Part shown: positions 1 to 64,000 of the stretch, piece by piece | How positions within the stretch are numbered: the stretch's first letter is position 1 | How the letters are laid out: every line of letters begins with the position of its first letter | Notes under the pieces: model-generated | Database searches by the model: none | What the model saw: the letters and a program-made list of their open reading frames with translations, nothing else | Told to the model about the DNA's origin: nothing | Virus record (IMG/VR): IMGVR_UViG_3300027782_000044 | Coordinates: 32,001-96,000 of that record | Direction: 5' to 3' (one strand) | Origin: a virus | Length of the DNA stretch: 64,000 nt | Made by a program: the position numbers and the translations under genes

Positions 1-1717
1 GTTGAACAACTCCCTTAGTTATATATCCAAAGAAGTTTGCAAGCACACCAGTTAACATAATAAGAGGACCAACCAGTGCTGTAAATCCAGCTAAAAATGT
101 TAATCCCTTTTTAATTGGGTCAGGCAACTTAGTAAAGAAATCTAAAATCTTTGTAGCTGCGCTTATAAGCTTGGTAGCAACTCCAAGAAACTCTTCTCCA
201 ACATCTGCAAGCTCTGCTTTAAGGCCTTCTATAGCCCTCTTGTATTTACCAGATGCGGACTCTGTAACCATTTTTAATTCTCGGCTAGCAACTGCTGCTA
301 AATCTGAAGTGCTTGCTTTCATTAAATCTAAAACTTGAAGAGTCTGGCTACCCTGCTTTCCTAAGTTGTTAAGCAATGCGCTCATTCTTGCAAATTGGAA
401 CTTACCAAACATTTGCTCCATTGCTCTTGCTTTACTTAATGGATCTAAACCATCAAGAGCTTTCTGCAAATCCATAAGCAAGCCAGTTGTATTTCCAGTA
501 TTTTTTGCAACCATTCCCATTACATCTATGCCAAAATCTGACATCATGCCAACTGTTTGTTTTGTTGGGTTAATAAGTGATGCTAGACCAGACTTTAAAG
601 CATTGGCGCCTTCTGATGCGCTAATTCCACCTTCTCTCATTGCAGTTAAATAGAGAGCTAAATCTTTAACACTTCCTCCAAGCTGTTGAATTACTGGTCC
701 AGCTTTTGGGATAGCCTCTACTAGGTCATTAAGAGTTGTTGAAGTTTGGTTTTCAACTGCGTTGAGAAAGTTAATTGATTCAGTTAGTTGTTGAGTATTT
801 TGCTTAAAAGCTGTCTGAATAGAAAGAGTTGCTTTCATTGCATCTTGTCTATCTACTTCACCGAGTATTGCTAGTCTTGTTGTTTCTGCAATTGATCCAA
901 GGAGCTCGTCACCAGTTTGTCCTGTTGCCGCGATATCAGCACCTAGCGCAATAGTTTCTTTAAAAGATGCACCCATTGTCTTAGATAAAACTTTTGCTGT
1001 TTCAACAACTTCTTCTCTAATTGCTCTTAAATCTGAAGCGGATGTAGCTGCAAGACCGCCATAAACTTTTGTTAATCTTACAAGCTCTGCGTCTGCTTCT
1101 CTAAATGCTTTTCCAGCTGCCGCTCCAAACATAGTTAGAGGAACTGTGAGTCCTACGGTAAGCTGTCTACCTGCCCACTGAGTATTTTTACCCCAGTTAA
1201 TTAAAGACCCTGCTCCTTCAGATAATGCACGATTCATAATCTGCATTTCCATGCGAGCTAATTTTCCGCTATTTGCTATTGCATCTAAGCCTCTAGGAAT
1301 CATTACATTGTATTGCATTAAACCTTGAGCATTTCTGCCCAGAGGTTGCAGTACTGAATTTTGAAGCATTACCTGTTCTTTGGCAAGCTCCCTGATCATA
1401 CCCTTTTGAGTTGTAGAGTGCTCTCTAAATGTTTGGAAATAGTTCTTAAGCTTTAGTCTACCAGCATCTAAGTTTTTACCAAATTTATCTACATCAGAAT
1501 TAAGGTTTACAAAGTGGCTGGAGAACTGTCCGCTTCCAGTTAAGGTATCTCTGAATAGATTATTTGCTAATTTTGTTGAAGAAGATATTGCTTTGTTTGA
1601 TGCAAGGAGTTCTCTTTGTAGTTGCTGGAGACTAGCACTAGCCCTGTGTACTTCAGACACAAGGCTAGACAAGTCGGCTTTGGCGACTATACTGGTTACA
1701 ATTTGTTCGTCAGCCAT
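1..1717 (-). CDS. Tape measure protein (N-terminal part; runs off the window)
   Basis: Not in the ORF track because it is truncated. ATG at 1717 overlaps the upstream TAA. Reads MADEQIVTSIVAKADLSSLVSEVHRASASLQQLQ..., Ala/Gln/Leu-rich helical, directly after the tail chaperones. Confidence 0.88.
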   Translation of the reverse strand, partial: MADEQIVTSIVAKADLSSLVSEVHRASASLQQLQRELLASNKAISSSTKLANNLFRDTLTGSGQFSSHFVNLNSDVDKFGKNLDAGRLKLKNYFQTFREHSTTQKGMIRELAKEQVMLQNSVLQPLGRNAQGLMQYNVMIPRGLDAIANSGKLARMEMQIMNRALSEGAGSLINWGKNTQWAGRQLTVGLTVPLTMFGAAAGKAFREADAELVRLTKVYGGLAATSASDLRAIREEVVETAKVLSKTMGASFKETIALGADIAATGQTGDELLGSIAETTRLAILGEVDRQDAMKATLSIQTAFKQNTQQLTESINFLNAVENQTSTTLNDLVEAIPKAGPVIQQLGGSVKDLALYLTAMREGGISASEGANALKSGLASLINPTKQTVGMMSDFGIDVMGMVAKNTGNTTGLLMDLQKALDGLDPLSKARAMEQMFGKFQFARMSALLNNLGKQGSQTLQVLDLMKASTSDLAAVASRELKMVTESASGKYKRAIEGLKAELADVGEEFLGVATKLISAATKILDFFTKLPDPIKKGLTFLAGFTALVGPLIMLTGVLANFFGYITKGVVQ

Positions 1718-2094
1718 TAATTACTCCTAGAATATCCTAACCCTGCGCCAATTCCAAATCCAGCTTGTGCTGCGAATGGCCCTTGTAATCCAACAACATC
1801 ATCTGCTGATGCTGTTATACCAAGTGCTCTTCTTTGGATATCTTCAAAGGTAGAACCTTTTTTTTCTTCTTCTACATCATCATCTAATTGTATTCCTTTT
1901 AGTGATGCTGCAAACTTTCTTTGGTTGTGCTCTTTTAGGTTTATCGCTGTTATGGTTTGAACCAACTCTGGCATCGATAAATTTTCTTCTAGCTCTTCAT
2001 AATTCTTCCAGTGTCCCAGAAGAAAAACTTGGCCTTCTAAAGCGGCTAAATCTAGTTCTGACCAGCCAGTACTGCTGCCGCTATCAGGTTTGGG
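1717..2094 (-). CDS. Tail assembly chaperone C-terminal extension (GT-type, -1 frameshift product)
   Basis: The -1 frame is open from the heptamer C CCA AAC (2094-2088) through WSELDLAALEGQVFLLGHWKNYEELEE into ORF 1717..1974. Confidence 0.75.
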   Translation of the reverse strand, partial: PKPDSGSSTGWSELDLAALEGQVFLLGHWKNYEELEENLSMPELVQTITAINLKEHNQRKFAASLKGIQLDDDVEEEKKGSTFEDIQRRALGITASADDVVGLQGPFAAQAGFGIGAGLGYSRSN

Positions 2095-2384
2095 TCGTCC
2101 ATCTTAATTCCTCCGCAAACTTCAAGGATGCGGTTAATTGTTGGAACGTCTAATGCTTCTTCTAGCTTGTCTAGGTCTGCAACTAGATCTGGTAGCTGAG
2201 TTTCTATTGCAACTCCGCATGCTTCTACCAAAATACCAAGTGTTGCAGCTTCGTCTTCTGCGTCTTGAACTTTTTTAATTACTTCCATAAACTTTCGTAG
2301 TTGCTTGATTGATAATGGCTTGAGCTTTACTTTAGCTCCGCTTTGTAGTTCAATCTCTTCTACGTCATATACTGTTGTTGCCAT
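2052..2384 (-). CDS. Tail assembly chaperone (G-type)
   Basis: 110 aa acidic protein between major tail protein and tape measure. Confidence 0.8.
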   Translation of the reverse strand: MATTVYDVEEIELQSGAKVKLKPLSIKQLRKFMEVIKKVQDAEDEAATLGILVEACGVAIETQLPDLVADLDKLEEALDVPTINRILEVCGGIKMDDPNLIAAAVLAGQN

Positions 2385-2445
2385 TGTATCCTCCTTAAGG
2401 ATCGTCTAAATTATTATAGCATAATCATTATAAGGGTACAACAGC

Positions 2446-2472
2446 AAAGCCCCCAATTTCTTGGGGGCTTTG
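2446..2472 (-). terminator. Intrinsic terminator after major tail gene
   Basis: AAAGCCCCCAA-TTTC-TTGGGGGCTTT hairpin. Confidence 0.7.
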
Positions 2473-2491
2473 ATATTAATTATTAATATAA

Positions 2492-3265
2492 TTAAGCTGA
2501 TAGAACACGGTCAATAATTTTACCGTACTCTGAACCAATGTGGCTTGCTTCACCTGATGGGAGAAGACGGAATGTCACTGGGAATGTTGTTGCTGCTGTA
2601 CGAGCCAAAGAGAACTGTGACTGCTCAACAGACAAAACACGACGTGCATAGTATACACGCTCTGTTGTTATATTAGCGCCTGAATCATCTCTTGTTGGAG
2701 CTTGTCCAATTGCAATTAGTTGACGCTCTGTTGGAGCTGCACCTAGTGCGCCTGCTTCCAAGCCTAGTACGTCAACGTCAGAACCCTTTACTAGCGTTGA
2801 TCCCTTTTGTCCAAATACTGCTAGGATATTTTCTAGAGTACCTTCTGCCATTTCTGTTGAAATTTGAACCTGCATAGCAGACTTGAAAAGCTTAGCTGTA
2901 TCGAGCAACTGATCAACAGTTACTGAATCGAATGTTGGCTGGTAGCTGATCTGAAGACCGTTATTTGTGTAACCTACGTTACGATATGCTCCACCCTTTT
3001 TTGGGTTAGATGCTGTAAACGGAGCTGTTGCTTGTGTAGTAGCTGTGTCTACAGATACCTTATTTAATGTATCTGTGTAAGACTCTCCTGCTAAGAATGC
3101 TGGTACGTAACGGTTTTTATCTGCAACGAAAGCATTTTCTGGGGTTGCCCCTGCTTCCATGCTATTATCATAACCATTTACGGTTGAATCTTCTACTGAC
3201 AAAAATAGTGGTGATGCTCCAACAAGAATGTTGCGGGCGTCTCCTGTATTTTGATATGTTGCCAT
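2492..3265 (-). CDS. Major tail (tube) protein
   Basis: NILVGA...YRNVGYTNNGLQISYQP...VTVDQ...FPVTFRLLP pattern of actinophage tail tube proteins; synteny; start placed at MATYQ behind a GGAGG RBS. Confidence 0.85.
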   Translation of the reverse strand: MATYQNTGDARNILVGASPLFLSVEDSTVNGYDNSMEAGATPENAFVADKNRYVPAFLAGESYTDTLNKVSVDTATTQATAPFTASNPKKGGAYRNVGYTNNGLQISYQPTFDSVTVDQLLDTAKLFKSAMQVQISTEMAEGTLENILAVFGQKGSTLVKGSDVDVLGLEAGALGAAPTERQLIAIGQAPTRDDSGANITTERVYYARRVLSVEQSQFSLARTAATTFPVTFRLLPSGEASHIGSEYGKIIDRVLSA

Positions 3266-3369
3266 AATTGTATTGCCTCCTGATTTCATATGAAATTAAT
3301 ATATATATTTTGGCTGGCTAGGCCCTTTCCTCTGTTCTAATTTTACTCTACTATATTATAAAAGGCAAA

Positions 3370-3879
3370 TTAGGCAAACCTGCCCTGGCCATTTGTTATC
3401 CTTGAATATTTGACCTCTAATATGACATCTGCTGCATAGAATCCTTGGATTTCTTCTGATGGAGCTGTAGATGATATGTCTGCTATATGGATACTATGGA
3501 ATTTGAATTTATCTGATAACCCCGCCCATTTATTCACATCTCTGGCAGATTCATCCATTCTTCTGAATTCATCTGTTAGGAAGTTTCTTATTTCAACAAT
3601 ATCGATAAGTTCTGGAGAATATAGTGTTAGCAGTATTTGCTCGCAGCATATCATCCAGTTATTCTCATAAGACATTCCTATCTTGTCGTAGACTATATGC
3701 TTCTTACCGCTTAAAAACTGATTCATCTCTGGTTGTTGCTGGACTGGAACAATTGGCACAAGAGTCTCATTTAGATTATCTGAATAATATTCTTCCTCGT
3801 TGAATATGCCTAACCATGTAAGCCTGTTCCAAAGGAACTTTCTTATTTCAAACATTGCATCTAATTTATAATTAGCCAT
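3370..3879 (-). CDS. Putative tail terminator/completion protein
   Basis: Immediately upstream of the major tail gene; start moved to MANYKLD. Confidence 0.55.
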   Translation of the reverse strand: MANYKLDAMFEIRKFLWNRLTWLGIFNEEEYYSDNLNETLVPIVPVQQQPEMNQFLSGKKHIVYDKIGMSYENNWMICCEQILLTLYSPELIDIVEIRNFLTDEFRRMDESARDVNKWAGLSDKFKFHSIHIADISSTAPSEEIQGFYAADVILEVKYSRITNGQGRFA

Positions 3880-4663
3880 GTGATAACCTCGCAAATGCTG
3901 ATGATGTTGCAGCCTCAGCTTCACTTGCCAATTGATTTGGTGAGAAACTATATTTAACTGATTTAACTTGTGCTGGTACACCCAGCGCTCTAGACAATGA
4001 TGAATTAAATAATCTCTGGAATCCCGATTTTTTTATAGACATATTGACTAGCTGTCCAGTAAAGAAATATCTATACTGTGCAAAGAAGGCGTTTTTGGTT
4101 GCCGCACCTCCTGGTTTTCTAACAGTAACGGATTCGCCTTTTGGCATAAATATTGTGTATCCGTCTACATCAAATACCAGCCTTTCAGAAAATCTTGGCC
4201 TTATGACTACAGTCTTTCCCTCTTCCATAACAGAAGCTTTTTTTACAAAGACGTGTTTATTGTTAGAGTTTTCAGATGGTACAAAAGACTTTGAGTCAGT
4301 TAGTTCGTAATTAATTTTTAATGATAATCCATCTGCAGGAAGCTTATTTAATTTAAATAGTCTTGCCTCGCTATCTCCTACTCTTCCCCATTCGTAAACA
4401 TGGTGAAAAGATTTTGGAGATGTTCTTGCTTTTGCGTCTATATAGTCTGCAAAGTCGATCTGAACCTGATCAAATATGACACTTCTAAATGCTGATTGAA
4501 ACTGTGGGTTAGCAGCAAGCTTAGCCATAACATTTGTTTTATAAAATAAAGCTGCAGATATCTGAGCAACTGTGCTGTCTTTTATTGCACCACTTACTGG
4601 CTTATTAGACATTAAATTAACTAATCCGCTTGCTGCTTTAATTGCTAAAATTTCAGATGCCAA
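3872..4663 (-). CDS. Putative neck/tail completion protein
   Basis: Synteny in head-tail block; FHHVYEW..VG...ARLF motif; probable TTG start. Confidence 0.5.
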   Translation of the reverse strand: MASEILAIKAASGLVNLMSNKPVSGAIKDSTVAQISAALFYKTNVMAKLAANPQFQSAFRSVIFDQVQIDFADYIDAKARTSPKSFHHVYEWGRVGDSEARLFKLNKLPADGLSLKINYELTDSKSFVPSENSNNKHVFVKKASVMEEGKTVVIRPRFSERLVFDVDGYTIFMPKGESVTVRKPGGAATKNAFFAQYRYFFTGQLVNMSIKKSGFQRLFNSSLSRALGVPAQVKSVKYSFSPNQLASEAEAATSSAFARLSHG

Positions 4664-5078
4664 TTTGTTGATTCTCCGCTCTTTCCAATGAAGAATTGTA
4701 TCCAACAACATTTCCAAAAGGATCTGCTATTGGGGTTGTTCCCATAACATCAAATACAGTATCTGTATCATTTGGGTAATTTAATTCATACCATATTGGT
4801 TTCCCATTGACATCTCTAATATTCTTAACTTTATCTCTAGCAGTAAGTCTTTCAGATGTTCTAACTTCTATAGACTGATCATTAGAATATTTGTTAGAAA
4901 ATTTTTGCTTGTCATTTCCTTTAGCCCCGCCCTGCGTAATAATTCCACGAGCATAACAATCTAATGTTTTAATATAAGAAAACTCTCTAACCATTGCACC
5001 AGTGTTTGGATCCTGCCGTTCTGATTGACGGTAGACATCCATTTTCATGGTCATTAAACCATCAACCACGTCAAACAT
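4653..5078 (-). CDS. Putative head closure (stopper) protein
   Basis: 141 aa, beta-rich, follows the adaptor gene. Confidence 0.55.
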   Translation of the reverse strand: MFDVVDGLMTMKMDVYRQSERQDPNTGAMVREFSYIKTLDCYARGIITQGGAKGNDKQKFSNKYSNDQSIEVRTSERLTARDKVKNIRDVNGKPIWYELNYPNDTDTVFDVMGTTPIADPFGNVVGYNSSLERAENQQIGI

Positions 5079-6061
5079 TACACCAGTACCATTTGTGTTA
5101 TAACATAGTCTGCTAAAAGTTTATCTGCGTAAGAAGATCCTGTTCCGCTAAAAGCTTCAGAAGAATACTCAAAGTCCCAGTCTGTTGTGGAGATCTTTTT
5201 AACGTATCTATCTCTCCATACACGGTCTTTTGCAAAGTACATCTTCATTAGCTCAACTGCTGCGTCTCTAACTTCATTTGGAATATAATCCCAGCCGAAT
5301 CTTGCATAAACTTTATACGACTTTGATCTTCTAAAAATATTTGGGGAAGAGTCATTTATTGAAGGCGGTACCATTCCATTTGCAATATATACATCGTCAT
5401 TAACGCCAGAAAAATGATTGGCTCTTATTCCAAATCCACTTACTGTATTTTCAACAACTATGCCTAAGTTGTTAATGCTATTGATATTGTCTATAAGCAA
5501 TTCATCATTGGCATATAGGGTATGTAGCCTATTTATTTTTTTAGGCATTGAAAGTGTATCTGAATCACTTCCTATTGTAAAGAATCTATCATCATGCAAA
5601 TAAAACTTTTGCCCTGTATGCCCTTCAATTATGTTTCTTGCGTATCTTTCTGCTAGCTTTAATTCCTGATGTGTTTTATGATTTGGATCATTTGCATCTG
5701 AACCAAGTCCCATTTCTTGTGCTGCTTCTTGTATATCGACATACGGAGTAATAACATCAAGGTAGGTTGTATTTGAATAGGATACGGAGTCGTATTGCCA
5801 ATCCCATATTAATTTAAACTTTCTGTTTCTTGTTGTATGCTGTATTGGAAGGTATACGCTAAATGAGCCCTGATCTACTTCACTTGCTTCTGCTGTAACA
5901 GTAGCAATAATTGTTGAAGGACTAATTTGTGGAGAGACAACTGGATCACCAGTTATATCATAAAATTTTACGATTACTGATGCGGTAGGCGTAACTGCTT
6001 CACCTTTTACGTAAAGCTTTGTTGTGGCTGCCGTGCTTGTATTCTGGTATATCTCTGCCAT
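5078..6061 (-). CDS. Head-tail adaptor/connector protein
   Basis: C-terminal GWDYIPNEVRDAAVELMK and GTGSSYADKLL..Y motifs typical of gp6/gp15-like adaptors. Confidence 0.7.
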   Translation of the reverse strand: MAEIYQNTSTAATTKLYVKGEAVTPTASVIVKFYDITGDPVVSPQISPSTIIATVTAEASEVDQGSFSVYLPIQHTTRNRKFKLIWDWQYDSVSYSNTTYLDVITPYVDIQEAAQEMGLGSDANDPNHKTHQELKLAERYARNIIEGHTGQKFYLHDDRFFTIGSDSDTLSMPKKINRLHTLYANDELLIDNINSINNLGIVVENTVSGFGIRANHFSGVNDDVYIANGMVPPSINDSSPNIFRRSKSYKVYARFGWDYIPNEVRDAAVELMKMYFAKDRVWRDRYVKKISTTDWDFEYSSEAFSGTGSSYADKLLADYVITQMVLV

Positions 6062-6070
6062 TTGTTAGGC

Positions 6071-6469
6071 TTAGTTGTAATACTCCTGTACTTCTCTAGG
6101 TGTAGCCAATCTAAACCCTTCCTCCTTATCAAAAATTTCTTGAGCCACATCGGGCTTCATTGCTACAAATGGGTGCTCTATTGTAAATGTAAACCCTAGC
6201 GCATCATATCTATAGTTTGGTCGATCCATCTTTACAAGAACCATATCTTCATCAAGTTTTTGATTTGGATCCAGTCTAGGAAGAATTTCATCTGAGTCTT
6301 CTTTTGCATTTTCTATGTTCTTAAGTGTTCCTTGGTAAACTGACCAAGTTACTCCTTCTTCTGCAAGTGATGCGATAATATCTGCTTTGTTTTTTAGGCC
6401 GTCCACGTCAACTGCGAAGTCCGCTGCTAATGTTTTTAGTTCCTTGACCTTAAGTGTGTCAAATGACAT
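6071..6469 (-). CDS. Hypothetical head-associated protein with N-terminal helix-extended-helix-like motif
   Basis: LKVKELK.LA....V...GLKNKADII resembles Rho-N/HeH; lies between capsid and adaptor. Confidence 0.45.
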   Translation of the reverse strand: MSFDTLKVKELKTLAADFAVDVDGLKNKADIIASLAEEGVTWSVYQGTLKNIENAKEDSDEILPRLDPNQKLDEDMVLVKMDRPNYRYDALGFTFTIEHPFVAMKPDVAQEIFDKEEGFRLATPREVQEYYN

Positions 6470-6521
6470 ATATATACTCCTTTGGTATGTATACAAATTA
6501 TAGCACTATAAAATTAAAATG

Positions 6522-6551
6522 AAAAGCCCCTAAAATTAATTAGGGGCCTTT
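6522..6551 (-). terminator. Intrinsic terminator after major capsid gene
   Basis: AAAAGCCCCTAA...TTAGGGGCCTTT hairpin. Confidence 0.7.
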
Positions 6552-6571
6552 CCAGCAAGTTATTTCTTAAA

Positions 6572-7621
6572 TTAAGAAGCAACCTTAACGTCTTTAACGA
6601 CTACCCATGCGTCTGCCTGCTCAATTTGGGTACCCACGCGAGTATACATTGTATATTCGATTGAGTCCTTCTTTGGCCAGAAGAAGCGGTAAACAGTTAC
6701 ATCACGCTTGATACCAATAACAACGTTATTTGGGAATGTCAAGTGGACGTCTCCGTGCTCTCCTGTTGGTGTTGCATATGATCCTACCTGAGTTTCCTTA
6801 AGTAGTGGAACTTCAACAATTGGAATACCAAATGCAAATGGTGCAACATATCCTGCTGGACCACCTAGACCACCCTGGTCTCCACGGATGATGCTTGAAG
6901 CAATATCCTGTGGGTTAACGTTCTGGATGTTCTGTGAAGTTGAATACAAGTAATCTTGTATAAGGTTTGAGCCTGCAAGGAAGCGTAGGTCTGGACGACG
7001 CTGCTTGTACTTACGTGGCATTGCCTTAAGGGCCTTGTTGAAGATGTCACGGGAAATTGCTGCACCCGCTCCAGCTACTACACGACCATTTGTCTTTGCA
7101 ATCTTAACAACACCGTCGAATGACTTGTAAAGTGCATCTCCAGTTAGAGCTGTGTTACCGTTAAGAACTACGTCCTCAAGGTCGTTACCAGCCTGTGTTG
7201 CCATAAGTCTTGCAATGTGATCTTCTAGATCTGCACCTTCAATGTTATCTTCTAGAGACTCAGTTGAAAGCTCCCAATCTAGACGAAGCTTCTTTGTTGT
7301 GAGAGAAATCTTTGAGAACTGTACAGCTGCATTTGAGCCAGTGTTCTCTGCTTCAGCTGCAAGCTTCATAAGCTTCTCACCGACGCCAATACGATCAATC
7401 TCTGTAGTGTCAGCTCTCATTCGAACTGTACGTGCTACCTTACCAATTACTGTTGCATCGAACATGTAATCGAGGAATCTTGCGGATTGCTCAGGATTGA
7501 GCAAGCCTCCCTTACCCTCGGAACCTACGTGAATTCCGTTGGTAGGGTCCGCAGCGCCAGTCATTCCACCTGTTAGTGTTGTGCCTGCTTCTGCTGCTTT
7601 TGCTAATAGTTCATTACTCAT
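6572..7621 (-). CDS. Major capsid protein (HK97 fold)
   Basis: GGLLNPEQSARFLD, ELSTESLEDNIEG, FGIPIVEVP; follows the protease gene and precedes a terminator. Confidence 0.92.
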   Translation of the reverse strand: MSNELLAKAAEAGTTLTGGMTGAADPTNGIHVGSEGKGGLLNPEQSARFLDYMFDATVIGKVARTVRMRADTTEIDRIGVGEKLMKLAAEAENTGSNAAVQFSKISLTTKKLRLDWELSTESLEDNIEGADLEDHIARLMATQAGNDLEDVVLNGNTALTGDALYKSFDGVVKIAKTNGRVVAGAGAAISRDIFNKALKAMPRKYKQRRPDLRFLAGSNLIQDYLYSTSQNIQNVNPQDIASSIIRGDQGGLGGPAGYVAPFAFGIPIVEVPLLKETQVGSYATPTGEHGDVHLTFPNNVVIGIKRDVTVYRFFWPKKDSIEYTMYTRVGTQIEQADAWVVVKDVKVAS

Positions 7622-7638
7622 TAGTTTTCACCATACCC

Positions 7639-8952
7639 TTATTTTGTTAATTCGCTAACGGAACCGAGGAAAGTGCCGTTCCATTTTGATTTTTTGATTG
7701 TTACTCCTGTTGACCCGCCAAGGTCAGAGGACTTCTTGATTGCAGTGTCTGATTCTACTGCGTCTACTCTTTTTTCAACTGTGTCCATGATGGACTTGAT
7801 TGAATCAACTGCTGTTGAGAGTTCTGTGTGCTTTTCTGCTAATTCTGAAATTCTCAAATCGACATTCTTGCTAAAAGCTTCGACTGTTTCCTTGATTGTT
7901 GAAACCTGAGCAGCGTTTGCCTCAGAGGCCTTTTCCAAAGTCTCTGAGAAGAAACCCTTAAGGTCGCCTAGCATTTTAACAAAGTCAGGTGACTCCTGAG
8001 ATGTTAGTTCTGCTGATTTTTCCAGAACTTCGGCAGAAGTTTCTTCAGCTACAACTTCAGCAGACTCTTGTTCTACTGGGGCAACTTCTAGAATAATTTC
8101 TGCAGGTGTTTCTACAACTGCTTCTTCTACTACTGGAGTTGCTTCTGTTACATTAAGCTTTTCCACTTCATTTCCTCCTTCTGCAATTGCCGTATTTATA
8201 TTTTGTGTTTCAGGCAATGTTTGCAATCTTGATCTACGTGAATCAAGAATCTTCTCTATTTCTTTTCCTTTGTTTACGTCGTTTGACTCTACCCATCCAA
8301 TGAGCTCTGTCTTTTTTCCAGTAACTGGAGACAAGTATTCTGATTCTGTTGACATAAAAACAGAATCGCTGTCTGCACAATAAAATATATTTTCCATTTT
8401 AACATCTGCTGCGATGCCTTTAAAAATCATTTGTCCGTTTACTTTTTCAATAGAAAAAATGTTACATAGTTCGTTTGCTGGTGAATCAACGATTGATAGT
8501 TCAACTAGTGCATAATCTTTAATAAATCTTACTGATGCTCCTGTTGATTTGTTTACTTCGTTATCTGATTCAAGAATCTTTCCGCCGATTGAGAAACCAG
8601 TTAAAGTTCCGTCTAGAACTTTTTCCCATGTATCCTGGGCGCCTTTTGAAATGTATGCATCAACGTAAACTCCGTTGTAAAATTCTTTTGTTATTGGGTC
8701 GTAAAAAGTTTCTGGTCTGAATGAAGCAACCTTGCCAACTGCAAGTGGCTGATGCATTTCTCTTAGGTTTCCTCTGAAACCTTCAAACGCTTTCATACTT
8801 GCTTCTTGCGTAACGACGTCACCAGTCTGATCTAGGTTATCTAATGTTGCAAAACCTGAGACTGTTCTTTTTTCTCGATTGACCTTTGTAAATGGAACAG
8901 CTAAATTAATAGCATTTCCATTTGAAGACCAATGTGACTTTTCGATAATCAT
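7639..8952 (-). CDS. Prohead protease (HK97-type) with acidic scaffold-like C-terminus
   Basis: VSGFATLDNLDQTGD, LREMH, GFSIGG, ELSIVDSPAN; Glu-rich coiled C-terminus. Confidence 0.9.
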   Translation of the reverse strand: MIIEKSHWSSNGNAINLAVPFTKVNREKRTVSGFATLDNLDQTGDVVTQEASMKAFEGFRGNLREMHQPLAVGKVASFRPETFYDPITKEFYNGVYVDAYISKGAQDTWEKVLDGTLTGFSIGGKILESDNEVNKSTGASVRFIKDYALVELSIVDSPANELCNIFSIEKVNGQMIFKGIAADVKMENIFYCADSDSVFMSTESEYLSPVTGKKTELIGWVESNDVNKGKEIEKILDSRRSRLQTLPETQNINTAIAEGGNEVEKLNVTEATPVVEEAVVETPAEIILEVAPVEQESAEVVAEETSAEVLEKSAELTSQESPDFVKMLGDLKGFFSETLEKASEANAAQVSTIKETVEAFSKNVDLRISELAEKHTELSTAVDSIKSIMDTVEKRVDAVESDTAIKKSSDLGGSTGVTIKKSKWNGTFLGSVSELTK

Positions 8953-8961
8953 ATGTTATAT

Positions 8962-8990
8962 ATTATAGAGATTATTGTATCAAAAGGCAA
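8962..8990 (-). promoter_or_regulatory. Sigma70-type promoter for the protease/capsid genes
   Basis: TTGCCT-N17-TATAAT on the minus strand; a similar TTGCCT...TAAAAT lies near 3340-3369 upstream of the major tail gene. Confidence 0.55.
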
Positions 8991-9008
8991 ATAACTAGTT
9001 GAGTAGGA

Positions 9009-10589
9009 CTAGTTGACTTGTCTTCCATCTCCTTTTGCATTTCTGCCCTCCCCAGATTTATCTGGGGAATTTGCTGATCTCTCTTGGTCACGAGTTCTAC
9101 TTTGAGTAGCCTGAGCCTTAATTTCGGCTGCCTGGGCTGCAAGGTCTACTGGGACATCTCCACCTTCTCGTGGGACCATTCCCATTCTTACTCTAATTTC
9201 ATTTGGAGTAATTACCTGGAATCTAAGATATCTTTCATCTATTTTAGACTGAGTATCTGCATCTGTTAGAGAAAGCTCATTGAACTTTAGATCCATTGCA
9301 TCAGTCATTTCTTGAATTATTTTACTTAGCTTTTTTTCTAGATTTTGCTGTGCTGGAAGACAAACTTGCTCTTTAAATGTCTTATCTGCGTCTCTAGCTG
9401 CAGCCAAGTTAATCCCTGCTGGGGTGCCAATTTTATTAATTGGTACTCTGTGAGCCATTAATATTTCATCTCTATTTGAATTCCTATACTTTTCAAATGA
9501 ACCTTCTTGCGCCCCTGCTTCAATTGGCTCCATTTTAAATTCAGTTTTTGAGTCTGGTGAGTCTGGTGGAAGTGGTATATATAAAGATCTGTGGTTCTTT
9601 CCCTTTAATCCGACCTGGAAAAATTCAAGCAATTTTCTTTCAGATTCTGGAGAAAGCTTTGCTCCCTTTACTGTAATAATGTATCGAGGGACCGCTTTAT
9701 TTTCAAAATAATCTAAGTTATATTTACCAGCAAATTCGTTTCCAGCCATTGCATTTTGTGCAGCAATTATATCTGGGATTCCATAATAGTTATTTTTTGG
9801 GGTGTACTTTTTTAAATGAATAATTTCGTTAGGTCTATCTTCTTGTCCTGCTATAGGGTTTATTGTTTCTGTATCCCCAAAGTTTCTAAAGAATACAGCC
9901 TTGCCGTAAAGAAGCTGTATAAAACCGTCTCTAAGGCGTCTCACACGCATTGTCTTTGAGGGTATGTGGCCAATGTACCCAATCTTTCCAGTCGTCGTTC
10001 TACCGACCTCCAGATAGCCATTACCAGTAGCCTCTACGTCAGTATAGAACTTAATAAGTGTTTCTTTAAAAGTTTCATCTTCGTTACAATCTTCAAGCCA
10101 TTTATGCAAGTCTTGCTTAATTCTATTCAGCTTCTTACGTGCTCTTTCTAATTGCTTTTCATCATTAATTTCATCTAAGGCATCCGTTGTCTTTTTTGAT
10201 TCAATAAAATCAAATCCAAGACCGACTATGTTTGCTACCTTTGCATTTATAGCAGCGTAGTTGTATGGAGAAATTTCATAAATTGTTGATAGATAATCTA
10301 AGTTGTATTCTGGTTGAATTAGATCAAACGTGGCGTACCCGCTAACTGCTTGTTGATGTTGAAGCTGCTGGCTTACTGCGCCGTCTTTTCCAACAAAAGA
10401 TTTTTGCAGATCTCTAGAAACTTTTCTTCTAAATGAAGCTCCCAGTCCTGAAAGCTTTAAAATATCTTCGCCCTCTATATCAAATAGATCGTCTGATTTT
10501 TGAGTGGTTGGATTATTAAATCTCATCCAGTCCGCCACGTTAGAAACCTCTATGTTATTAATAAGCATATCGTCTTCATTCTCAATCAT
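9009..10589 (-). CDS. Portal protein
   Basis: DVEATGNGYLEV, NEIIHLK, YYGIPD, YFENKAVP, ILMAHRVP, TPNEIR portal motifs. Confidence 0.92.
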   Translation of the reverse strand: MIENEDDMLINNIEVSNVADWMRFNNPTTQKSDDLFDIEGEDILKLSGLGASFRRKVSRDLQKSFVGKDGAVSQQLQHQQAVSGYATFDLIQPEYNLDYLSTIYEISPYNYAAINAKVANIVGLGFDFIESKKTTDALDEINDEKQLERARKKLNRIKQDLHKWLEDCNEDETFKETLIKFYTDVEATGNGYLEVGRTTTGKIGYIGHIPSKTMRVRRLRDGFIQLLYGKAVFFRNFGDTETINPIAGQEDRPNEIIHLKKYTPKNNYYGIPDIIAAQNAMAGNEFAGKYNLDYFENKAVPRYIITVKGAKLSPESERKLLEFFQVGLKGKNHRSLYIPLPPDSPDSKTEFKMEPIEAGAQEGSFEKYRNSNRDEILMAHRVPINKIGTPAGINLAAARDADKTFKEQVCLPAQQNLEKKLSKIIQEMTDAMDLKFNELSLTDADTQSKIDERYLRFQVITPNEIRVRMGMVPREGGDVPVDLAAQAAEIKAQATQSRTRDQERSANSPDKSGEGRNAKGDGRQVN

Positions 10590-10930
10590 TTTTTACCACC
10601 ATTCAGCTTAGCCATCTCTTCTTTATGTACACTAATATCTAAAGGATCTGGAGTAAGTCCCCATCTTAATCTTTGCTTTTGATACTCAAACTCTTCGTCG
10701 TCAATTTGTCTGCTTCCCTCAATAAACTTAGGCTGGCCGACGTCAATTCCATAGTGAGCAACTGCTGATGCTAGCAGAGCAATTCTTTCTTTATTACCAA
10801 TCATTGATGCTATTGATAGGAAGTTGTTGTCTTCATCTCCAACCCATCTGCCATCTGGCATCTCCCAGACATAAACACCCAATCTGGTATCCCCAGATTT
10901 CATTTGAGCATTAATTCTTTTTATGTCCAT
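10586..10930 (-). CDS. Hypothetical protein upstream of portal
   Basis: Clean ORF overlapping the portal start, with its own -10 element. Confidence 0.6.
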   Translation of the reverse strand: MDIKRINAQMKSGDTRLGVYVWEMPDGRWVGDEDNNFLSIASMIGNKERIALLASAVAHYGIDVGQPKFIEGSRQIDDEEFEYQKQRLRWGLTPDPLDISVHKEEMAKLNGGKK

Positions 10931-10993
10931 AGTTAATTATTTTACCATCTTTATGTCTACAAGTCCAGCCTTTTGTCACCTGACCTGACAAAA

Positions 10994-12757
10994 TTACAGA
11001 GTTTGGAACACTACCCTGTCTCTTGAATATGTTGACACGGGGCCTTGTGTCAATGACATTGACGATCCTTGCCCAACAGATAAAGGCTTTCCTATATAGA
11101 GGTCGTAATGCTCTTGGTGGCTAATTAGAGGATTTGTGTACAGTGCAATATTTTGATATAAATTATCTTCGAGGACTCCAGTTCTTACTCCCAAAAGCTG
11201 CTTGCCATTAAACCAGATCTGACCACTTACTATTGAATTGGTTTTTATTAATATATAGTTAGGCTCATCTATATATAAGTATGAGGATATATTTGTTGCT
11301 GAGGATGCATCTTGGCCATTAATATAGATATTGCTTATATTGGCTTTTGATATTGCTCCGCCTGCCGCCCAAGAAAGGTAGGTTTCTGTAGATCCAGTTT
11401 TGTTAAATATTAAGTGGCCACTAGATAATGATTTTGGAGTAAATATCATTTCAATATTTCTAACATCTTCTGCTGAGTTTATAAAAAATGCTGAAGATTT
11501 TGGCCTTATACCGTTGTCATAGTTTCTGGTTCTAATTGGATATTTATTGTTGGACACATCAAAATCCCAAGTGCCCCCAATGGTTGGTTGCGAAGTAGAT
11601 AGAGTACTTCCTCCATTATGAGAAAACATCTTCTTCTCAGAATGAAAATAAATCTTTAAAGAGTAAAGTTCTGGCAAGTAAATGTCTGAGTTTGTAGATG
11701 TAAATACAAATCTAAAGTATAGTATTTTGGTTGAAGAAAATGCAGAACCTTGAGAAAAGCCTGGTATTGATGATCCATTTACACACGGTGTCCACGGTCC
11801 AGTTTCAGATGTTTCCGACACATATACTGAGACTCCTTTTGAAGCTACCCACTCTATCTTTGAAGATACATATTGATTTGTAATGTTTAAAACTATATCT
11901 TCTACAAATTCTCCGCTAGTAAATCCTGAATTTAAATAAATGCTATTGTTATTTTGATTATACGAAATTGCTGCATTATCATATATGAGGTCTTTCCAAG
12001 GTACCTGAACTGGATAAACATATTTTGTTGTTATGTCTTGGTATCTTTCTGCGCCTCTAAATAACTCACCTAACTCTGGAACTGCAATCTGCTCATCATT
12101 ATTTAAAAATAAATTATTGTAGTGTGATAGTATTGAGTTTCCAGAAAGAGCATATCTGTAAACTGCTGGGCAGTCTATTATAAAATGTTCACCTGCTGGC
12201 GCTGGTCCACATGATAGTGTTATACTTGTATTTGTAAAAGATATGGATATAGGTTTGCTTTCAACTAAAACTCCATCTATATACAAACTCATTGAGCTTA
12301 TAGAATACACTCCAACAATATGAAGCACTCTATTTGGATTAGGAACAGAGTAATCAAGCCTTTCATTTTCTAATTTAAATACTACGTTGCCATTATCCCA
12401 ATACAAACCAATTCCGTCTATGTCTGCAAATATTGGAGTTATAGATGTTAGCGTTTTTGGATGAAACCATGCTTCAAGCGTAAAGTCATTGTCATATGTT
12501 GATGGTGTTCCAAAACCTCCTGTGCCTGTGGTTCCAGAAAAATCTTTTGAAATAACAAACTGAATTGATTTAGTGCTATCTATTTTATTTGAATGTCGGC
12601 CACCAGAAACTATTGGCATGCCCGATATTTCAATTCCACCTACATAAGATCCATTATTACCGCAACCAGAAATATCATAAGCAACAGAACCTGAAGTCTC
12701 ATCAAGCTTCCATAGTCCAGTAGGTAAATCTTTTATTGTAGAAAGATAGTATGACAT
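10994..12757 (-). CDS. LamG/concanavalin A-like domain virion protein
   Basis: WKLDETSGSVAYDISG.GNNG, FTLEAW, HIVGVY....MSLYIDG LamG signature. Confidence 0.75.
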   Translation of the reverse strand: MSYYLSTIKDLPTGLWKLDETSGSVAYDISGCGNNGSYVGGIEISGMPIVSGGRHSNKIDSTKSIQFVISKDFSGTTGTGGFGTPSTYDNDFTLEAWFHPKTLTSITPIFADIDGIGLYWDNGNVVFKLENERLDYSVPNPNRVLHIVGVYSISSMSLYIDGVLVESKPISISFTNTSITLSCGPAPAGEHFIIDCPAVYRYALSGNSILSHYNNLFLNNDEQIAVPELGELFRGAERYQDITTKYVYPVQVPWKDLIYDNAAISYNQNNNSIYLNSGFTSGEFVEDIVLNITNQYVSSKIEWVASKGVSVYVSETSETGPWTPCVNGSSIPGFSQGSAFSSTKILYFRFVFTSTNSDIYLPELYSLKIYFHSEKKMFSHNGGSTLSTSQPTIGGTWDFDVSNNKYPIRTRNYDNGIRPKSSAFFINSAEDVRNIEMIFTPKSLSSGHLIFNKTGSTETYLSWAAGGAISKANISNIYINGQDASSATNISSYLYIDEPNYILIKTNSIVSGQIWFNGKQLLGVRTGVLEDNLYQNIALYTNPLISHQEHYDLYIGKPLSVGQGSSMSLTQGPVSTYSRDRVVFQTL

Positions 12758-12955
12758 TATTTCCTAAAAAATATCTTTTTAAATTTCCTTAACATATTAG
12801 AGGCAGATTGTTTATTTTTTTCATAAGCAGCGTCTGTTCTTTCAGTAAAGGCATGGCTCTTAAAGTACGGGTTGAATTGAAGGTCTGTAAAGTGCCTTCT
12901 AGGGATTCTTTTATAAGGAGTCATATTTAATATTATACTACAACAACTGCCAAAA

Positions 12956-13429
12956 TCAAGAGTCTAGTTTTTTATCAATTCCCAGATTTGATAAGAATCT
13001 TTCTGGGTCAAATCTCCAATTATCTTTGGCAAATGAGGTCATTATTTCCATGCAGGTATCTTCGTATGCTTGAATTGAGATTAAAGGCTTTAATTTCAAT
13101 AGGGTCTCTGTGACATCAATATAATTTGTTCTTAAAAAGCTAGGGTCTCCAGCCTGATTTCTCTTAAAGACCTTTTCATTAATTCTTCCATTGGGCTCAT
13201 ACAATCTAACTGTTAGATACTGCTTTGCAAAGCCCCAGTCTTCATACATATTATATGCTTCTGCTGCTTCAATTGCGTTAGGAAAGAAGATAATTGATCT
13301 TGCTGGTTCTTCCCCGTCTCTTGCAATTGTAAGCATATAGGCATCACCTTTTTTATTAGCTACCGCTTCAAGATACTCTTTAACTACATCGTGATGCTCT
13401 TGCTTTAGTTGTCCGCTCATTACGTCCAT
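12956..13429 (-). CDS. Hypothetical protein
   Basis: ORF coupled to upstream gene; C-terminal FAKDNWRFDPERF motif shared with 40478..40669. Confidence 0.55.
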   Translation of the reverse strand: MDVMSGQLKQEHHDVVKEYLEAVANKKGDAYMLTIARDGEEPARSIIFFPNAIEAAEAYNMYEDWGFAKQYLTVRLYEPNGRINEKVFKRNQAGDPSFLRTNYIDVTETLLKLKPLISIQAYEDTCMEIMTSFAKDNWRFDPERFLSNLGIDKKLDS

Positions 13430-14007
13430 CCCATGTTAAAATGTTCTCTATATTCTAGATAATCAATTGCATACGGGTCTACCCACCAGTCTTCATGCCA
13501 TTGCCTTACAACTAGCTTATAGCCGAGAGAGGATAAGATTTCTCGTTGGGCTTCTCTCATGCCTTTATTATTATATTCAATTTGGGCATCATGCTCAAAA
13601 GTTATTATAGAGTATCTGTATTTGCTTAATGGAACTGCTAATAGTCCATGCAGTGTTAGATAGGGATTTCCTACAGCATTTCCTTGTGGCGTATATCCAG
13701 CATCAATATCTACTTGCAGGTAATCAATTTGTTTTGGGAAATTATTTTCTTCAAAATATGAAAGGTAATTAAAATGCGTAGCATCTCCAAGGATACATGG
13801 GTTTTTTCTATTTGATACAAACTCTGCGTGTCTTTGCTTGTCTATCTCAAATGATACGCCGTTCCAATTATAGTCTGTTTCTAGATGATAGGTGTTGCTT
13901 CCTTGCTTTGAATCAAAAGCACCAAGCTCTACGTAAAACCCATTTTCTTTATTTTTAAGTAACTGAGTAACAAATCTTTCTTGACCACTATTACCTTTAT
14001 ATTCCAT
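13420..14007 (-). CDS. FkbM-like SAM-dependent methyltransferase
   Basis: GFYVELGAFD..GSNTY.LE...NWNGVSFE, IDYLQVDID, ITFEHD. Confidence 0.8.
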   Translation of the reverse strand: MEYKGNSGQERFVTQLLKNKENGFYVELGAFDSKQGSNTYHLETDYNWNGVSFEIDKQRHAEFVSNRKNPCILGDATHFNYLSYFEENNFPKQIDYLQVDIDAGYTPQGNAVGNPYLTLHGLLAVPLSKYRYSIITFEHDAQIEYNNKGMREAQREILSSLGYKLVVRQWHEDWWVDPYAIDYLEYREHFNMGWT

Positions 14008-14587
14008 TTATTTCTCCAAAAACATCTTTATTCAAAGACACAACTTCATTTAGTTTATGCTTTGCAAACATTGTAGATATGTATCTAGTTATATTATCTT
14101 GAACTGGAAGTGTTCCATGAAGTATCTCTCCAGCATGCAGAAGCAATGATCCTGCAATTGGTTTATGGGTTATCCCAAGATCTGGATACCTTAGCTCTCC
14201 GCCTTTATAGTCATCATTATAATAAATAACTACTCCATAAAAAACCTGTTCTCCATTAAGTCTGTGGCCATCATGATCATCTGTATGCTCACCAAGGGCA
14301 TCGTTTAGCATATATCTTTGAAGATTTATTCCAGTTACTTCTAGATTTCCATTAAATAAATTACAGACTCTTTTATATATATCACTAAATATAGACTCTT
14401 TATTTACTAAACTGCTATTTAAAACTTTGTCTGTCCAAAAATCATACTGTATACCCTCTTCAGACCAATCTAAATTATCTTTAGATTCAGCAAACTGCAT
14501 TACCTGATCAAGCTCGTCTTGTGTTATAAAATTTTGTATTTCATAAACTTGATCAGATAACTTTGCAATTTTATAGTCTAACATCAA
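13997..14587 (-). CDS. 2OG-Fe(II) oxygenase, prolyl 4-hydroxylase-like
   Basis: HTD...YYNDDYKGGEL...HGT....R. Confidence 0.88.
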   Translation of the reverse strand: MMLDYKIAKLSDQVYEIQNFITQDELDQVMQFAESKDNLDWSEEGIQYDFWTDKVLNSSLVNKESIFSDIYKRVCNLFNGNLEVTGINLQRYMLNDALGEHTDDHDGHRLNGEQVFYGVVIYYNDDYKGGELRYPDLGITHKPIAGSLLLHAGEILHGTLPVQDNITRYISTMFAKHKLNEVVSLNKDVFGEINGI

Positions 14588-14592
14588 CTACA

Positions 14593-15351
14593 TTATTCTT
14601 GGTTTTGTTCGTGATAGGCCTTTATGTATTCTTCTGATGGTCCACCTGGGCCACCTACAACATAACCATCAACAAATATAAATCCAGGAGTAATAAACTT
14701 TTCTCCTTCTTTCATAATATGAACTTGGTGCTTGTATGGATCTGTAGATGGGAAAATTAATGCGCTTCCAGCTTTTGGCTTTGCAGTAAATGTGACCATG
14801 TCTTTAGTCCTTGGGTCTAGCGCATCATCTGGTGGTCTAAGATGACCATTCATTTCTAATCTTAGATCTTCTGGTCTAATAACAAACGATATTTCTCCGC
14901 CTTCATAGTCATCATTCCAGTAAATAATAATTGACCACTCTAGGCTATTATCTCCAGCTTGTCTATCAAAGTGAGCTCCCATTGCACAGCCTGGAATATA
15001 CTTTTGTATACCAACAAACGGTGATACGTTTGGAACTCCCTTAAGGCCTCGATCAACAATAAAAGACTCTGATATATTCTTAATAGCATTTCTAATTGTT
15101 GATATAATTAGGTCGACATCTTTTCTTAAATCATCATCTAGGTTTTCTACTTCAGAAAGGTTAAAATCTTTTTTCTTTCCAAAGATGTTGCCGTCTCTGC
15201 TACTTGAATTCCAGTTTTTCCAGCTTGGAATAACCTTATGAACTCTTTCATCAGAATCAAGCTTATTAACTAAATCAATAATTGCCTGGGGGTTCTCAAT
15301 TACATCTGAATACATGTAAACATTTTCATGTAATTTTTCTTCTAGCTTCAT
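14593..15351 (-). CDS. 2OG-Fe(II) oxygenase, prolyl 4-hydroxylase-like
   Basis: HFD...YWNDDYEGGEI...FPS..PYKHQV. Confidence 0.88.
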   Translation of the reverse strand: MKLEEKLHENVYMYSDVIENPQAIIDLVNKLDSDERVHKVIPSWKNWNSSSRDGNIFGKKKDFNLSEVENLDDDLRKDVDLIISTIRNAIKNISESFIVDRGLKGVPNVSPFVGIQKYIPGCAMGAHFDRQAGDNSLEWSIIIYWNDDYEGGEISFVIRPEDLRLEMNGHLRPPDDALDPRTKDMVTFTAKPKAGSALIFPSTDPYKHQVHIMKEGEKFITPGFIFVDGYVVGGPGGPSEEYIKAYHEQNQE

Positions 15352-16094
15352 TTGTCGTTCTCCTCTATTTTATATTTATTTCCATCTAGATCTATTCGGT
15401 ATCCTTCTTTTAATGCATCTTGCCATTCTGACTTTATAACTTCCTGCTCTTCTCTAATTTTTTTCATTTCTGCATCCCAAGCGTCTATTGTTTCTTGTGG
15501 ATATGATTCTGGTGACCGATCATCCCAAAATGAACCTAGGGTGTATCTTATTCCAGAAGTTATCATTGTAACCTCATGAGTATTATCAAAGCCTCCTGCA
15601 AAAGCTGCTAGCGTTCCAGTCTCTGGGACAAGTGTATGATTTTGCTTGTTAAATATTAACTGACCGCCCTCAAACTCATCATTTAAATACAAGAAGGCTG
15701 CGTATCTACTTCTTTCAAATGGGCCAGTGTTTCCCTGCAAATCTGTATTGTCAGAATGCTCTTTAGCATAAGCTCCTGGCTCCCACTTTTGAGCATGAAA
15801 TCCAATTTTATGAATATCAAATGAAGAATTTCCATGCACCTCAGCTACAGCATCAATAATTCTATTTTGAAGAACTGAAAAAAAATCTGATGGCAAGCCG
15901 AACTGCTCTAGTTCTTCATCTCCGTCTTGGGGCAAAACTGATGAGTATGATTCATAGAAAGTGATAGGTGTCCAAGATAGCTTTTCATTTGCAACCTGCG
16001 CTTCTAAAACTTTTATAATTGCGGAAGATTCTTCTTTTGTTAAAAAGTTTTTAAACACTAAAATATCTGGCGTTAATCTTTCTGAAATACTCAT
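15348..16094 (-). CDS. 2OG-Fe(II) oxygenase, prolyl 4-hydroxylase-like
   Basis: HSD...YLNDEFEGGQL...HEV...GIRY. Confidence 0.88.
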   Translation of the reverse strand: MSISERLTPDILVFKNFLTKEESSAIIKVLEAQVANEKLSWTPITFYESYSSVLPQDGDEELEQFGLPSDFFSVLQNRIIDAVAEVHGNSSFDIHKIGFHAQKWEPGAYAKEHSDNTDLQGNTGPFERSRYAAFLYLNDEFEGGQLIFNKQNHTLVPETGTLAAFAGGFDNTHEVTMITSGIRYTLGSFWDDRSPESYPQETIDAWDAEMKKIREEQEVIKSEWQDALKEGYRIDLDGNKYKIEENDK

Positions 16095-16822
16095 TTATTT
16101 ATATCTCCATCTAGTAGTGTTCTATGATATTTTTTATTTGGATCTGGTTGGTTTTCTCCAGTATGCTCTAAAATTTCCCAGAAAAATGGACAAGTGTATC
16201 TTATAGCACCTTTAATTTCAGTTACTCCGTGGATATAATTCATATCGCCTGGGAAAAAATAAGCTGCTCCCTTTTTAGGTTTAAATTGAACTCCCTGTAG
16301 TGGAAAATATAATTCCCCACCTTCGTAATCATCATTCAAATAAAATAAGCTTGATAGATCGTAGTATGGAAAATCATTTGGCAATCCAATATCTGGAAGT
16401 TCATGAAGCTCTTTATCTGCATGTGGTTTCTGGAACTGTCCAGGAAGCCAACGAACAATTGTTGTTCCAGTTGGAGTTACTTTAACTTTATAAAAATCTT
16501 CAACAATTGGTTTTAGTCTTTCAAACAAACCCTGGAGAACGGGCCTAATTGCTGGATCATTTTTGTCTAAAGATGGGCTTGTGCAGACTCTATCTTTCCA
16601 ATAATTATGATCATATACGGTTGTACCATTTTCATTTACATGGCTCTCCGTTACATCCCAAATGGTAATCTTTCTAGCAGCTGCTTCAAGAAACTCTATT
16701 TCTTCTTGTGTCATAAAGTTTTCTAGCTCAACTATCATGTCCTTGCCAGATCCAAAAAATCCAGATGGGGTTAAAGATGGAGTCTTGTATACGACTGAAG
16801 CGTCTTGATTTGTTTGATTCAT
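16091..16822 (-). CDS. 2OG-Fe(II) oxygenase, prolyl 4-hydroxylase-like
   Basis: HAD...YLNDDYEGGEL...HGV...RY. Confidence 0.88.
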   Translation of the reverse strand: MNQTNQDASVVYKTPSLTPSGFFGSGKDMIVELENFMTQEEIEFLEAAARKITIWDVTESHVNENGTTVYDHNYWKDRVCTSPSLDKNDPAIRPVLQGLFERLKPIVEDFYKVKVTPTGTTIVRWLPGQFQKPHADKELHELPDIGLPNDFPYYDLSSLFYLNDDYEGGELYFPLQGVQFKPKKGAAYFFPGDMNYIHGVTEIKGAIRYTCPFFWEILEHTGENQPDPNKKYHRTLLDGDINK

Positions 16823-16834
16823 ATTCTTATTATA

Positions 16835-17551
16835 TCATTTCTCATTGCTTGAAGTAAGGTCAGTAATTTTTAACTTTAAAGACTTAACCTCATGGCTTCC
16901 AAGGACGGTGCCATCGTAATCTACTGCATCTCTATAGAAATTTGTGAATCCACCTGATTGAGTAATTTTATCCCAGGCCTTAAGTCTCGCTTGTCTACGT
17001 ATATGCTCTGACTCAGTAAATACTTTATCTTTTACTTCGAGCTCTACATTTTGATACTCTGACAAAGATATAGGGATAAATGTTGCCACTGGCATGCCCG
17101 CTGGAATCTTTATAACAGTATTCGGTCTTGTTATTTTCCATGCAATTGGTATGCCCTCTTTTAAAACAGATGTTGAAATAATTGTTGTAAATGGAGTAGC
17201 TCCATCTACAAAAAAATTAGGAGGAACTATTTGAAGCATTGAAACATTTGGATCCGTCTCAAAGAAAAACCCAGAGTAAAAACTAATTGTGCCATTTGCT
17301 CTTTGGCCAGTAGCAACTTGTGCTGGATCCGATATTATCTTTACATGATCTGGAGTCGTATCTGAAATACCATCCCAACTGAACTCAATATCATCTAAAA
17401 ATGAGATTGACCAACCAATTGTATTTGCCAAAGAAACTGGAAAACATTTGTATGCATGGGCATTTAGAGTTTCATCCATCCAGTCTCTTTTAACTTTAGT
17501 TTGTTCTATTTTAGACCTAGTCTGTTTATTTTTATAGGCTGTTATTTTCAT
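16835..17551 (-). CDS. DUF6065-like protein
   Basis: RDWMD.T...HAY.C.P..LAN..GW and WKITRP...I.IPAG.P resemble DUF6065; start moved to MKITAY. Confidence 0.65.
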   Translation of the reverse strand: MKITAYKNKQTRSKIEQTKVKRDWMDETLNAHAYKCFPVSLANTIGWSISFLDDIEFSWDGISDTTPDHVKIISDPAQVATGQRANGTISFYSGFFFETDPNVSMLQIVPPNFFVDGATPFTTIISTSVLKEGIPIAWKITRPNTVIKIPAGMPVATFIPISLSEYQNVELEVKDKVFTESEHIRRQARLKAWDKITQSGGFTNFYRDAVDYDGTVLGSHEVKSLKLKITDLTSSNEK

Positions 17552-18242
17552 TGATTTCGTTATCCCATTTTGGATCATACATCTCTTGAGTATGAAATTT
17601 TTTACTATAGTCAAGCATAGTTACTATAGAATATTTTGTTCCTTTGGTTACAGCTTTTGCTTGATGAGGGTACATAAAGTTAGATGGGAAAATATAAAGG
17701 TCTCCAGCTCTTGGCTTAATATCTAGGCCCTGAAGTCTAAAATACAATCCTCCATCATCATAGTCATCGTTAACATAACCAACCAAGGACACAACGCAAT
17801 TATAAGAATATCCGTGGTCTTGGTGCTCCATAAAATGTTGGCTTTCTCCATATTTAATAAAATTAAAAGCTTCCCAATATTTAAGCTCCATAATATTATG
17901 CGCTTTGCAGTAATCTACAACTACTGGATATTGAGCATCATAAACATCTTGCCATAGAGATTTTAACTTTTCAGCATCTTCACTTTTATCAAGAGCTATA
18001 TCGCTTTTTTTAAATTTGAAATCTACGCAATCTCTATAGTCTGGCATTAACTGTTGATACCCAACATAAGCTGGCTGATAAGAATATCTTTTTTCTTTAC
18101 TGCCAACTGGACCAACTGAGCCTTCAAGTCTATTTATAATGTCAAATTCTTTTTTTAATACGTCTCTATATACAAATATTCCAGGAGCCAACTCTTCTTT
18201 GCTACTCCATGTTGGAGATGTGCTTTTCTTTTCTGTTGTCAT
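17532..18242 (-). CDS. 2OG-Fe(II) oxygenase, prolyl 4-hydroxylase-like
   Basis: HQD...YVNDDYDDGGL...FPSNFMYPH...GTKY. Confidence 0.88.
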   Translation of the reverse strand: MTTEKKSTSPTWSSKEELAPGIFVYRDVLKKEFDIINRLEGSVGPVGSKEKRYSYQPAYVGYQQLMPDYRDCVDFKFKKSDIALDKSEDAEKLKSLWQDVYDAQYPVVVDYCKAHNIMELKYWEAFNFIKYGESQHFMEHQDHGYSYNCVVSLVGYVNDDYDDGGLYFRLQGLDIKPRAGDLYIFPSNFMYPHQAKAVTKGTKYSIVTMLDYSKKFHTQEMYDPKWDNEINENNSL

Positions 18243-19000
18243 TTATATTCTCTCTTTTTCCAAATTTTTGACTTATACACTCCACCGTCGGGCTGACGAT
18301 AAAACTTTGCATTATCCATTAGTTTTTTTTGCATTTCTTTTACATCAAGATACTCAACTTCGTGGCTCCAGTCTTCTCTTTTAAATGGAAGTACTTGTAG
18401 AAATGGTGTGCCTTTTGGGACAGTTCCTTCCCAATCTTTTGCAATAAAAAATGGAAATGTACCAAGTAAGTGGACCTCATCATTATCAACAATACCGCTG
18501 GTATTCAAGAAAGGCAAATCAAATCTATTCATTGGTGTCATAAATAATGCACTGTATCCTTTTGGAACTTGAATTCCCCATTCTGGGTACCAAGCAAAAT
18601 GATCTTCGTGATAACCAACTGGAGATGGAAATTGCTGCATAGGAGGTCTTTCTGTTACAAAGCCTACATGCTTTTTATCTTTTATCTCTACAGATATTTT
18701 TCCCTTTTTATTTTTTGAAAAAAATAAATCGCATGGCGTGCTTAATACATATCCAGTCATAAATGCATCTAGTATTGCTGGGCAAGCCTTCCATGTTGGA
18801 ATTTTACCATAGTCATCTTTTGTGCCTTCCCTTGGGATAGGGCAAACCTCTTTAGTGGCTTTATAGTATTCTCCATTTGGCATTTTTGCAAATCTGTCCG
18901 CCTCTTTGTACCATTCAGGAATACTGCCCTGAGTTGGCTTTGGTAAAGAAGGGCTGAATTTATCTAGCCATGGTCTAAAAGATTGAAATAGTATTTTAAT
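18239..19000 (-). CDS. Hypothetical oxygenase-associated protein (DUF6065/dUTPase-like beta fold)
   Basis: PEWYK...TWKACPAILD...GY, PKGYS.LF..P.NR, GIVD.D, GTP..Q..PFKRE; frame open upstream of the listed ATG (18883) to an ATT at 19000. Confidence 0.6.
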   Translation of the reverse strand: MKILFQSFRPWLDKFSPSLPKPTQGSIPEWYKEADRFAKMPNGEYYKATKEVCPIPREGTKDDYGKIPTWKACPAILDAFMTGYVLSTPCDLFFSKNKKGKISVEIKDKKHVGFVTERPPMQQFPSPVGYHEDHFAWYPEWGIQVPKGYSALFMTPMNRFDLPFLNTSGIVDNDEVHLLGTFPFFIAKDWEGTVPKGTPFLQVLPFKREDWSHEVEYLDVKEMQKKLMDNAKFYRQPDGGVYKSKIWKKREYK

Positions 19001-19700
19001 ATTTTTGTCCAGTCTCTTCTTTATGATAGAGATCGTTATAATCCATCATAATAACTACAGAATATTTTGTTCCAGATGATATATTTAAAGAAGCATGCTC
19101 GTAAACAAAGTTAGATGGAAACAGTATTATATCTCCTGCTTTTGGTTTTAAAATCATATCATGTCTTGGAAATTCAATTTCTCCGCCCACGTAATCATCA
19201 TTTAAATATACAACTGCTGATACCGTACATGTGTAATATGGACCATGGTCAGCATGTATTTTAAAAAACTCTCCTGGTAAATATTTTACAAAGTTAAATG
19301 CTTCTTTATAATTAATATTAAAATTCCATTCTGATTCATAATGTCTTAATGCTTTATTTAATCCAATATCAACAATATCATAGCATTCTCTTAAAACATC
19401 ACTGTCAGAAATATATTTACCAATTTGATCTTTTTTAAATTTTAAATCATAACAATTTCTGGCATGAGTAGTTCTATCTTTTCCATTAACTCTTGCGCCA
19501 TTCCATTGAATTCCAACTTTTTCTAAAGATATTTCTTCTTCAAGCATGGCAATTAGATTTTGGCAGTCTTCTTTACTTATTGCATTTCTATAAAGATTTA
19601 TCCCGTATTCAAGGTTTTCAACAACAATGTTTTCATCAATTTTTTTTGATTCAACTCTTGAAGTTGTTTTTTCAATTCTTGGTAGGTCATACCATTCCAT
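18996..19700 (-). CDS. 2OG-Fe(II) oxygenase, prolyl 4-hydroxylase-like
   Basis: HAD...YLNDDYVGGEI...FPSNFVYEH...GTKY; paralogue of 17532..18242. Confidence 0.88.
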   Translation of the reverse strand: MEWYDLPRIEKTTSRVESKKIDENIVVENLEYGINLYRNAISKEDCQNLIAMLEEEISLEKVGIQWNGARVNGKDRTTHARNCYDLKFKKDQIGKYISDSDVLRECYDIVDIGLNKALRHYESEWNFNINYKEAFNFVKYLPGEFFKIHADHGPYYTCTVSAVVYLNDDYVGGEIEFPRHDMILKPKAGDIILFPSNFVYEHASLNISSGTKYSVVIMMDYNDLYHKEETGQKY

Positions 19701-19762
19701 AGTATCTCATTTCTACTATAACATCTTATCATACTATTCAAGAAAAGAAAAGTATATTTTAT

Positions 19763-21361
19763 TTAGTATCCTCTAAAGTATGGGAAGTACGGTCCGCCGC
19801 CAAAACTTGGGAAGAACGGTGGGAAGAACGGTCCAAATGATGGGAAGTATGGTGGGAAGAACGGTCCAAATAATGGGAAGAACGGGAAGCTTGGTCCCTT
19901 AAAGAACGGGAAGTATGGTGGGAAGAACGGCGGGAAGAATGGTGGGAAGAATGGGAAGAACGGTGGGAAGAACGGCGGGAAGAATGGTGGGAAGAATGGT
20001 GGGAAGAATGGGAAGAAGGGTGGGAAGAACGGTGGGAAGAACGGTGGGAAGAACGGTGGGAAGAATGGGAAGAACGGTGGGAAGAACGGTGGGAAGAACG
20101 GGAAGAACGGTGGGAAGAATGGTGGGAAGAATGGGAAGAACGGTGGGAAGAACGGTGGGAAGAACGGTGGGAAGAACGGTGGGAAGAACGGCGGGAAGAA
20201 TGGGAAAAACGGAGCTATGGTAGTAATATTAGCACTATTATTTGAAGCTAAAGATGTTCCATTAGCATTAGTTGCTGTAGCTGAATATGTTTGAGAAGTA
20301 TTTGCTGTATCAGCAATAATAGTAGTTGTTGCATTTGCTGCTAGGTTTCCAGATACAGAAGCATCTGATCCAGTAACATTGTGCCGTGTTAATGCAGATC
20401 CTCCAGAAGCTCCTATTTGCCAGTTAATTGTATTTTGATTAACGCCAGCTGTTGCTGTTAAGTTTTGTGGTGCTTGAGGAACTGTAGTTGCCGTAACTGA
20501 ACTTGATGTTGTGGCTTCTGATGTTCCATTAGCATTTGTTGCTGTTACGCTAAAAGTATAAGCTGTTGCTGAGCTAAGACTTTGAATGGTTATTGGGGAA
20601 GCTCCAGAACCAGTAAGAGCGCCAGATGTGGCAGTATAAGAGGTAATTGCAGAACCACCAGTAGCGCCGCCAGTTGCTGTAATGGTTACTGCACCATTAT
20701 TATATGCTCGACCAATTCCTACGTCTGCTACTGTTACAGTTGGTGCTTGAGGAACTGTAGTTGCCGTAACTGAACTTGATGTTGTGGCTGCTGATATTCC
20801 ATTAGCATTTGTTGCTGTTACGCTAAAAGTATAAGCTGTTGCTGATGCAAGGCCTCCAATAGTTAATGGAAGTAATCCCGAACCACTAAGAGCTCCAGAT
20901 GTAACAGTGTAAGCGGTAATTGCAGAACCACCAGTGGCGCCACCTGTTGATGCTAAAGTTATTGCACCATCATTATATGCTCGTCCTGTTCCTACATTTG
21001 TTGCTGTTATTGTTGGTGCTTGAGGAACTGTAGTAACGGTAATAGCTCCAGTTGCTGCTGAAACAATTGAGGTTCCTGCTGCATTTGATGCTGTCATGCT
21101 AAATGTTGGAGTTGCTCCAGAAGCAATTCCTTCAACAGTAATTGGTGAAGAAGATCCTGTTCCTGTTTGGCCAGTACTTGCTGTTACTGTAAAAGATGTT
21201 GCTGCAGGGGATGCTGCTGGTAAAGTAAAGGTTATTGTCACCGCTCCATTATTAAATGGTCGAGATGTTCCAACGTTTGAAGCTCCAGTAATTGTTGGTT
21301 GGCTTGGCTCTAAGAAATTATCTTGAGCCGATGATTTTATACCTCTTCTTTTACTTGCCAT
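19763..21361 (-). CDS. Fibronectin type III repeat protein with C-terminal Pro/Phe repeat tail
   Basis: Four FN3-like units (VPQAP...GGSAITxYT...YTFSVTATNANG) followed by ~145 aa of (PPFF/PFF)n. Confidence 0.85.
   Translation of the reverse strand: MASKRRGIKSSAQDNFLEPSQPTITGASNVGTSRPFNNGAVTITFTLPAASPAATSFTVTASTGQTGTGSSSPITVEGIASGATPTFSMTASNAAGTSIVSAATGAITVTTVPQAPTITATNVGTGRAYNDGAITLASTGGATGGSAITAYTVTSGALSGSGLLPLTIGGLASATAYTFSVTATNANGISAATTSSSVTATTVPQAPTVTVADVGIGRAYNNGAVTITATGGATGGSAITSYTATSGALTGSGASPITIQSLSSATAYTFSVTATNANGTSEATTSSSVTATTVPQAPQNLTATAGVNQNTINWQIGASGGSALTRHNVTGSDASVSGNLAANATTTIIADTANTSQTYSATATNANGTSLASNNSANITTIAPFFPFFPPFFPPFFPPFFPPFFPPFFPFFPPFFPPFFPFFPPFFPPFFPFFPPFFPPFFPPFFPPFFPFFPPFFPPFFPPFFPPFFPFFPPFFPPFFPPYFPFFKGPSFPFFPLFGPFFPPYFPSFGPFFPPFFPSFGGGPYFPYFRGY
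19780..20212. repeat. Coding tandem repeat of 12-nt and 9-nt units encoding PPFF/PFF
   Basis: GGGAAGAACGGT and GGGAAGAAT units repeated about 35 times. Confidence 0.95.
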
Positions 21362-21388
21362 TCATTTAACCCCTATCCATTTATTTTA

Positions 21389-24300
21389 TTATGCGCTTAG
21401 ATCTCCAGCAAGTAACCATGTGTCTGTTGCGACCTTAGTTAATGTTGCTGATGAGTATGTTGTTCTTAATTTTAAACCTGGTGTACGAAGAATTGTGACT
21501 CCTACTGCTTCAACAAAGTTTGCACCTGTTCCAGCTGATTGATAGAAATCAATTGATGTTCCAATTGGGAAAGCTAATGTTGCATTTGTTGGCACTGTCA
21601 CTGCAAATGTTCCTGAAATTGGAATTAACTGATCTCTTAATGTAAGACCATGAGTTGGACCTGAAACTCCACCTGTTCCTAGGTTATATGCTGCTCCAAT
21701 TGTTGTTCCAATTGTTGTAAGTGATGGTACGCCAGCTTTTGTTTGTGTTCCATCTGTAAATGCTACGCCTGCTGCTGCAACTGTTACTGTACCAGTAAAT
21801 GTTGGTGAAGCAAGTGGAGCTTTTAGGCCAATGCTATTTGTAATTGTTGTTGAGAATGATGCATCATTTCCAAGAGCAGTTGCCAACTCATTAAGAGTAT
21901 TAAGAGCTGCTGGTGCTGATGCTACAAGATCTGACACTGCTGTTCCTACAAATGCTGTAGTTGCAACTTGTGTAGTATTTGTTCCAGCTGTTGCTGTTGG
22001 GGCTGTTGGAACACCTGTAAGTGCTGGTGAGGAAAGCGGTGCTTTCAAATCAAGTGCGGATGTTAGCCCTGAAATTTTAGATTGTGCAATTGCGGCTGAG
22101 GCGCTTATGTCTCCATCTACAATTGTTAAATCTGCAATCTTTGCTGAAGTAACTGCAGAATCTGCAATTTTTGCAGTTGATACAGCTACGTCTGCAATAT
22201 CTGCTGTTGCAACTGCTCCGTCAGCAATCATTCCAGTAGTAATTGTTCCAGTAGGAAGAGTTACTGTACCAGTAAATGTTGGTGATGCTAGTGGGGCATA
22301 TGTTGAGGCTGCAGTTGCTGAAGATAACTTAGTATCAATCTGAGTTTGAATGGCTGATGTTACTCCATTTACATATCCAAGTTCTGTTGCATCAACTGTT
22401 GAAGAGATTGCTAACTTAGTCCAATCAATTGCTGCTGTGGCATTTATATCAGAGTTAACAATTGTGCCTGCAACAATTTTTGCAGAAGTAATTGAATCGT
22501 CTGCAATTTTAGCAGTAGTTATTGCTGCATCTGCAATTTTTGCAGTTGATACAGCTACGTCTGCAATATCTGCTGTTGCAACTGCTCCGTCAGCAATCAT
22601 TCCAGTAGTAATTGTTCCAGTAGGAAGAGTTACTGTACCAGTAAATGTTGGTGAGGCTAATGGTGCTTTAAGATCAAGCGCTGTCTGAGTAGCAGTTGAT
22701 ATTGGCTTAGCTGCGTCTGAAGTATCGTCAGCATTTGTTAATCCTACCATTGCTTTAGTAACACCAGATACTGTACCAGTAAATGTTGGTGATGCAATTG
22801 GTGCTTTGAGGTCAAGTGCTGTCTGAGTAGCAGTTGATATTGGCTTTCCCAAATCTGATGTATTATTAACATTTGATAAGCCAACATCTGACTTTACAAT
22901 TCCAGTTGGTGTAGTAATTGATGGAGATGTAAGTGTTTTGTTAGTTAATGTTTGTGTACCAGATAGCGTTGCTACTGTTGAATCAATATCAATTGTAATT
23001 GTATTTGCTACATCATCATATACTTTATCTAAACCATTTCCAGCAATTATTGCTGTATTAACAGCATCTTGAGCCAGCTCTGTTATAGCAGAAGAATCTG
23101 CTTTTAGGTCAAGCGCTGTCTGAGTAGCAGTTGATATTGGCTTAGCTGCGTCTGAAGTGTTATCTACAGATCCAAGACCAACCATTGCTTTAGTAACACC
23201 AGATACTGTACCAGTAAATGTTGGTGATGCAATTGGTGCTTTAGAGTCAATTTGAGTTTGAATAGCTGAAGTAACTCCATTTACATATCCAAGTTCTGTT
23301 GAATCAACTAAACCTATTGATGTTGTCGAAGGCAGTGTAACTGTACCAGTAAATGTTGGTGCTGCTAATGGTGCCTTAAGATCAAGCGCTGTCTGAGTAT
23401 CAGTTGATATTGGCTTAGCTGCGTCTGAAGTGTTATCTACAGATCCAAGACCAACGTCTGCTTTAACTAAGCCAGATGGAGAGGTAATTGTTTTATTTGT
23501 AAGAGTTTGAGTTTCAGTTGTTCCAACAACTACTCCTGGAAGGCTTTTGCCTAAAACAGTAGTTAATGTCAGGATATCAATATTATTTATTTTAACTGTT
23601 TTATCAGCAGGAAGATTAATGTTTTCTGAAAAATCCCATGCCGATTTTGCAACACTATATTTAATTGACTTATCTGTTGTTCCCTTTAATATAATTCCAC
23701 CAGTATCTGCTCCTGCATCAGTTGGACTTGATGTTTGTCCTAAAACAATATCCTTGTCTTGAACAGTAAGGGTTGTTGAGTTAATTGTTGATGTCGTTCC
23801 ATTTACTGTCAAGTTGCCAGAAAGTGTTAGATTAACTGCAGTTGCATCTCCAGTAATTGCTGGTGAATTTAGTGGAGCTTTTAAGTCTAAAGCTACAAGA
23901 GTAGCATTTGATACTGGCTTCAAGGCATCTGATGTATTATCTACATTTGAAAGTCCTACTGAAGATTTTGTAAGTGCTGATACTGCAGTTGATATTTTAG
24001 TGTCTGCTGCAGTTCCAGATGAGGCAATTGCTTCTGATTTAGCAGTAGCTACGTTTGCTGTAGTTGCTAGTAGTGAAGTATTTGCAATTCCGTGAATATT
24101 AGTAGTATCTAATTCGTGTGTTGAAAGTGCTGATGCTGCTGCGGCAATTGCTGCATCTTGAGCTGTATTAGCTTTTGCAGTTGCATCAGTTCCCGCTGCT
24201 GTAATGGCTTCTGATTTAGCAGTAGCTACATTTGTTGTAGTTGCAAGAGCGGCTGTATCTGCAATACCGTGTACGCCAGTTGTATCAGATTCGTGAGTTG

Positions 24301-24748
24301 CGATTGCAGCAGAAATAGCTGCTGTTGCTGATATTTCCCGCCAGTTACCATTTGTACTTGCAGGGGAAGAAGCAAGTACATATGTTGTGCCGTTGTCTGA
24401 CTGAATTGCAATATCTCCAGGTTCTGCTGTTAAAGCCAAACGTGCAGCTTGGTTAGCTGCTGAAGAAACTGTTACTTTAGCAAGTGGGGGTAGCTGTGCT
24501 GAAGGAATAAATCCTGATGAGTCTAATGAGGCAACTCCATTTGCAACACCTTTAGTGCTTAAAAGAATATAATCGTCTACCGTTTGTGAGAGAGCATAAC
24601 TTAATGAATTCCAAGGGGTGCTTCCATCTCCAAATTTAAATGTGTTGGTATCTGTTTCAATACCAATTTCTCCTGCTGCTAGTGTTGGGTTGGCGGCATC
24701 CCATTGATCTGCTTCGCCTCTTCTTAATTGTAATCTAACTGTTGCCAT
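21389..24748 (-). CDS. Long fibre protein with Mtd/hyaluronidase-type N-terminal domain and internal repeats
   Basis: RLQLRRG...W..ANPTLAAGEIGIETDT..FKFGDG N-terminus; repeated VGL..VDNTSD..KPISTATQTALDLKAP.ASPTFTG; APAALNTLNELA.AL motif. Confidence 0.8.
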   Translation of the reverse strand: MATVRLQLRRGEADQWDAANPTLAAGEIGIETDTNTFKFGDGSTPWNSLSYALSQTVDDYILLSTKGVANGVASLDSSGFIPSAQLPPLAKVTVSSAANQAARLALTAEPGDIAIQSDNGTTYVLASSPASTNGNWREISATAAISAAIATHESDTTGVHGIADTAALATTTNVATAKSEAITAAGTDATAKANTAQDAAIAAAASALSTHELDTTNIHGIANTSLLATTANVATAKSEAIASSGTAADTKISTAVSALTKSSVGLSNVDNTSDALKPVSNATLVALDLKAPLNSPAITGDATAVNLTLSGNLTVNGTTSTINSTTLTVQDKDIVLGQTSSPTDAGADTGGIILKGTTDKSIKYSVAKSAWDFSENINLPADKTVKINNIDILTLTTVLGKSLPGVVVGTTETQTLTNKTITSPSGLVKADVGLGSVDNTSDAAKPISTDTQTALDLKAPLAAPTFTGTVTLPSTTSIGLVDSTELGYVNGVTSAIQTQIDSKAPIASPTFTGTVSGVTKAMVGLGSVDNTSDAAKPISTATQTALDLKADSSAITELAQDAVNTAIIAGNGLDKVYDDVANTITIDIDSTVATLSGTQTLTNKTLTSPSITTPTGIVKSDVGLSNVNNTSDLGKPISTATQTALDLKAPIASPTFTGTVSGVTKAMVGLTNADDTSDAAKPISTATQTALDLKAPLASPTFTGTVTLPTGTITTGMIADGAVATADIADVAVSTAKIADAAITTAKIADDSITSAKIVAGTIVNSDINATAAIDWTKLAISSTVDATELGYVNGVTSAIQTQIDTKLSSATAASTYAPLASPTFTGTVTLPTGTITTGMIADGAVATADIADVAVSTAKIADSAVTSAKIADLTIVDGDISASAAIAQSKISGLTSALDLKAPLSSPALTGVPTAPTATAGTNTTQVATTAFVGTAVSDLVASAPAALNTLNELATALGNDASFSTTITNSIGLKAPLASPTFTGTVTVAAAGVAFTDGTQTKAGVPSLTTIGTTIGAAYNLGTGGVSGPTHGLTLRDQLIPISGTFAVTVPTNATLAFPIGTSIDFYQSAGTGANFVEAVGVTILRTPGLKLRTTYSSATLTKVATDTWLLAGDLSA
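22165..23455. repeat. Near-identical internal DNA repeats in the fibre gene
   Basis: ~22165-22290 matches ~22525-22650; ~22670-22810 matches ~23105-23240 and partly ~23340-23455. Confidence 0.8.
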
Positions 24749-24801
24749 TTTGTTACCCCTTATATATTTTATTTATACTGCTTATTGTATCATTTATTGC
24801 T

Positions 24802-25167
24802 TTAAGATATGACTCCAGAGTCAAAAACCATAGAAACGTCGGCATCTGTAGAAGATGGAGACCCACCATCTACAAACTTGCTTGTTCCAGCAGGGTTTAC
24901 TCCATTTGCTTGAACTGTATAGATTGGTTGACCATTATAATCAATAGCTAAGCCAATATCCATAAAACTAACCTGTGAAGCTATGTCTGGAATCTCTGAA
25001 TTAAGTGCAATTGGAACCCAAGTTCCATTTATCTGAAGTTGCAACTTATTTGTTACTGTATCAAATCTAAGGGGTGTTTCGCCTAAAATGACATTAGACC
25101 CAAATGTGGCAGTGCCTGCTACATTGAGTCCGTTCTTTACTTTAAAATTCTTATTTTCTGTTGCCAT
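24802..25167 (-). CDS. Small virion/fibre-associated protein
   Basis: N-terminus MATxNKNFxVKNGL shared with the adjacent gene. Confidence 0.6.
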   Translation of the reverse strand: MATENKNFKVKNGLNVAGTATFGSNVILGETPLRFDTVTNKLQLQINGTWVPIALNSEIPDIASQVSFMDIGLAIDYNGQPIYTVQANGVNPAGTSKFVDGGSPSSTDADVSMVFDSGVIS

Positions 25168-25236
25168 TTAAGTTCACATATCCCCTAAGTGTTTTGGTGG
25201 GGTTTTTAAAAGGAACCCCATAACCTTGTTATTTAA

Positions 25237-26727
25237 TTATTTAATAAGTGTTGCTACTACGGTTACTGTTGTATTTGCATAAACAGTATTTACTTCTATT
25301 CCAATGTTTCCCGCCACATATGAGGCAGTAATTGTTCCAAGGGAACCATTTGTGCCAGTCTCAGCAAAATCAGTAATTGCTATGTTATTTGATGAGTCTG
25401 TAGTTAGTAGAATTTCTGAAATTTGTGAATGTGTTGCTGTTGCAAACTTTACCCACAATTTAGCTGTTGGATAGTCTGACTTAGCCCATGACATTACAGA
25501 AGAGCCTGTTGCTATTGAAGCAAGAACTGCCTGGGCTGCCCGCTGTGAAACTAGGTCATTTACGTTTACTGCTGTAAACTTTGTAGTACCATTCTTTACT
25601 GCAGTAAGTGCTGATGCTGCTGTAGCCTCTGCTGCTGCCTGAGCTGCGTTAGCTTTTGTAGTAGCATCTGTTGCTGCTGCTGTAGTTGCTGCTGACTGAG
25701 CTGCATTAGCTTTTGTAGTAGCATCTGTTGCTGCTGCTGTAGTTGCTGCTGACTGAGCTGCATTAGCTTTTGTAGTAGCATCTGCTGCTGCTGTGGCTTC
25801 TGCTGCTGCTTGAGATGCATCTGCTTCTGCTTTTGCAAATGCTGTAGTTGCAATCTGAGTTGTGTCAGTGTTTGCTGCTGCAGTAGGTGCTGTTGGCACA
25901 CCAGTAAGTGCTGGTGAAGCAAGAGGGGCCTTTGTTCCCAAGGCTGTGGTAATAGTTGTTGTGTAATTGGCATCATCATTAATTGCTGCTGCTAATTCAT
26001 TTAATGTATTAAGAAGTGATGGTGCTCCGTCAACAAGGTTGTCTACTGCAGTTGAAATTGCTGTATTTCGGTTTGAAACTTCTGTTGAAATTGCAGAGGT
26101 TAATGCTGAGTTTGCTGCTGTTGCTGCTGCTGAAATTGCTGCTGCCTGGGCTGCGTTAGCTTTTGTAGTAGCATCTGCTGCTGCTGTGGCCTCTGCTGCT
26201 GCCTGGGCTGCGTTAGCCTTTGTAGTAGCATCTGTTGCTGCTGCAGTCTGTGCTGCTGAAGCTGCACCGTATGCATCATAAGTATTTGCAGTTACAGATA
26301 TTGCACCTGTTGCATCATTGTATGAAAGACCAGTACCTAAAGAATTACCTATAGCATCTTGAGCTCTTTCATCTGTGTAATATTTATTTGTTGATCCTTC
26401 TGAGATCTCGTCTGAACTATGTCCTGAAAGGCTTGATACTGTTCCAGCTTGACCGCTTACGTTACCAGTTACATCACCAGTTACGTTACCAGTAAGGTTA
26501 CCCGTAAATGTTGCAGTAATTGTTCCTGCAGCAAAATTTCCGTTGGCATCTCTTTTTACAACAGTATTAGCTGTATTGGCTGAGGTTGCTGTACCACCAA
26601 TAATACTAACAATGTAGTCTTGGTCCGCTTGTGCCTTTGTTAATACATCAAAACCATTAACGGTGGCTGAACCACCTTCAACGATAAGACCATTTTTAAC
26701 TCTAAAATTCTTATTTACTGTTGCCAT
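25237..26727 (-). CDS. Fibre-like virion protein with Ala-rich repeats
   Basis: VVKRDANGNFAAGTITA, EGSTNKYYTDERAQDA, DATTKANAAQ repeats, LNTLNELAAA. Confidence 0.72.
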   Translation of the reverse strand: MATVNKNFRVKNGLIVEGGSATVNGFDVLTKAQADQDYIVSIIGGTATSANTANTVVKRDANGNFAAGTITATFTGNLTGNVTGDVTGNVSGQAGTVSSLSGHSSDEISEGSTNKYYTDERAQDAIGNSLGTGLSYNDATGAISVTANTYDAYGAASAAQTAAATDATTKANAAQAAAEATAAADATTKANAAQAAAISAAATAANSALTSAISTEVSNRNTAISTAVDNLVDGAPSLLNTLNELAAAINDDANYTTTITTALGTKAPLASPALTGVPTAPTAAANTDTTQIATTAFAKAEADASQAAAEATAAADATTKANAAQSAATTAAATDATTKANAAQSAATTAAATDATTKANAAQAAAEATAASALTAVKNGTTKFTAVNVNDLVSQRAAQAVLASIATGSSVMSWAKSDYPTAKLWVKFATATHSQISEILLTTDSSNNIAITDFAETGTNGSLGTITASYVAGNIGIEVNTVYANTTVTVVATLIK

Positions 26728-26753
26728 TGATATGACTCCCTTTTACTGCTTTT

Positions 26754-27305
26754 TTATGCTTTTAGTGCTGTTCTAAAATATCTTACTCTTATTGAGCCTG
26801 ATATCGGCGCAACACATAGACTTATTATACCGCTATTTTCTTCAAAAGTTATATTACCCAAAACATCATTTGTATTTGAAATAACATTAGATTCGGACAT
26901 GTAGACATTCGTTCCATCATTTAGAATCAGTACTGTTGAGCTTGTAGTTGAGTTTCCAGCCTGCTTATCAATCTGAATTTTATACTCAACTGTTTTGTAA
27001 ACATTTTTAGAAAACGAATCAATAGTTGTTTTGTTCTCTATACCGTTTATAGTTAAATCATTATTGCCATCTAGTCCTAAAATCTCTGAAGCATTTTCAG
27101 AATCTAGAATAGCAAGATTTTGTTCAAGTTGTGTAACTTTATAGTCTATTGAGTTTGTATCAGTTGACCCATTTACGCCAAGCTTGTTTTCAATTGCTTC
27201 AATTGCATCATTTACATTGCCATGCAGCGTTGCGTGGCCCTCCATTGATTCACTTGATGCGGGATTTGTAAGGTTATCTTTTGATGTAGGATAATTAGTC
27301 GCCAA
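26754..27305 (-). CDS. Putative virion structural protein
   Basis: MATNYPTSKD...H.N.NDAIEAIE.KLG N-terminus common in phage fibre genes. Confidence 0.55.
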   Translation of the reverse strand: MATNYPTSKDNLTNPASSESMEGHATLHGNVNDAIEAIENKLGVNGSTDTNSIDYKVTQLEQNLAILDSENASEILGLDGNNDLTINGIENKTTIDSFSKNVYKTVEYKIQIDKQAGNSTTSSTVLILNDGTNVYMSESNVISNTNDVLGNITFEENSGIISLCVAPISGSIRVRYFRTALKA

Positions 27306-27669
27306 TTTGGCCTCCGTCCAACAATGTTAACTGCGTGTAACTTGCATTTACATACGATGATGTTGGAGTACCACCGTCTATGCCTATTATAGCAGGACTT
27401 GTTTCTACAACTCCTGCGTTATTGTTAATATCAGAAAAATCAATTGTTTGTTGTAAATTAACTGTATGTACATTTCCATCATAAGAGTGAGTGTGCATAT
27501 AAAATGGAGCGGGATCAGTAGAACCAGGAGTTAAGTCAACCCAAATTGCACCATTGTATATCTTAATGTTTTTACTTGTAACATTAAAGTATACATCTCC
27601 AGATGAGCCAACAAGTGGATCTTCTGCAAGTGTAAGGAGATTGAGTAATGACTTAAACTTTTTGGCCAT
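27295..27669 (-). CDS. Putative virion structural protein
   Basis: GDVYFN......KIYNG..W fibre motif; within fibre operon. Confidence 0.55.
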   Translation of the reverse strand: MAKKFKSLLNLLTLAEDPLVGSSGDVYFNVTSKNIKIYNGAIWVDLTPGSTDPAPFYMHTHSYDGNVHTVNLQQTIDFSDINNNAGVVETSPAIIGIDGGTPTSSYVNASYTQLTLLDGGQIGD

Positions 27670-27678
27670 TTTAAATCC

Positions 27679-28974
27679 TTATCCTATTACAACTACTCTA
27701 TATTCTCCAGCTGTTGGGGCAACTGCAAATCTAATAGTTACTACTGAATCTGATGTGTGCTCAACATCTGTTTCTATCTGTGCAAATGGAGAAGCAACTT
27801 CATAAATAGCAGTTACTACGTCTTTTGTTCCTAAATTATGAGTTATTGTATAAGATGTTGCGGATGTGCCAAGAGTAGTTTTATATTTTCTTGTTATTTC
27901 GTGGTAATTTGTGCCATCATTTGTTAATGTCCACTGATCTGATGTTTCATTCCACAAAATTTCTGTATCTGGAGATGTTCCTCGTTCAACACGAATTCCA
28001 GCATCAACTGTTGGAGCTCCAGCAAAATCTGTATTAAGATTAATCTTATTATCAACAATATTTACTTGAGTAGTGTTTACTGAGTTAATTGTTCCAGTTA
28101 CATTTAAGTTACCACCAACTGTTAAGTTATTAGCAATTGTTACGTCATCTGGGAGTCCAATTGTTACAGCTGCTGATTCTCCGCTATTTGGAGAAACGGT
28201 AACTTCATTGGCTGTGCCAACAATTGTGGCTACATAGTCTCCAGTTGTATCTGTTCCAAGAGCGACTGAGTTTGGCTGAATTGTGGTTGATATTGTTACA
28301 TCACCCAAATTGGTCATTGTTGCAGAACCAGTCACATCTCCTGAGAGTGTAATTACTGGATCTTTATTAAGCGATACCGCTCCTGCTGTTACTGTAAAAT
28401 CTGTTGAGCTAAATGAAGCAACACCCTTATTTGTATATGTTGCATCTTCTGCAGATACAGTAATAGTGTTATTTGTTACTGCTACATCTATTCCTTCCCC
28501 GCCAGCTACTGTAAGAGTATCTGTAAGAAGGTCTACGGTGTCGGTTCCAGTATCTCCAGCAACCGAAAGATTGGTTGCTACGTTTACTGTTCCTGCTGCA
28601 GTCAAACGACCTTGAGCGTCAACTGTAAATGTCGGAATTGCTGTGGTTGATCCATATGATCCAGCAGTTACAGCTGTATCATTAAGTTTTAATGTTGTTG
28701 TGCCTGCGGCATCATCATATGTTGCTGTTAATGCTGTACCAGCAAGTACGGATGCACCAATAACGTCTTGAATGACCTCTGTAGATCCAGACATTGCCAT
28801 CCATGGACCATTAGGTGAGGATAGTCCATTGTAGTAGTACATCGTTTGATTTGATGTATCATAATAAATTTGACCAGATACTGGATTTGATGGTGCTGCG
28901 CCTAAGTTTTGGATTCTAGCATTGAGCAACTCATTCTTGTTGAGATCAACGCTAACTAAAAATTTTCTTGCCAT
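27679..28974 (-). CDS. Fibre/baseplate-like virion protein
   Basis: GQIYYDT, VTAGSYGS.TAIPTFTVDAQGRLTAAG, GIRVERG, ITHNLGT. Confidence 0.68.
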   Translation of the reverse strand: MARKFLVSVDLNKNELLNARIQNLGAAPSNPVSGQIYYDTSNQTMYYYNGLSSPNGPWMAMSGSTEVIQDVIGASVLAGTALTATYDDAAGTTTLKLNDTAVTAGSYGSTTAIPTFTVDAQGRLTAAGTVNVATNLSVAGDTGTDTVDLLTDTLTVAGGEGIDVAVTNNTITVSAEDATYTNKGVASFSSTDFTVTAGAVSLNKDPVITLSGDVTGSATMTNLGDVTISTTIQPNSVALGTDTTGDYVATIVGTANEVTVSPNSGESAAVTIGLPDDVTIANNLTVGGNLNVTGTINSVNTTQVNIVDNKINLNTDFAGAPTVDAGIRVERGTSPDTEILWNETSDQWTLTNDGTNYHEITRKYKTTLGTSATSYTITHNLGTKDVVTAIYEVASPFAQIETDVEHTSDSVVTIRFAVAPTAGEYRVVVIG

Positions 28975-28985
28975 TTGCTATCTCC

Positions 28986-29426
28986 TTATGACAGGTATGC
29001 TGTCCCTGAAAATGGTTGAGCCATTGTCAGTGTTATTTGGTTAGTACTATTGTAATCTATTCCAGTTTCTAAAATATCTCCAGCACTAGATTTTACGGTA
29101 ACATTTGGTTGATACCCTAATCCATGGCTAATAGCAACAGAATATACTCCTAGAGTTGGCCCAGTAACCTGAGTAAGCTCCCATGAATAAGCTAATGTGT
29201 TATTTGTTAAAAATATTTTATTTGAACCAGACCATGTTAGATCTGAAACTTTTGGACCGTGAAATGCTGAAGAAACTGTATCGTAATAAAAATCTCCAGA
29301 AAGTCCTAAATTTGGTGAAGGATTTCCAGAGCCATTAAGAATGGTTCTTCCTCTAGGGCCTTGTGGACCTGGAGAGGATACGACAACTTTATTTATTTGC
29401 TCTCTAACAACTACGGAATCAACCAT
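28986..29426 (-). CDS. Putative virion protein with short collagen-like motif
   Basis: PGPQGPRG; ISHGLGYQPNV; FSGTAYLS C-terminus. Confidence 0.55.
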   Translation of the reverse strand: MVDSVVVREQINKVVVSSPGPQGPRGRTILNGSGNPSPNLGLSGDFYYDTVSSAFHGPKVSDLTWSGSNKIFLTNNTLAYSWELTQVTGPTLGVYSVAISHGLGYQPNVTVKSSAGDILETGIDYNSTNQITLTMAQPFSGTAYLS

Positions 29427-29773
29427 TATATAGTTACCGATCTATTTAGGGTGAGAAACCCTTCAAGGAGCTTGATCTTATTCGCATTAGAATCTACAAC
29501 CATAATGTCATATACTGATTTTGGATAAAAGAGTTTATTTGTTTGAGTTGGTGTAAGTGTTACAGTTACTTTTCCAAGTGTGCCGTTTATTACTATTCCG
29601 CCGCTTGGAGATGTTAAAGTTACTGCTAACTTTGTTCCACCTTTTACATCACGCACCTGCATTTTTGCAGATGCGCCAGTAAGATCAATCGCATTACCAT
29701 TATCGTCTTTATATTCTACTACAAAGCTAAATGTTGCATTCTGATCTACTTCAAAATTCTTTTGTCCTGCCAT
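29426..29773 (-). CDS. Beta-sandwich virion adaptor (BppU-like)
   Basis: DQ.ATF......D..G.AIDLTG.SAKMQVR...YDI....LLEG. Confidence 0.6.
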   Translation of the reverse strand: MAGQKNFEVDQNATFSFVVEYKDDNGNAIDLTGASAKMQVRDVKGGTKLAVTLTSPSGGIVINGTLGKVTVTLTPTQTNKLFYPKSVYDIMVVDSNANKIKLLEGFLTLNRSVTI

Positions 29774-29846
29774 TTGCCATAGTCTCCTAAATAGGAATAC
29801 TCCTGTACTAATTTTAGCACAGGAGTATTTCTAATCGACTATATTT

Positions 29847-30080
29847 TTACTTTTTTGTAAAACCGAACGATGCTTCGTTTGGGTTGAGTGCTTTTAAAAT
29901 TACGGGTGCTGTGGCAGCAAAACCGCCCATTAGTAGGTCTCTTGGACTAGTGTTGCCAGTCATGTATAGAGCAATTGCGGCTCCCAAGAAATGACGTCCG
30001 TAACTTGCCAGTGCTGCTAGAATTTTCTCTTGCATTGTAACCTTTCCATCTCCATTAAGATCTTCTTTAGCTTTTGCCAT
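29847..30080 (-). CDS. Small membrane protein, possible holin
   Basis: Two hydrophobic segments, ALASYGRHF...PVILKALNP.E..FG; N-terminal DLNGDGKVT EF-hand-like loop. Confidence 0.5.
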   Translation of the reverse strand: MAKAKEDLNGDGKVTMQEKILAALASYGRHFLGAAIALYMTGNTSPRDLLMGGFAATAPVILKALNPNEASFGFTKK

Positions 30081-30152
30081 TTTTGATCCTCCTTATTTCT
30101 AGGCGGGAAGCCTAGGAATTTTGAGCCTTAGCCCAATTCTATAATTGTACCA

Positions 30153-32087
30153 CTATGCGCTAATATCTACCAATTCACAATTTCCATCAGAGCTGCAAGC
30201 AAGAGTAGCATTTGTTGAAGTTCCATCTTCTGTTTCATAAAAAGATAAATCCTCCCAACGAATTTCTTTTGGCATTTTTGCAACAAGGATCTCGTACTCT
30301 GCTTTGGTCACTTCTTGGTAAGGGGCTTGCTTATAAGAGTGATCTGAATGTGGAAGGAATGAAATTCCAGACACTTCATCAAAATGCTTATATACCCAAG
30401 CACCAACTTCCATCCACTCATCTTCCTTTACAGAAACTGTGATTGATGGCTTATGCTCACACCATGCACGTTGGTAAACTAACCAAATATTTAAATGCTC
30501 AATAGCAGTTAAATCATTTCTAACAATTGCTCCTTCTGGTGCTTTTACTGGGAAAGAAAAAACATACGTTTCATTTGGCTTCATCACATCATCTTCTACT
30601 GGAATTCCAACTTCTTTAAGAAATACAGAAATAGGATCTCCCTTTGAACCACGAACAGTTCTAATATAATATGGGGAATGCCACGCATGCATACCAGAAG
30701 ATACTCCAACTAGTTGAGACACGGTTCCAGATGGTTTTACGCATGTAATGGCTGCAGATTCTGGAATTCCAATTTTTCCTGCTTCTTTTTTATTTGTTTC
30801 TCTTGCTGATTCACGAAGATTCATCAAAAAAGCTTCAAGGGAAACTAGGTCTTCTTTCCCTGACATAAACTTGTTTCCAAATTGTCCAGTCAGAGAAACT
30901 CCAAGTAATCTTTCTTCTTCTGTATTATCTTTCCATATCTTTCTAAGATATTTAAAATCAGTAAGCGTAGATTGCCATGTGCCAAGAATTGTAGCTAGTT
31001 CTACTTTGCGTTCAATATCTTTCTTTGTATCACCTTCACGTAATACGACTTCTGAAAGATTACAAAACTGGTAAGGACGTAAAATAATTTCTGAACACGG
31101 GTTAGTGCCATAGTGTATATCTGGATCTCTTCTTCCATATTTGGCTGCTTGGGCTTGAGCTGCGGCCACATTATATATACCTCGTTCTCCCGACTTTGAG
31201 TCATATAGAGATTTCCATTCTGCAATAAATTGCTCCATATCTGGCTTGCGTGAGTATGCAACAGAATTATTAGACAATGCTCTCTGAGGGCTTTGCTCCC
31301 ACCAGTTTCCTGATTTAGCCTGTGCCATTTCAATATCGTTAATGTTAGAAAGAGAAATCATTGCTGAGCGACGAACTCCTCCTACAACAACTACTTCACC
31401 AATCTTGCACATAATATCATGGCATTCAATTGGCTTAAGGTTTCTTCCTGCGGCATTTTTAAATTTTGCAATTGTAAAATCAAACAAGTTAACCAAGGGC
31501 TGTGGACCAGATGATCTTCCGCCCATTGTCTTAAGTCTTGCGCCTGCAGGACGAACCTTAGAAACATCTATTGCTGGAATCTGACCAGACCAAAGAAGGG
31601 CTAGCAACTCACGATACGCTTTTGCCCATCCTTGCTTTGAATCTTCTACAATAATAACTGTAGTTGATTTTTCTAAAGATTCTGGGACGGCAGGAAGTTT
31701 ATTAATATACTTGTATTCAACAGAAAACCCTACACCCGTTCCACACATAAGGATATACATTGTTTCATCAAATGAACGTGGTGAGTCAACTGGCAAAAAA
31801 GCACAATTGTATCCTGCAACATTATCTCGTTCTAGTGCTGCTCCTGAAGTCATTACGGAGCGCATTGAGGGCATGACATTTCTTTTAAATACACCGTCTT
31901 TTAATTCCGCTACAAGCTTCTCAGTTGGAATGTAATTGTGGTTTTGCTTTAGGTGATTCAGCATATAGTCAAAATATCTATCTACTGTTTCACCCCACGT
32001 TTCACGACGGTTCTCTTCTGGAATCCATCTAGCGTAACGCGATAACGCAATAAAATTTTCGTAAGGGTTTGCAATAGTATTTGACAT
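30153..32087 (-). CDS. nrdJ: Class II (adenosylcobalamin-dependent) ribonucleotide reductase
   Basis: SRYARW, MPSMR, YNCAF, VVGGVRRSA, TNPCSEI, CNLSE, TCVKPSGTVS, C-terminal LACSSDGNCE; no small subunit adjacent. Confidence 0.92.
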   Translation of the reverse strand: MSNTIANPYENFIALSRYARWIPEENRRETWGETVDRYFDYMLNHLKQNHNYIPTEKLVAELKDGVFKRNVMPSMRSVMTSGAALERDNVAGYNCAFLPVDSPRSFDETMYILMCGTGVGFSVEYKYINKLPAVPESLEKSTTVIIVEDSKQGWAKAYRELLALLWSGQIPAIDVSKVRPAGARLKTMGGRSSGPQPLVNLFDFTIAKFKNAAGRNLKPIECHDIMCKIGEVVVVGGVRRSAMISLSNINDIEMAQAKSGNWWEQSPQRALSNNSVAYSRKPDMEQFIAEWKSLYDSKSGERGIYNVAAAQAQAAKYGRRDPDIHYGTNPCSEIILRPYQFCNLSEVVLREGDTKKDIERKVELATILGTWQSTLTDFKYLRKIWKDNTEEERLLGVSLTGQFGNKFMSGKEDLVSLEAFLMNLRESARETNKKEAGKIGIPESAAITCVKPSGTVSQLVGVSSGMHAWHSPYYIRTVRGSKGDPISVFLKEVGIPVEDDVMKPNETYVFSFPVKAPEGAIVRNDLTAIEHLNIWLVYQRAWCEHKPSITVSVKEDEWMEVGAWVYKHFDEVSGISFLPHSDHSYKQAPYQEVTKAEYEILVAKMPKEIRWEDLSFYETEDGTSTNATLACSSDGNCELVDISA

Positions 32088-32290
32088 TTATAGTACCTGT
32101 TTCTCCGCCTAGCGGTCTAATTTAATTTAAGTAGAGTCCTATTCTACCAAACTTTTTTACGCATGGGAAGAGCATTAAATTAAAAGTAAAGAAAATAGCT
32201 TTATTATTAGTTAACTAAAACAAATATAACATGACCTCTAGGTTGACAGATTAAACTTTTTAATGGTATTCTTAGAGTTCGTTATCTCTA

Positions 32291-32866
32291 TTGGAGGAAA
32301 TGCCTATGGAGAATATAAAAGAAAAGCTTAGCGATGTTTTACATCACTATGTTGCAATAGCAGTAGCTGTATTGTTTTTATTTACTGGTCAACCAGAAAT
32401 GATTCAATCAGCATCTGCACTGGTTGTAAAACCAGATGTAAAAACCGAAGCACAACTTGACAAGGAAACGCTGAAGCAATTCAGTAATACTGTGTGGAAA
32501 CCATCTGAGTCTTTAACAGATAAAGAATTGGTTGAACTTCTCAAAGCTGTAGGCTTTGAGGGTAGCGCCCTTAAAATGGCGTGGGCCGTAGCTAAAAAGG
32601 AGTCTAATGGACGCCCAATGGCTTATAACGGCAACATAAAAACTGGAGACAGCTCTTATGGAATTTTTCAGATTAACATGTTGGGAAACCTAGGTGATAA
32701 TCGTAAAGAAAAGTTCAAACTGGACAGTAACTATTCGTTATTTGATCCAGCAATCAACGCAGAGATAACGTATTATATGACCAATGGCGGTCAAGATTGG
32801 TCGTCATGGAAAGGTTTAACTCCTCAAACAAAAGAGTGGCTAAACAAATTTCCATCTAGAAGTTAG
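32291..32866 (+). CDS. Lytic transglycosylase-like (lysozyme fold) protein with N-terminal membrane segment
   Basis: AVAKKES.G, SYGIFQIN, LFDP..NA, W..W; TTGACA promoter upstream. Confidence 0.8.
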   Translation: MEEMPMENIKEKLSDVLHHYVAIAVAVLFLFTGQPEMIQSASALVVKPDVKTEAQLDKETLKQFSNTVWKPSESLTDKELVELLKAVGFEGSALKMAWAVAKKESNGRPMAYNGNIKTGDSSYGIFQINMLGNLGDNRKEKFKLDSNYSLFDPAINAEITYYMTNGGQDWSSWKGLTPQTKEWLNKFPSRS

Positions 32867-32878
32867 AAAGGATTTACT

Positions 32879-33100
32879 ATTAAGATACAATTGGTATCTG
32901 AATATCTGAGCCTTTCAAGAGAAGGTCTTGTTTCAGAAATGGCTTGTCCATTAGATCAAGGCCTTCTCTTTTCTAACACAGACAACGAAGATAAAATTTT
33001 TATTTATTGTGTTTCTTGTAAATACAAAAGCTATGTCGGTACAGCCCTTTATAGCAAAATGGTGAAAGAAATAAAAAATGCAAATAGAAAGCAAGTTTAA
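32879..33100 (+). CDS. Small Cys-containing hypothetical protein
   Basis: CPLD...CVSC; RBS GAAAGGA sits in front of an in-frame ATT at 32879 rather than the TTG at 32891. Confidence 0.55.
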   Translation: MKIQLVSEYLSLSREGLVSEMACPLDQGLLFSNTDNEDKIFIYCVSCKYKSYVGTALYSKMVKEIKNANRKQV

Positions 33101-33646
33101 TAAGGACTTGGTTTTAGATATGTCTTCTAATATACCATGTGCACATATACCTAGGGCATTTCTTGCTGAAAAAGCATTAAATGTCATACAATCATATTTA
33201 GAGCTAGCTAAAGTTCGAGGCTTAAATACAATTGACGAAGTGCTTGAAGATATAAAAGTAAAAAATGACTGAAACTAATTCTAGCAACCTAGAAGACAAT
33301 CTGCCTATGGTAAATTATATAATGCTTCATAGAATATATGACGTATTATGCCTGATAGCCAAGCAAGGTGGGGATGTAAAAGAAATAGAGAAAATGGTAG
33401 AATATCATAAAGAAGGATTCTTGCTGGGACCTTCCCCAGCATTTATTTCTGAGGAGAATAATGGATAGAGAAGAAATAATCAACCTCATGACTGAGGTTT
33501 TTAGCGAAACAAATAAGAGCATGGCTCTAGCAAGCGGTATGGAAGAGGCTGAAGTAGATAAGTTTATTGAGCAAAGCACTCCTTCTATTAATCATGCATT
33601 GACTGCTGTATACGATGTGCTTCTTGAAAAAGAACTCGTAAAATAG
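33078..33646 (+). CDS. Three small overlapping hypothetical genes (33078-33272, 33265-33468, 33461-33646)
   Basis: Overlapping ORFs in an operon-like run. Confidence 0.6.
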
Positions 33647-33720
33647 TATTGCTTTGTCAAAAAAAATATACTACAATATAAGTGTGTAATATTAATTACA
33701 CTATGCGGATATAACGCAAC

Positions 33721-33760
33721 AAAAACCCTAAAGGATCCGCCTCCTTTGGGGTTTTTTGTT
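33721..33760 (+). terminator. Terminator-like hairpin upstream of the TylF-like gene
   Basis: AAAAACCCTAAAGGA-TCCGCC-TCCTTTGGGGTTTTTT. Confidence 0.65.
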
Positions 33761-33771
33761 TAAGGAGCAAA

Positions 33772-34404
33772 ATGGACTCGTATTTAAGCAGATGGACTGA
33801 AGACCAAGATTTTGTAAAACTACATAATGATTTTAATTTAATATGTAACATACAAAATTCTATGGACAATGCCCAGTACGGAAGAATATATATACTTAGG
33901 CAATTAGCAAGACATCAATCTGTAGTAAACCCTGATTTAAATTTTGCTGAGTCTGGTGTATACGCTGGAATGACAATGTTTTTTACCGCCGAGTTCTGTA
34001 ATAAATCTTTTATAGGCATTGATTCTTGGGAAGGTGTTTCTGAGCCAGGAGAATTCGATACAGAATATTTTAAAACAGTAAAGTTAAAATCTGAAATGGC
34101 GTGGGCAAAAAACAACCTATCTAGATACAAAAATATAGAATTAAAAAAAGGCTGGATACCAGAAGTATTTAAAGACATAGAAGATAAGCAATACTCATTT
34201 GTACATGTAGATGTAGACCTATATGAACCAACAAAAGAATCTATAGAGTACTTTTGGCCTAAAATAGTTTCTGGTGGGGTATTAATATGTGATGACTACG
34301 GATCTTATAAAACAGAAGGATCTAGGAAAGCTGTAAAAGATGCTTTTGAAAACCACAATATACTTGAGTTGCCGACTGGCCAGGCTATTATGTGGAAGAA
34401 ATGA
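33772..34404 (+). CDS. TylF/MycF-family O-methyltransferase
   Basis: FAESGVYAG, DSWEG, KGWIP, FVHVDVDLYEPT, GGVLICDDYG. Confidence 0.85.
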   Translation: MDSYLSRWTEDQDFVKLHNDFNLICNIQNSMDNAQYGRIYILRQLARHQSVVNPDLNFAESGVYAGMTMFFTAEFCNKSFIGIDSWEGVSEPGEFDTEYFKTVKLKSEMAWAKNNLSRYKNIELKKGWIPEVFKDIEDKQYSFVHVDVDLYEPTKESIEYFWPKIVSGGVLICDDYGSYKTEGSRKAVKDAFENHNILELPTGQAIMWKK

Positions 34405-34416
34405 TACAATAATACT

Positions 34417-35067
34417 ATGACTACTTGGATGAAAAAAGAATTTGAAGATAGTGGATATTCTGTAGAGTGCCCTATTGATGGGCTTCTAGTTGTTAAAAAT
34501 TTTATAACACCAGAAGAAATTGAAGAATATAAATCTATTATTGCAAATATTACGGAAGAGCAATGGGATGAGTGGTATACAAGCCAATTAAAAGTTTTTA
34601 CAAAACAAAAATTTGGAAGAGAAGATGTTGAAAATTTAGTCAAAGAAGGTTTGTATGAAATAACATCAAACTGGAATGACAAAAACTATTCATTTATCAA
34701 CGCAGAAATTCATAGAAGAATAGATAAAAGATTTAATGATGTTCTTGAAAAAACAGATGAAGGACTAATATTGAGTGGATTTTATTTCTTTCAAAGAATG
34801 TACGACGGTGTTCAGCTAGTATCCCATCATGATCAAAACACAGATGAATCAATTAAGCATGCTGCAGTAATATATATAAATGACGATTATAATGGTGGAG
34901 AAATTTTTTGGGCTAAAAAGAATTTTGAAATGAAACCAGCCCCTGGAGATCTTTTACTATTTGGTGGAGATCCAGAGTGGGAACACGGAGTAAGGTTTGT
35001 AACGGAAGGACCTATGAGATATGTCCTTCCAGGATTTATAAAGATACCTAACTTTTATAAGCCTTAA
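34417..35067 (+). CDS. 2OG-Fe(II) oxygenase, prolyl 4-hydroxylase-like
   Basis: HHD...YINDDYNGGEI...HGV...RY. Confidence 0.85.
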   Translation: MTTWMKKEFEDSGYSVECPIDGLLVVKNFITPEEIEEYKSIIANITEEQWDEWYTSQLKVFTKQKFGREDVENLVKEGLYEITSNWNDKNYSFINAEIHRRIDKRFNDVLEKTDEGLILSGFYFFQRMYDGVQLVSHHDQNTDESIKHAAVIYINDDYNGGEIFWAKKNFEMKPAPGDLLLFGGDPEWEHGVRFVTEGPMRYVLPGFIKIPNFYKP

Positions 35068-35070
35068 TTT

Positions 35071-35625
35071 TTATGAAAAAGTAACACACAAAATAAGAGA
35101 GTCTTCTTCTCCAAAATTAGATAGCTCTTCGCTACAAGGATTTGTAAGTATACAATATGATTCATTTGCACTGAAAGTTTTTTCTTCAACAAGGCTTGTC
35201 TTTAAGCTTCCGTCAAATACAATATACATCTTGTACCGCTCTTCGGCATCGTCTTCTACTTCTGATCCATAAAAAACATTATTTGTATATGTAAATGGCT
35301 CAGAATTAGAATAAGCAATTGTATAATACTTACTTACTGTTGGGAAAGAACCATTTTGTGTTTCAAAAAGCTCTGCTAGCTTTGTTCTAATTCCAACAAA
35401 AATAGGTTTTACTAAAAATCTTGAATGATAATAAACAGTTTTTGTTATATTGCCATCAACATCGACAAATTTTTCATCATCTGCTGCAGTTGCTAGCCAT
35501 TCTTTAAGAGCAATTATATCTTCTTCTGGAATACTCATAAAAAAAATATTCTCTTTAACTTTAGGCTCAAGGCCTGTGATTTCTGGCTCTTCTCCAGCGT
35601 GAGTTACATCATCAAGTATTCCCAT
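35071..35625 (-). CDS. Hypothetical protein
   Basis: Coupled to the upstream gene by a TAATG overlap. Confidence 0.55.
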   Translation of the reverse strand: MGILDDVTHAGEEPEITGLEPKVKENIFFMSIPEEDIIALKEWLATAADDEKFVDVDGNITKTVYYHSRFLVKPIFVGIRTKLAELFETQNGSFPTVSKYYTIAYSNSEPFTYTNNVFYGSEVEDDAEERYKMYIVFDGSLKTSLVEEKTFSANESYCILTNPCSEELSNFGEEDSLILCVTFS

Positions 35626-35918
35626 TACTTTGCAGCCTTCCAAGCTTCAAGATCTGACATATCAGATTCTGTTCCAAAGTTTGATACTAGGTATTCTTCC
35701 GATTCTTCCAACTTTAAATTGGCTGTATCAGTAGTCAATTCATCGTAATTTTGATCTTCTTGATACTTGAGTGTCAACTTGCCATCTTTTGTTGCTTCAA
35801 CAATGTCTTCATCAGATAGTGATGGGTTTGCTGCTTTAAATTCTTTAACTAGAAAAAGGTCAAACTTATTCCAGATAGCCTCTACTCTTTCAGAGTCAAT
35901 TGTACTAAAAAATGCCAT
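35625..35918 (-). CDS. Acidic hypothetical protein
   Basis: AAGGAG RBS and TATAAT upstream. Confidence 0.6.
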   Translation of the reverse strand: MAFFSTIDSERVEAIWNKFDLFLVKEFKAANPSLSDEDIVEATKDGKLTLKYQEDQNYDELTTDTANLKLEESEEYLVSNFGTESDMSDLEAWKAAK

Positions 35919-36201
35919 GGTGTATCTCCTTTAATTTTTAAGAATAAGTATATTATACCCTACATATTCTACAGATTCAATGTCATAAAAAGTGCGGCGA
36001 AAAGTGAGCCGAAAATTAGAGACCATCATTTTCACTTTCCTGTATTTTCCTCAACATCTCTATATATGCCAGTGCATCTTCCTCAGATGGCCCCTTTATA
36101 TATTCCTGTACAGGTACACCTGCCCATAGAATAAAAAGGAGGGCGGAAAGAGGAACATCATAAGCTAGCATATAGGTATTATACTCCCAATTTAATCCAA
36201 G

Positions 36202-36276
36202 TAGGCCTATTGGGATTTGAACCCAAAGTCGATTGCATATAAGACAATTGCTTTAACCAGATTAAGCTATAGGCCC
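36202..36276 (-). tRNA. tRNA-Ile (anticodon UAU)
   Basis: GGGCCTA/TAGGCCT acceptor, GCTT/AAGC D stem, ATTGT-CT TAT AT-GCAAT anticodon arm, TTGGG-TTCAAAT-CCCAA T arm; no encoded CCA. Confidence 0.88.
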
Positions 36277-36996
36277 TTATATTAGCCTATTATCTGATAT
36301 ATGATACCAAGGATAAAAGTCATTGCAGTTACTATGGCTATAGCCAAAAGAAGTTTCACTGTTCTATCCCCGTTTTTTTAAAAATTGAATCTAGGACTTG
36401 ATCCATAGAATCATCTATCGTTCTAGTATGTTGCTTTGTACAGCTTCCACATTCTCTACACATATCTATCACCTATTTGTCTTATATTCTTTATCTTGTT
36501 TTATAGATTTTATCTGGGGATATTAGATTTTAGGAAAGCCCCCCTACCCCCCAAATTTTTTCTTTTTGGAAAGATAGAGAAAGCAATTCCTGGAACATAT
36601 ATCCACAGATGTTATCTGGTACATATTGAGTTTCAGGGTAAGCCCCCCACAAAGCAAACTAAGTGTAGCATTTTACTTTTACCAAAGTCAATAGCTTATA
36701 TAACAGCTATGTTGATCAAGTAGTATCTTACCATATTCCCCGCCATATATTCTAGTTGACTGCTTTTTCAGATTTCACAAAATGTTAATATATTTTTTAC
36801 ATGTATGATACACAATCTAGGCAAAACGGACATTTGGGATAGTGCGCCCATAGTTAAGCGTTTTTGTGATGTATCTCACGCAATTATTTTGTGATGTGCC
36901 TCACAATGTCCGAATTATACGCATTTTGGATTAGACATTTGTCAGACCCCCATGCTATGCTTAAGGTATAACAAACAAACGAAAGGTAATCATCTA

Positions 36997-39900
36997 ATGA
37001 ATACACTAGAACGAATTAGAAAAGAACAACAAGAGCGTTATGCGATACAGCGTGAGAAAGATAAGGCTAAAATTGAGGCTATGTTTTCTAACAATTCCCG
37101 CCCATTAAATAACGCTTACCTACTAGCAAAAGAGGAGAACTAGTGTGACGAAGGTCACATAAATACTTTTGCGACACACCCGACAATGTCCCCAAAATGT
37201 CAGACCCCCATGCTACACTTACAACATAACAACAACGAAAGGTCACAATAAATGACACTAGATGAATACAAGCAAATGGTAGAGGCTCAACGCCTTGCCT
37301 CCCTATCAGTAGCCCTAGAGGCGCTAACTAAGTCAGACGCTATTGCTAAGGAGATGAATAAATAATGTCATACGCATACTCATACGAAACTAACTCAGTA
37401 TCTAAATGGGATACTATCCAATCAGATGTCGCAGACGCATACGCATACCTTGATGAGGTAGATGAGGAACAACCTCCACTAGATGATTTTGATGACTCAG
37501 ATGATGAGGCACTAGCAAAACTATTCGCACTAACATGGGAGAACTAATAATGATGTACCCTAACGATACACTAGCAAACATGGCTAAAGATTTTGGCTAT
37601 GATGTAACACCTAACTTTCTTGAACTACTAAACAAGGCTTATGAACTAGGCGTGGAGGATACTTACTAATGATTAACGCTTTTGAGAATTTACTATCTAT
37701 CGAACTAAACGAATACGGACTATGCGTTGATACAGCATGGTTTTACATAGCGTTAGATTATCGCTTTTTAACTACCGCCCTGCTAGTAACTATTGCCTAT
37801 AAGATTTATAAAAGAAAGAAGAATAAGTAATGAATAGACTACTTACCACACTAGTACAGTTAGCCCTTATCATCCCCGCCCTTATCATGGGGCGCATGAT
37901 GTGGCGTGAGATCGTAGCGAACTTTAGAGAGTGGGCTAACTCACACTAGCCTAACGGCGTGTCGGCTTGACAATGTCAAGCTGGCCCGCAAGTACTTGCG
38001 GGAGTTATCCACAGGGTTACGTACGACTGTGGAAAACCCCAGGATTTATGTGAGATTAATCACAAAAAATAGTTTTGCGACACGCCCGAGAAACACCTCA
38101 AAATGTCAGACCCCCCTGCTATAATTGCGGTATAACGAAAAGAAAGGTGGTCTAAAATGACTACACTAGAAATGACCAAGTGCCTAGAGCACACCCCTAA
38201 TAAGCCTGCTATCTCAGATGTAGGAGATGAGCAATTCACCTTCTGTGAGAATTGTGAGCAAAACATCTCACGCTATTATGGTGACCATGACCCTGAGCGT
38301 TTGCCTATGTGGACAGATTGGTATTTAACTAAATGAGTATCTTTACTAAGTTTGCTACTGTAAGCGATTACCCTAAAGGCTTAATGAACCTATGCCCATG
38401 CGGGCAGGTAGTGTTAGCCCCTGCCCTATACCATGCGGGGCAACCCCATTGGGATAACCCTAATAAGTGTAAAGAATTGTGGGCTATCTCACAAAAAGAA
38501 ATTACCAACACGCCCTCTAAATAAGGCAAAATGTCAGTACCCTCTGCTATAATTCCATTATCAACAAAACGAAAGGCGGTCAAAATGACTGTACTAATCT
38601 CATCAGAGGTTCTAGAGAATAGAGCCCTCTCTATCTCAGAGCCTCAATTCTATCGTGTGGCTACTACCTCACTAATTGCTTGCTCTATCTGTGCGGATAA
38701 CTACCTAGAGGTATTCTCTAAAGATGCCGACTTTACTAAATTTACATGTGAGGGGTGCTGGTAATGAATAAAGATGAAAAGATTGCTAAGATTACCGAAA
38801 TGGCAAAAGCACAATTTGGAGACAACTACCTTGCTTGCTTATGGGGATCATCTCGCGTTTTATTATCAGATAAAGATTTAAACATTATTATAAAAGTATT
38901 GGAGAATAAATAAAATGGGAAAAACACAATTCGAAAAAGATTTAGAAATTAAAGAAAGTTTTATAGATTTACTAAATGATGTTTACCCTGATGTAAAAAT
39001 TGGTTACTCTACTTTTACAGCCGCCGAAATTTTGGAATGTTGCGACCCAATCGCTTTTTCAATCGGACTAATTGAACATGAAGATTATTTAGCAGAAATG
39101 GAAAACGAATAATGAAAGAAACAGAAATTAAAAATAAGTGTACCTGTGACGAACACGATTGTGAAATTAAAGATGACTATACGCAAAATGGTTATATGTG
39201 CGAAGATTGTTTTATGGATTGCGTAGAAATGGAAAACGAATGAGCGACATTTTTGGATTTGAAAAAGCAATTCAATTAGATCATCTTAGCGATGAGCAGA
39301 TTTTAAAGCTTGAAGAAATTTTTAAAGATTTCGAATAAGTAACGGCGTGTCGGCTTGACAAAAGCTGATCCGCCCGCAAAAGAGCGGGGTCGGGCGTGTC
39401 GTTACGGGTGTGATCAAAATTACCCAGGTTTTACGGCGTGTCGATTTGACAGACAAAACGGACATTTTTGTGTGAGGTTTATCACATGGCTTGAGCGTCT
39501 CAAAATGTGGAATTACTCGCTAGTAATGTGAAAATGTCAGTGCGATAGGCTATAATTGCTACTATCAACAAACGAAAGGTGACAACTAATGTCAGCAAAA
39601 CCATACACAATCGTAAGCCTCTTAGAGGGAAAATACTATCGCTCACACTCACGCCATGATGAAGGCGTTATCCAATACGCAACGCCTCGCCCTGAAATTT
39701 GGTACGGCTCAGGCTTTGAGGCTTATGCTATCGAGGTTCGCTCAACTCGTGGAATTAAAAACTTTTGGGCAACTGTCGCGGTAAAGGTTGGTGACTAATG
39801 ATTAAAGAATACTTAGATGAAAACGAATTTTATTTTATTAAAGACCAAATAAAAATTCATTGTGACGAGCAACAATTTGTCCATGTCTGTAAAGCGCATG

Positions 39901-41887
39901 GCGAACAAATGGGTTGCTACTTTTGCGAATTTGACTACGATAAGAAATGCGAGTGTGAAGGATAATGATTAACTCAGTATTAACAATAGATTGCTCAGAG
40001 TGTAACTCAACAGGTTTAATCTTTTTTGGTAGTGGAGAGGATTTTGATGTCGAGTCTTGCGATTGCGTAGATGATGGCTCACTATTCAGAAATGGAGAAA
40101 ATAACTAATGTATAAAATAACTATTGCTTATGACTCAAATACTCCTCATTGGACTAAGCCTTACAATGATGAAATGGAAGCATGGAAAGATTTCTTTTCT
40201 TTTACCGATTGGGGTTTTGCTAATGAATTCTCAACTGTAAATATTTACACGCCAGCAGGCAAATGCTACACAAAAGTTTTTTACCGAGAAGGCAGAAGGG
40301 TCGTAACTAAATAATGGAAATTTTTGAGTTTAATACTTTCATAGATGTAGAAGCAGAGTCGTATGATGAAGCCATAGATGTATTTCAGTTTCAGTTAAAG
40401 TATGGAATAAATAAAGATAATGTTTATGTCGCCGACATAAAACAATTAACCAATAACGAAAGCGTGGAAGTATAAAAATGATGACTCGTAAAGATTATGT
40501 TGCCGTTGCTGAAATTTTAAAGTTTGCTAGTGATAAAGCGCACCCTGCTTTATTTTCTAAAATTGTAAATGATTTCGCAGTTATGTTCGCAAAAGATAAT
40601 GAGCGATTTGATGTAAACCGATTTCATGAAGCGAGTGGCTATCATGTCACAAAACTCACTTCGAGATAAAGTTAAACGCATACAGGAATTGCGTCGCAGT
40701 AATGCGGCGCAGCCTGTACGCAATAAGAAAAAATATTTTAGAAAAATAAAACATAAAAATAAATTTGATCAATAGCGCTGCCCGCCCGTAAAGCTGCGGG
40801 GTTATCCACAGGGTTACGGGACTTATCCACAACCCCCTGGATTTTGTGATTAATCTCACAAAAGCTGCGACACGCCGAGAATGGATTAGGTAATGTCAGT
40901 GGCATAGGCTATAATACTCTTATACCAACAACGAAAGGCAATAAATGAAAATAGAACATAATCTAAAATTCGTTACAGAATTTATGGAAGGTCATCCAGT
41001 AACTCGTCAAATAGAAATGCTTGATGAGCAATCACAAATTGAAATGCTAGAGGGTATGCTAAAGTCTTTAGTCGCACCACGCCTACAACCTATCCTTGAT
41101 GAGATAAATGCTAATGGCTCTTACGCAATTCTAAAGGTGGCAGAGTAATGATTAGGATTTATAAAGTAAATATGGAACACTCTTATATTGTAAAGACAAG
41201 TGACATAAATGAAGTCTTATTAAACTATGAGTTTCCAGACTTTACTGCTTGTGAGTCTTTAGATGAAAATAACTTTCCAGAATATATCAGTAGCGTAGTT
41301 GGATATGAAGAAATAACCGAAGAAGAATTGGAGAATATGTAATGGGATACAATACAGCGTTAGATTTATCTAATGAATTAGATTTAGAGGTAGCACTAGG
41401 TTATCACTTACAGGGTAATCATTACCCTCCCGTCCCTCTTTCTATGGTACAGCCTTGTATCGATGCTATCGATGCTTATTATGATGAGGATTATAATAAG
41501 ATGATCGAAATGCCTGAAGGCGTATCTTATAAGGGTGACTCTTATGCGCCAGCGTGGGCTATTATCGAACAGCACCACTTAGACGCTTGGCTACCTGAAA
41601 GTGACTAAGGTCACACAATAACTTTCTCAAATACTGAGATAGGGCTAGACTAATGTCAGACCCCAATGCTATACTACAACCCTAACAAAGAAAAGAGGCA
41701 ATAAATGACAATCAACGACAAGTTGTACCAAGTGGGCGATTTATTCACCACACTAAAGTCAAAGAAAACTGGTGTGATTAAGGAAATCCACCCACAGGCA
41801 TCTGGCTCGGTGCGTGTGCTACTAGAAATGCCAACGAAAGAAACTCGTTGGACTTCAGTATCCGCTCAAACGCTACTAGGCGTATAA
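36997..41887 (+). CDS. Array of about 25 very small hypothetical genes (putative early/host-takeover)
   Basis: Densely packed 30-90 aa ORFs with TAATG/ATGA coupling and RBSs, e.g. 36997-37143, 37252-37365, 37365-37547, 38333-38524, 38915-39112, 39589-39798, 40108-40314, 40478-40669, 40945-41148, 41148-41342, 41342-41608, 41705-41887; no families recognised. Confidence 0.7.
37173..40873. promoter_or_regulatory. WhiA-type GACAC(GCC) sites (7)
   Basis: CGACACRCC in either orientation at 37173, 37959, 38079, 39347, 39396, 39438, 40869. Confidence 0.6.
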
Positions 41888-41981
41888 TCTAAAGGCAGGG
41901 GGGTCGCAGAAATGTCAGACCCCCCTGCTATAATTACAACTTCACAAACCCACTAAACCCACTAACGAAAGAAGGCAACAA

Positions 41982-42404
41982 ATGGCTAGAAGCAAAGCAA
42001 TAAATGTAAAAATCGCAACAGTTAAAATCATCACCGCACTAGAAAGCGCACTCGCTAAACTAGAAAAAGATTATGCGGCACAAGCAACTAACGAAGCAAA
42101 GTATGAAAAGTCTATGGAAGTATGGCGTAAGGCTATTGGCAAATGGGCTATGGAACGCTGGGCTAAGGCTGAGGACATCAGAACTAACTACCGCTCTTGG
42201 AATAACCAGTTAAACATTGACTTTAACTTAACAACCAAAGAGGCAGACTTTCCTGCTGAACCTCAAAAGGACTATGAAACAATCCACTCTAGCACTTATC
42301 GTGAGTCTAAGAAGGAATTGGAAAACGCAATTCGTATTCTAAAGATGACAGATGAGGAAACAGTTAATACATCAACCTACAATGCGGTTGCTGAGTATCT
42401 CTAA
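41982..42404 (+). CDS. Hypothetical protein
   Basis: Own promoter (41913) and RBS; 140 aa helical. Confidence 0.75.
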   Translation: MARSKAINVKIATVKIITALESALAKLEKDYAAQATNEAKYEKSMEVWRKAIGKWAMERWAKAEDIRTNYRSWNNQLNIDFNLTTKEADFPAEPQKDYETIHSSTYRESKKELENAIRILKMTDEETVNTSTYNAVAEYL

Positions 42405-42413
42405 ATAAACCAA

Positions 42414-42440
42414 CGACCTGAGTATGTCGCCAAACTGCTC
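42414..42440 (+). ncRNA. Small H-type pseudoknot motif, copy 1
   Basis: CGAC-CTGAGTAT-GTCG-CCAAAC-TGCTC; loop GAGTA pairs with TGCTC; followed by a TCCC-TTCG-GGGA hairpin. Confidence 0.55.
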
Positions 42441-42475
42441 TCCCTTCGGGGACAACTACTAACAAAGGCAACAAA

Positions 42476-42730
42476 ATGAAAAATCGTTTCAGAGTAGAAA
42501 TCTATGATGAGAACAAGTTAAATGATGTAACAATTTATTCAGAGCAAGGCGTTGATAAGGAATACTTAACTGAATTAGCATTCTCTAATCGCCGTAACTT
42601 CTTTGGTGATGTTCGTGCTTATGTGTATGATACATTGAAGAAGACTAAGACAACTGCTCTTTACCTCCCGTCCGAAGTTATTAACTTCAATCGCAAAAAC
42701 CAATTAACTAGGGATGAGTTAGGTCTGTAA
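42476..42730 (+). CDS. Hypothetical protein
   Basis: ORF with AAAGG RBS. Confidence 0.65.
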   Translation: MKNRFRVEIYDENKLNDVTIYSEQGVDKEYLTELAFSNRRNFFGDVRAYVYDTLKKTKTTALYLPSEVINFNRKNQLTRDELGL

Positions 42731-42930
42731 AGATCTAACACTGGCTGCATATCCTGCAGCTGGCCCGTAAAGGTAAGGGGTTATCCACAGGTTTACGGGA
42801 GCCTGTGGAAAACCCTGGAATTTTGTGAGATTAATCACATGGATCAATTCGGACATATTGTATCTAATCATAGACAATGTCAGTGGCACCTGTTATACTT
42901 ATGACTAATCAAACGAAAGGTAAAAAATAT

Positions 42931-43938
42931 ATGGCTCACAATCTAGAAATGGAAAACGGCGAAGTTGCTTTCGCTCTCCGTGGCTCACCTGCTTGGCACA
43001 ACCTAGCAAATCGCATCTTCACAAAAGATGAAGAAGTTACTACCGCCCTAATGCTTGAAGAAGCAAAGTTGGCAAATTGGAATGTTCGTCTATCTCCAAT
43101 CACTGAGCACATTCCAGAATCTTGGAATGATGTATCTACAGCATCTCTTGTCATTCGTGACAATCCATTCAATAATGGAACTGATGTTCTTGCCACTGTT
43201 GGCAAGCGTTACAAGCCTGTACAGAATGAAGAGTTATTCGCATTCGCTGATGCTATTCATGATGCGAACGCTGATTGCCGTTGGGAATCTGCTGGCTCAT
43301 TAAAAAAGGGTAAAGTAGTTTTTGGCACTGTTGATATTCCTCGCACAATGGTTCTTGACCCACAAGGCGCCAATGATGAAACTAAACTCTATTTAATTGT
43401 ATGGACATCACATGACGGGTCAGTTGCTGTTCAGGCTGCTGTTACTCCTGTTCGTGTTGTATGCCAAAACACATTGAATCTTGCTATGCGTAACGCTAAG
43501 CAATCATTCAAGATTCGCCACACGCAATCTGTTGAAGGTCGCATTCAAGTTGCTCGTGAAACTCTTGGGCTTGCTCTTGGTTACTTTGATGAATTCGAGA
43601 AAGAGGCGCAAGCACTTTATTCTCAGGCAATTACTGATGCTGAATTCTCAAAGTTGATTCACACAATTTATCCAAAGCCTGCTGATGATGCTTCTAAGGT
43701 TGCGCTAACTAAATGGGAGAATAAAGTTGTTCTCCTTGATGACCTTTATCATAACTCACCAACTAACGCTAACATCAAGGGAACTAAATGGGGTGCGTTT
43801 AACGCTCTCACCGAACGCCTTGACTACTATCGCTCAGGTCGCGGAAATTCTGAAACGCTTATGGCTGGCGCATCAGGATTTGACCCAGTGCTAACCGCAG
43901 AAAAAAATAAAATTAAGAAATTAATTTCTGCGTTCTAA
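42931..43938 (+). CDS. DUF932 family protein (phage/plasmid-like, TIGR03299-type)
   Basis: MAHNLE...PAWH.L, Y.PVQN, ESAGSL..G, SHDGS, TPVRVVC.NTL, IRHT, GTKWGAFNA.TE..D. Confidence 0.85.
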   Translation: MAHNLEMENGEVAFALRGSPAWHNLANRIFTKDEEVTTALMLEEAKLANWNVRLSPITEHIPESWNDVSTASLVIRDNPFNNGTDVLATVGKRYKPVQNEELFAFADAIHDANADCRWESAGSLKKGKVVFGTVDIPRTMVLDPQGANDETKLYLIVWTSHDGSVAVQAAVTPVRVVCQNTLNLAMRNAKQSFKIRHTQSVEGRIQVARETLGLALGYFDEFEKEAQALYSQAITDAEFSKLIHTIYPKPADDASKVALTKWENKVVLLDDLYHNSPTNANIKGTKWGAFNALTERLDYYRSGRGNSETLMAGASGFDPVLTAEKNKIKKLISAF

Positions 43939-43944
43939 ATAAAA

Positions 43945-43973
43945 TAAATCCTGAGCAAGATTTAAAACTGCTC
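43945..43973 (+). ncRNA. Small H-type pseudoknot motif, copy 2
   Basis: TAAATC-CTGAGCAA-GATTTA-AAAC-TGCTC; stem sequence differs from copy 1 but pairing is kept. Confidence 0.55.
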
Positions 43974-43985
43974 ACAATTTTTCTT

Positions 43986-44062
43986 GGTCCATTAGCTCAG
44001 TTGGTTAGAGCGCTACCCTGTCACGGTAGAGGTCGACGGTTCAAGTCCGTTATGGATCGCCA
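43986..44062 (+). tRNA. tRNA-Asp (GUC)
   Basis: Canonical cloverleaf, CTACC-CT GTC AC-GGTAG anticodon arm, TTCAAGT T loop, encoded CCA. Confidence 0.93.
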
Positions 44063-44163
44063 AGCGCCCTCAATGCTAAGGGGGCAAAAAGTGTGTTACG
44101 AGTCACAAAGAAATTCCCTGGAATCTATTGTAAATGTCAGTGGGCTCCTGTATAATTCTCTTC

Positions 44164-44838
44164 ATGACCAACGAACTAGTATCAAGTAAATATACTTTTG
44201 TCTGTGACCCAGATGAATGCGATTGCTTAATAGAACTAACATCATCTGATGGATTTGGATTCCCATCAGGTGTGACTCAACTCACATGCCCGTGTGGCCG
44301 TAAGACCACATTAGTGTCAGTGGAGCATGCTACAATTACATCCTTAAACCAAACGAAAGAAGGAAATACAATGGACGGAATGACAGTAGAAAATCTACCG
44401 CTATCAGATTCAGAGAAGTACAACCCTGACCTATTAGTTACATATAAGGTTATCCGTGGATTCTCGGATGAAACATATGAAACAGATAAGGTTCGCAACA
44501 TTGAATGGGAACTACATAATGCTAGAACTAATTCTAAAGCAGTTTCTTCTCTCCAAAATAAGATTAGCGTAGTTAAAGATATTATTTCTGAGGCATATGC
44601 TGATTCGGAAGACCAAGAAACACTGCAGGCAATTGCCGAGGCACTTGAGATTGAATTAGTTAAGGAAATTGAATGGAGCGCATCTATTGAAGTTAGCGGA
44701 ATTATTACCGTTAATCTACTTGAAGATACTCACTTTGATTTAGATTCAGAAATTGAAGATGCTCTTTATGCTGATTCACATAATGGCAACATTGAAGTTG
44801 TTGACCAAGAAATCTGTAATGTAAGAGAGAACTGCTAA
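44164..44838 (+). CDS. Hypothetical protein with N-terminal Cys cluster; internal in-frame start at 44371
   Basis: CDPDEC...CPCG; a second promoter (44315) and RBS precede ATG 44371. Confidence 0.65.
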   Translation: MTNELVSSKYTFVCDPDECDCLIELTSSDGFGFPSGVTQLTCPCGRKTTLVSVEHATITSLNQTKEGNTMDGMTVENLPLSDSEKYNPDLLVTYKVIRGFSDETYETDKVRNIEWELHNARTNSKAVSSLQNKISVVKDIISEAYADSEDQETLQAIAEALEIELVKEIEWSASIEVSGIITVNLLEDTHFDLDSEIEDALYADSHNGNIEVVDQEICNVRENC

Positions 44839-45770
44839 TGTATTTTGAACTTACCGCTCCTAATAGGCTCTCCATGGAGAGGGCCTATTGGGATGCAGAA
44901 ATAAATGGACTAGACCCGCAGCGTATGGCTCCATTGACATTCAACATTGGAACTGGTAGTATTGAGAAAGTAAGTCGCTTACGAGATAAGTATAACTTAA
45001 CTGAATCATACATATCAGACTACGAAACAACAGGCTACTAAGGAGAAATTATGTCAGAGTATAAAGATGGTTGGGCAGATGGATATAAATTTGCTCGTGA
45101 AGAAATTATGGAGAAATTGTCAGAGATTGATATCAACGACATTGACTCTTGGATTCTTGACCGTCTATCTGAGATGATTGAGGGAGGAAAGCTATGACAA
45201 CGGAAGATCTAACAAGATGGATAGCATGCGACCAATGTGGCACTGCTCAAGCAATGTATATGGTTAAACTAGTAGAAGGTCAACTTTTCTTCTGCGGGCA
45301 CCATTACAATGCAAGCAAGCGTGGCCTTGACAAGGTCTCATATGAAGTGGTAGAATTAAATAAAAAGGAAGAACTAATACCTCAACTAGAAACGGCGGAA
45401 TAAAATGGGCGACAGAGCAAACTTTGGATTCAGAGATTCCAAGGAGAATGTACTATTTCTATATGGACACTGGGCTGGATATAATATGCTAGCCAAGTTG
45501 GCCAATGCTGTGCAGGCTGCAGAGCCTCGCTGGCAGGATGAATCATATGCAACACGTATTGCTATATCTAATCTAATTGGAGAAGACTGGACTGAAAAAA
45601 CAGGCTGGGGTATCTACATTAATCAATTAGGAGATAATGAGCATAAGGTGCCTGTTATTGATTGGGCCAACCAAACGTTTACATTGTATGAAGAGGACCT
45701 GAGCACAGTAGTGTTTACTTCGTCCCTCGCAGCATTCGTAGACAAATACAGTCGACTAGTTATGGTATAA
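44838..45770 (+). CDS. Run of small hypothetical genes (44838-45041, 45194-45403 Zn-finger-like, 45405-45770)
   Basis: 45194 has CDQC...FCGHH; 45405 has MGDRAN...LYGHWAG. Confidence 0.65.
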
Positions 45771-45776
45771 TAGTAT

Positions 45777-45924
45777 CAGGACTTTGGTCCTGGTTTTAAT
45801 ATAGAAATGAAATGGTGCGTCTATTAGTCTATGGGCCAGGCGCTAAGTAAAGCGGTTTATTTCTTTCGTTGGAAATCAGCAGCCATATTCATACCCCCCA
45901 GCTTTTAGCTGGGGGTTTCTTTTT
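45777..45924 (+). ncRNA. Candidate structured small RNA with its own extended -10 and terminator
   Basis: TGGTATAAT at 45763-45771; nested stems CTGGTTTT/GAAATCAG and AGAAATGAA/TTTATTTCT; terminator CCCCCAGC-TTTTA-GCTGGGGG-TTTCTTTTT. Confidence 0.5.
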
Positions 45925-46099
45925 GCCCGCAAAGACTTGAGGGTAGCATATTGTTCTTACGACTGTCAAATATATTTCCCAGGAATTTGTGTGATCTTGA
46001 CCACAAAGCTGAATAATGTGGCATGTATCACATGCCAATTCTATTCCATTTGTCAGTGGTCCATTGTATAATTGGAACATATCAACGAAAGGATATAAA

Positions 46100-46834
46100 A
46101 TGCCAAATTGGGTATTTAATGGATTAACTATTGAAGGTAATCCTGAGCAAGTAAAATCTCTAATCAAGCAAATGAATAAGCCATTTGTTTATTCTATCAC
46201 TGCAGTAGGTGATTTGTCATATGATGTTAAGCAGACTAAGTATGTTAATCCTATCTTTGCTTTTCATAATATCTATAACTATAGAGATGCTGGTATTACT
46301 GATGAGGTATATCATGGACAGCCTCCTCGTTCCACCGATTTTTCTCAGGCAATGAAGTTTGAAACCAATGACTGGTACAACTTCAATGTGCGTGAGTGGG
46401 GAACCAAATGGGATGTTGCTGTAGCCGAGGATAATGTTTATCCTGACACAACTATTGAAGAAGCCGAGAACGGTGAGAACTATGTAGTCCATTACAACTT
46501 TAACACTGCATGGTCACGACCTCTTGGTGCTATATCTAAACTATCTGCACAATACCCAACACTACTATTTACTTTATCATATGAAGAAGAAACAGGTTGG
46601 GGTGGAGAAATGGAATTCCTCCGTGGTGAAGTTATCTCAGAATCAGAATACGATAACATGTGCCGTGATTGTGATGCAACTGACCAAATGGAATACTGCG
46701 ACAATGATTGCGGTGAAATCTGTAGCAACTGCAACTGGCTTGGCGAGGCAGACCTAGAGGCTGTCGCAATTTGTCAGACCCATAAGATATACTTAGACAC
46801 TAAAGTACCCGAATATAGAAAGGCGGAAGCATAA
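46100..46834 (+). CDS. YubB/DUF1281 (Api92-like) ferredoxin-like domain protein
   Basis: MPNWV.N.L.I.G, WY.FN...WGTKWD, FNTAWS.P, L.YEEE; Cys-rich C-terminus. Confidence 0.78.
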   Translation: MPNWVFNGLTIEGNPEQVKSLIKQMNKPFVYSITAVGDLSYDVKQTKYVNPIFAFHNIYNYRDAGITDEVYHGQPPRSTDFSQAMKFETNDWYNFNVREWGTKWDVAVAEDNVYPDTTIEEAENGENYVVHYNFNTAWSRPLGAISKLSAQYPTLLFTLSYEEETGWGGEMEFLRGEVISESEYDNMCRDCDATDQMEYCDNDCGEICSNCNWLGEADLEAVAICQTHKIYLDTKVPEYRKAEA

Positions 46835-48440
46835 TGGAACCATTTACAGATACAGTAGGAGAACATATCCTTGGAGCAATTCAAGTAGATATTGAGCAAC
46901 ATCTCTTTGAACAATGGAATGATAAGAATTTAGATGAGGGTAGCGATTATGCTGAATATATGTTCATGCAATTTGCTCCTGATAACTTAAAACAATCATA
47001 CAATGAGTATTATGGTTATATTGAAGGAGATGATTTCTGCTTATGATTACCAGCCAAGAACTAATTGATTATATCTATGATGACAACTTAATCCATTTTG
47101 ACGACAGAGATACATCAGATGATTGTGATTGTCACATTCATATAACATTAAACACTATGGTTAAATATATGGAGGCAATTGAATGCTAGGTTATACTAAA
47201 ACAGATCTTGATGAGATGATTAACTCAGTACATGATGCTAAGTTATTTTATCTTAGGACCCCGTCCGATTTAATGGACAAGTCATTATTAACTGAAGGTT
47301 TGTTAAAAACAAATGATTTCCTCCAGGGGTTATGGGCGGAGGGTTACTTTGACTAAGTCATCACACTTCATAGAATATATGAAGATACATTTAATTAGTC
47401 TTAACCAGGATTTAGAGGATGCAAGAAACAATGAACCTTTAGATGAAGATGAATATTGGGAATCAGATTCATTCTATATGGGAGCAATTGACGCAACCGA
47501 ACATTTATTGTCAGTGGCAACTGATATAATGATTAATAACGAAAGGGTATATTAATGAACTCAGAAGACATTGGGCTCCCGCCCCATTTGCAACGCTTGG
47601 TCAATGCAGGTGTTAGTGGATTAGATATAATGCACGGTGAACTAAAGAATCTAATGCTAATTGCCGAGCAGGAACTAGCAGACGCAATTGAACGGGAAGA
47701 AGAGTCAGGCGAGGCTATGGACTCTATGGTCCGTACAGAATGCGAAGGCGCACTAGATACCTTGGTTTTACTATACCAACTAACATACGACCTATCATTT
47801 GCGATTGGAGCACGAGATGAAGCCTGACGATAAAGATAAACTAAACAAGTGTTTAGAGATTCTAGACAGCACTGACCTAGGTCTATCATTAGTTTGGCTA
47901 TGGACATGGTCAACAATTAATAACATCCTAGAGGATGACACCTATGTTGCCAAGGTAACCCAAGATGACATGTGGAACCACCTGTGTGAGGCTGTGGAGG
48001 CTGGACAAGGCTTCTCCTTGGAATGGGGCGCCGAACAACATCAGGAAGAAGTTTTAGATTGGATGATGAACAGGGATTACATCGTAGACCCTGATGATGA
48101 GGAAGAGGAGGACGAAGATGAAGATGAGTGATAAGTACTTAAACGATCAACTTAGTAAAGCCCAAAAGCTTTTGTGGGGTGGGTCCGAAACAGAAAACAT
48201 CGAGGCCCATAACATCATTGCTAAACTAATTAAAGAAAAGATAGAACAGGTGGAACTATGAGTAAAGAGTTTAAAGTCTATGGAGACATTATTCAGGAGT
48301 ACTACATTGTAGTAGAAGCCAAAGATAGTGATGAAGCATGGTACAAAGCAGTAGCCACACCTAAAAAGGAATGGAAAAAGGGTACCACTCGCAAGGACAA
48401 GATAGAACCTTATCAAGTAGAAGAACTAACAACTGAATAA
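46834..48440 (+). CDS. Run of small acidic hypothetical genes (e.g. 46834-47046, 47555-47827, 47817-48131, 48258-48440)
   Basis: Coupled ORFs with RBSs. Confidence 0.65.
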
Positions 48441-48586
48441 AGATAGGTTGGGCCGTTATGGACAATTCGGACATAACGGTCATAATCTAAGGGCACGGGC
48501 AAAAATATTGCTTTACGTACCCTATTTACAAATCCCCGAAATTCATATATAATATATATAACAAAGATCTAGAAAGGATCAAACAA

Positions 48587-48736
48587 ATGACAACATCAAC
48601 AACAACTCGTGAATACCTAAAGACCCAGGGCATTGCTGTGGGCAAGCGTGGTCGCTTCTCAGCTGCAGCTCTAGGAGTTATCAGCAAGGCTGTGCAAGAC
48701 GGAGTAGTCTTCTCAGACAAGAAGAACGCCAAGTAA
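48587..48736 (+). CDS. Lsr2-like DNA-binding domain mini-protein
   Basis: Below the ORF-track cutoff; MTTSTTTREYLKTQGIAVGKRGRFSAAALGVISKA matches the Lsr2 C-terminal RE....G..V..RGR pattern; GAAAGGA RBS; hairpin 48749-48791 follows. Confidence 0.7.
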   Translation: MTTSTTTREYLKTQGIAVGKRGRFSAAALGVISKAVQDGVVFSDKKNAK

Positions 48737-48848
48737 TAAACTAAGTGTGGGGACCCTCCTCTCGTGGGAAACGGGAAAGGGGAGGGTCCTCGCTTCATTT
48801 ACAAATGTCAGTGGTCAATGGTATAATCAAAACGAAAGGCGGAACTCA

Positions 48849-49193
48849 ATGGCTAAAGCAAACGAATTCAAAGCAGCAGAAAAACTAACAGACTATCTAA
48901 ACAATGCTAACTTCTCACCTGCCGTAATGGCAAATGTATTAACAACTGAACATACCTTGTATACCCAAGACAGACTAATGGAACTAGTTAGATATATTAT
49001 CCAATACAATTCCCTTAGATTAAAGTCAGAATGGGATAAGGGATATACATCCGAAGGATTGCTTTTAGCAGATGCGCTCAATGATATGCTGGAAGCAAAA
49101 TATGGAGCGGTGGATAGAAACCTAACAATAGACTCCTTGAAAGAAACAAGAGTAAGAGACCCTAAATATATAATGGATCTAGATTCATTCTAA
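48849..49193 (+). CDS. Hypothetical protein, last gene of the plus-strand island
   Basis: Promoter at 48806 and AACGAAAGGCGG RBS before MAKANEF. Confidence 0.7.
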   Translation: MAKANEFKAAEKLTDYLNNANFSPAVMANVLTTEHTLYTQDRLMELVRYIIQYNSLRLKSEWDKGYTSEGLLLADALNDMLEAKYGAVDRNLTIDSLKETRVRDPKYIMDLDSF

Positions 49194-49700
49194 GATAACT
49201 TCCCCTATGGGGCATATGGCTTTAATTAGCTGTATGTCCCATTTTTGTATGCCCATCTTATGGGCCAAATTTTTGCTTTACGAAGCATATAAAAAACCCC
49301 TGGAAATTGTATACATATCGATCAAAATCTGTCAATATCTGCATAGAATATCTCATTATATGAGACAAATAATGCAGAATTAGACATAATTTTTTGCCAT
49401 AAATATGGGCCAAAATTGCTCTTTACGACCAAATAAAAAAATTTCCTGGAATTTTATATGAAAGCTATTGACAAATATTGGCCAATATGCTTTATATGGG
49501 CGCTATTGACATTACGTCCCATCATATGATATGCTCAATTACATACATATGTTTAGATAGTTATAATGATAGTATTTGGATCTAAATTGATAGTATGATT
49601 CTCCACTTTACTCCACAATACTCCACTAAATAAGCCTATAGGAGGCTGATACAAGGGAGATTAAGGGGAGGGGGATATAGTAGTTAGCTCCTACTTTGCT

Positions 49701-50105
49701 CTATTTGCAAGATACGCAGTAATATGGAGCACGAAGGTTTTCTGGAGCAGTATATCCTGTTCGAGCACATTTGTGACATGTAGCTTTAATTAGATTAGAT
49801 TGCTCTATATCAAAAGTAAATGATCTTGTGTAATAGATCTTAGTTAAATACCATGTAATGGCTATGGCTAGTATAGTTATCATTCATCTATTATATCACT
49901 CCTATATAATCTTAGTCAACTAAGACTCTAATTGTCTGCCTATTTGTGCAGCTTTCTTTCTTACCTTGTCTGCTGATTCTATGGTATGTTCAATTGATTG
50001 TTGAAAGGATTTGCACATTTTGCAGAGATCGAGCATATCTGGATATTTAGCCCATGCTGCTCTATTTGTCTCTATTGAACATGTCTTGCACATTGGAGTA
50101 TTCAT
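49701..50105 (-). CDS. Two small Cys-motif hypothetical proteins (49701-49883, 49920-50105)
   Basis: CxxC...CxxC pairs. Confidence 0.5.
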
Positions 50106-50197
50106 GTTATGTCTTTCTATAGTAAACGAGGATGTTTATCCCTATAGTACTATTGTACTCTATTGGATCCCCGCCTAAAGGCTAATGGCTAGGGCTA

Positions 50198-51229
50198 TCA
50201 CTCATCTCTTCCAACCAGATACTCCCTCTTAAATTTAAAAAAATTAGATAGGTCTATGCCTATTTTATCATAATACTGAGCAATCGATTCCTTATTTGGT
50301 GCTCCCCAATACCCAAGGTATTCTCCAGAAAATATTTGAGACTGATAATAGGCTGACTTTCTTTCATCGTATACACCAATCCTGCCCCTACTTAAAGCTC
50401 TCCAGTCATTATCAGATAAAAGCTTTCCATCGTTAAACTTATCTTTAGTCCAGGCTATACATTTTTTAATTCCAAACATCCTGTAGCCTCTAGTACCTGC
50501 TCTAAAAGATAGATTAGTCTGATCTCCATTAAAAGGATTAGTTGGATCGTGCATTATCTCACGAGCAAAGGCAAAGTTTGTGAACATGAATGAAGCATGT
50601 ATTAATCCATGCTCAACAAAATCTTGGCCATCTTTCCAGTTCATGCCACTTCCTTCAATAAAAGGGTGCTCTATCATTTCTTCGCTGTGAGTTGTACTAT
50701 TAATATGGTCAGAAGAGTTAACAGTTATAATCCTTATTGCCAATGAGCCAAAGTTTTCTTCAGTCTTAAAGTTTAATGGATCTATCTGCACACCGCTAAA
50801 TCCATGCAATAATACTTCTTTATTTGGTCCATCTATCCATCTCGGAGGACATGCAGATATTATAGGCTTATCGCAAACCTTTAGCAAATCTTTGTAGTGC
50901 TTCTTGAGAGTAGTATCCCAGCCTTTTTCAAAAATATTATGTGCATCAACTTGGAGCAAATACTCATGATCCCTATGGTTCATCATAGAAGCCATAAGTC
51001 TACCAATCCCAGTTCCTAATGGACGTTCATGCTTTATCTCTACATAGTTTATTCTTGGATTATTGAATATTGGATCTGACAAAAAGTCTTTTTCATCTAT
51101 AACTGTGTTAGCAATTCCAAAATATAATAGATCTGGGCTATCTGCATTTTCAAGTGCGCTTTTAATTGTTTGAACTAAGAATTCTTCTTTACATGCGGCT
51201 ATAGATATATAAATTGTTTCTTCTATCAC
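50198..51229 (-). CDS. GT60-like glycosyltransferase (Skp1-hydroxyproline GlcNAc transferase family)
   Basis: TIYISIAA.KE..L..TIKSA..NA..P..LYFGI and EYLLQVDAH..F..GWD; late F.GDQ..LS.RA.TRGY. Confidence 0.75.
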   Translation of the reverse strand: MIEETIYISIAACKEEFLVQTIKSALENADSPDLLYFGIANTVIDEKDFLSDPIFNNPRINYVEIKHERPLGTGIGRLMASMMNHRDHEYLLQVDAHNIFEKGWDTTLKKHYKDLLKVCDKPIISACPPRWIDGPNKEVLLHGFSGVQIDPLNFKTEENFGSLAIRIITVNSSDHINSTTHSEEMIEHPFIEGSGMNWKDGQDFVEHGLIHASFMFTNFAFAREIMHDPTNPFNGDQTNLSFRAGTRGYRMFGIKKCIAWTKDKFNDGKLLSDNDWRALSRGRIGVYDERKSAYYQSQIFSGEYLGYWGAPNKESIAQYYDKIGIDLSNFFKFKREYLVGRDE

Positions 51230-51453
51230 AAATGAATCTCATTTACAGGTTCTTTTGACCAGTGTATATATGATCTAATATAGACTATTGCATAGGCAAT
51301 TGCTGAGGCTATAAATCCATATTGTTTTGTAATTAGAGCATACGTTATCCATAGGCATTCATTAAATAGAAGAATGAACCATCCCCATATAGTCTTTCTA
51401 CCTACAAAGTAGATACCTGTTACGCCTATAATAGCTAATATCCATGACCACAT
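51226..51453 (-). CDS. Small PnuC-like membrane protein
   Basis: Three hydrophobic helices, G..F.GRK..WGW....NE.LW..Y...QYG. Confidence 0.55.
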   Translation of the reverse strand: MWSWILAIIGVTGIYFVGRKTIWGWFILLFNECLWITYALITKQYGFIASAIAYAIVYIRSYIHWSKEPVNEIHL

Positions 51454-51959
51454 TATTTAGGCTCCCCGCCTTCTTTATCCCAGTATGGGATTCCATCTTC
51501 ATCATAATCAGAGCCTAGTCTGCTAAGCAATTCCTGAGTGTATGGATCTATTTTCCATGCGTCAAGCATGGTTTCTAGATCAGATTTATCAAAATTCATC
51601 TCTACTTTTCGACTTCACTTTCGGTCAATATTTATTAAATTAGATCTTTAATAAATTGTACTAATTCATCACAATCACATCTATATAGTCCATGATGATT
51701 AGTCCATTCTTTATCAAAGGAGGATCCATCATCATGTCGTTGCTGTACTTTTTGTGCTATTTCAGTAATTATTTCATCTCTAGATAAAGGTATTATGAGT
51801 TTAATCCTTTAAATGAATGGCATTCGCATACGCCTACTACATCATATCTACATGTATCTACTTCTGCTAAATCATTATACTTAGCTGCTTTAGTGCAGTA
51901 GTGACACTTCTGTGGCTCTTCCGCCTCTAATGCTGCTTCAAAGTTATCGAGTATACCCA

Positions 51960-52193
51960 TCACTTATTCCTTGGTACAAGGCTCTGTGGCCCTTCTGTGC
52001 CAAATAAAGACTTCTTTACTGGTACGCAGTTAGGGACTTTTTTACCACCCTTATCCTTCATGCCAACCTGCTTGTATCCAGTCCAGCATGCCTTTTCAAG
52101 GTTGTCCCACTTATCTTCTTCTGGGTTATCTGATTTGTATCCCTTTGAGATCTCTTCATCTGTTAAATTAATATCATTATTGTCCATAATCAT
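51960..52193 (-). CDS. Hypothetical protein with CWxGY...PNCVP motif
   Basis: CWTGYKQVGMKDKGGKKVPNCVP. Confidence 0.6.
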   Translation of the reverse strand: MIMDNNDINLTDEEISKGYKSDNPEEDKWDNLEKACWTGYKQVGMKDKGGKKVPNCVPVKKSLFGTEGPQSLVPRNK

Positions 52194-52194
52194 A

Positions 52195-52566
52195 TTATAT
52201 CATATTCTTAGATTTATCTTTTGACACTTGCTCTAAGTATATTTTAGCTGAAATTGCAAGCTCTTCGTATGTCATTGCTGTATGCTTATGCTCTTTATCT
52301 TTTCCAAATAAGCTTTTTAGCAGCTCTATTGGGGTTATAATTTTATCTTCTGGCAAACCTCCGTGCTTATAAAGCATTTTAAGTAGTAGTCCTGCAATAA
52401 ATATATCATCTGTAAATGCCGCCCAAGGAAACAATATATCGAATGGATCAATTGGTGAAGCCAGCCAAACAACACACAAGATAGACAGAACCTTTATGTG
52501 TCTTGGTGATCTATCAAATTGTGCTCTATACGGCTTTAATAATATCTTTAGTTTGTTATACTTCAT
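52195..52566 (-). CDS. DUF1232/YkvA-like membrane protein
   Basis: LASPIDPFD..FPW..F.DD. Confidence 0.6.
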   Translation of the reverse strand: MKYNKLKILLKPYRAQFDRSPRHIKVLSILCVVWLASPIDPFDILFPWAAFTDDIFIAGLLLKMLYKHGGLPEDKIITPIELLKSLFGKDKEHKHTAMTYEELAISAKIYLEQVSKDKSKNMI

Positions 52567-52698
52567 CTATTGTCTGTACCATTCTTATTTGATTTTCATG
52601 ATACTGAATATGATAATCTCTTAGTTGATGTGTTACTGCACAATAGCATATTGGACAGCTGGTGATCCACTGAGATTTATCTTCCCAATGTTTAGGCA

Positions 52699-52929
52699 TT
52701 AAGCTTCAGGTGAAGGAATCGGACCTTCATTATCAGTTTCGGAAACTGCTCTACGACCATTATAGGAACCTGAACTGTCCTTGGGGACAATTCGCTTAAT
52801 TTCAAGATAACAAATTGGGCACTCTCCGATATGCAACCAATTACCTGAATCTAAGACAACCATCTCGGTTAACTTTCCTTCTACATTATTATTACAAGGA
52901 ATGCAGAAAGCATTTATCTTTATTGTCAT
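52699..52929 (-). CDS. Small zinc-ribbon protein whose 3' end overlaps a tRNA
   Basis: AFCIPC...GECPIC. Confidence 0.55.
   Translation of the reverse strand: MTIKINAFCIPCNNNVEGKLTEMVVLDSGNWLHIGECPICYLEIKRIVPKDSSGSYNGRRAVSETDNEGPIPSPEA
52704..52774 (-). tRNA. Atypical tRNA-Arg (CCG)
   Basis: TTCAGGT/ACCTGAA acceptor, CTA-TAATGGTCG-TAG D arm, CAGT-TT CCG AA-ACTG anticodon arm, GAAGG-TCCGATT-CCTTC T arm. Confidence 0.7.
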
Positions 52930-53100
52930 TACATTGGTCCGCTAAACTTTTTGCCATTCCATTCATATTTTAATCCACAATCACATTTCCAAATAGACCC
53001 AGCATGTCTTTTTTGAAGATGCGTTACGCCCATTCTAGGTGGCTCTATAGACCAAGGCAAATCGCAAAAGTGCCCTTGTTCTCCAACTATTTTAATCCAT

Positions 53101-53373
53101 TCACTCATTGATATCTGCTTCCTTTAGCCATTGATCTTCCCATAATCCAATGAGAGACTTATTGCCAATGTCATCAAAGTAGTAACGCTTGGCGTTACTA
53201 TCATAGTTCCAACCATACCACATATCGCCTTCCATCCAGCTACATGATGCAATCTTCATTCCTTCTGGGTCATTAACAATTGTATCTAAATGATCATAAA
53301 GATGGACTTCATCAAAAATATATTCTCTAAGGCTTGTCCAGCTAAATATGCGTCTTGCTAGCCATTCAATCAT
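53101..53373 (-). CDS. Hypothetical protein
   Basis: ORF; probable start MIEWLARR. Confidence 0.5.
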   Translation of the reverse strand: MIEWLARRIFSWTSLREYIFDEVHLYDHLDTIVNDPEGMKIASCSWMEGDMWYGWNYDSNAKRYYFDDIGNKSLIGLWEDQWLKEADINE

Positions 53374-53639
53374 CTTTTGGATCCTTTTCCCATGTAAGTT
53401 TTCCATCTTTATATACGGGCCAATATCCTAATGGACGCCAGTCCATCTTCATAATCTTAGGCTCTTTCATACTGCCAACTGAATTGGAATCATGGCTTCA
53501 CATCTTTCACAATACTGATATGTTGATCCAGTATATGGGCATGTTCCTGCTTGTACGAGGGTATGCCCTTTTACTTTACATATTATTTTATTTATCATTA
53601 TAGTTTATTATATAATATAAACTAAACGCTGTCAATAGA

Positions 53640-54422
53640 TTATTTGTTATTAAAATTAATTAAAGATTCTTCCAGTGCATGGTACGGCTCTCCCAGAGCG
53701 GAGGTTATTCCTGTTCCAGTGTGCATAAATAAGAATATATATGTTTTATTTCCAGACAAAACTTCATTTACTGAATGGGAAGTTAAGCATGGAAGGAACA
53801 CTACACTGCCAGCTGAAGGCTTTATTGAGTAGCCTAGGTCATCAAAAACAATTTCTCCACCCTCATAATCTTCATTAAGATATATTAAAGATGTCCAGTC
53901 CATAGTATTTTTTGGGTTTAATATATTTCTATCTATGTGAGGCCCCATTGCTCCACCAACTCTATACTTTCTAATACAATAGTTTCTAGTTATGTGGTGT
54001 GGCAAATCATTATTTGTTTTTTCTGCCCAAATTTTTAAAGCGCTAATGTAATCTTCTTCTATCATCTTGATAGCTGGCAACGACAATTGATGTTCTACGC
54101 TATTGTTTGCATAATCAGATATATCTTTACGTGGCCACACAGAGTTGTTGTCGTTATAAGATAGATCCCAATCTAAAAGTTTTGCAACGCCCCTGATAGC
54201 ATCTTCTGTGTCTGGAAACAACTGCTCCCACTTTGTCATATCGTCTGGATCAAGACTGACTGGGTACCCGTCAATCCATGTTGTCCATGAAGGAAAAACC
54301 TTTAGGATATCTTCATTTTTATCGTTATTCTCAACAAAATCTAAAAACTCTTTTGCTTTAGGGAATGCATTTTCAATGTATATTACGCCACCAGGCATGT
54401 CGTGAATTATAGGAGTAGTCAT
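53640..54422 (-). CDS. 2OG-Fe(II) oxygenase, prolyl 4-hydroxylase-like
   Basis: MGPHID...YLNEDYEGGEI...HSV...GNK. Confidence 0.85.
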   Translation of the reverse strand: MTTPIIHDMPGGVIYIENAFPKAKEFLDFVENNDKNEDILKVFPSWTTWIDGYPVSLDPDDMTKWEQLFPDTEDAIRGVAKLLDWDLSYNDNNSVWPRKDISDYANNSVEHQLSLPAIKMIEEDYISALKIWAEKTNNDLPHHITRNYCIRKYRVGGAMGPHIDRNILNPKNTMDWTSLIYLNEDYEGGEIVFDDLGYSIKPSAGSVVFLPCLTSHSVNEVLSGNKTYIFLFMHTGTGITSALGEPYHALEESLINFNNK

Positions 54423-54429
54423 ATGGTAA

Positions 54430-54615
54430 TTATAGCACTTCCTTGCTTATCGTGTCTTTAATAAGTGGGTTTAGCCTATCCCAATGCCCATTACTGCTAC
54501 CCTGATAAATCTGACCAGTTTCTCTGTCAACAAGAAGCCATTTTTCTGGACATTTAGTTTTAACTTGCAAAGTTACGGATTTTAAAATTGTTTTAAACTT
54601 AAATCGGCTTCGCAA
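54430..54615 (-). CDS. Small hypothetical protein
   Basis: VKTKCPEKWLLVDRETGQIYQG. Confidence 0.55.
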   Translation of the reverse strand: MRSRFKFKTILKSVTLQVKTKCPEKWLLVDRETGQIYQGSSNGHWDRLNPLIKDTISKEVL

Positions 54616-54618
54616 TGC

Positions 54619-54915
54619 TTATCCTTTTATTGCCAGCACACTTTTTGTATTTAAAAGTAAGTACTTTTCTCCATCTGTATCTTCAATATCAGTTCCGCTG
54701 TTTTGATTATAATAAACAATATCGTCAACATTAAGGCCAGTTATTGGAATAAGCTCACCCTTGTAGTTGTACTCACCATTGCCCATTTGCAGGATCTTGC
54801 CAGTTCTAAGGTTAGATTCACTTAATGAAGCCATAAGCACTATGCCAGATGTTGTAGTCCTATCTTCAACTTTATCTTCTTTAATTAACAAAAGGTTACC
54901 AAACGGTTTAATCAT
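54619..54915 (-). CDS. groES: Co-chaperonin GroES (Cpn10)
   Basis: IKPFGN.LLIK...TTSGIVL...G.G.....G...P....V.D.V...SGT...DGEKYLLL....VLA. Confidence 0.85.
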   Translation of the reverse strand: MIKPFGNLLLIKEDKVEDRTTTSGIVLMASLSESNLRTGKILQMGNGEYNYKGELIPITGLNVDDIVYYNQNSGTDIEDTDGEKYLLLNTKSVLAIKG

Positions 54916-55090
54916 TTATTTTTACTCCTCAAAAGATTCTTGCGTCTCCCAAAAACTGTCCTTCTTGAACTGCTCTTGTATTCTTTTTGCATCTAAAATT
55001 ACAGACATTTCTTTATATAAATTATACGCAATGTATCCGCATGTTGTAAAAACAACTGCTCCTAATATAATAAATTTGTTCATAACTATA

Positions 55091-55717
55091 TTATACCTTA
55101 TCTATGTTAATTGTGTCAATAGTATTTTTATTTGTTCCAGGAAATATATCTACTAATAAATGTACTCTATCAGTATCGCTATCATTTAAAACTGAATGTG
55201 GTTTTTGATTATTTATCTCCCAACATTCCCCCTCTTTCATGTTGACAGTTTCCCCATTAACTGTGTAAGATACAAGGTCGTTGGTTATTATTGGTATATG
55301 AAACCTTCTAACAGCAGATAGATACTCTCCACGATCTGTATGCTCAGACACGTCTTTATTTGCAAAAAGCTTAAGCAATAAAACTCTGCCAGATATACCT
55401 TCGCACATTAACTCTAGATCTTTTACAATATCAGAAACAGAATTTAGCATATCAATATCTTTAATTTCTGAGTTAATTTTGTCTCCAAAATTCCAGTCGA
55501 AGCTGTGATACTGTATAACAAATGTATTTGTATAAAGATGAGGATTCCTTCTATCTAAATATTTAACATTTTGCCTAAAGTTATAGGTATCCCACCCATC
55601 GACAATGTTTTTTACTTTATTTGAAATGCTGCCTATATTATATTTTTTATAAAATTTAAAATTAAAATCTGCTTCATCTTTTTCTGAAGTTTCTTTATAA
55701 TAGATCAACTGTTTCAT
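55091..55717 (-). CDS. Aspartyl/asparaginyl beta-hydroxylase-like 2OG-Fe(II) oxygenase
   Basis: HTD.G..L...RRFHIPIITN...GECWEINN..PHSV.N.S..DRVHL.VD. Confidence 0.85.
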   Translation of the reverse strand: MKQLIYYKETSEKDEADFNFKFYKKYNIGSISNKVKNIVDGWDTYNFRQNVKYLDRRNPHLYTNTFVIQYHSFDWNFGDKINSEIKDIDMLNSVSDIVKDLELMCEGISGRVLLLKLFANKDVSEHTDRGEYLSAVRRFHIPIITNDLVSYTVNGETVNMKEGECWEINNQKPHSVLNDSDTDRVHLLVDIFPGTNKNTIDTINIDKV

Positions 55718-56537
55718 TATCCTTTACATAATTGTATATAAAATAATCAATATCGTTATTTTTTAATATTAAATCTATTTCTGATTGTGATAAAAGAGAG
55801 ATTAGATGCTTAGTGGTGATTTCTTTTTCATTTCCATAGCTAAAAACACCAGCATTAACAACTTTAGATTTGTCAAACTTTATGTCTATATTATAATTAA
55901 TGTTAAACCAGTTATTAATATTTTTTTCAAATAGGTCCATCCTATCTAAAGAGTTAACTATTTTAAAGCTCTTTATTGCTTTTAAGGCATTTTCCTTTGA
56001 TGTGTTTGCATTATCTATGAACCAAGTAAATGCCTCTCCTTTTTTTAAAAAGGGGTTCATTAGCTCTTCATAATGGGTTTTGTAAAAATCTAATGGTCTA
56101 AAAGATCTAGAGTCTGCTGAGTTACATATAAACCTAGACTGATAATTATTATGTAGTTCAAAGTTTGGGTCTTCAAACAAATAGTACCTTAGTTTATCTA
56201 TGGGAGTATCTATATCAGAATACTCTTTTCTGTTAAAAAGAGCACGATTATATATAAAATTAAAATAGCTAACCCTAGCTTCTACAGGGTTTCTTATTAT
56301 TGTAGCGACATCAATATTAGGTACCATGTCAATAGGGTATGTTCCAGCATGAATAGATGTGTAAACTTTTTTAGTAAAATTATTATTATTTGGATGATGA
56401 GTGCTTATATAATAAGATATATCATTAGCATCTAATGATCTTTTTATGTTTTCAGAAACGTATTTACCTGCAGTTTTTGGAATATGTAAAAAATATAACT
56501 GCTTTAGTCTTCCTTCTTCATAAGAGACTCGTTCCAC
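55695..56537 (-). CDS. Sulfotransferase family protein
   Basis: FLHIPKTAG (PAPS 5'-binding) and TIIRNPV.A.VS.F. Confidence 0.8.
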   Translation of the reverse strand: MERVSYEEGRLKQLYFLHIPKTAGKYVSENIKRSLDANDISYYISTHHPNNNNFTKKVYTSIHAGTYPIDMVPNIDVATIIRNPVEARVSYFNFIYNRALFNRKEYSDIDTPIDKLRYYLFEDPNFELHNNYQSRFICNSADSRSFRPLDFYKTHYEELMNPFLKKGEAFTWFIDNANTSKENALKAIKSFKIVNSLDRMDLFEKNINNWFNINYNIDIKFDKSKVVNAGVFSYGNEKEITTKHLISLLSQSEIDLILKNNDIDYFIYNYVKDNETVDLL

Positions 56538-57343
56538 TTGTTAAGGCTCCTTCCTTGATTGTAAGAACCTTCCTTATGTCTTTCACGAAGAATTTCTGTC
56601 CATTCCTCTTCACTATATTGAGCTTTTTCAGCATGCCATTTTTCAGATCCTGCAAACTCATATCTCCAATACGCCCTAATCAAAGCTTTAGATCCACCCT
56701 TTGCAACCATTGGGCTATGATAAAAAGGATGTCCAGAAGGAAAAATAATTAAGTCCCCAGCGCTTGGCTTGTAGTACATGTGATTAATTAAATTTTCTTT
56801 GTCATCGCTTATTTCTATTATGTTTACTCCGCCATCTTCATAGTCATCATTTAAATAGAATAAGCATGTTGTCCCAAACTTTAAGCCTGGATCTTCTCTT
56901 CTTTCTTCTTGAAAATCAGTATGGTAGTTCATTCCCTGATAATCATTAACGCCCATTCCATCTTTATAGTATGCTACATCAACAGAATCCCAGCACCAAT
57001 TAGGATAATTAACTTCAACTGAAGCAAAATACTCATCTGAACATTCATGGAATACCTTGAACAAATTTTTGATGTATTGATTACTTGAAACACCATCTTC
57101 TTTATCATTAAAATTTTCATCTGAAAATGTTTTCCACTCATCTTTACTAGGGAATGACTCAAAGAACCCACGAGTAGTTGGTATTGCTATATGAAAGCCA
57201 AATGTATACCAAGGTGTAGACTGATCCTCATGATTGGTTAGGTAGTACTCCAGCATATCTTTTGAGTTATTTAATGCATTCTTAAAAACCCAAACTTTGT
57301 CATGGAGTTTTAATACTTCAACATCATTTCCATCAATTATCAA
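56504..57343 (-). CDS. 2OG-Fe(II) oxygenase, prolyl 4-hydroxylase-like
   Basis: YHTD...YLNDDYEDGG...FPS.HPFYH. Confidence 0.85.
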   Translation of the reverse strand: MIIDGNDVEVLKLHDKVWVFKNALNNSKDMLEYYLTNHEDQSTPWYTFGFHIAIPTTRGFFESFPSKDEWKTFSDENFNDKEDGVSSNQYIKNLFKVFHECSDEYFASVEVNYPNWCWDSVDVAYYKDGMGVNDYQGMNYHTDFQEERREDPGLKFGTTCLFYLNDDYEDGGVNIIEISDDKENLINHMYYKPSAGDLIIFPSGHPFYHSPMVAKGGSKALIRAYWRYEFAGSEKWHAEKAQYSEEEWTEILRERHKEGSYNQGRSLNKWNESLMKKED

Positions 57344-57527
57344 TGTTCAATACCTAACCTTTATACAACGCTAATACTTTATTAAGCGTTAGTCTTCTTA
57401 GGGTGCCTTGGAGTATACTCTCCAACAATAGCTTTTATTCTGCCGTCTTTTCTTAATCTAACGATTTTACCATCACGAATAACAGTGTCATTAAAAGGTA
57501 CTTGCCTGCCAAATTTTTTTGGTGGCA

Positions 57528-57710
57528 TTATACTTTTTTTCTTCCAGTTTTTCTAGGCGCTTGTGGGACAGCTGGAGTTTCTCTTCGAATACCATGTTTA
57601 TTAACATCGATCTTCATCGGAGGTCTTTTGGGCTGTACACCAGACTTAAATTTGCCCTGAGAAGGATTTTTTTTAGTTGCTTCTCCAGAGCTTACAACGT
57701 TTTCTGACAC
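57528..57710 (-). CDS. Small basic hypothetical protein
   Basis: GTG start overlapping the upstream TAG. Confidence 0.5.
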   Translation of the reverse strand: MSENVVSSGEATKKNPSQGKFKSGVQPKRPPMKIDVNKHGIRRETPAVPQAPRKTGRKKV

Positions 57711-57817
57711 TATGCTCCCTTAATTTGTGAGATAGTTACAACGTTATTACTAGCTGGTGATGGAGCTGATTCATTTTGAATCTGCTCATCTTTTCCGCAT
57801 CCGCAATCTTTACACAT
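57710..57817 (-). CDS. 35-aa MCxxCGC peptide
   Basis: MCKDCGCGKDEQIQNESAPSPASNNVVTISQIKGA; TAATG coupling. Confidence 0.65.
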   Translation of the reverse strand: MCKDCGCGKDEQIQNESAPSPASNNVVTISQIKGA

Positions 57818-58008
57818 TAGTCTGGATCCTCTATTCCTTCGCCCATTTCATGAAGAGGGCTCTCTTCAATGAAAGATTCTCTTTGAGATGACGTTGATGT
57901 CATATCTAGTGTTAAACCAGAAGCCCCCTGGCTTGTCATATCAATTATAGAAACTGGAACAATGCCAGTCTCACTGCCAACACTCTGGCATCCACACTCA
58001 ACGCACAT
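57817..58008 (-). CDS. 63-aa MCxxCGC peptide
   Basis: MCVECGCQSVGSETGIVP...; ATG 1 nt after the upstream stop. Confidence 0.65.
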   Translation of the reverse strand: MCVECGCQSVGSETGIVPVSIIDMTSQGASGLTLDMTSTSSQRESFIEESPLHEMGEGIEDPD

Positions 58009-58009
58009 A

Positions 58010-58159
58010 TTACTTAGGGCCTTGAGCTTGTGCCTGGTTTGACATATCCGTTGATGGGAATGCTGCAGCAGGTGCATCTGACAAGTGCAAGTTTAGGTCG
58101 TTTGATCCTGATTGCTCGCCTGTCTCGTTAAATCCTTTTAAATCTTTTCCGTCTGACAT
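58010..58159 (-). CDS. 49-aa low-complexity peptide
   Basis: MSDGKDFKGFNETGEQSGSNDLNLHLSDAPAAAFPSTDMSNQAQAQGPK; AGGAG RBS. Confidence 0.6.
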   Translation of the reverse strand: MSDGKDLKGFNETGEQSGSNDLNLHLSDAPAAAFPSTDMSNQAQAQGPK

Positions 58160-58206
58160 GTTGTTACTCCTATAGGTTATTTATTTAAGCGGGACTAGTA
58201 TTCCGC

Positions 58207-58311
58207 TTATGAATCTATTATATCATTTAGTTGATTAGGATCAACTTCCACCTCAGTAGGCCTTTCGTTACCAAGACCTACGTGGTCGGCACATCCGCAT
58301 ATCCAACACAT
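58207..58311 (-). CDS. 34-aa MCxxCGC peptide
   Basis: MCWICGCADHVGLGNERPTEVEVDPNQLNDIIDS; starts 5 nt after the radical SAM stop. Confidence 0.6.
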   Translation of the reverse strand: MCWICGCADHVGLGNERPTEVEVDPNQLNDIIDS

Positions 58312-58316
58312 CTGTA

Positions 58317-59315
58317 TTAGCCCCAGATGGCCGCTGAGCACTTAGTACACATATTGGAGTATGAATCCTCTATCATGTCCGCTCTATCTTTGCTAAACCA
58401 TATATCCTTAATTGTAGAATTATTAGAATTTCCGTAGACTGTTTTAAAGTCAAAATCAGCACAACATATAAATAGGTCTCCATTTGGGTTAATATGCACC
58501 CACTCATTAGTTCTGCTTCTTACACCTAATCCGCCATTGCATCCAATTACTTTTTTGCCTTCTCCCGCCAAATATTTATTAATGGCTGAAGTCTGATCAA
58601 TTATTCCTGAGTCTGCAAGATGCCCAGCCCTATCGTATAGATGGTAAGCTGGGAAAACTTGGATTGAAGGGAATATAGACTTTAGCAGATCAACCTCCTG
58701 AGCTAAATCTCCACCTTCTACATCTAAGTTTAAATTTGGAGCTCCAGGAAGGATGTCTAACCATCCACCATTTTCAACTAACGAGTTATTGTTTAAGCCA
58801 TTGACCATCAAATAGAATCTATTGTCTAATACTAATTCTTTTAATTCTTCTGCTGCATACAAAACGTTTTCTACCATTTTGTCAAACATTTTTTCATTTA
58901 AATTAACATACTTAGACCATCTGGTTTTATCTCCAGATGGTATATTTAGAAGCATTCCACCAACTACATCAATATTATTTTTAATAATATCAGTTTTTTT
59001 CTTTGTTAATGGAGTACCATTGGTAAGTATGTTTATAGTAAAATTATATTTTCTGTACAAATCAAACATTTCTTCAAAGTTTTTATATAATAAAACTTCA
59101 TTATAATTAGCGGTATATATATTTTTTAGATTGGGATCTACAAAATCTCCTTTGCCATTATGAAGTTGAGAGAGTATATTTTCTAACTCCCCCAACTCCA
59201 TATCTCTAATAGCAGATTTTGGATTTCCTTCATAAGAAACTGGGCAAAACCAGCAACCAGCATTGCATAGACCATTTACATCTATCTGTACTGCACTGAT
59301 TTTGTATTGTGACAA
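58317..59315 (-). CDS. Radical SAM protein with C-terminal SPASM/twitch-type domain
   Basis: CNAGCWFC (CxxxCxxC), ILTNGT.L; C-terminal GC...INPNGDLFICC.D...GN.....I.DIW...CTKC. Confidence 0.88.
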   Translation of the reverse strand: MSQYKISAVQIDVNGLCNAGCWFCPVSYEGNPKSAIRDMELGELENILSQLHNGKGDFVDPNLKNIYTANYNEVLLYKNFEEMFDLYRKYNFTINILTNGTPLTKKKTDIIKNNIDVVGGMLLNIPSGDKTRWSKYVNLNEKMFDKMVENVLYAAEELKELVLDNRFYLMVNGLNNNSLVENGGWLDILPGAPNLNLDVEGGDLAQEVDLLKSIFPSIQVFPAYHLYDRAGHLADSGIIDQTSAINKYLAGEGKKVIGCNGGLGVRSRTNEWVHINPNGDLFICCADFDFKTVYGNSNNSTIKDIWFSKDRADMIEDSYSNMCTKCSAAIWG

Positions 59316-59316
59316 C

Positions 59317-59787
59317 TTAGTCTTTTAGTGACTTCCATGGGTTAGGAGGAAGCTTTAAGCTTGACTCCAAGAACCAGTTCCACTCTTGATGAGATGAAAG
59401 TCTTTCAGACAAATATGATGATAGACCGTACTCATTATTTTCATTGGCAACAGAGATAAGGTTCTTTATCTCCTCGATCATCTTTTTATTAATTGGAACT
59501 AGGTGAATTGCCATTTCAACTCCACAATATGTGTCTGGCTTAACATTGCCTAAAGTTTGGTTTGCTGCATATTCTTCTAGGGTATACGGCGCCTCTCCGC
59601 CTAATCGGCGAAGCCATGTTGAGGTATTGTGTACGCCCTCTTCAGAGTCTAGATAGATATCTTCATAAACAATGCGTGATTGACGCATCAAGACAGATTC
59701 TGTATTCCAGAAAAAGCCTCTTACTAAATTTGTGTATACCACAGAGTTAGCTTGAAATGTTTTTAATAGATTAATTAAATTTTCCAT
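59317..59787 (-). CDS. Dps-like ferritin-fold protein
   Basis: RGFFWN (cf. H.FHWN), YEDIY, LRRLG..AP..L.E, YLSERL..H....WFL; the usual ferroxidase His residues appear substituted. Confidence 0.75.
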   Translation of the reverse strand: MENLINLLKTFQANSVVYTNLVRGFFWNTESVLMRQSRIVYEDIYLDSEEGVHNTSTWLRRLGGEAPYTLEEYAANQTLGNVKPDTYCGVEMAIHLVPINKKMIEEIKNLISVANENNEYGLSSYLSERLSSHQEWNWFLESSLKLPPNPWKSLKD

Positions 59788-59934
59788 TTTATTCCTTTGC
59801 CCTTTACCTTTTATAAATTTTATTATAACAGGTCTTACATACTTGAATCATTTTGGTTTCTGTAGAAGTTATATATTTTGCTTCTTCAAAACAATCTTTA
59901 ATTTCACACTTATCTAAATCGGTCATTAATTTAA

Positions 59935-60150
59935 TTACTTACCTTTAATCTTTTCCCAAATTTTTTCATGAAGATAATAGAATGACATTTCTACGAGCAA
60001 GTATGATATAGCTCCAATTCCAATATATTCCCATTCAGCTTCTCCTGTAAGAAGTTTAGTTACAATATAAAGTAACCCTCCTACAAAAAATACATGCACA
60101 AATGGCCATGTAATTGATTTGTATAGGCTTTTCTTATTAGGATCTATCAC
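59935..60150 (-). CDS. DUF2061-like membrane protein
   Basis: KSL.KSITW...YYLHEKIW. Confidence 0.7.
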   Translation of the reverse strand: MIDPNKKSLYKSITWPFVHVFFVGGLLYIVTKLLTGEAEWEYIGIGAISYLLVEMSFYYLHEKIWEKIKGK

Positions 60151-60389
60151 TTTATTGACTTGCTCTTAGTAACGCCAGTCTTCTTGGCTGGTGCCTTCTT
60201 GGCTGGTGCCTTCTTGGCTGGTGCCTTCTTGGCTGGTGCCTTCTTGGCTGGTGCCTTCTTGGCTGGTGCCTTCTTGGCTGGTGCCTTAATTGATGCTAAA
60301 ATCGCATCCGTAATAACTTTTTCAAACATAGCTTCTTTTGGTGTTACACGAAGCCAACCCATAATCTTCATTTTTAATTTAATTAACAT
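60147..60389 (-). CDS. Histone H1-like basic protein with PAKKA repeats
   Basis: (APAKK)x7. Confidence 0.7.
   Translation of the reverse strand: MLIKLKMKIMGWLRVTPKEAMFEKVITDAILASIKAPAKKAPAKKAPAKKAPAKKAPAKKAPAKKAPAKKTGVTKSKSIK
60181..60285. repeat. Perfect 15-bp tandem repeat x7
   Basis: TTCTTGGCTGGTGCC. Confidence 0.95.
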
Positions 60390-60552
60390 GATTCCTCTTT
60401 TTCTTTTAATTTTCTAAGTACTAAACTTAAAACCTCTCTTGGTCTCCAGTCTGGTGGTATCTCTAAACTTTCTAATTCTTTAATTAGATCTTCTAGAACT
60501 TTTTTTTGAATCACATGAAAGTGATCCCATTCATTATCTAATTGTACCATTA

Positions 60553-61182
60553 TTAAAGATCATCCGCAATAGGATTATTCTTATTAGCATTTACAAGGAA
60601 TCCAGCTCTTGGACCAGTTGCCCAAACACGATGTGTTGTTTTTTTAGGGAAAAACAATAAGTCTCCTTTTTTTAATTCATAAATTTTTGTAGAATTCTCT
60701 CCTTTTATTTCCCAAAAGGAAGTTCCTATTGATTGTAAATAGCAGGCTGGCCAGGGATCACTATGCTCGTTTACAGTTTTTTCTCCTAATGAAACCTTTA
60801 TTCCTTCTGTATGCCACAAAGCTTTACAGTTACAGACTCTATCATCCCATTCTCTGTAATATTTACAGTTTGAAAATTCATCATTAAAACCTGATTCGTT
60901 GTTTATCTTAACTAAAAAATCTTTTATTTCTACAAAGTGTTCCCAGACTAATCCAGTTTGAGGAGCAAGCCACAGCGGCCTCTGAGCTAACACGTTACCC
61001 AATGTATCTACACCAGCATCTGGGTCCCTACTTTTTGCTTGAAGGTCAGCATTGTTTATCTTTGTTTGATTATAAATAAAATCTAAAACATTTTGCCAAG
61101 TAAATGTTGTTTTAAAATAATCTTTAACTAAAACAGCTTCGTCTTTTTTGGCTGCTTCTTTAAATTCTGAAAGTAGATTCAT
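60553..61182 (-). CDS. Cupin/JmjC-like oxygenase
   Basis: HSDPW...Y.Q..G.S.W.I...L..GDLLFFP....H.V...GPR. Confidence 0.72.
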   Translation of the reverse strand: MNLLSEFKEAAKKDEAVLVKDYFKTTFTWQNVLDFIYNQTKINNADLQAKSRDPDAGVDTLGNVLAQRPLWLAPQTGLVWEHFVEIKDFLVKINNESGFNDEFSNCKYYREWDDRVCNCKALWHTEGIKVSLGEKTVNEHSDPWPACYLQSIGTSFWEIKGENSTKIYELKKGDLLFFPKKTTHRVWATGPRAGFLVNANKNNPIADDL

Positions 61183-61196
61183 AGCGTTTACCCTAT

Positions 61197-61228
61197 TTAA
61201 GGGCAGTGGTTTCCCACTGCCCTTAAAA
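61197..61228 (-). terminator. Intrinsic terminator
   Basis: TTAAGGGCAGTGG-TTTC-CCACTGCCCTTAA. Confidence 0.7.
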
Positions 61229-61230
61229 GA

Positions 61231-62424
61231 TTACTTAATTAGGGTTACCTTAGCTTTTGGGTTTTTTGCATTCCACTTTTTAGCGAGTGCATTGAAAGAG
61301 GCTTTGATTGCCTTAAGTGCTGCTGCATTATCTGCTGTTAGCTTAGCAATGGCTGCATCCTTAGCAAGGATAGAGGCATCTGAAGCAGTCTTAGCATCGG
61401 CAAGAGCCTTAGCTGAAGCAGCCTTCTCCGCTGTAATAGCAGCATCTGAAGCAGTTTTAGCATCGGCAAGAGCCTTAGCTGAAGCAGCCTTCTCCGCTGC
61501 AATAGCAGCATCTGAAGCAGTCTTAGCAGCAACAGCATCTGAAGCAGCCTTTACGACTGCAGCATCTGAAACTGCTTTAGCAGCAAGCGCTGCATCTGTT
61601 GCTGACTTAGCAGCAGCAAGTTCTGACACTAGATCACGAACTGCAATTTCTGCAAATGGCGCAAGCGCACGAGCAGGAAGACCGACTACGTCTACTGATG
61701 TTGCATCAGATGATGTAGTAGGTGAGAATGTAATTAGTGATCGTGTTCCAGTTGCTGGAAGTGTTGCAGTAAACTTTGCAACTCCAAAGTCTGAAAGTGT
61801 CGCTCCAGTTGTAACTGTTGAGGTATCAACTGTTGCTGTTGAAGCAAAGATTGTTGCAGTAATTGACTTACCAGATACTTTGTTTCCGAATGTATCTGTT
61901 GCGGTTACTGAGATATCTTGCTTTGTACCAGCAGCGCCTGTAGCAGGAGCAGATACTGTAAGAGTATTAATCTTGCCAGCAGTTCCTTGTACATAATATG
62001 TAAGCTGTGTTCCACCATTAGTGATTACAACTGTACCAATTGCTGTTGTCTTTGTATAGACATAAAATGTTGCTGTTGTTCCTGTACCAGTTGCAACTGT
62101 CAAAGATGATGATCCTGACGCTGCGCCTACTGGAGCAGCTGTTGTATGTAGTGCTGAAAGAATTGTTGCATTTGTTGCTGATACTGAAACGCTTGTTCCA
62201 ACATCAACTGTTGCAATAAACTTTAGTGCATCTGCAGCATCAACTGTGTTGTCTGCAGGTACTGGCAATGAAGCTGGTGTAGCAATTGCAGATGCTGTAG
62301 TATTTGCTACAGTATCTAGTGATACAGCGACTGTCATTACAGCAGCACTTGCAGGTGTTGCTACCATTGTGCCCAAAGTCATGGCTGCAACCATGGCTAG
62401 TGCGATTTTCTTAAATGAGTTCAT
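61231..62424 (-). CDS. Secreted Ala/Thr-rich surface protein with Ig-like region and Ala/Lys coiled C-terminus
   Basis: Signal peptide MNSFKKIALAMVAAMTLG...PASA; VTATDTFGNKV; duplicated 20-aa EKAASAKALADAKTASDA unit. Confidence 0.7.
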   Translation of the reverse strand: MNSFKKIALAMVAAMTLGTMVATPASAAVMTVAVSLDTVANTTASAIATPASLPVPADNTVDAADALKFIATVDVGTSVSVSATNATILSALHTTAAPVGAASGSSSLTVATGTGTTATFYVYTKTTAIGTVVITNGGTQLTYYVQGTAGKINTLTVSAPATGAAGTKQDISVTATDTFGNKVSGKSITATIFASTATVDTSTVTTGATLSDFGVAKFTATLPATGTRSLITFSPTTSSDATSVDVVGLPARALAPFAEIAVRDLVSELAAAKSATDAALAAKAVSDAAVVKAASDAVAAKTASDAAIAAEKAASAKALADAKTASDAAITAEKAASAKALADAKTASDASILAKDAAIAKLTADNAAALKAIKASFNALAKKWNAKNPKAKVTLIK

Positions 62425-62472
62425 TTAATTTATTCTCCTTATTTCCTCTGTATTCTTTGCGAATACAGAATT

Positions 62473-62667
62473 TTAGTGTAGTGCATTTATTTTTACATGG
62501 AATGAACATGGGTCTCCACCCTCATTCCATTCTTGTTCTTCTTCATCTGTTAAAGGTGGCCCATCATGTGTATCGCAAAATACATCAGATATCCAGCCTC
62601 TGTCGTAACCACTTTTGAGCCATATCTCAAACTCTAAATGATCTGAATCTATATTCTCTAGATCCAT
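62473..62667 (-). CDS. Small hypothetical protein
   Basis: W...G.DRGWIS..FCDTHDG.P...E...GGDPC. Confidence 0.6.
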   Translation of the reverse strand: MDLENIDSDHLEFEIWLKSGYDRGWISDVFCDTHDGPPLTDEEEQEWNEGGDPCSFHVKINALH

Positions 62668-62960
62668 TCTGAAAGCTCTTCTAGCATAATATGCTTAGGT
62701 TTTGCACCAGTAATAGTTTTTACTGGCTTCCCCGACTTAAATAGTACCATATAAGGGATAGAAGTTACAGAGTATTCTGCTGATTTTATAGGATTCTCAT
62801 CAACATTTAACTTACCGACCCATAATCCACGTTCTGCAGATATCTCGTCTAGTATTGGAGATACTTGCTTGCATGGTCCGCACCATGGAGCCCAAAAGTC
62901 GACAAGAACTATATTATGAGAATCTAGAACCCTATCGAAGCTTTCATCTGTAACTATCAA
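62658..62960 (-). CDS. trxA: Thioredoxin
   Basis: VLVDFWAPWCGPCK, KLNVDENP, V.SIP. Confidence 0.92.
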   Translation of the reverse strand: MIVTDESFDRVLDSHNIVLVDFWAPWCGPCKQVSPILDEISAERGLWVGKLNVDENPIKSAEYSVTSIPYMVLFKSGKPVKTITGAKPKHIMLEELSEWI

Positions 62961-62961
62961 C

Positions 62962-63171
62962 TTACTCTCCTTTTAATTCATCCGCTGCTTTATTAAACTT
63001 ATCCATAAATTTTTGGATTACCCAAATTGCGGTTTCTCCTGCGTTAACAGACATTGCCCTAGAGGCCTCTTCTGTTCTGTCTTCAACTGCAAGGGCGTTG
63101 TACCATTTCTGGTACAACTCCTCACCAATCTCTTTGATTATTTCTTCAAGTACTGTTAGCTTTTTATCCAT
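62962..63171 (-). CDS. Small hypothetical protein
   Basis: Coupled ORF. Confidence 0.55.
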   Translation of the reverse strand: MDKKLTVLEEIIKEIGEELYQKWYNALAVEDRTEEASRAMSVNAGETAIWVIQKFMDKFNKAADELKGE

Positions 63172-64000
63172 TGATTACTTTACTCAACTTAAATAGATAA
63201 ACGTTTTGCCCATAAGAATTGTCTACTGGATCAGACGCCGACTTCATTAATGAAATTATCTGTGTTGATGTCAATGTGGGCCTTGATGCTTTTATGGAGA
63301 CATACTTTGCAGCGATTACTTGAACAGAAACAGATGTTCCATAAGAATATCCGCTGACATTTCCAGGATAAATTGTTGGCTGTTGTACCTCACCCCATAG
63401 ATCTACAAGATTTGCATCGTAGTTGCTGACTAAAGAAACTTGAGGCTTATCTAAATTTAGAGTTTCGACTCCACCAACTGCAATTGATTGGCTAATACAG
63501 GCTGGCCATTCAATCTTGCCATTCATTTTTGGGTTTCCAGCGCTATTTCCAGAAGGGAAAAATACTGGTACCCCAGAATTATTTAAATTAGAAACTACTG
63601 TGTCAACTGCTGTTGGTAAGCAATATGCAGATGATGCGCTTCGATTAATAACTGGAGCATTTGTAGCATGAGATGAAGCAACTGCAACAATGTTATACTT
63701 TAACTTATTATTATTTACCCATGTTAAAGCATTTACAAGGGTGTTGAGTCCATAAGTCTGGACATCGCCCTTTGAGGTGTTGCCAACAATTCTAATAAAT
63801 ATAATATTTACATTTGGATTAGCTGCTATGGCTGCTGAAACCATTTGAGTTCCGTGATTAAAGTTGTTTGTTGCTAGAAACTTCATTGGTAAAACTGCTG
63901 ATCCTGGGCCTTCCATAAAGTTTTTTCCATTTGGACAAGATGACCAGTCGAGAATACAAACTTCAGCAACAATACGTGGCTTAATAGACTCAATTGATGT
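63164..64000 (-). CDS. Subtilisin-like (S8) peptidase, 5' end beyond the window
   Basis: HGTQM (His), SGN (oxyanion Asn), PACI...IAVG, GTS (Ser); frame open to the window edge. Confidence 0.8.
   Translation of the reverse strand, partial: TSIESIKPRIVAEVCILDWSSCPNGKNFMEGPGSAVLPMKFLATNNFNHGTQMVSAAIAANPNVNIIFIRIVGNTSKGDVQTYGLNTLVNALTWVNNNKLKYNIVAVASSHATNAPVINRSASSAYCLPTAVDTVVSNLNNSGVPVFFPSGNSAGNPKMNGKIEWPACISQSIAVGGVETLNLDKPQVSLVSNYDANLVDLWGEVQQPTIYPGNVSGYSYGTSVSVQVIAAKYVSIKASRPTLTSTQIISLMKSASDPVDNSYGQNVYLFKLSKVING

Follow-up and report, generated by a model that had tools for sequence, protein, structure and literature searches.

A gene for an FN3-repeat protein that ends in a polymer of proline and phenylalanine is followed, in the genome of an uncultured lake phage, by genes for six Fe(II)/2-oxoglutarate (2OG) dioxygenases of collagen-hydroxylase type with intact metal- and 2OG-binding residues. 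The linkage of polymer and enzyme genes is tight and polar in many phage contigs. Since the two co-occur when searched from either side, and the first enzyme resembles the peptidyl-prolyl hydroxylases in sequence and predicted fold, we infer a functional link between the tail and the enzymes, which is well supported. For phage oxygenase arrays, the polymer is thus a candidate substrate that can be tested.

Pro/Phe-tail gene and its genomic setting

The window, i.e. the whole 64,000-nucleotide stretch of phage DNA that was analysed, contains the Pro/Phe-tail gene at 19763–21361 on the minus strand. According to the ORF list and Pfam, its 532-aa product consists of FN3 repeats (fn3, 39.5 bits vs. 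a cut-off of 25) and the C-terminal Pro/Phe polymer, which makes it the candidate substrate. As read from the sequence, the (PPFF/PFF)n tail is encoded by positions 19763–20215 (minus strand), which cover residues 383–532 and the stop codon; this exact length is known from one assembly only, since an independent metagenome contig, identical to 13420–19946 without one difference, ends inside the repeat. With 61 Pro and 70 Phe, these residues account for 87% of the 150-residue tail, and an FN3 gene with a Pro/Phe end of about 145 residues, as described in an earlier note on this DNA, is present with the coordinates and content given there. The first 98 residues of the tail are exclusively Pro and Phe, bar one Ala; beyond them the repeat drifts to PPYF, GP, PSF and GGGPYFPYFRGY. 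At the DNA level, the tail consists of 25.7 copies of a 12-nt unit repeated in tandem (86% matches). CCA (35) and CCG (25) are used for Pro, and TTC (64) and TTT (6) for Phe, so the repeat copies differ synonymously in this frame. No counterpart of such an aromatic-rich Pro-Pro-Phe-Phe repeat was described in the literature searched on PPFF in phages and on DUF6065. The same genome contains a second PF tract, 36 kb from the array. A PF tract is an internal linker in a 917-aa giant fibre-like protein of this genome, with no enzymes nearby.

The block is situated at the fibre-gene region. Directly upstream of the tail gene is a 1119-aa tail-fibre protein (21389–24748, minus strand) with matches to many tail-fibre PHROGs, e.g. 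phrog_35419 (4.9e-46). On the other side of the block are a LamG-domain protein (10994–12757), the portal (9009–10589), a head protease and a capsid-type protein, which agrees with the virion-gene setting noted earlier.

Enzyme genes behind the tail

Six PF13640 oxygenase genes are located downstream of the tail gene on the same strand (minus), with 4-nt overlaps or short gaps. All of them pass the gathering score of PF13640 (27 bits) and keep the HxD..H residues, so the description of six 2OG-Fe(II) oxygenases stands. The first after the tail gene is Ox6 (18996–19700; 42.2 bits), followed by Ox5 (17532–18242; 45.9 bits), which is 34% identical to it, Ox4 (16091–16822; 34.7 bits), a core array member elsewhere, Ox3 (15348–16094; 37.4 bits), Ox2 (14593–15351; 36.7 bits), which has a 27-residue barrel insert, and Ox1 (13997–14587; 30 bits), the most divergent of the six. 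The His-x-Asp motif and the distal His were found in 8/8 PF13640 proteins aligned from the window, and all eight have Lys or Arg about 10 residues beyond the distal His.

H149, D151 and H202 do not vary in the family profile of Ox6. The best matches of this profile among PDB sequences were the prolyl 4-hydroxylases (P4H) 3itq, 5hv0 and 5iax (1.1e-10), with further matches to P3H1 (1.2e-7) and PBCV-1 5c5t (1.1e-6). Foldseek with the predicted model of Ox6 (pLDDT 84.8) retrieved PHD2 and the P4H enzymes of bacteria, algae and PBCV-1 with E values around 1e-11, and TM values were 0.56–0.74 for PHD2, Pseudomonas P4H, algal P4H with a (Ser-Pro)5 peptide and PBCV-1 vCPH. By sequence profile and predicted fold, Ox6 thus resembles the peptidyl-prolyl hydroxylase type. 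RNA-library contigs match four genes, although such contigs cannot demonstrate transcription.

Both DUF6065-like proteins noted earlier were recovered, by different routes. DUFa (16835–17614, minus strand; translation probably begins at ATG 17551) matches DUF6065 (PF19541) at 1e-33 and 117 bits, and at 4.4e-35 in the whole-genome search. DUFb (18239–18883, minus strand) had no Pfam match and is related through phrog_7084, which is common to DUFb (6e-32) and DUFa (5.6e-6). Residues C34 and G44 are invariant in the DUFb family (44 sequences). The predicted model of DUFb (pLDDT 86.9) has a moderate likeness to the barrel of dUTPases and dCTP deaminases (Foldseek E 4e-4; VIA Z up to 7.0; TM 0.3–0.57). 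Searches of Pfam (E up to 1), NCBIfam, PHROGs and PDB sequences gave no match for the last gene of the block (13420–14007, minus strand), previously called an FkbM-like methyltransferase. The one lead towards such a role is an FkbM-type neighbour cluster in the ESM Atlas (rank 6, score 0.97; 52% of members with PF05050).

At least three further PF13640 genes of the same genome (34417–35067, 53640–54422 and 56504–57343) are not near a PF gene, and an Asp/Asn beta-hydroxylase-type gene (55091–55717) is likewise distant from any. Elsewhere in the genome, one of the oxygenases has a TylF-type O-methyltransferase beside it, and others have a radical SAM/SPASM gene nearby.

Co-occurrence of the tract and the enzymes

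In IMG/VR, (PPFF)3 is encoded by the DNA of at least 119 viral stretches. Among the matches listed, the motif was in an open frame in 116/119, and homologues of the window's enzymes were present in 84/119 loci. Where a PF ORF had an enzyme match in this list, the nearest one was downstream in 78/80 and on the same strand in 62/80 cases, with a median gap of 288 nt. Around 110 distinct PF ORFs, again from the matches listed, 202 oxygenase genes were found in 351 kb downstream vs. 3 in 249 kb upstream. C-terminal tracts whose downstream flank spans 3 kb or more had oxygenases within 5 kb in 46 of the 47 cases listed, and in the single miss a second small PF gene adjoins enzymes. Internal tracts with enough flank were without an oxygenase within 5 kb in 7/19 (matches listed). 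The PF proteins listed fall into 13 N-terminal clusters, and enzymes follow PF proteins of the FN3, small (~125 aa) and Cys-rich types and of two types with C-terminal extensions, as well as L055 and L069.

From the enzyme side, relatives of DUFb were found in at least 594 viral stretches. Among the best 80, which were inspected, a same-strand Pro-aromatic repeat ORF was located no more than 4 kb upstream in 55/55 loci whose upstream flank exceeds 3 kb. Sister phages found via the portal provided 39 loci that are flanked by 9 kb or more: tract and enzymes were both present in 25, both absent in 10, and enzymes alone occurred in 4, three of which are cut by the locus edge; no locus had the tract alone. 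The ten sister phages without tract and enzymes all have 77–80% portal identity, so this co-absence may be a single event, and many of the surveyed loci belong to related phages. The check called for in the earlier note, whether phages with PF-tail genes also have the oxygenase/DUF6065 block and have it next to them, thus gave strong support in both directions, with the upstream side as a control.

An Ox4-type gene was present in 27/34 arrays, and the order Ox5 followed by DUFa recurs as a conserved gene pair. The peripheral members, Ox1–Ox3 and the last gene, are probably dispensable, since they are missing from arrays elsewhere; homologues of the last gene close the array in 6/34. DUF6065-type genes without oxygenases occur in the sister phages L261, L264 and L267 and in haloarchaeal viruses. 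Some arrays elsewhere contain glutathione-peroxidase-type genes.

Proposed function and alternatives

The block may represent a substrate-plus-enzymes module that closes the fibre genes of the phage. The substrate would be the genetically encoded (Pro-Pro-Phe-Phe)n polymer at the C-terminus of the FN3-repeat protein, and the core set would comprise enzymes of the Ox5/Ox6 and Ox4 types together with a DUF6065 partner that has a conserved Cys. Prolyl-4-hydroxylase-type dioxygenases would hydroxylate the prolines of the polymer, perhaps also other positions, post-translationally, and each of the six paralogues may serve particular positions or contexts. The modified protein, presumably part of the virion, would form an extensin-like appendage that is stiffened or open to further modification. 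We give hydroxylation of the tail by at least the core enzymes a little better than an even chance; the presence of six to twelve paralogues, seemingly more than a two-residue polymer needs, counts against it. So do the second PF tract at 36 kb from the array, the internal tracts without an oxygenase within 5 kb, the DUF6065-type genes that occur without oxygenases, and the relatedness of many of the loci. Of the interpretation in the earlier note, the link between tail and enzymes is upheld by the co-occurrence and the type of Ox6, whereas further decoration of the tail, for which the methyltransferase had no HMM match, and a RiPP-like product are not. That note had also held that oxygenase blocks independent of PF-tail genes would speak against it. 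This is partly the case: Synechococcus phage Syn9 has an array without a tract and the present genome has distant PF13640 genes, hence arrays in general need no PF tail.

The enzymes might instead hydroxylate other proteins (large tail fibres, virion parts or host proteins), the Pro-Phe tract being a mere spacer or anchor. A bacterial P4H modifies EF-Tu, and the EF-Tu-modifying P4H 4iw3 is among the close fold matches of Ox6. The array is behind fibre genes both here and in the tract-free Syn9, and PF tracts are also found as linkers inside giant fibre-like proteins that have no enzymes close by, including the 917-aa protein of this genome. We consider this unlikely, because the polarity from tract to enzymes and the short spacing persist across unrelated N-terminal architectures, even for 125-aa proteins with little beyond the tract, and the fibre genes on the upstream side have hardly any oxygenase genes among them (3 in 249 kb, matches listed). 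Rather less probable is a role of the array in the synthesis or tailoring of a small molecule or non-ribosomal peptide, with the tail gene as an unrelated neighbour. The secondary-metabolite synthesis proposed for the homologous Syn9 array (Iyer et al., 2010; PMC2938197), the TylF-type O-methyltransferase and radical SAM/SPASM genes near oxygenases elsewhere in the genome, and the glutathione-peroxidase-type genes of other arrays would fit it. It leaves the linkage to the tract unexplained, however; the block has no synthetase, halogenase or transporter detectable with Pfam and PHROGs, and Ox6 is most similar, in sequence as in fold, to peptidyl-prolyl hydroxylases and not to small-molecule oxygenases, with one exception (PolD, rank 29).

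A RiPP-like system, in which the tract would be a multi-core precursor whose modification and subsequent cleavage yield many short Pro-Phe peptides, appears very improbable. The small PF proteins of about 125 aa do resemble a leader with a repeated core, the DUF6065 proteins have an invariant Cys, and some relatives carry a C-terminal extension beyond the tract with weak Hint/intein similarity, but these Hint matches are sub-threshold and come from 2/5 scanned extension-bearing proteins. Searches of the block revealed no family of proteases, macrocyclases or recognition elements, no cleavage motif recurs along the tract, and the carriers of the tract are mostly FN3 or fibre-type structural proteins. 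The resemblance to antamanide and cyclolinopeptide suggested earlier amounts to a shared tetrapeptide. The slightest chance is given to modification of phage DNA or nucleotides by TET/JBP- or AlkB-like oxygenases together with dUTPase-fold proteins: the Tet_JBP matches of Ox1 (20.1 bits) and Ox4 (17.7 bits) are below the cut-off of 34.9, the resemblance of the DUF6065-type model to dUTPases and dCTP deaminases is moderate (Z up to 7.0, TM 0.3–0.57), Ox6 matches protein hydroxylases by fold, and the block belongs to the late structural module rather than to replication genes.

Comparison with known systems

The array is homologous to the tandem dioxygenase array gp41–gp54 of Syn9 (Iyer, Abhiman, de Souza and Aravind 2010, Nucleic Acids Res 38:5261, PMC2938197). 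In their treatment of the Syn9 array, these authors suggest that it synthesises secondary metabolites, and no protein is named as its substrate. Both arrays contain several divergent classical 2OG/Fe dioxygenases in tandem and a conserved-Cys protein of dUTPase-like fold (Syn9 gp43 vs. the DUFb family: hhalign probability 95.4%, E 1.9e-8), and both are immediately behind tail-fibre genes. Unlike the present block, in which neither was found with Pfam and PHROGs, the Syn9 array includes a JmjC/MINA member as well as two tryptophan halogenases, and a Pro/aromatic tract was present in 0/13 neighbouring Syn9 proteins checked.

Plant and algal extensin-type P4H, such as the Chlamydomonas enzyme (PDB 3gze, 2jig; fold match of Ox6 to 3gze, E 4.3e-11), are akin in that a monomeric P4H acts on extended proline-rich polymers. 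They differ in that the Ser-Pro motif is absent from this tract and no glycosyltransferase was found in this block (Pfam, PHROGs).

PBCV-1 likewise encodes a P4H-type enzyme (vCPH, PDB 5c5t; Ox6 profile 1.1e-6, fold E 5.7e-11, TM 0.57/0.72) alongside Pro-rich repeat proteins, and this viral P4H hydroxylates prolines in Pro-Ala-Pro-Lys repeats, as stated in a review (PMC3634087), which sets a precedent for the proposed function. PBCV-1 is a eukaryotic virus with one enzyme and a PAPK repeat, whereas phages of the type described here have six to twelve paralogues, DUF6065 partners and a Pro-Pro-Phe-Phe repeat. Unlike in PBCV-1, adjacency of the enzyme genes to the gene of the substrate, here a candidate one, is the rule.

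The PF-tail protein and its genomic setting

The source record has a length of 116.5 kb and is rated 97% complete. In the order of the minus strand, the gene for a 1119-aa tail-fibre protein (21389–24748) comes first and is followed by the gene for the 532-aa FN3-repeat protein with the Pro-Phe (PF) tail (19763–21361), by nine tightly packed genes reaching down to position 13420 (hereafter the block, or array) and, beyond this position, by the genes of a LamG-domain protein, portal, head protease, and a capsid-type protein, all on the same strand. Membership of the 532-aa protein in the fibronectin type III family was found with PF00041 (fn3; 39.5 bits vs. a cut-off of 25), and two of its fn3 domains rest on a 273-nt DNA repeat present in 2.1 copies. 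Pro (61) and Phe (70) dominated the 150 C-terminal residues (383–532). Apart from one Ala, this tail was pure PPFF/PFF over its first 98 residues, after which the sequence drifted to PPYF, GP, PSF, and GGGPYFPYFRGY. At the DNA level, the tail is a 12-nt repeat, the copies of which differ by synonymous changes.

In one lake metagenome run, the contigs covering the PF-coding repeat (window 19780–20309) had a summed depth of about 7000 vs. about 35 in the flanks (~200-fold), which fits a repeat common to many phage genomes. An independent metagenome contig ended inside the repeat, and the repeat length in the window is assembly-dependent. Contigs from RNA libraries covered 6 of 30 and 5 of 30 bins; transcription cannot be read from contigs, and uncovered bins are uninformative.

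A second Pro-Phe tract of 32 residues was detected in the same genome outside the window, inside a 917-aa fibre-like protein encoded on the minus strand (L281:6563–9316, corresponding to approximately 10562–13315 of the full virus record G000:C1) next to a 1225-aa fibre-type protein. Approximately 90 residues lie behind this tract, which is 36 kb from the array and has no oxygenase alongside.

Oxygenases of the block

All six oxygenases of the block (Ox1–Ox6; 13997–19700) passed the PF13640 gathering cut-off of 27, with scores of 30 to 45.9 bits. The six paralogues were 20–34% identical to Ox6 (18996–19700), the oxygenase adjoining the tail gene. H149, D151, and H202 were invariant in all eight aligned paralogues of the window, and all eight had a Lys or Arg about 10 residues past the distal His, which we take, by analogy, to be the binder of the 2OG C5-carboxylate. 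The HxD..H triad was also invariant across 35 relatives of Ox6. Comparison of a family profile of these 35 relatives with PDB sequences gave prolyl 4-hydroxylases (P4H) as the best matches (Bacillus anthracis P4H, 1.1e-10); prolyl 3-hydroxylase 1 (1.2e-7), the P4H of chlorovirus PBCV-1 (1.1e-6), and lysyl hydroxylases (~2e-6) were matched as well.

Ox6 was the one paralogue folded, and its AlphaFold model had a pLDDT of 84.8. Foldseek matches of the model were nearly all peptidyl-prolyl hydroxylases (E ~1e-11, TM 0.56–0.74), including PHD2 with HIF peptide, Pseudomonas P4H, algal P4H with a (Ser-Pro)5 peptide, and PBCV-1 vCPH. Ox6 is thus modelled as a double-stranded beta-helix close to solved peptidyl-prolyl hydroxylases. 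Judged by family and motif, the block oxygenases are predicted Fe(II)/2-oxoglutarate dioxygenases of the P4H type, with peptidyl-proline hydroxylation as the putative activity.

DUF6065-type proteins and the last gene of the block

The two DUF6065-type proteins differed in how they were recognized. DUFa (16835–17614) matched PF19541 with 117 bits vs. a gathering cut-off of 26.6 (1e-33). DUFb (18239–18883) had no Pfam match even at E up to 1, and its tie to the family consists of phrog_7084, shared with DUFa, and of a shared Cys and Gly only, which do not vary among 44 sequences from the two subfamilies. A homologue search with DUFa yielded 719 proteins, the best 120 of which were close phage-type relatives without informative names; an Atlas search gave DUF6065 clusters, mostly viral, and tblastn against cultured phages gave no match.

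The model of the DUF6065-type protein (pLDDT 86.9) was matched by Foldseek to the dUTPase/dCTP deaminase fold with a best E of 3.9e-4 (TM 0.33/0.42), and the 23 top rows of a wide VIA-align search were all dUTPase-type folds with Z ≤ 7.0. The predicted fold moderately resembles dUTPases and dCTP deaminases. A predicted complex of Ox5 with DUFa scored 0.00, a value obtained without controls that speaks neither for nor against binding. DUF6065-type genes were also found without oxygenases, in some sister phages and in haloarchaeal viruses. Relatives of DUFb (25–37% identity) occurred in Halorubrum phage HF2 (L279, 48119–49003) and in 48 other records of haloarchaeal tailed viruses. The HF2 gene adjoins the baseplate/VP1 block, and no oxygenase is annotated near it.

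The Pro/Phe tail, the six oxygenases, and the two DUF6065-type genes were as the earlier note had described them. The FkbM-like methyltransferase that it had listed with them was not confirmed, because the last gene of the block (13420–14007) had no match in Pfam (E up to 1), PHROGs, NCBIfam, or a PDB-sequence profile search. The sole lead for this gene was a neighbour cluster in the Atlas, ranked 6, 52% of whose members carry PF05050; as none of these searches matched the family, its assignment as an FkbM-type methyltransferase (PF05050) is unsupported beyond this lead.

Co-occurrence of PF tracts and enzymes

The check proposed in the earlier note was whether PF-tail genes and the enzyme block stay together across phage genomes. 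They did, both when the search started from the tracts and when it started from the enzymes, with the upstream flanks as a control. Scanning of IMG/VR for DNA coding for (PPFF)3 gave at least 119 stretches. Among the matches listed, the motif was in an open frame in 116 of 119, mostly towards the C-terminal end of proteins 120–1500 aa long, and 84 of the 119 loci had homologues of the window's enzymes by phmmer; many of the loci without homologues span just 1–5 kb. Of 80 PF ORFs with an enzyme match in the locus, 78 had the nearest match downstream and 62 had it on the same strand, the median gap being 288 nt. As the internal control, oxygenase genes within 5 kb of 110 distinct PF ORFs were counted on either side: there were 202 in the 351 kb of downstream DNA vs. 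3 in the 249 kb upstream. Oxygenases were present at 46 of 47 C-terminal tracts (≤60 residues from the end, ≥3 kb of downstream DNA) and at 12 of 19 internal ones.

On the enzyme side, relatives of DUFb were detected in at least 594 viral stretches, and the best 80 (67–95% identity) were taken. Among these best 80, a Pro-aromatic repeat ORF was located on the same strand within 4 kb upstream in all 55 loci whose upstream flank exceeded 3 kb, and such an ORF was present in 18 of the 25 loci with a shorter flank. This result goes with INDEPENDENCE.

Because many of the contigs are relatives, independent events are fewer than all these counts suggest. The N-terminal parts of PF proteins formed 13 clusters. 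The enzymes follow the FN3 type (61 members) and a small type of ~125 aa (21 members), the first oxygenase often being on the opposite strand in the latter, as well as a Cys-rich type, types with a C-terminal extension behind the tract, and two singletons. Arrays comprised 1 to 12 enzyme genes of widely varying content, with a recurring core of the Ox5/6 type (33/34), a DUF6065-type gene (29/34), and the Ox4 type (27/34). Such variable arrays behind several unrelated PF architectures temper the concern about relatedness.

A flank of 9 kb or more was available for 39 loci of portal-anchored sister phages. Enzymes and tract were both present in 25 of them and both absent in 10; a tract alone was found in none and enzymes alone in 4. 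Three of these four loci are cut by the locus edge, and the fourth has only an oxygenase type foreign to the cassette, together with three DUF6065-like genes. All 10 loci without tract and enzymes belong to the group with 77–80% portal identity, so that one gain or loss event may account for the absence of both. Pro-Pro and Phe-Phe are kept where the tract is GPPGFF/SPPSFF or SPPFFPPGFF, as in some of the sister phages. For five PF loci without nearby enzymes, whole records were searched: one holds six PF13640 genes elsewhere, one gave a weak match, and none were found in the other three, the records of which are only 5–26% fragments. Neither megablast with the block nor tblastn with the tail protein produced a match among cultured phages, which low-complexity filtering or removal of near records may explain.

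In some relatives (L228, L236, L258 first ORF; L055, L062, L066, L025), the tract is non-terminal, and a conserved extension of ~170–200 residues, starting near a Cys or after the tract, lies behind it. Pfam searches with five extension-bearing proteins gave sub-threshold matches in two (Intein_splicing, 2.2e-3; Hint_2, 8e-4) and none in three. The extensions are therefore not called Hint domains.

Other putative modification genes, probable host, and habitat

Further oxygenase genes were located elsewhere in the window. A PF13640 oxygenase gene on the plus strand (34417–35067) lies directly downstream of a TylF/Methyltransf_24-type O-methyltransferase gene on the same strand (33772–34404); in other phages, this oxygenase type sits inside the array. 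The minus-strand stretch 53640–59315, away from any PF gene, contains a second group of putative peptide-modifying genes, namely a PF13640 oxygenase (53640–54422), an Asp/Asn beta-hydroxylase-type cupin (55091–55717), an ORF of 280 aa, another PF13640 oxygenase (56504–57343), and a radical SAM/SPASM protein (58317–59315). In the arrays of another phage lineage, genes of the glutathione peroxidase family are interleaved with oxygenases (L073:5671–6270 and 10365–10982).

The portal (9009–10589) was 57–59% identical to Streptomyces phage portals, and a WhiB-family gene (E 3.3e-13) was detected outside the window on the minus strand (G000:C1:98135–98308). WhiB proteins are characteristic of actinobacteria and of the phages that infect them. 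The WhiB gene and the portal identity point to an actinobacterial host, despite a G+C content of 35–43%. The stretch was present in freshwater and lake metagenome runs from several studies. The window also carries tRNA genes for Ile-TAT (36201–36276), Asp-GTC (43986–44062), and Arg-CCG (52703–52774).

Possible role of the array

The balance of the evidence tips slightly towards the core enzymes, at least, having the PF polymer as their substrate, because the linkage is polar, short-range, and spans different architectures, the enzymes are of the prolyl-hydroxylase type, and there is a viral precedent. Which residues would be modified, whether Phe would be among them, whether the protein is located in the virion, and what the DUF6065 proteins do are matters of inference. 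Against the polymer as substrate stand the second PF tract, 36 kb from the array and without an oxygenase beside it, the further PF13640 genes that the window has away from the array, and the DUF6065-type genes without oxygenases in some sister phages and in haloarchaeal viruses. In view of the polar linkage, action of the enzymes on other protein targets seems unlikely to us. Small-molecule chemistry of the array, a role of the kind suggested for the cyanophage-type cluster compared below, is rather improbable in view of the same linkage. That the tract is itself a RiPP-like precursor is very improbable: its carrier is a 532-aa FN3 protein, and searches of the block revealed neither a protease or cyclase nor an RRE family. 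Modification of nucleic acid is scarcely to be expected from enzymes of the prolyl-hydroxylase type.

Taking the PF polymer as the substrate, we put forward a wider picture tentatively and with somewhat less than even confidence. Phages of freshwater bacteria, probably actinobacteria, would encode a new protein material, a PPFF polymer at the end of or inside proteins of the fibre region; a dedicated hydroxylase array with DUF6065 partners would mature it, each paralogue at a defined position, into a virion appendage that resembles extensin and is possibly cross-linked or adhesive. The dioxygenase arrays of phages, known since Syn9, would thereby gain their first protein substrate. Among the gene sets of aquatic phages that lack an explanation, tandem 2OG/Fe oxygenase arrays are some of the most frequent, and where such an array stands right behind a simple encoded polymer, as it does in many independent contigs, the substrate question becomes testable at the bench. 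If the tract is hydroxylated, this would establish that virion-associated proteins of bacteriophages can be hydroxylated after translation, give DUF6065 a defined role, and describe a Pro-Phe polymer; if it is not, the tract would still be an undescribed, widespread building block of phage fibre proteins.

Comparison with known systems

The dioxygenase cluster of phage Syn9 has been described with a suggested role in secondary-metabolite synthesis, and the part of the description available to us names no substrate (Iyer et al., 2010, PMC2938197). The Syn9 array gp41–gp54 is located directly behind the fibre genes gp32–gp39, and the window block is likewise behind fibre genes. Syn9 gp43 aligned with the DUFb family with an hhalign probability of 95.4% (E 1.9e-8). 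This alignment and the shared position behind fibre genes make the two arrays, in our opinion, the same kind of module. As far as that part of the description goes, tandem divergent classical 2OGFeDOs are a feature of both, as is a protein with a conserved Cys, of dUTPase fold in Syn9 and with a predicted fold moderately resembling it here, whereas the tryptophan halogenases and the member of the JmjC/MINA clade present in the Syn9 array were absent among the 10 block proteins in Pfam and PHROG searches.

The window block is headed by a PF-tail gene, in contrast to the Syn9 array. No Pro/aromatic tract was found in 13 Syn9 proteins around the array (best 30-residue window with ≤13% of the scarcer class), so this array type also occurs without a PF tail. 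The earlier note had held that an oxygenase block independent of PF-tail genes would speak against its proposal, and the Syn9 array is in part such a case. Syn9 gp40 (L280:12455–12949), a small gene just upstream of the halogenase/dioxygenase array, has a Trp/Tyr/Pro-rich end.

Full-text literature on DUF6065, on PPFF and phages, on prolyl hydroxylation of phage virions, and on 2OG-Fe oxygenases of freshwater actinophages (the last among the matches listed, by title and start of abstract) described neither the tract nor a connection between it and oxygenases. The closest functional precedent, from the part of the source available to us, is the P4H of chlorovirus PBCV-1, acting on Pro-Ala-Pro-Lys repeats (PMC3634087). 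What is new here is the Pro-Phe polymer, which we did not find described in print; both the array of phage dioxygenases and the pairing of a viral P4H with Pro-rich repeats are of kinds already known.
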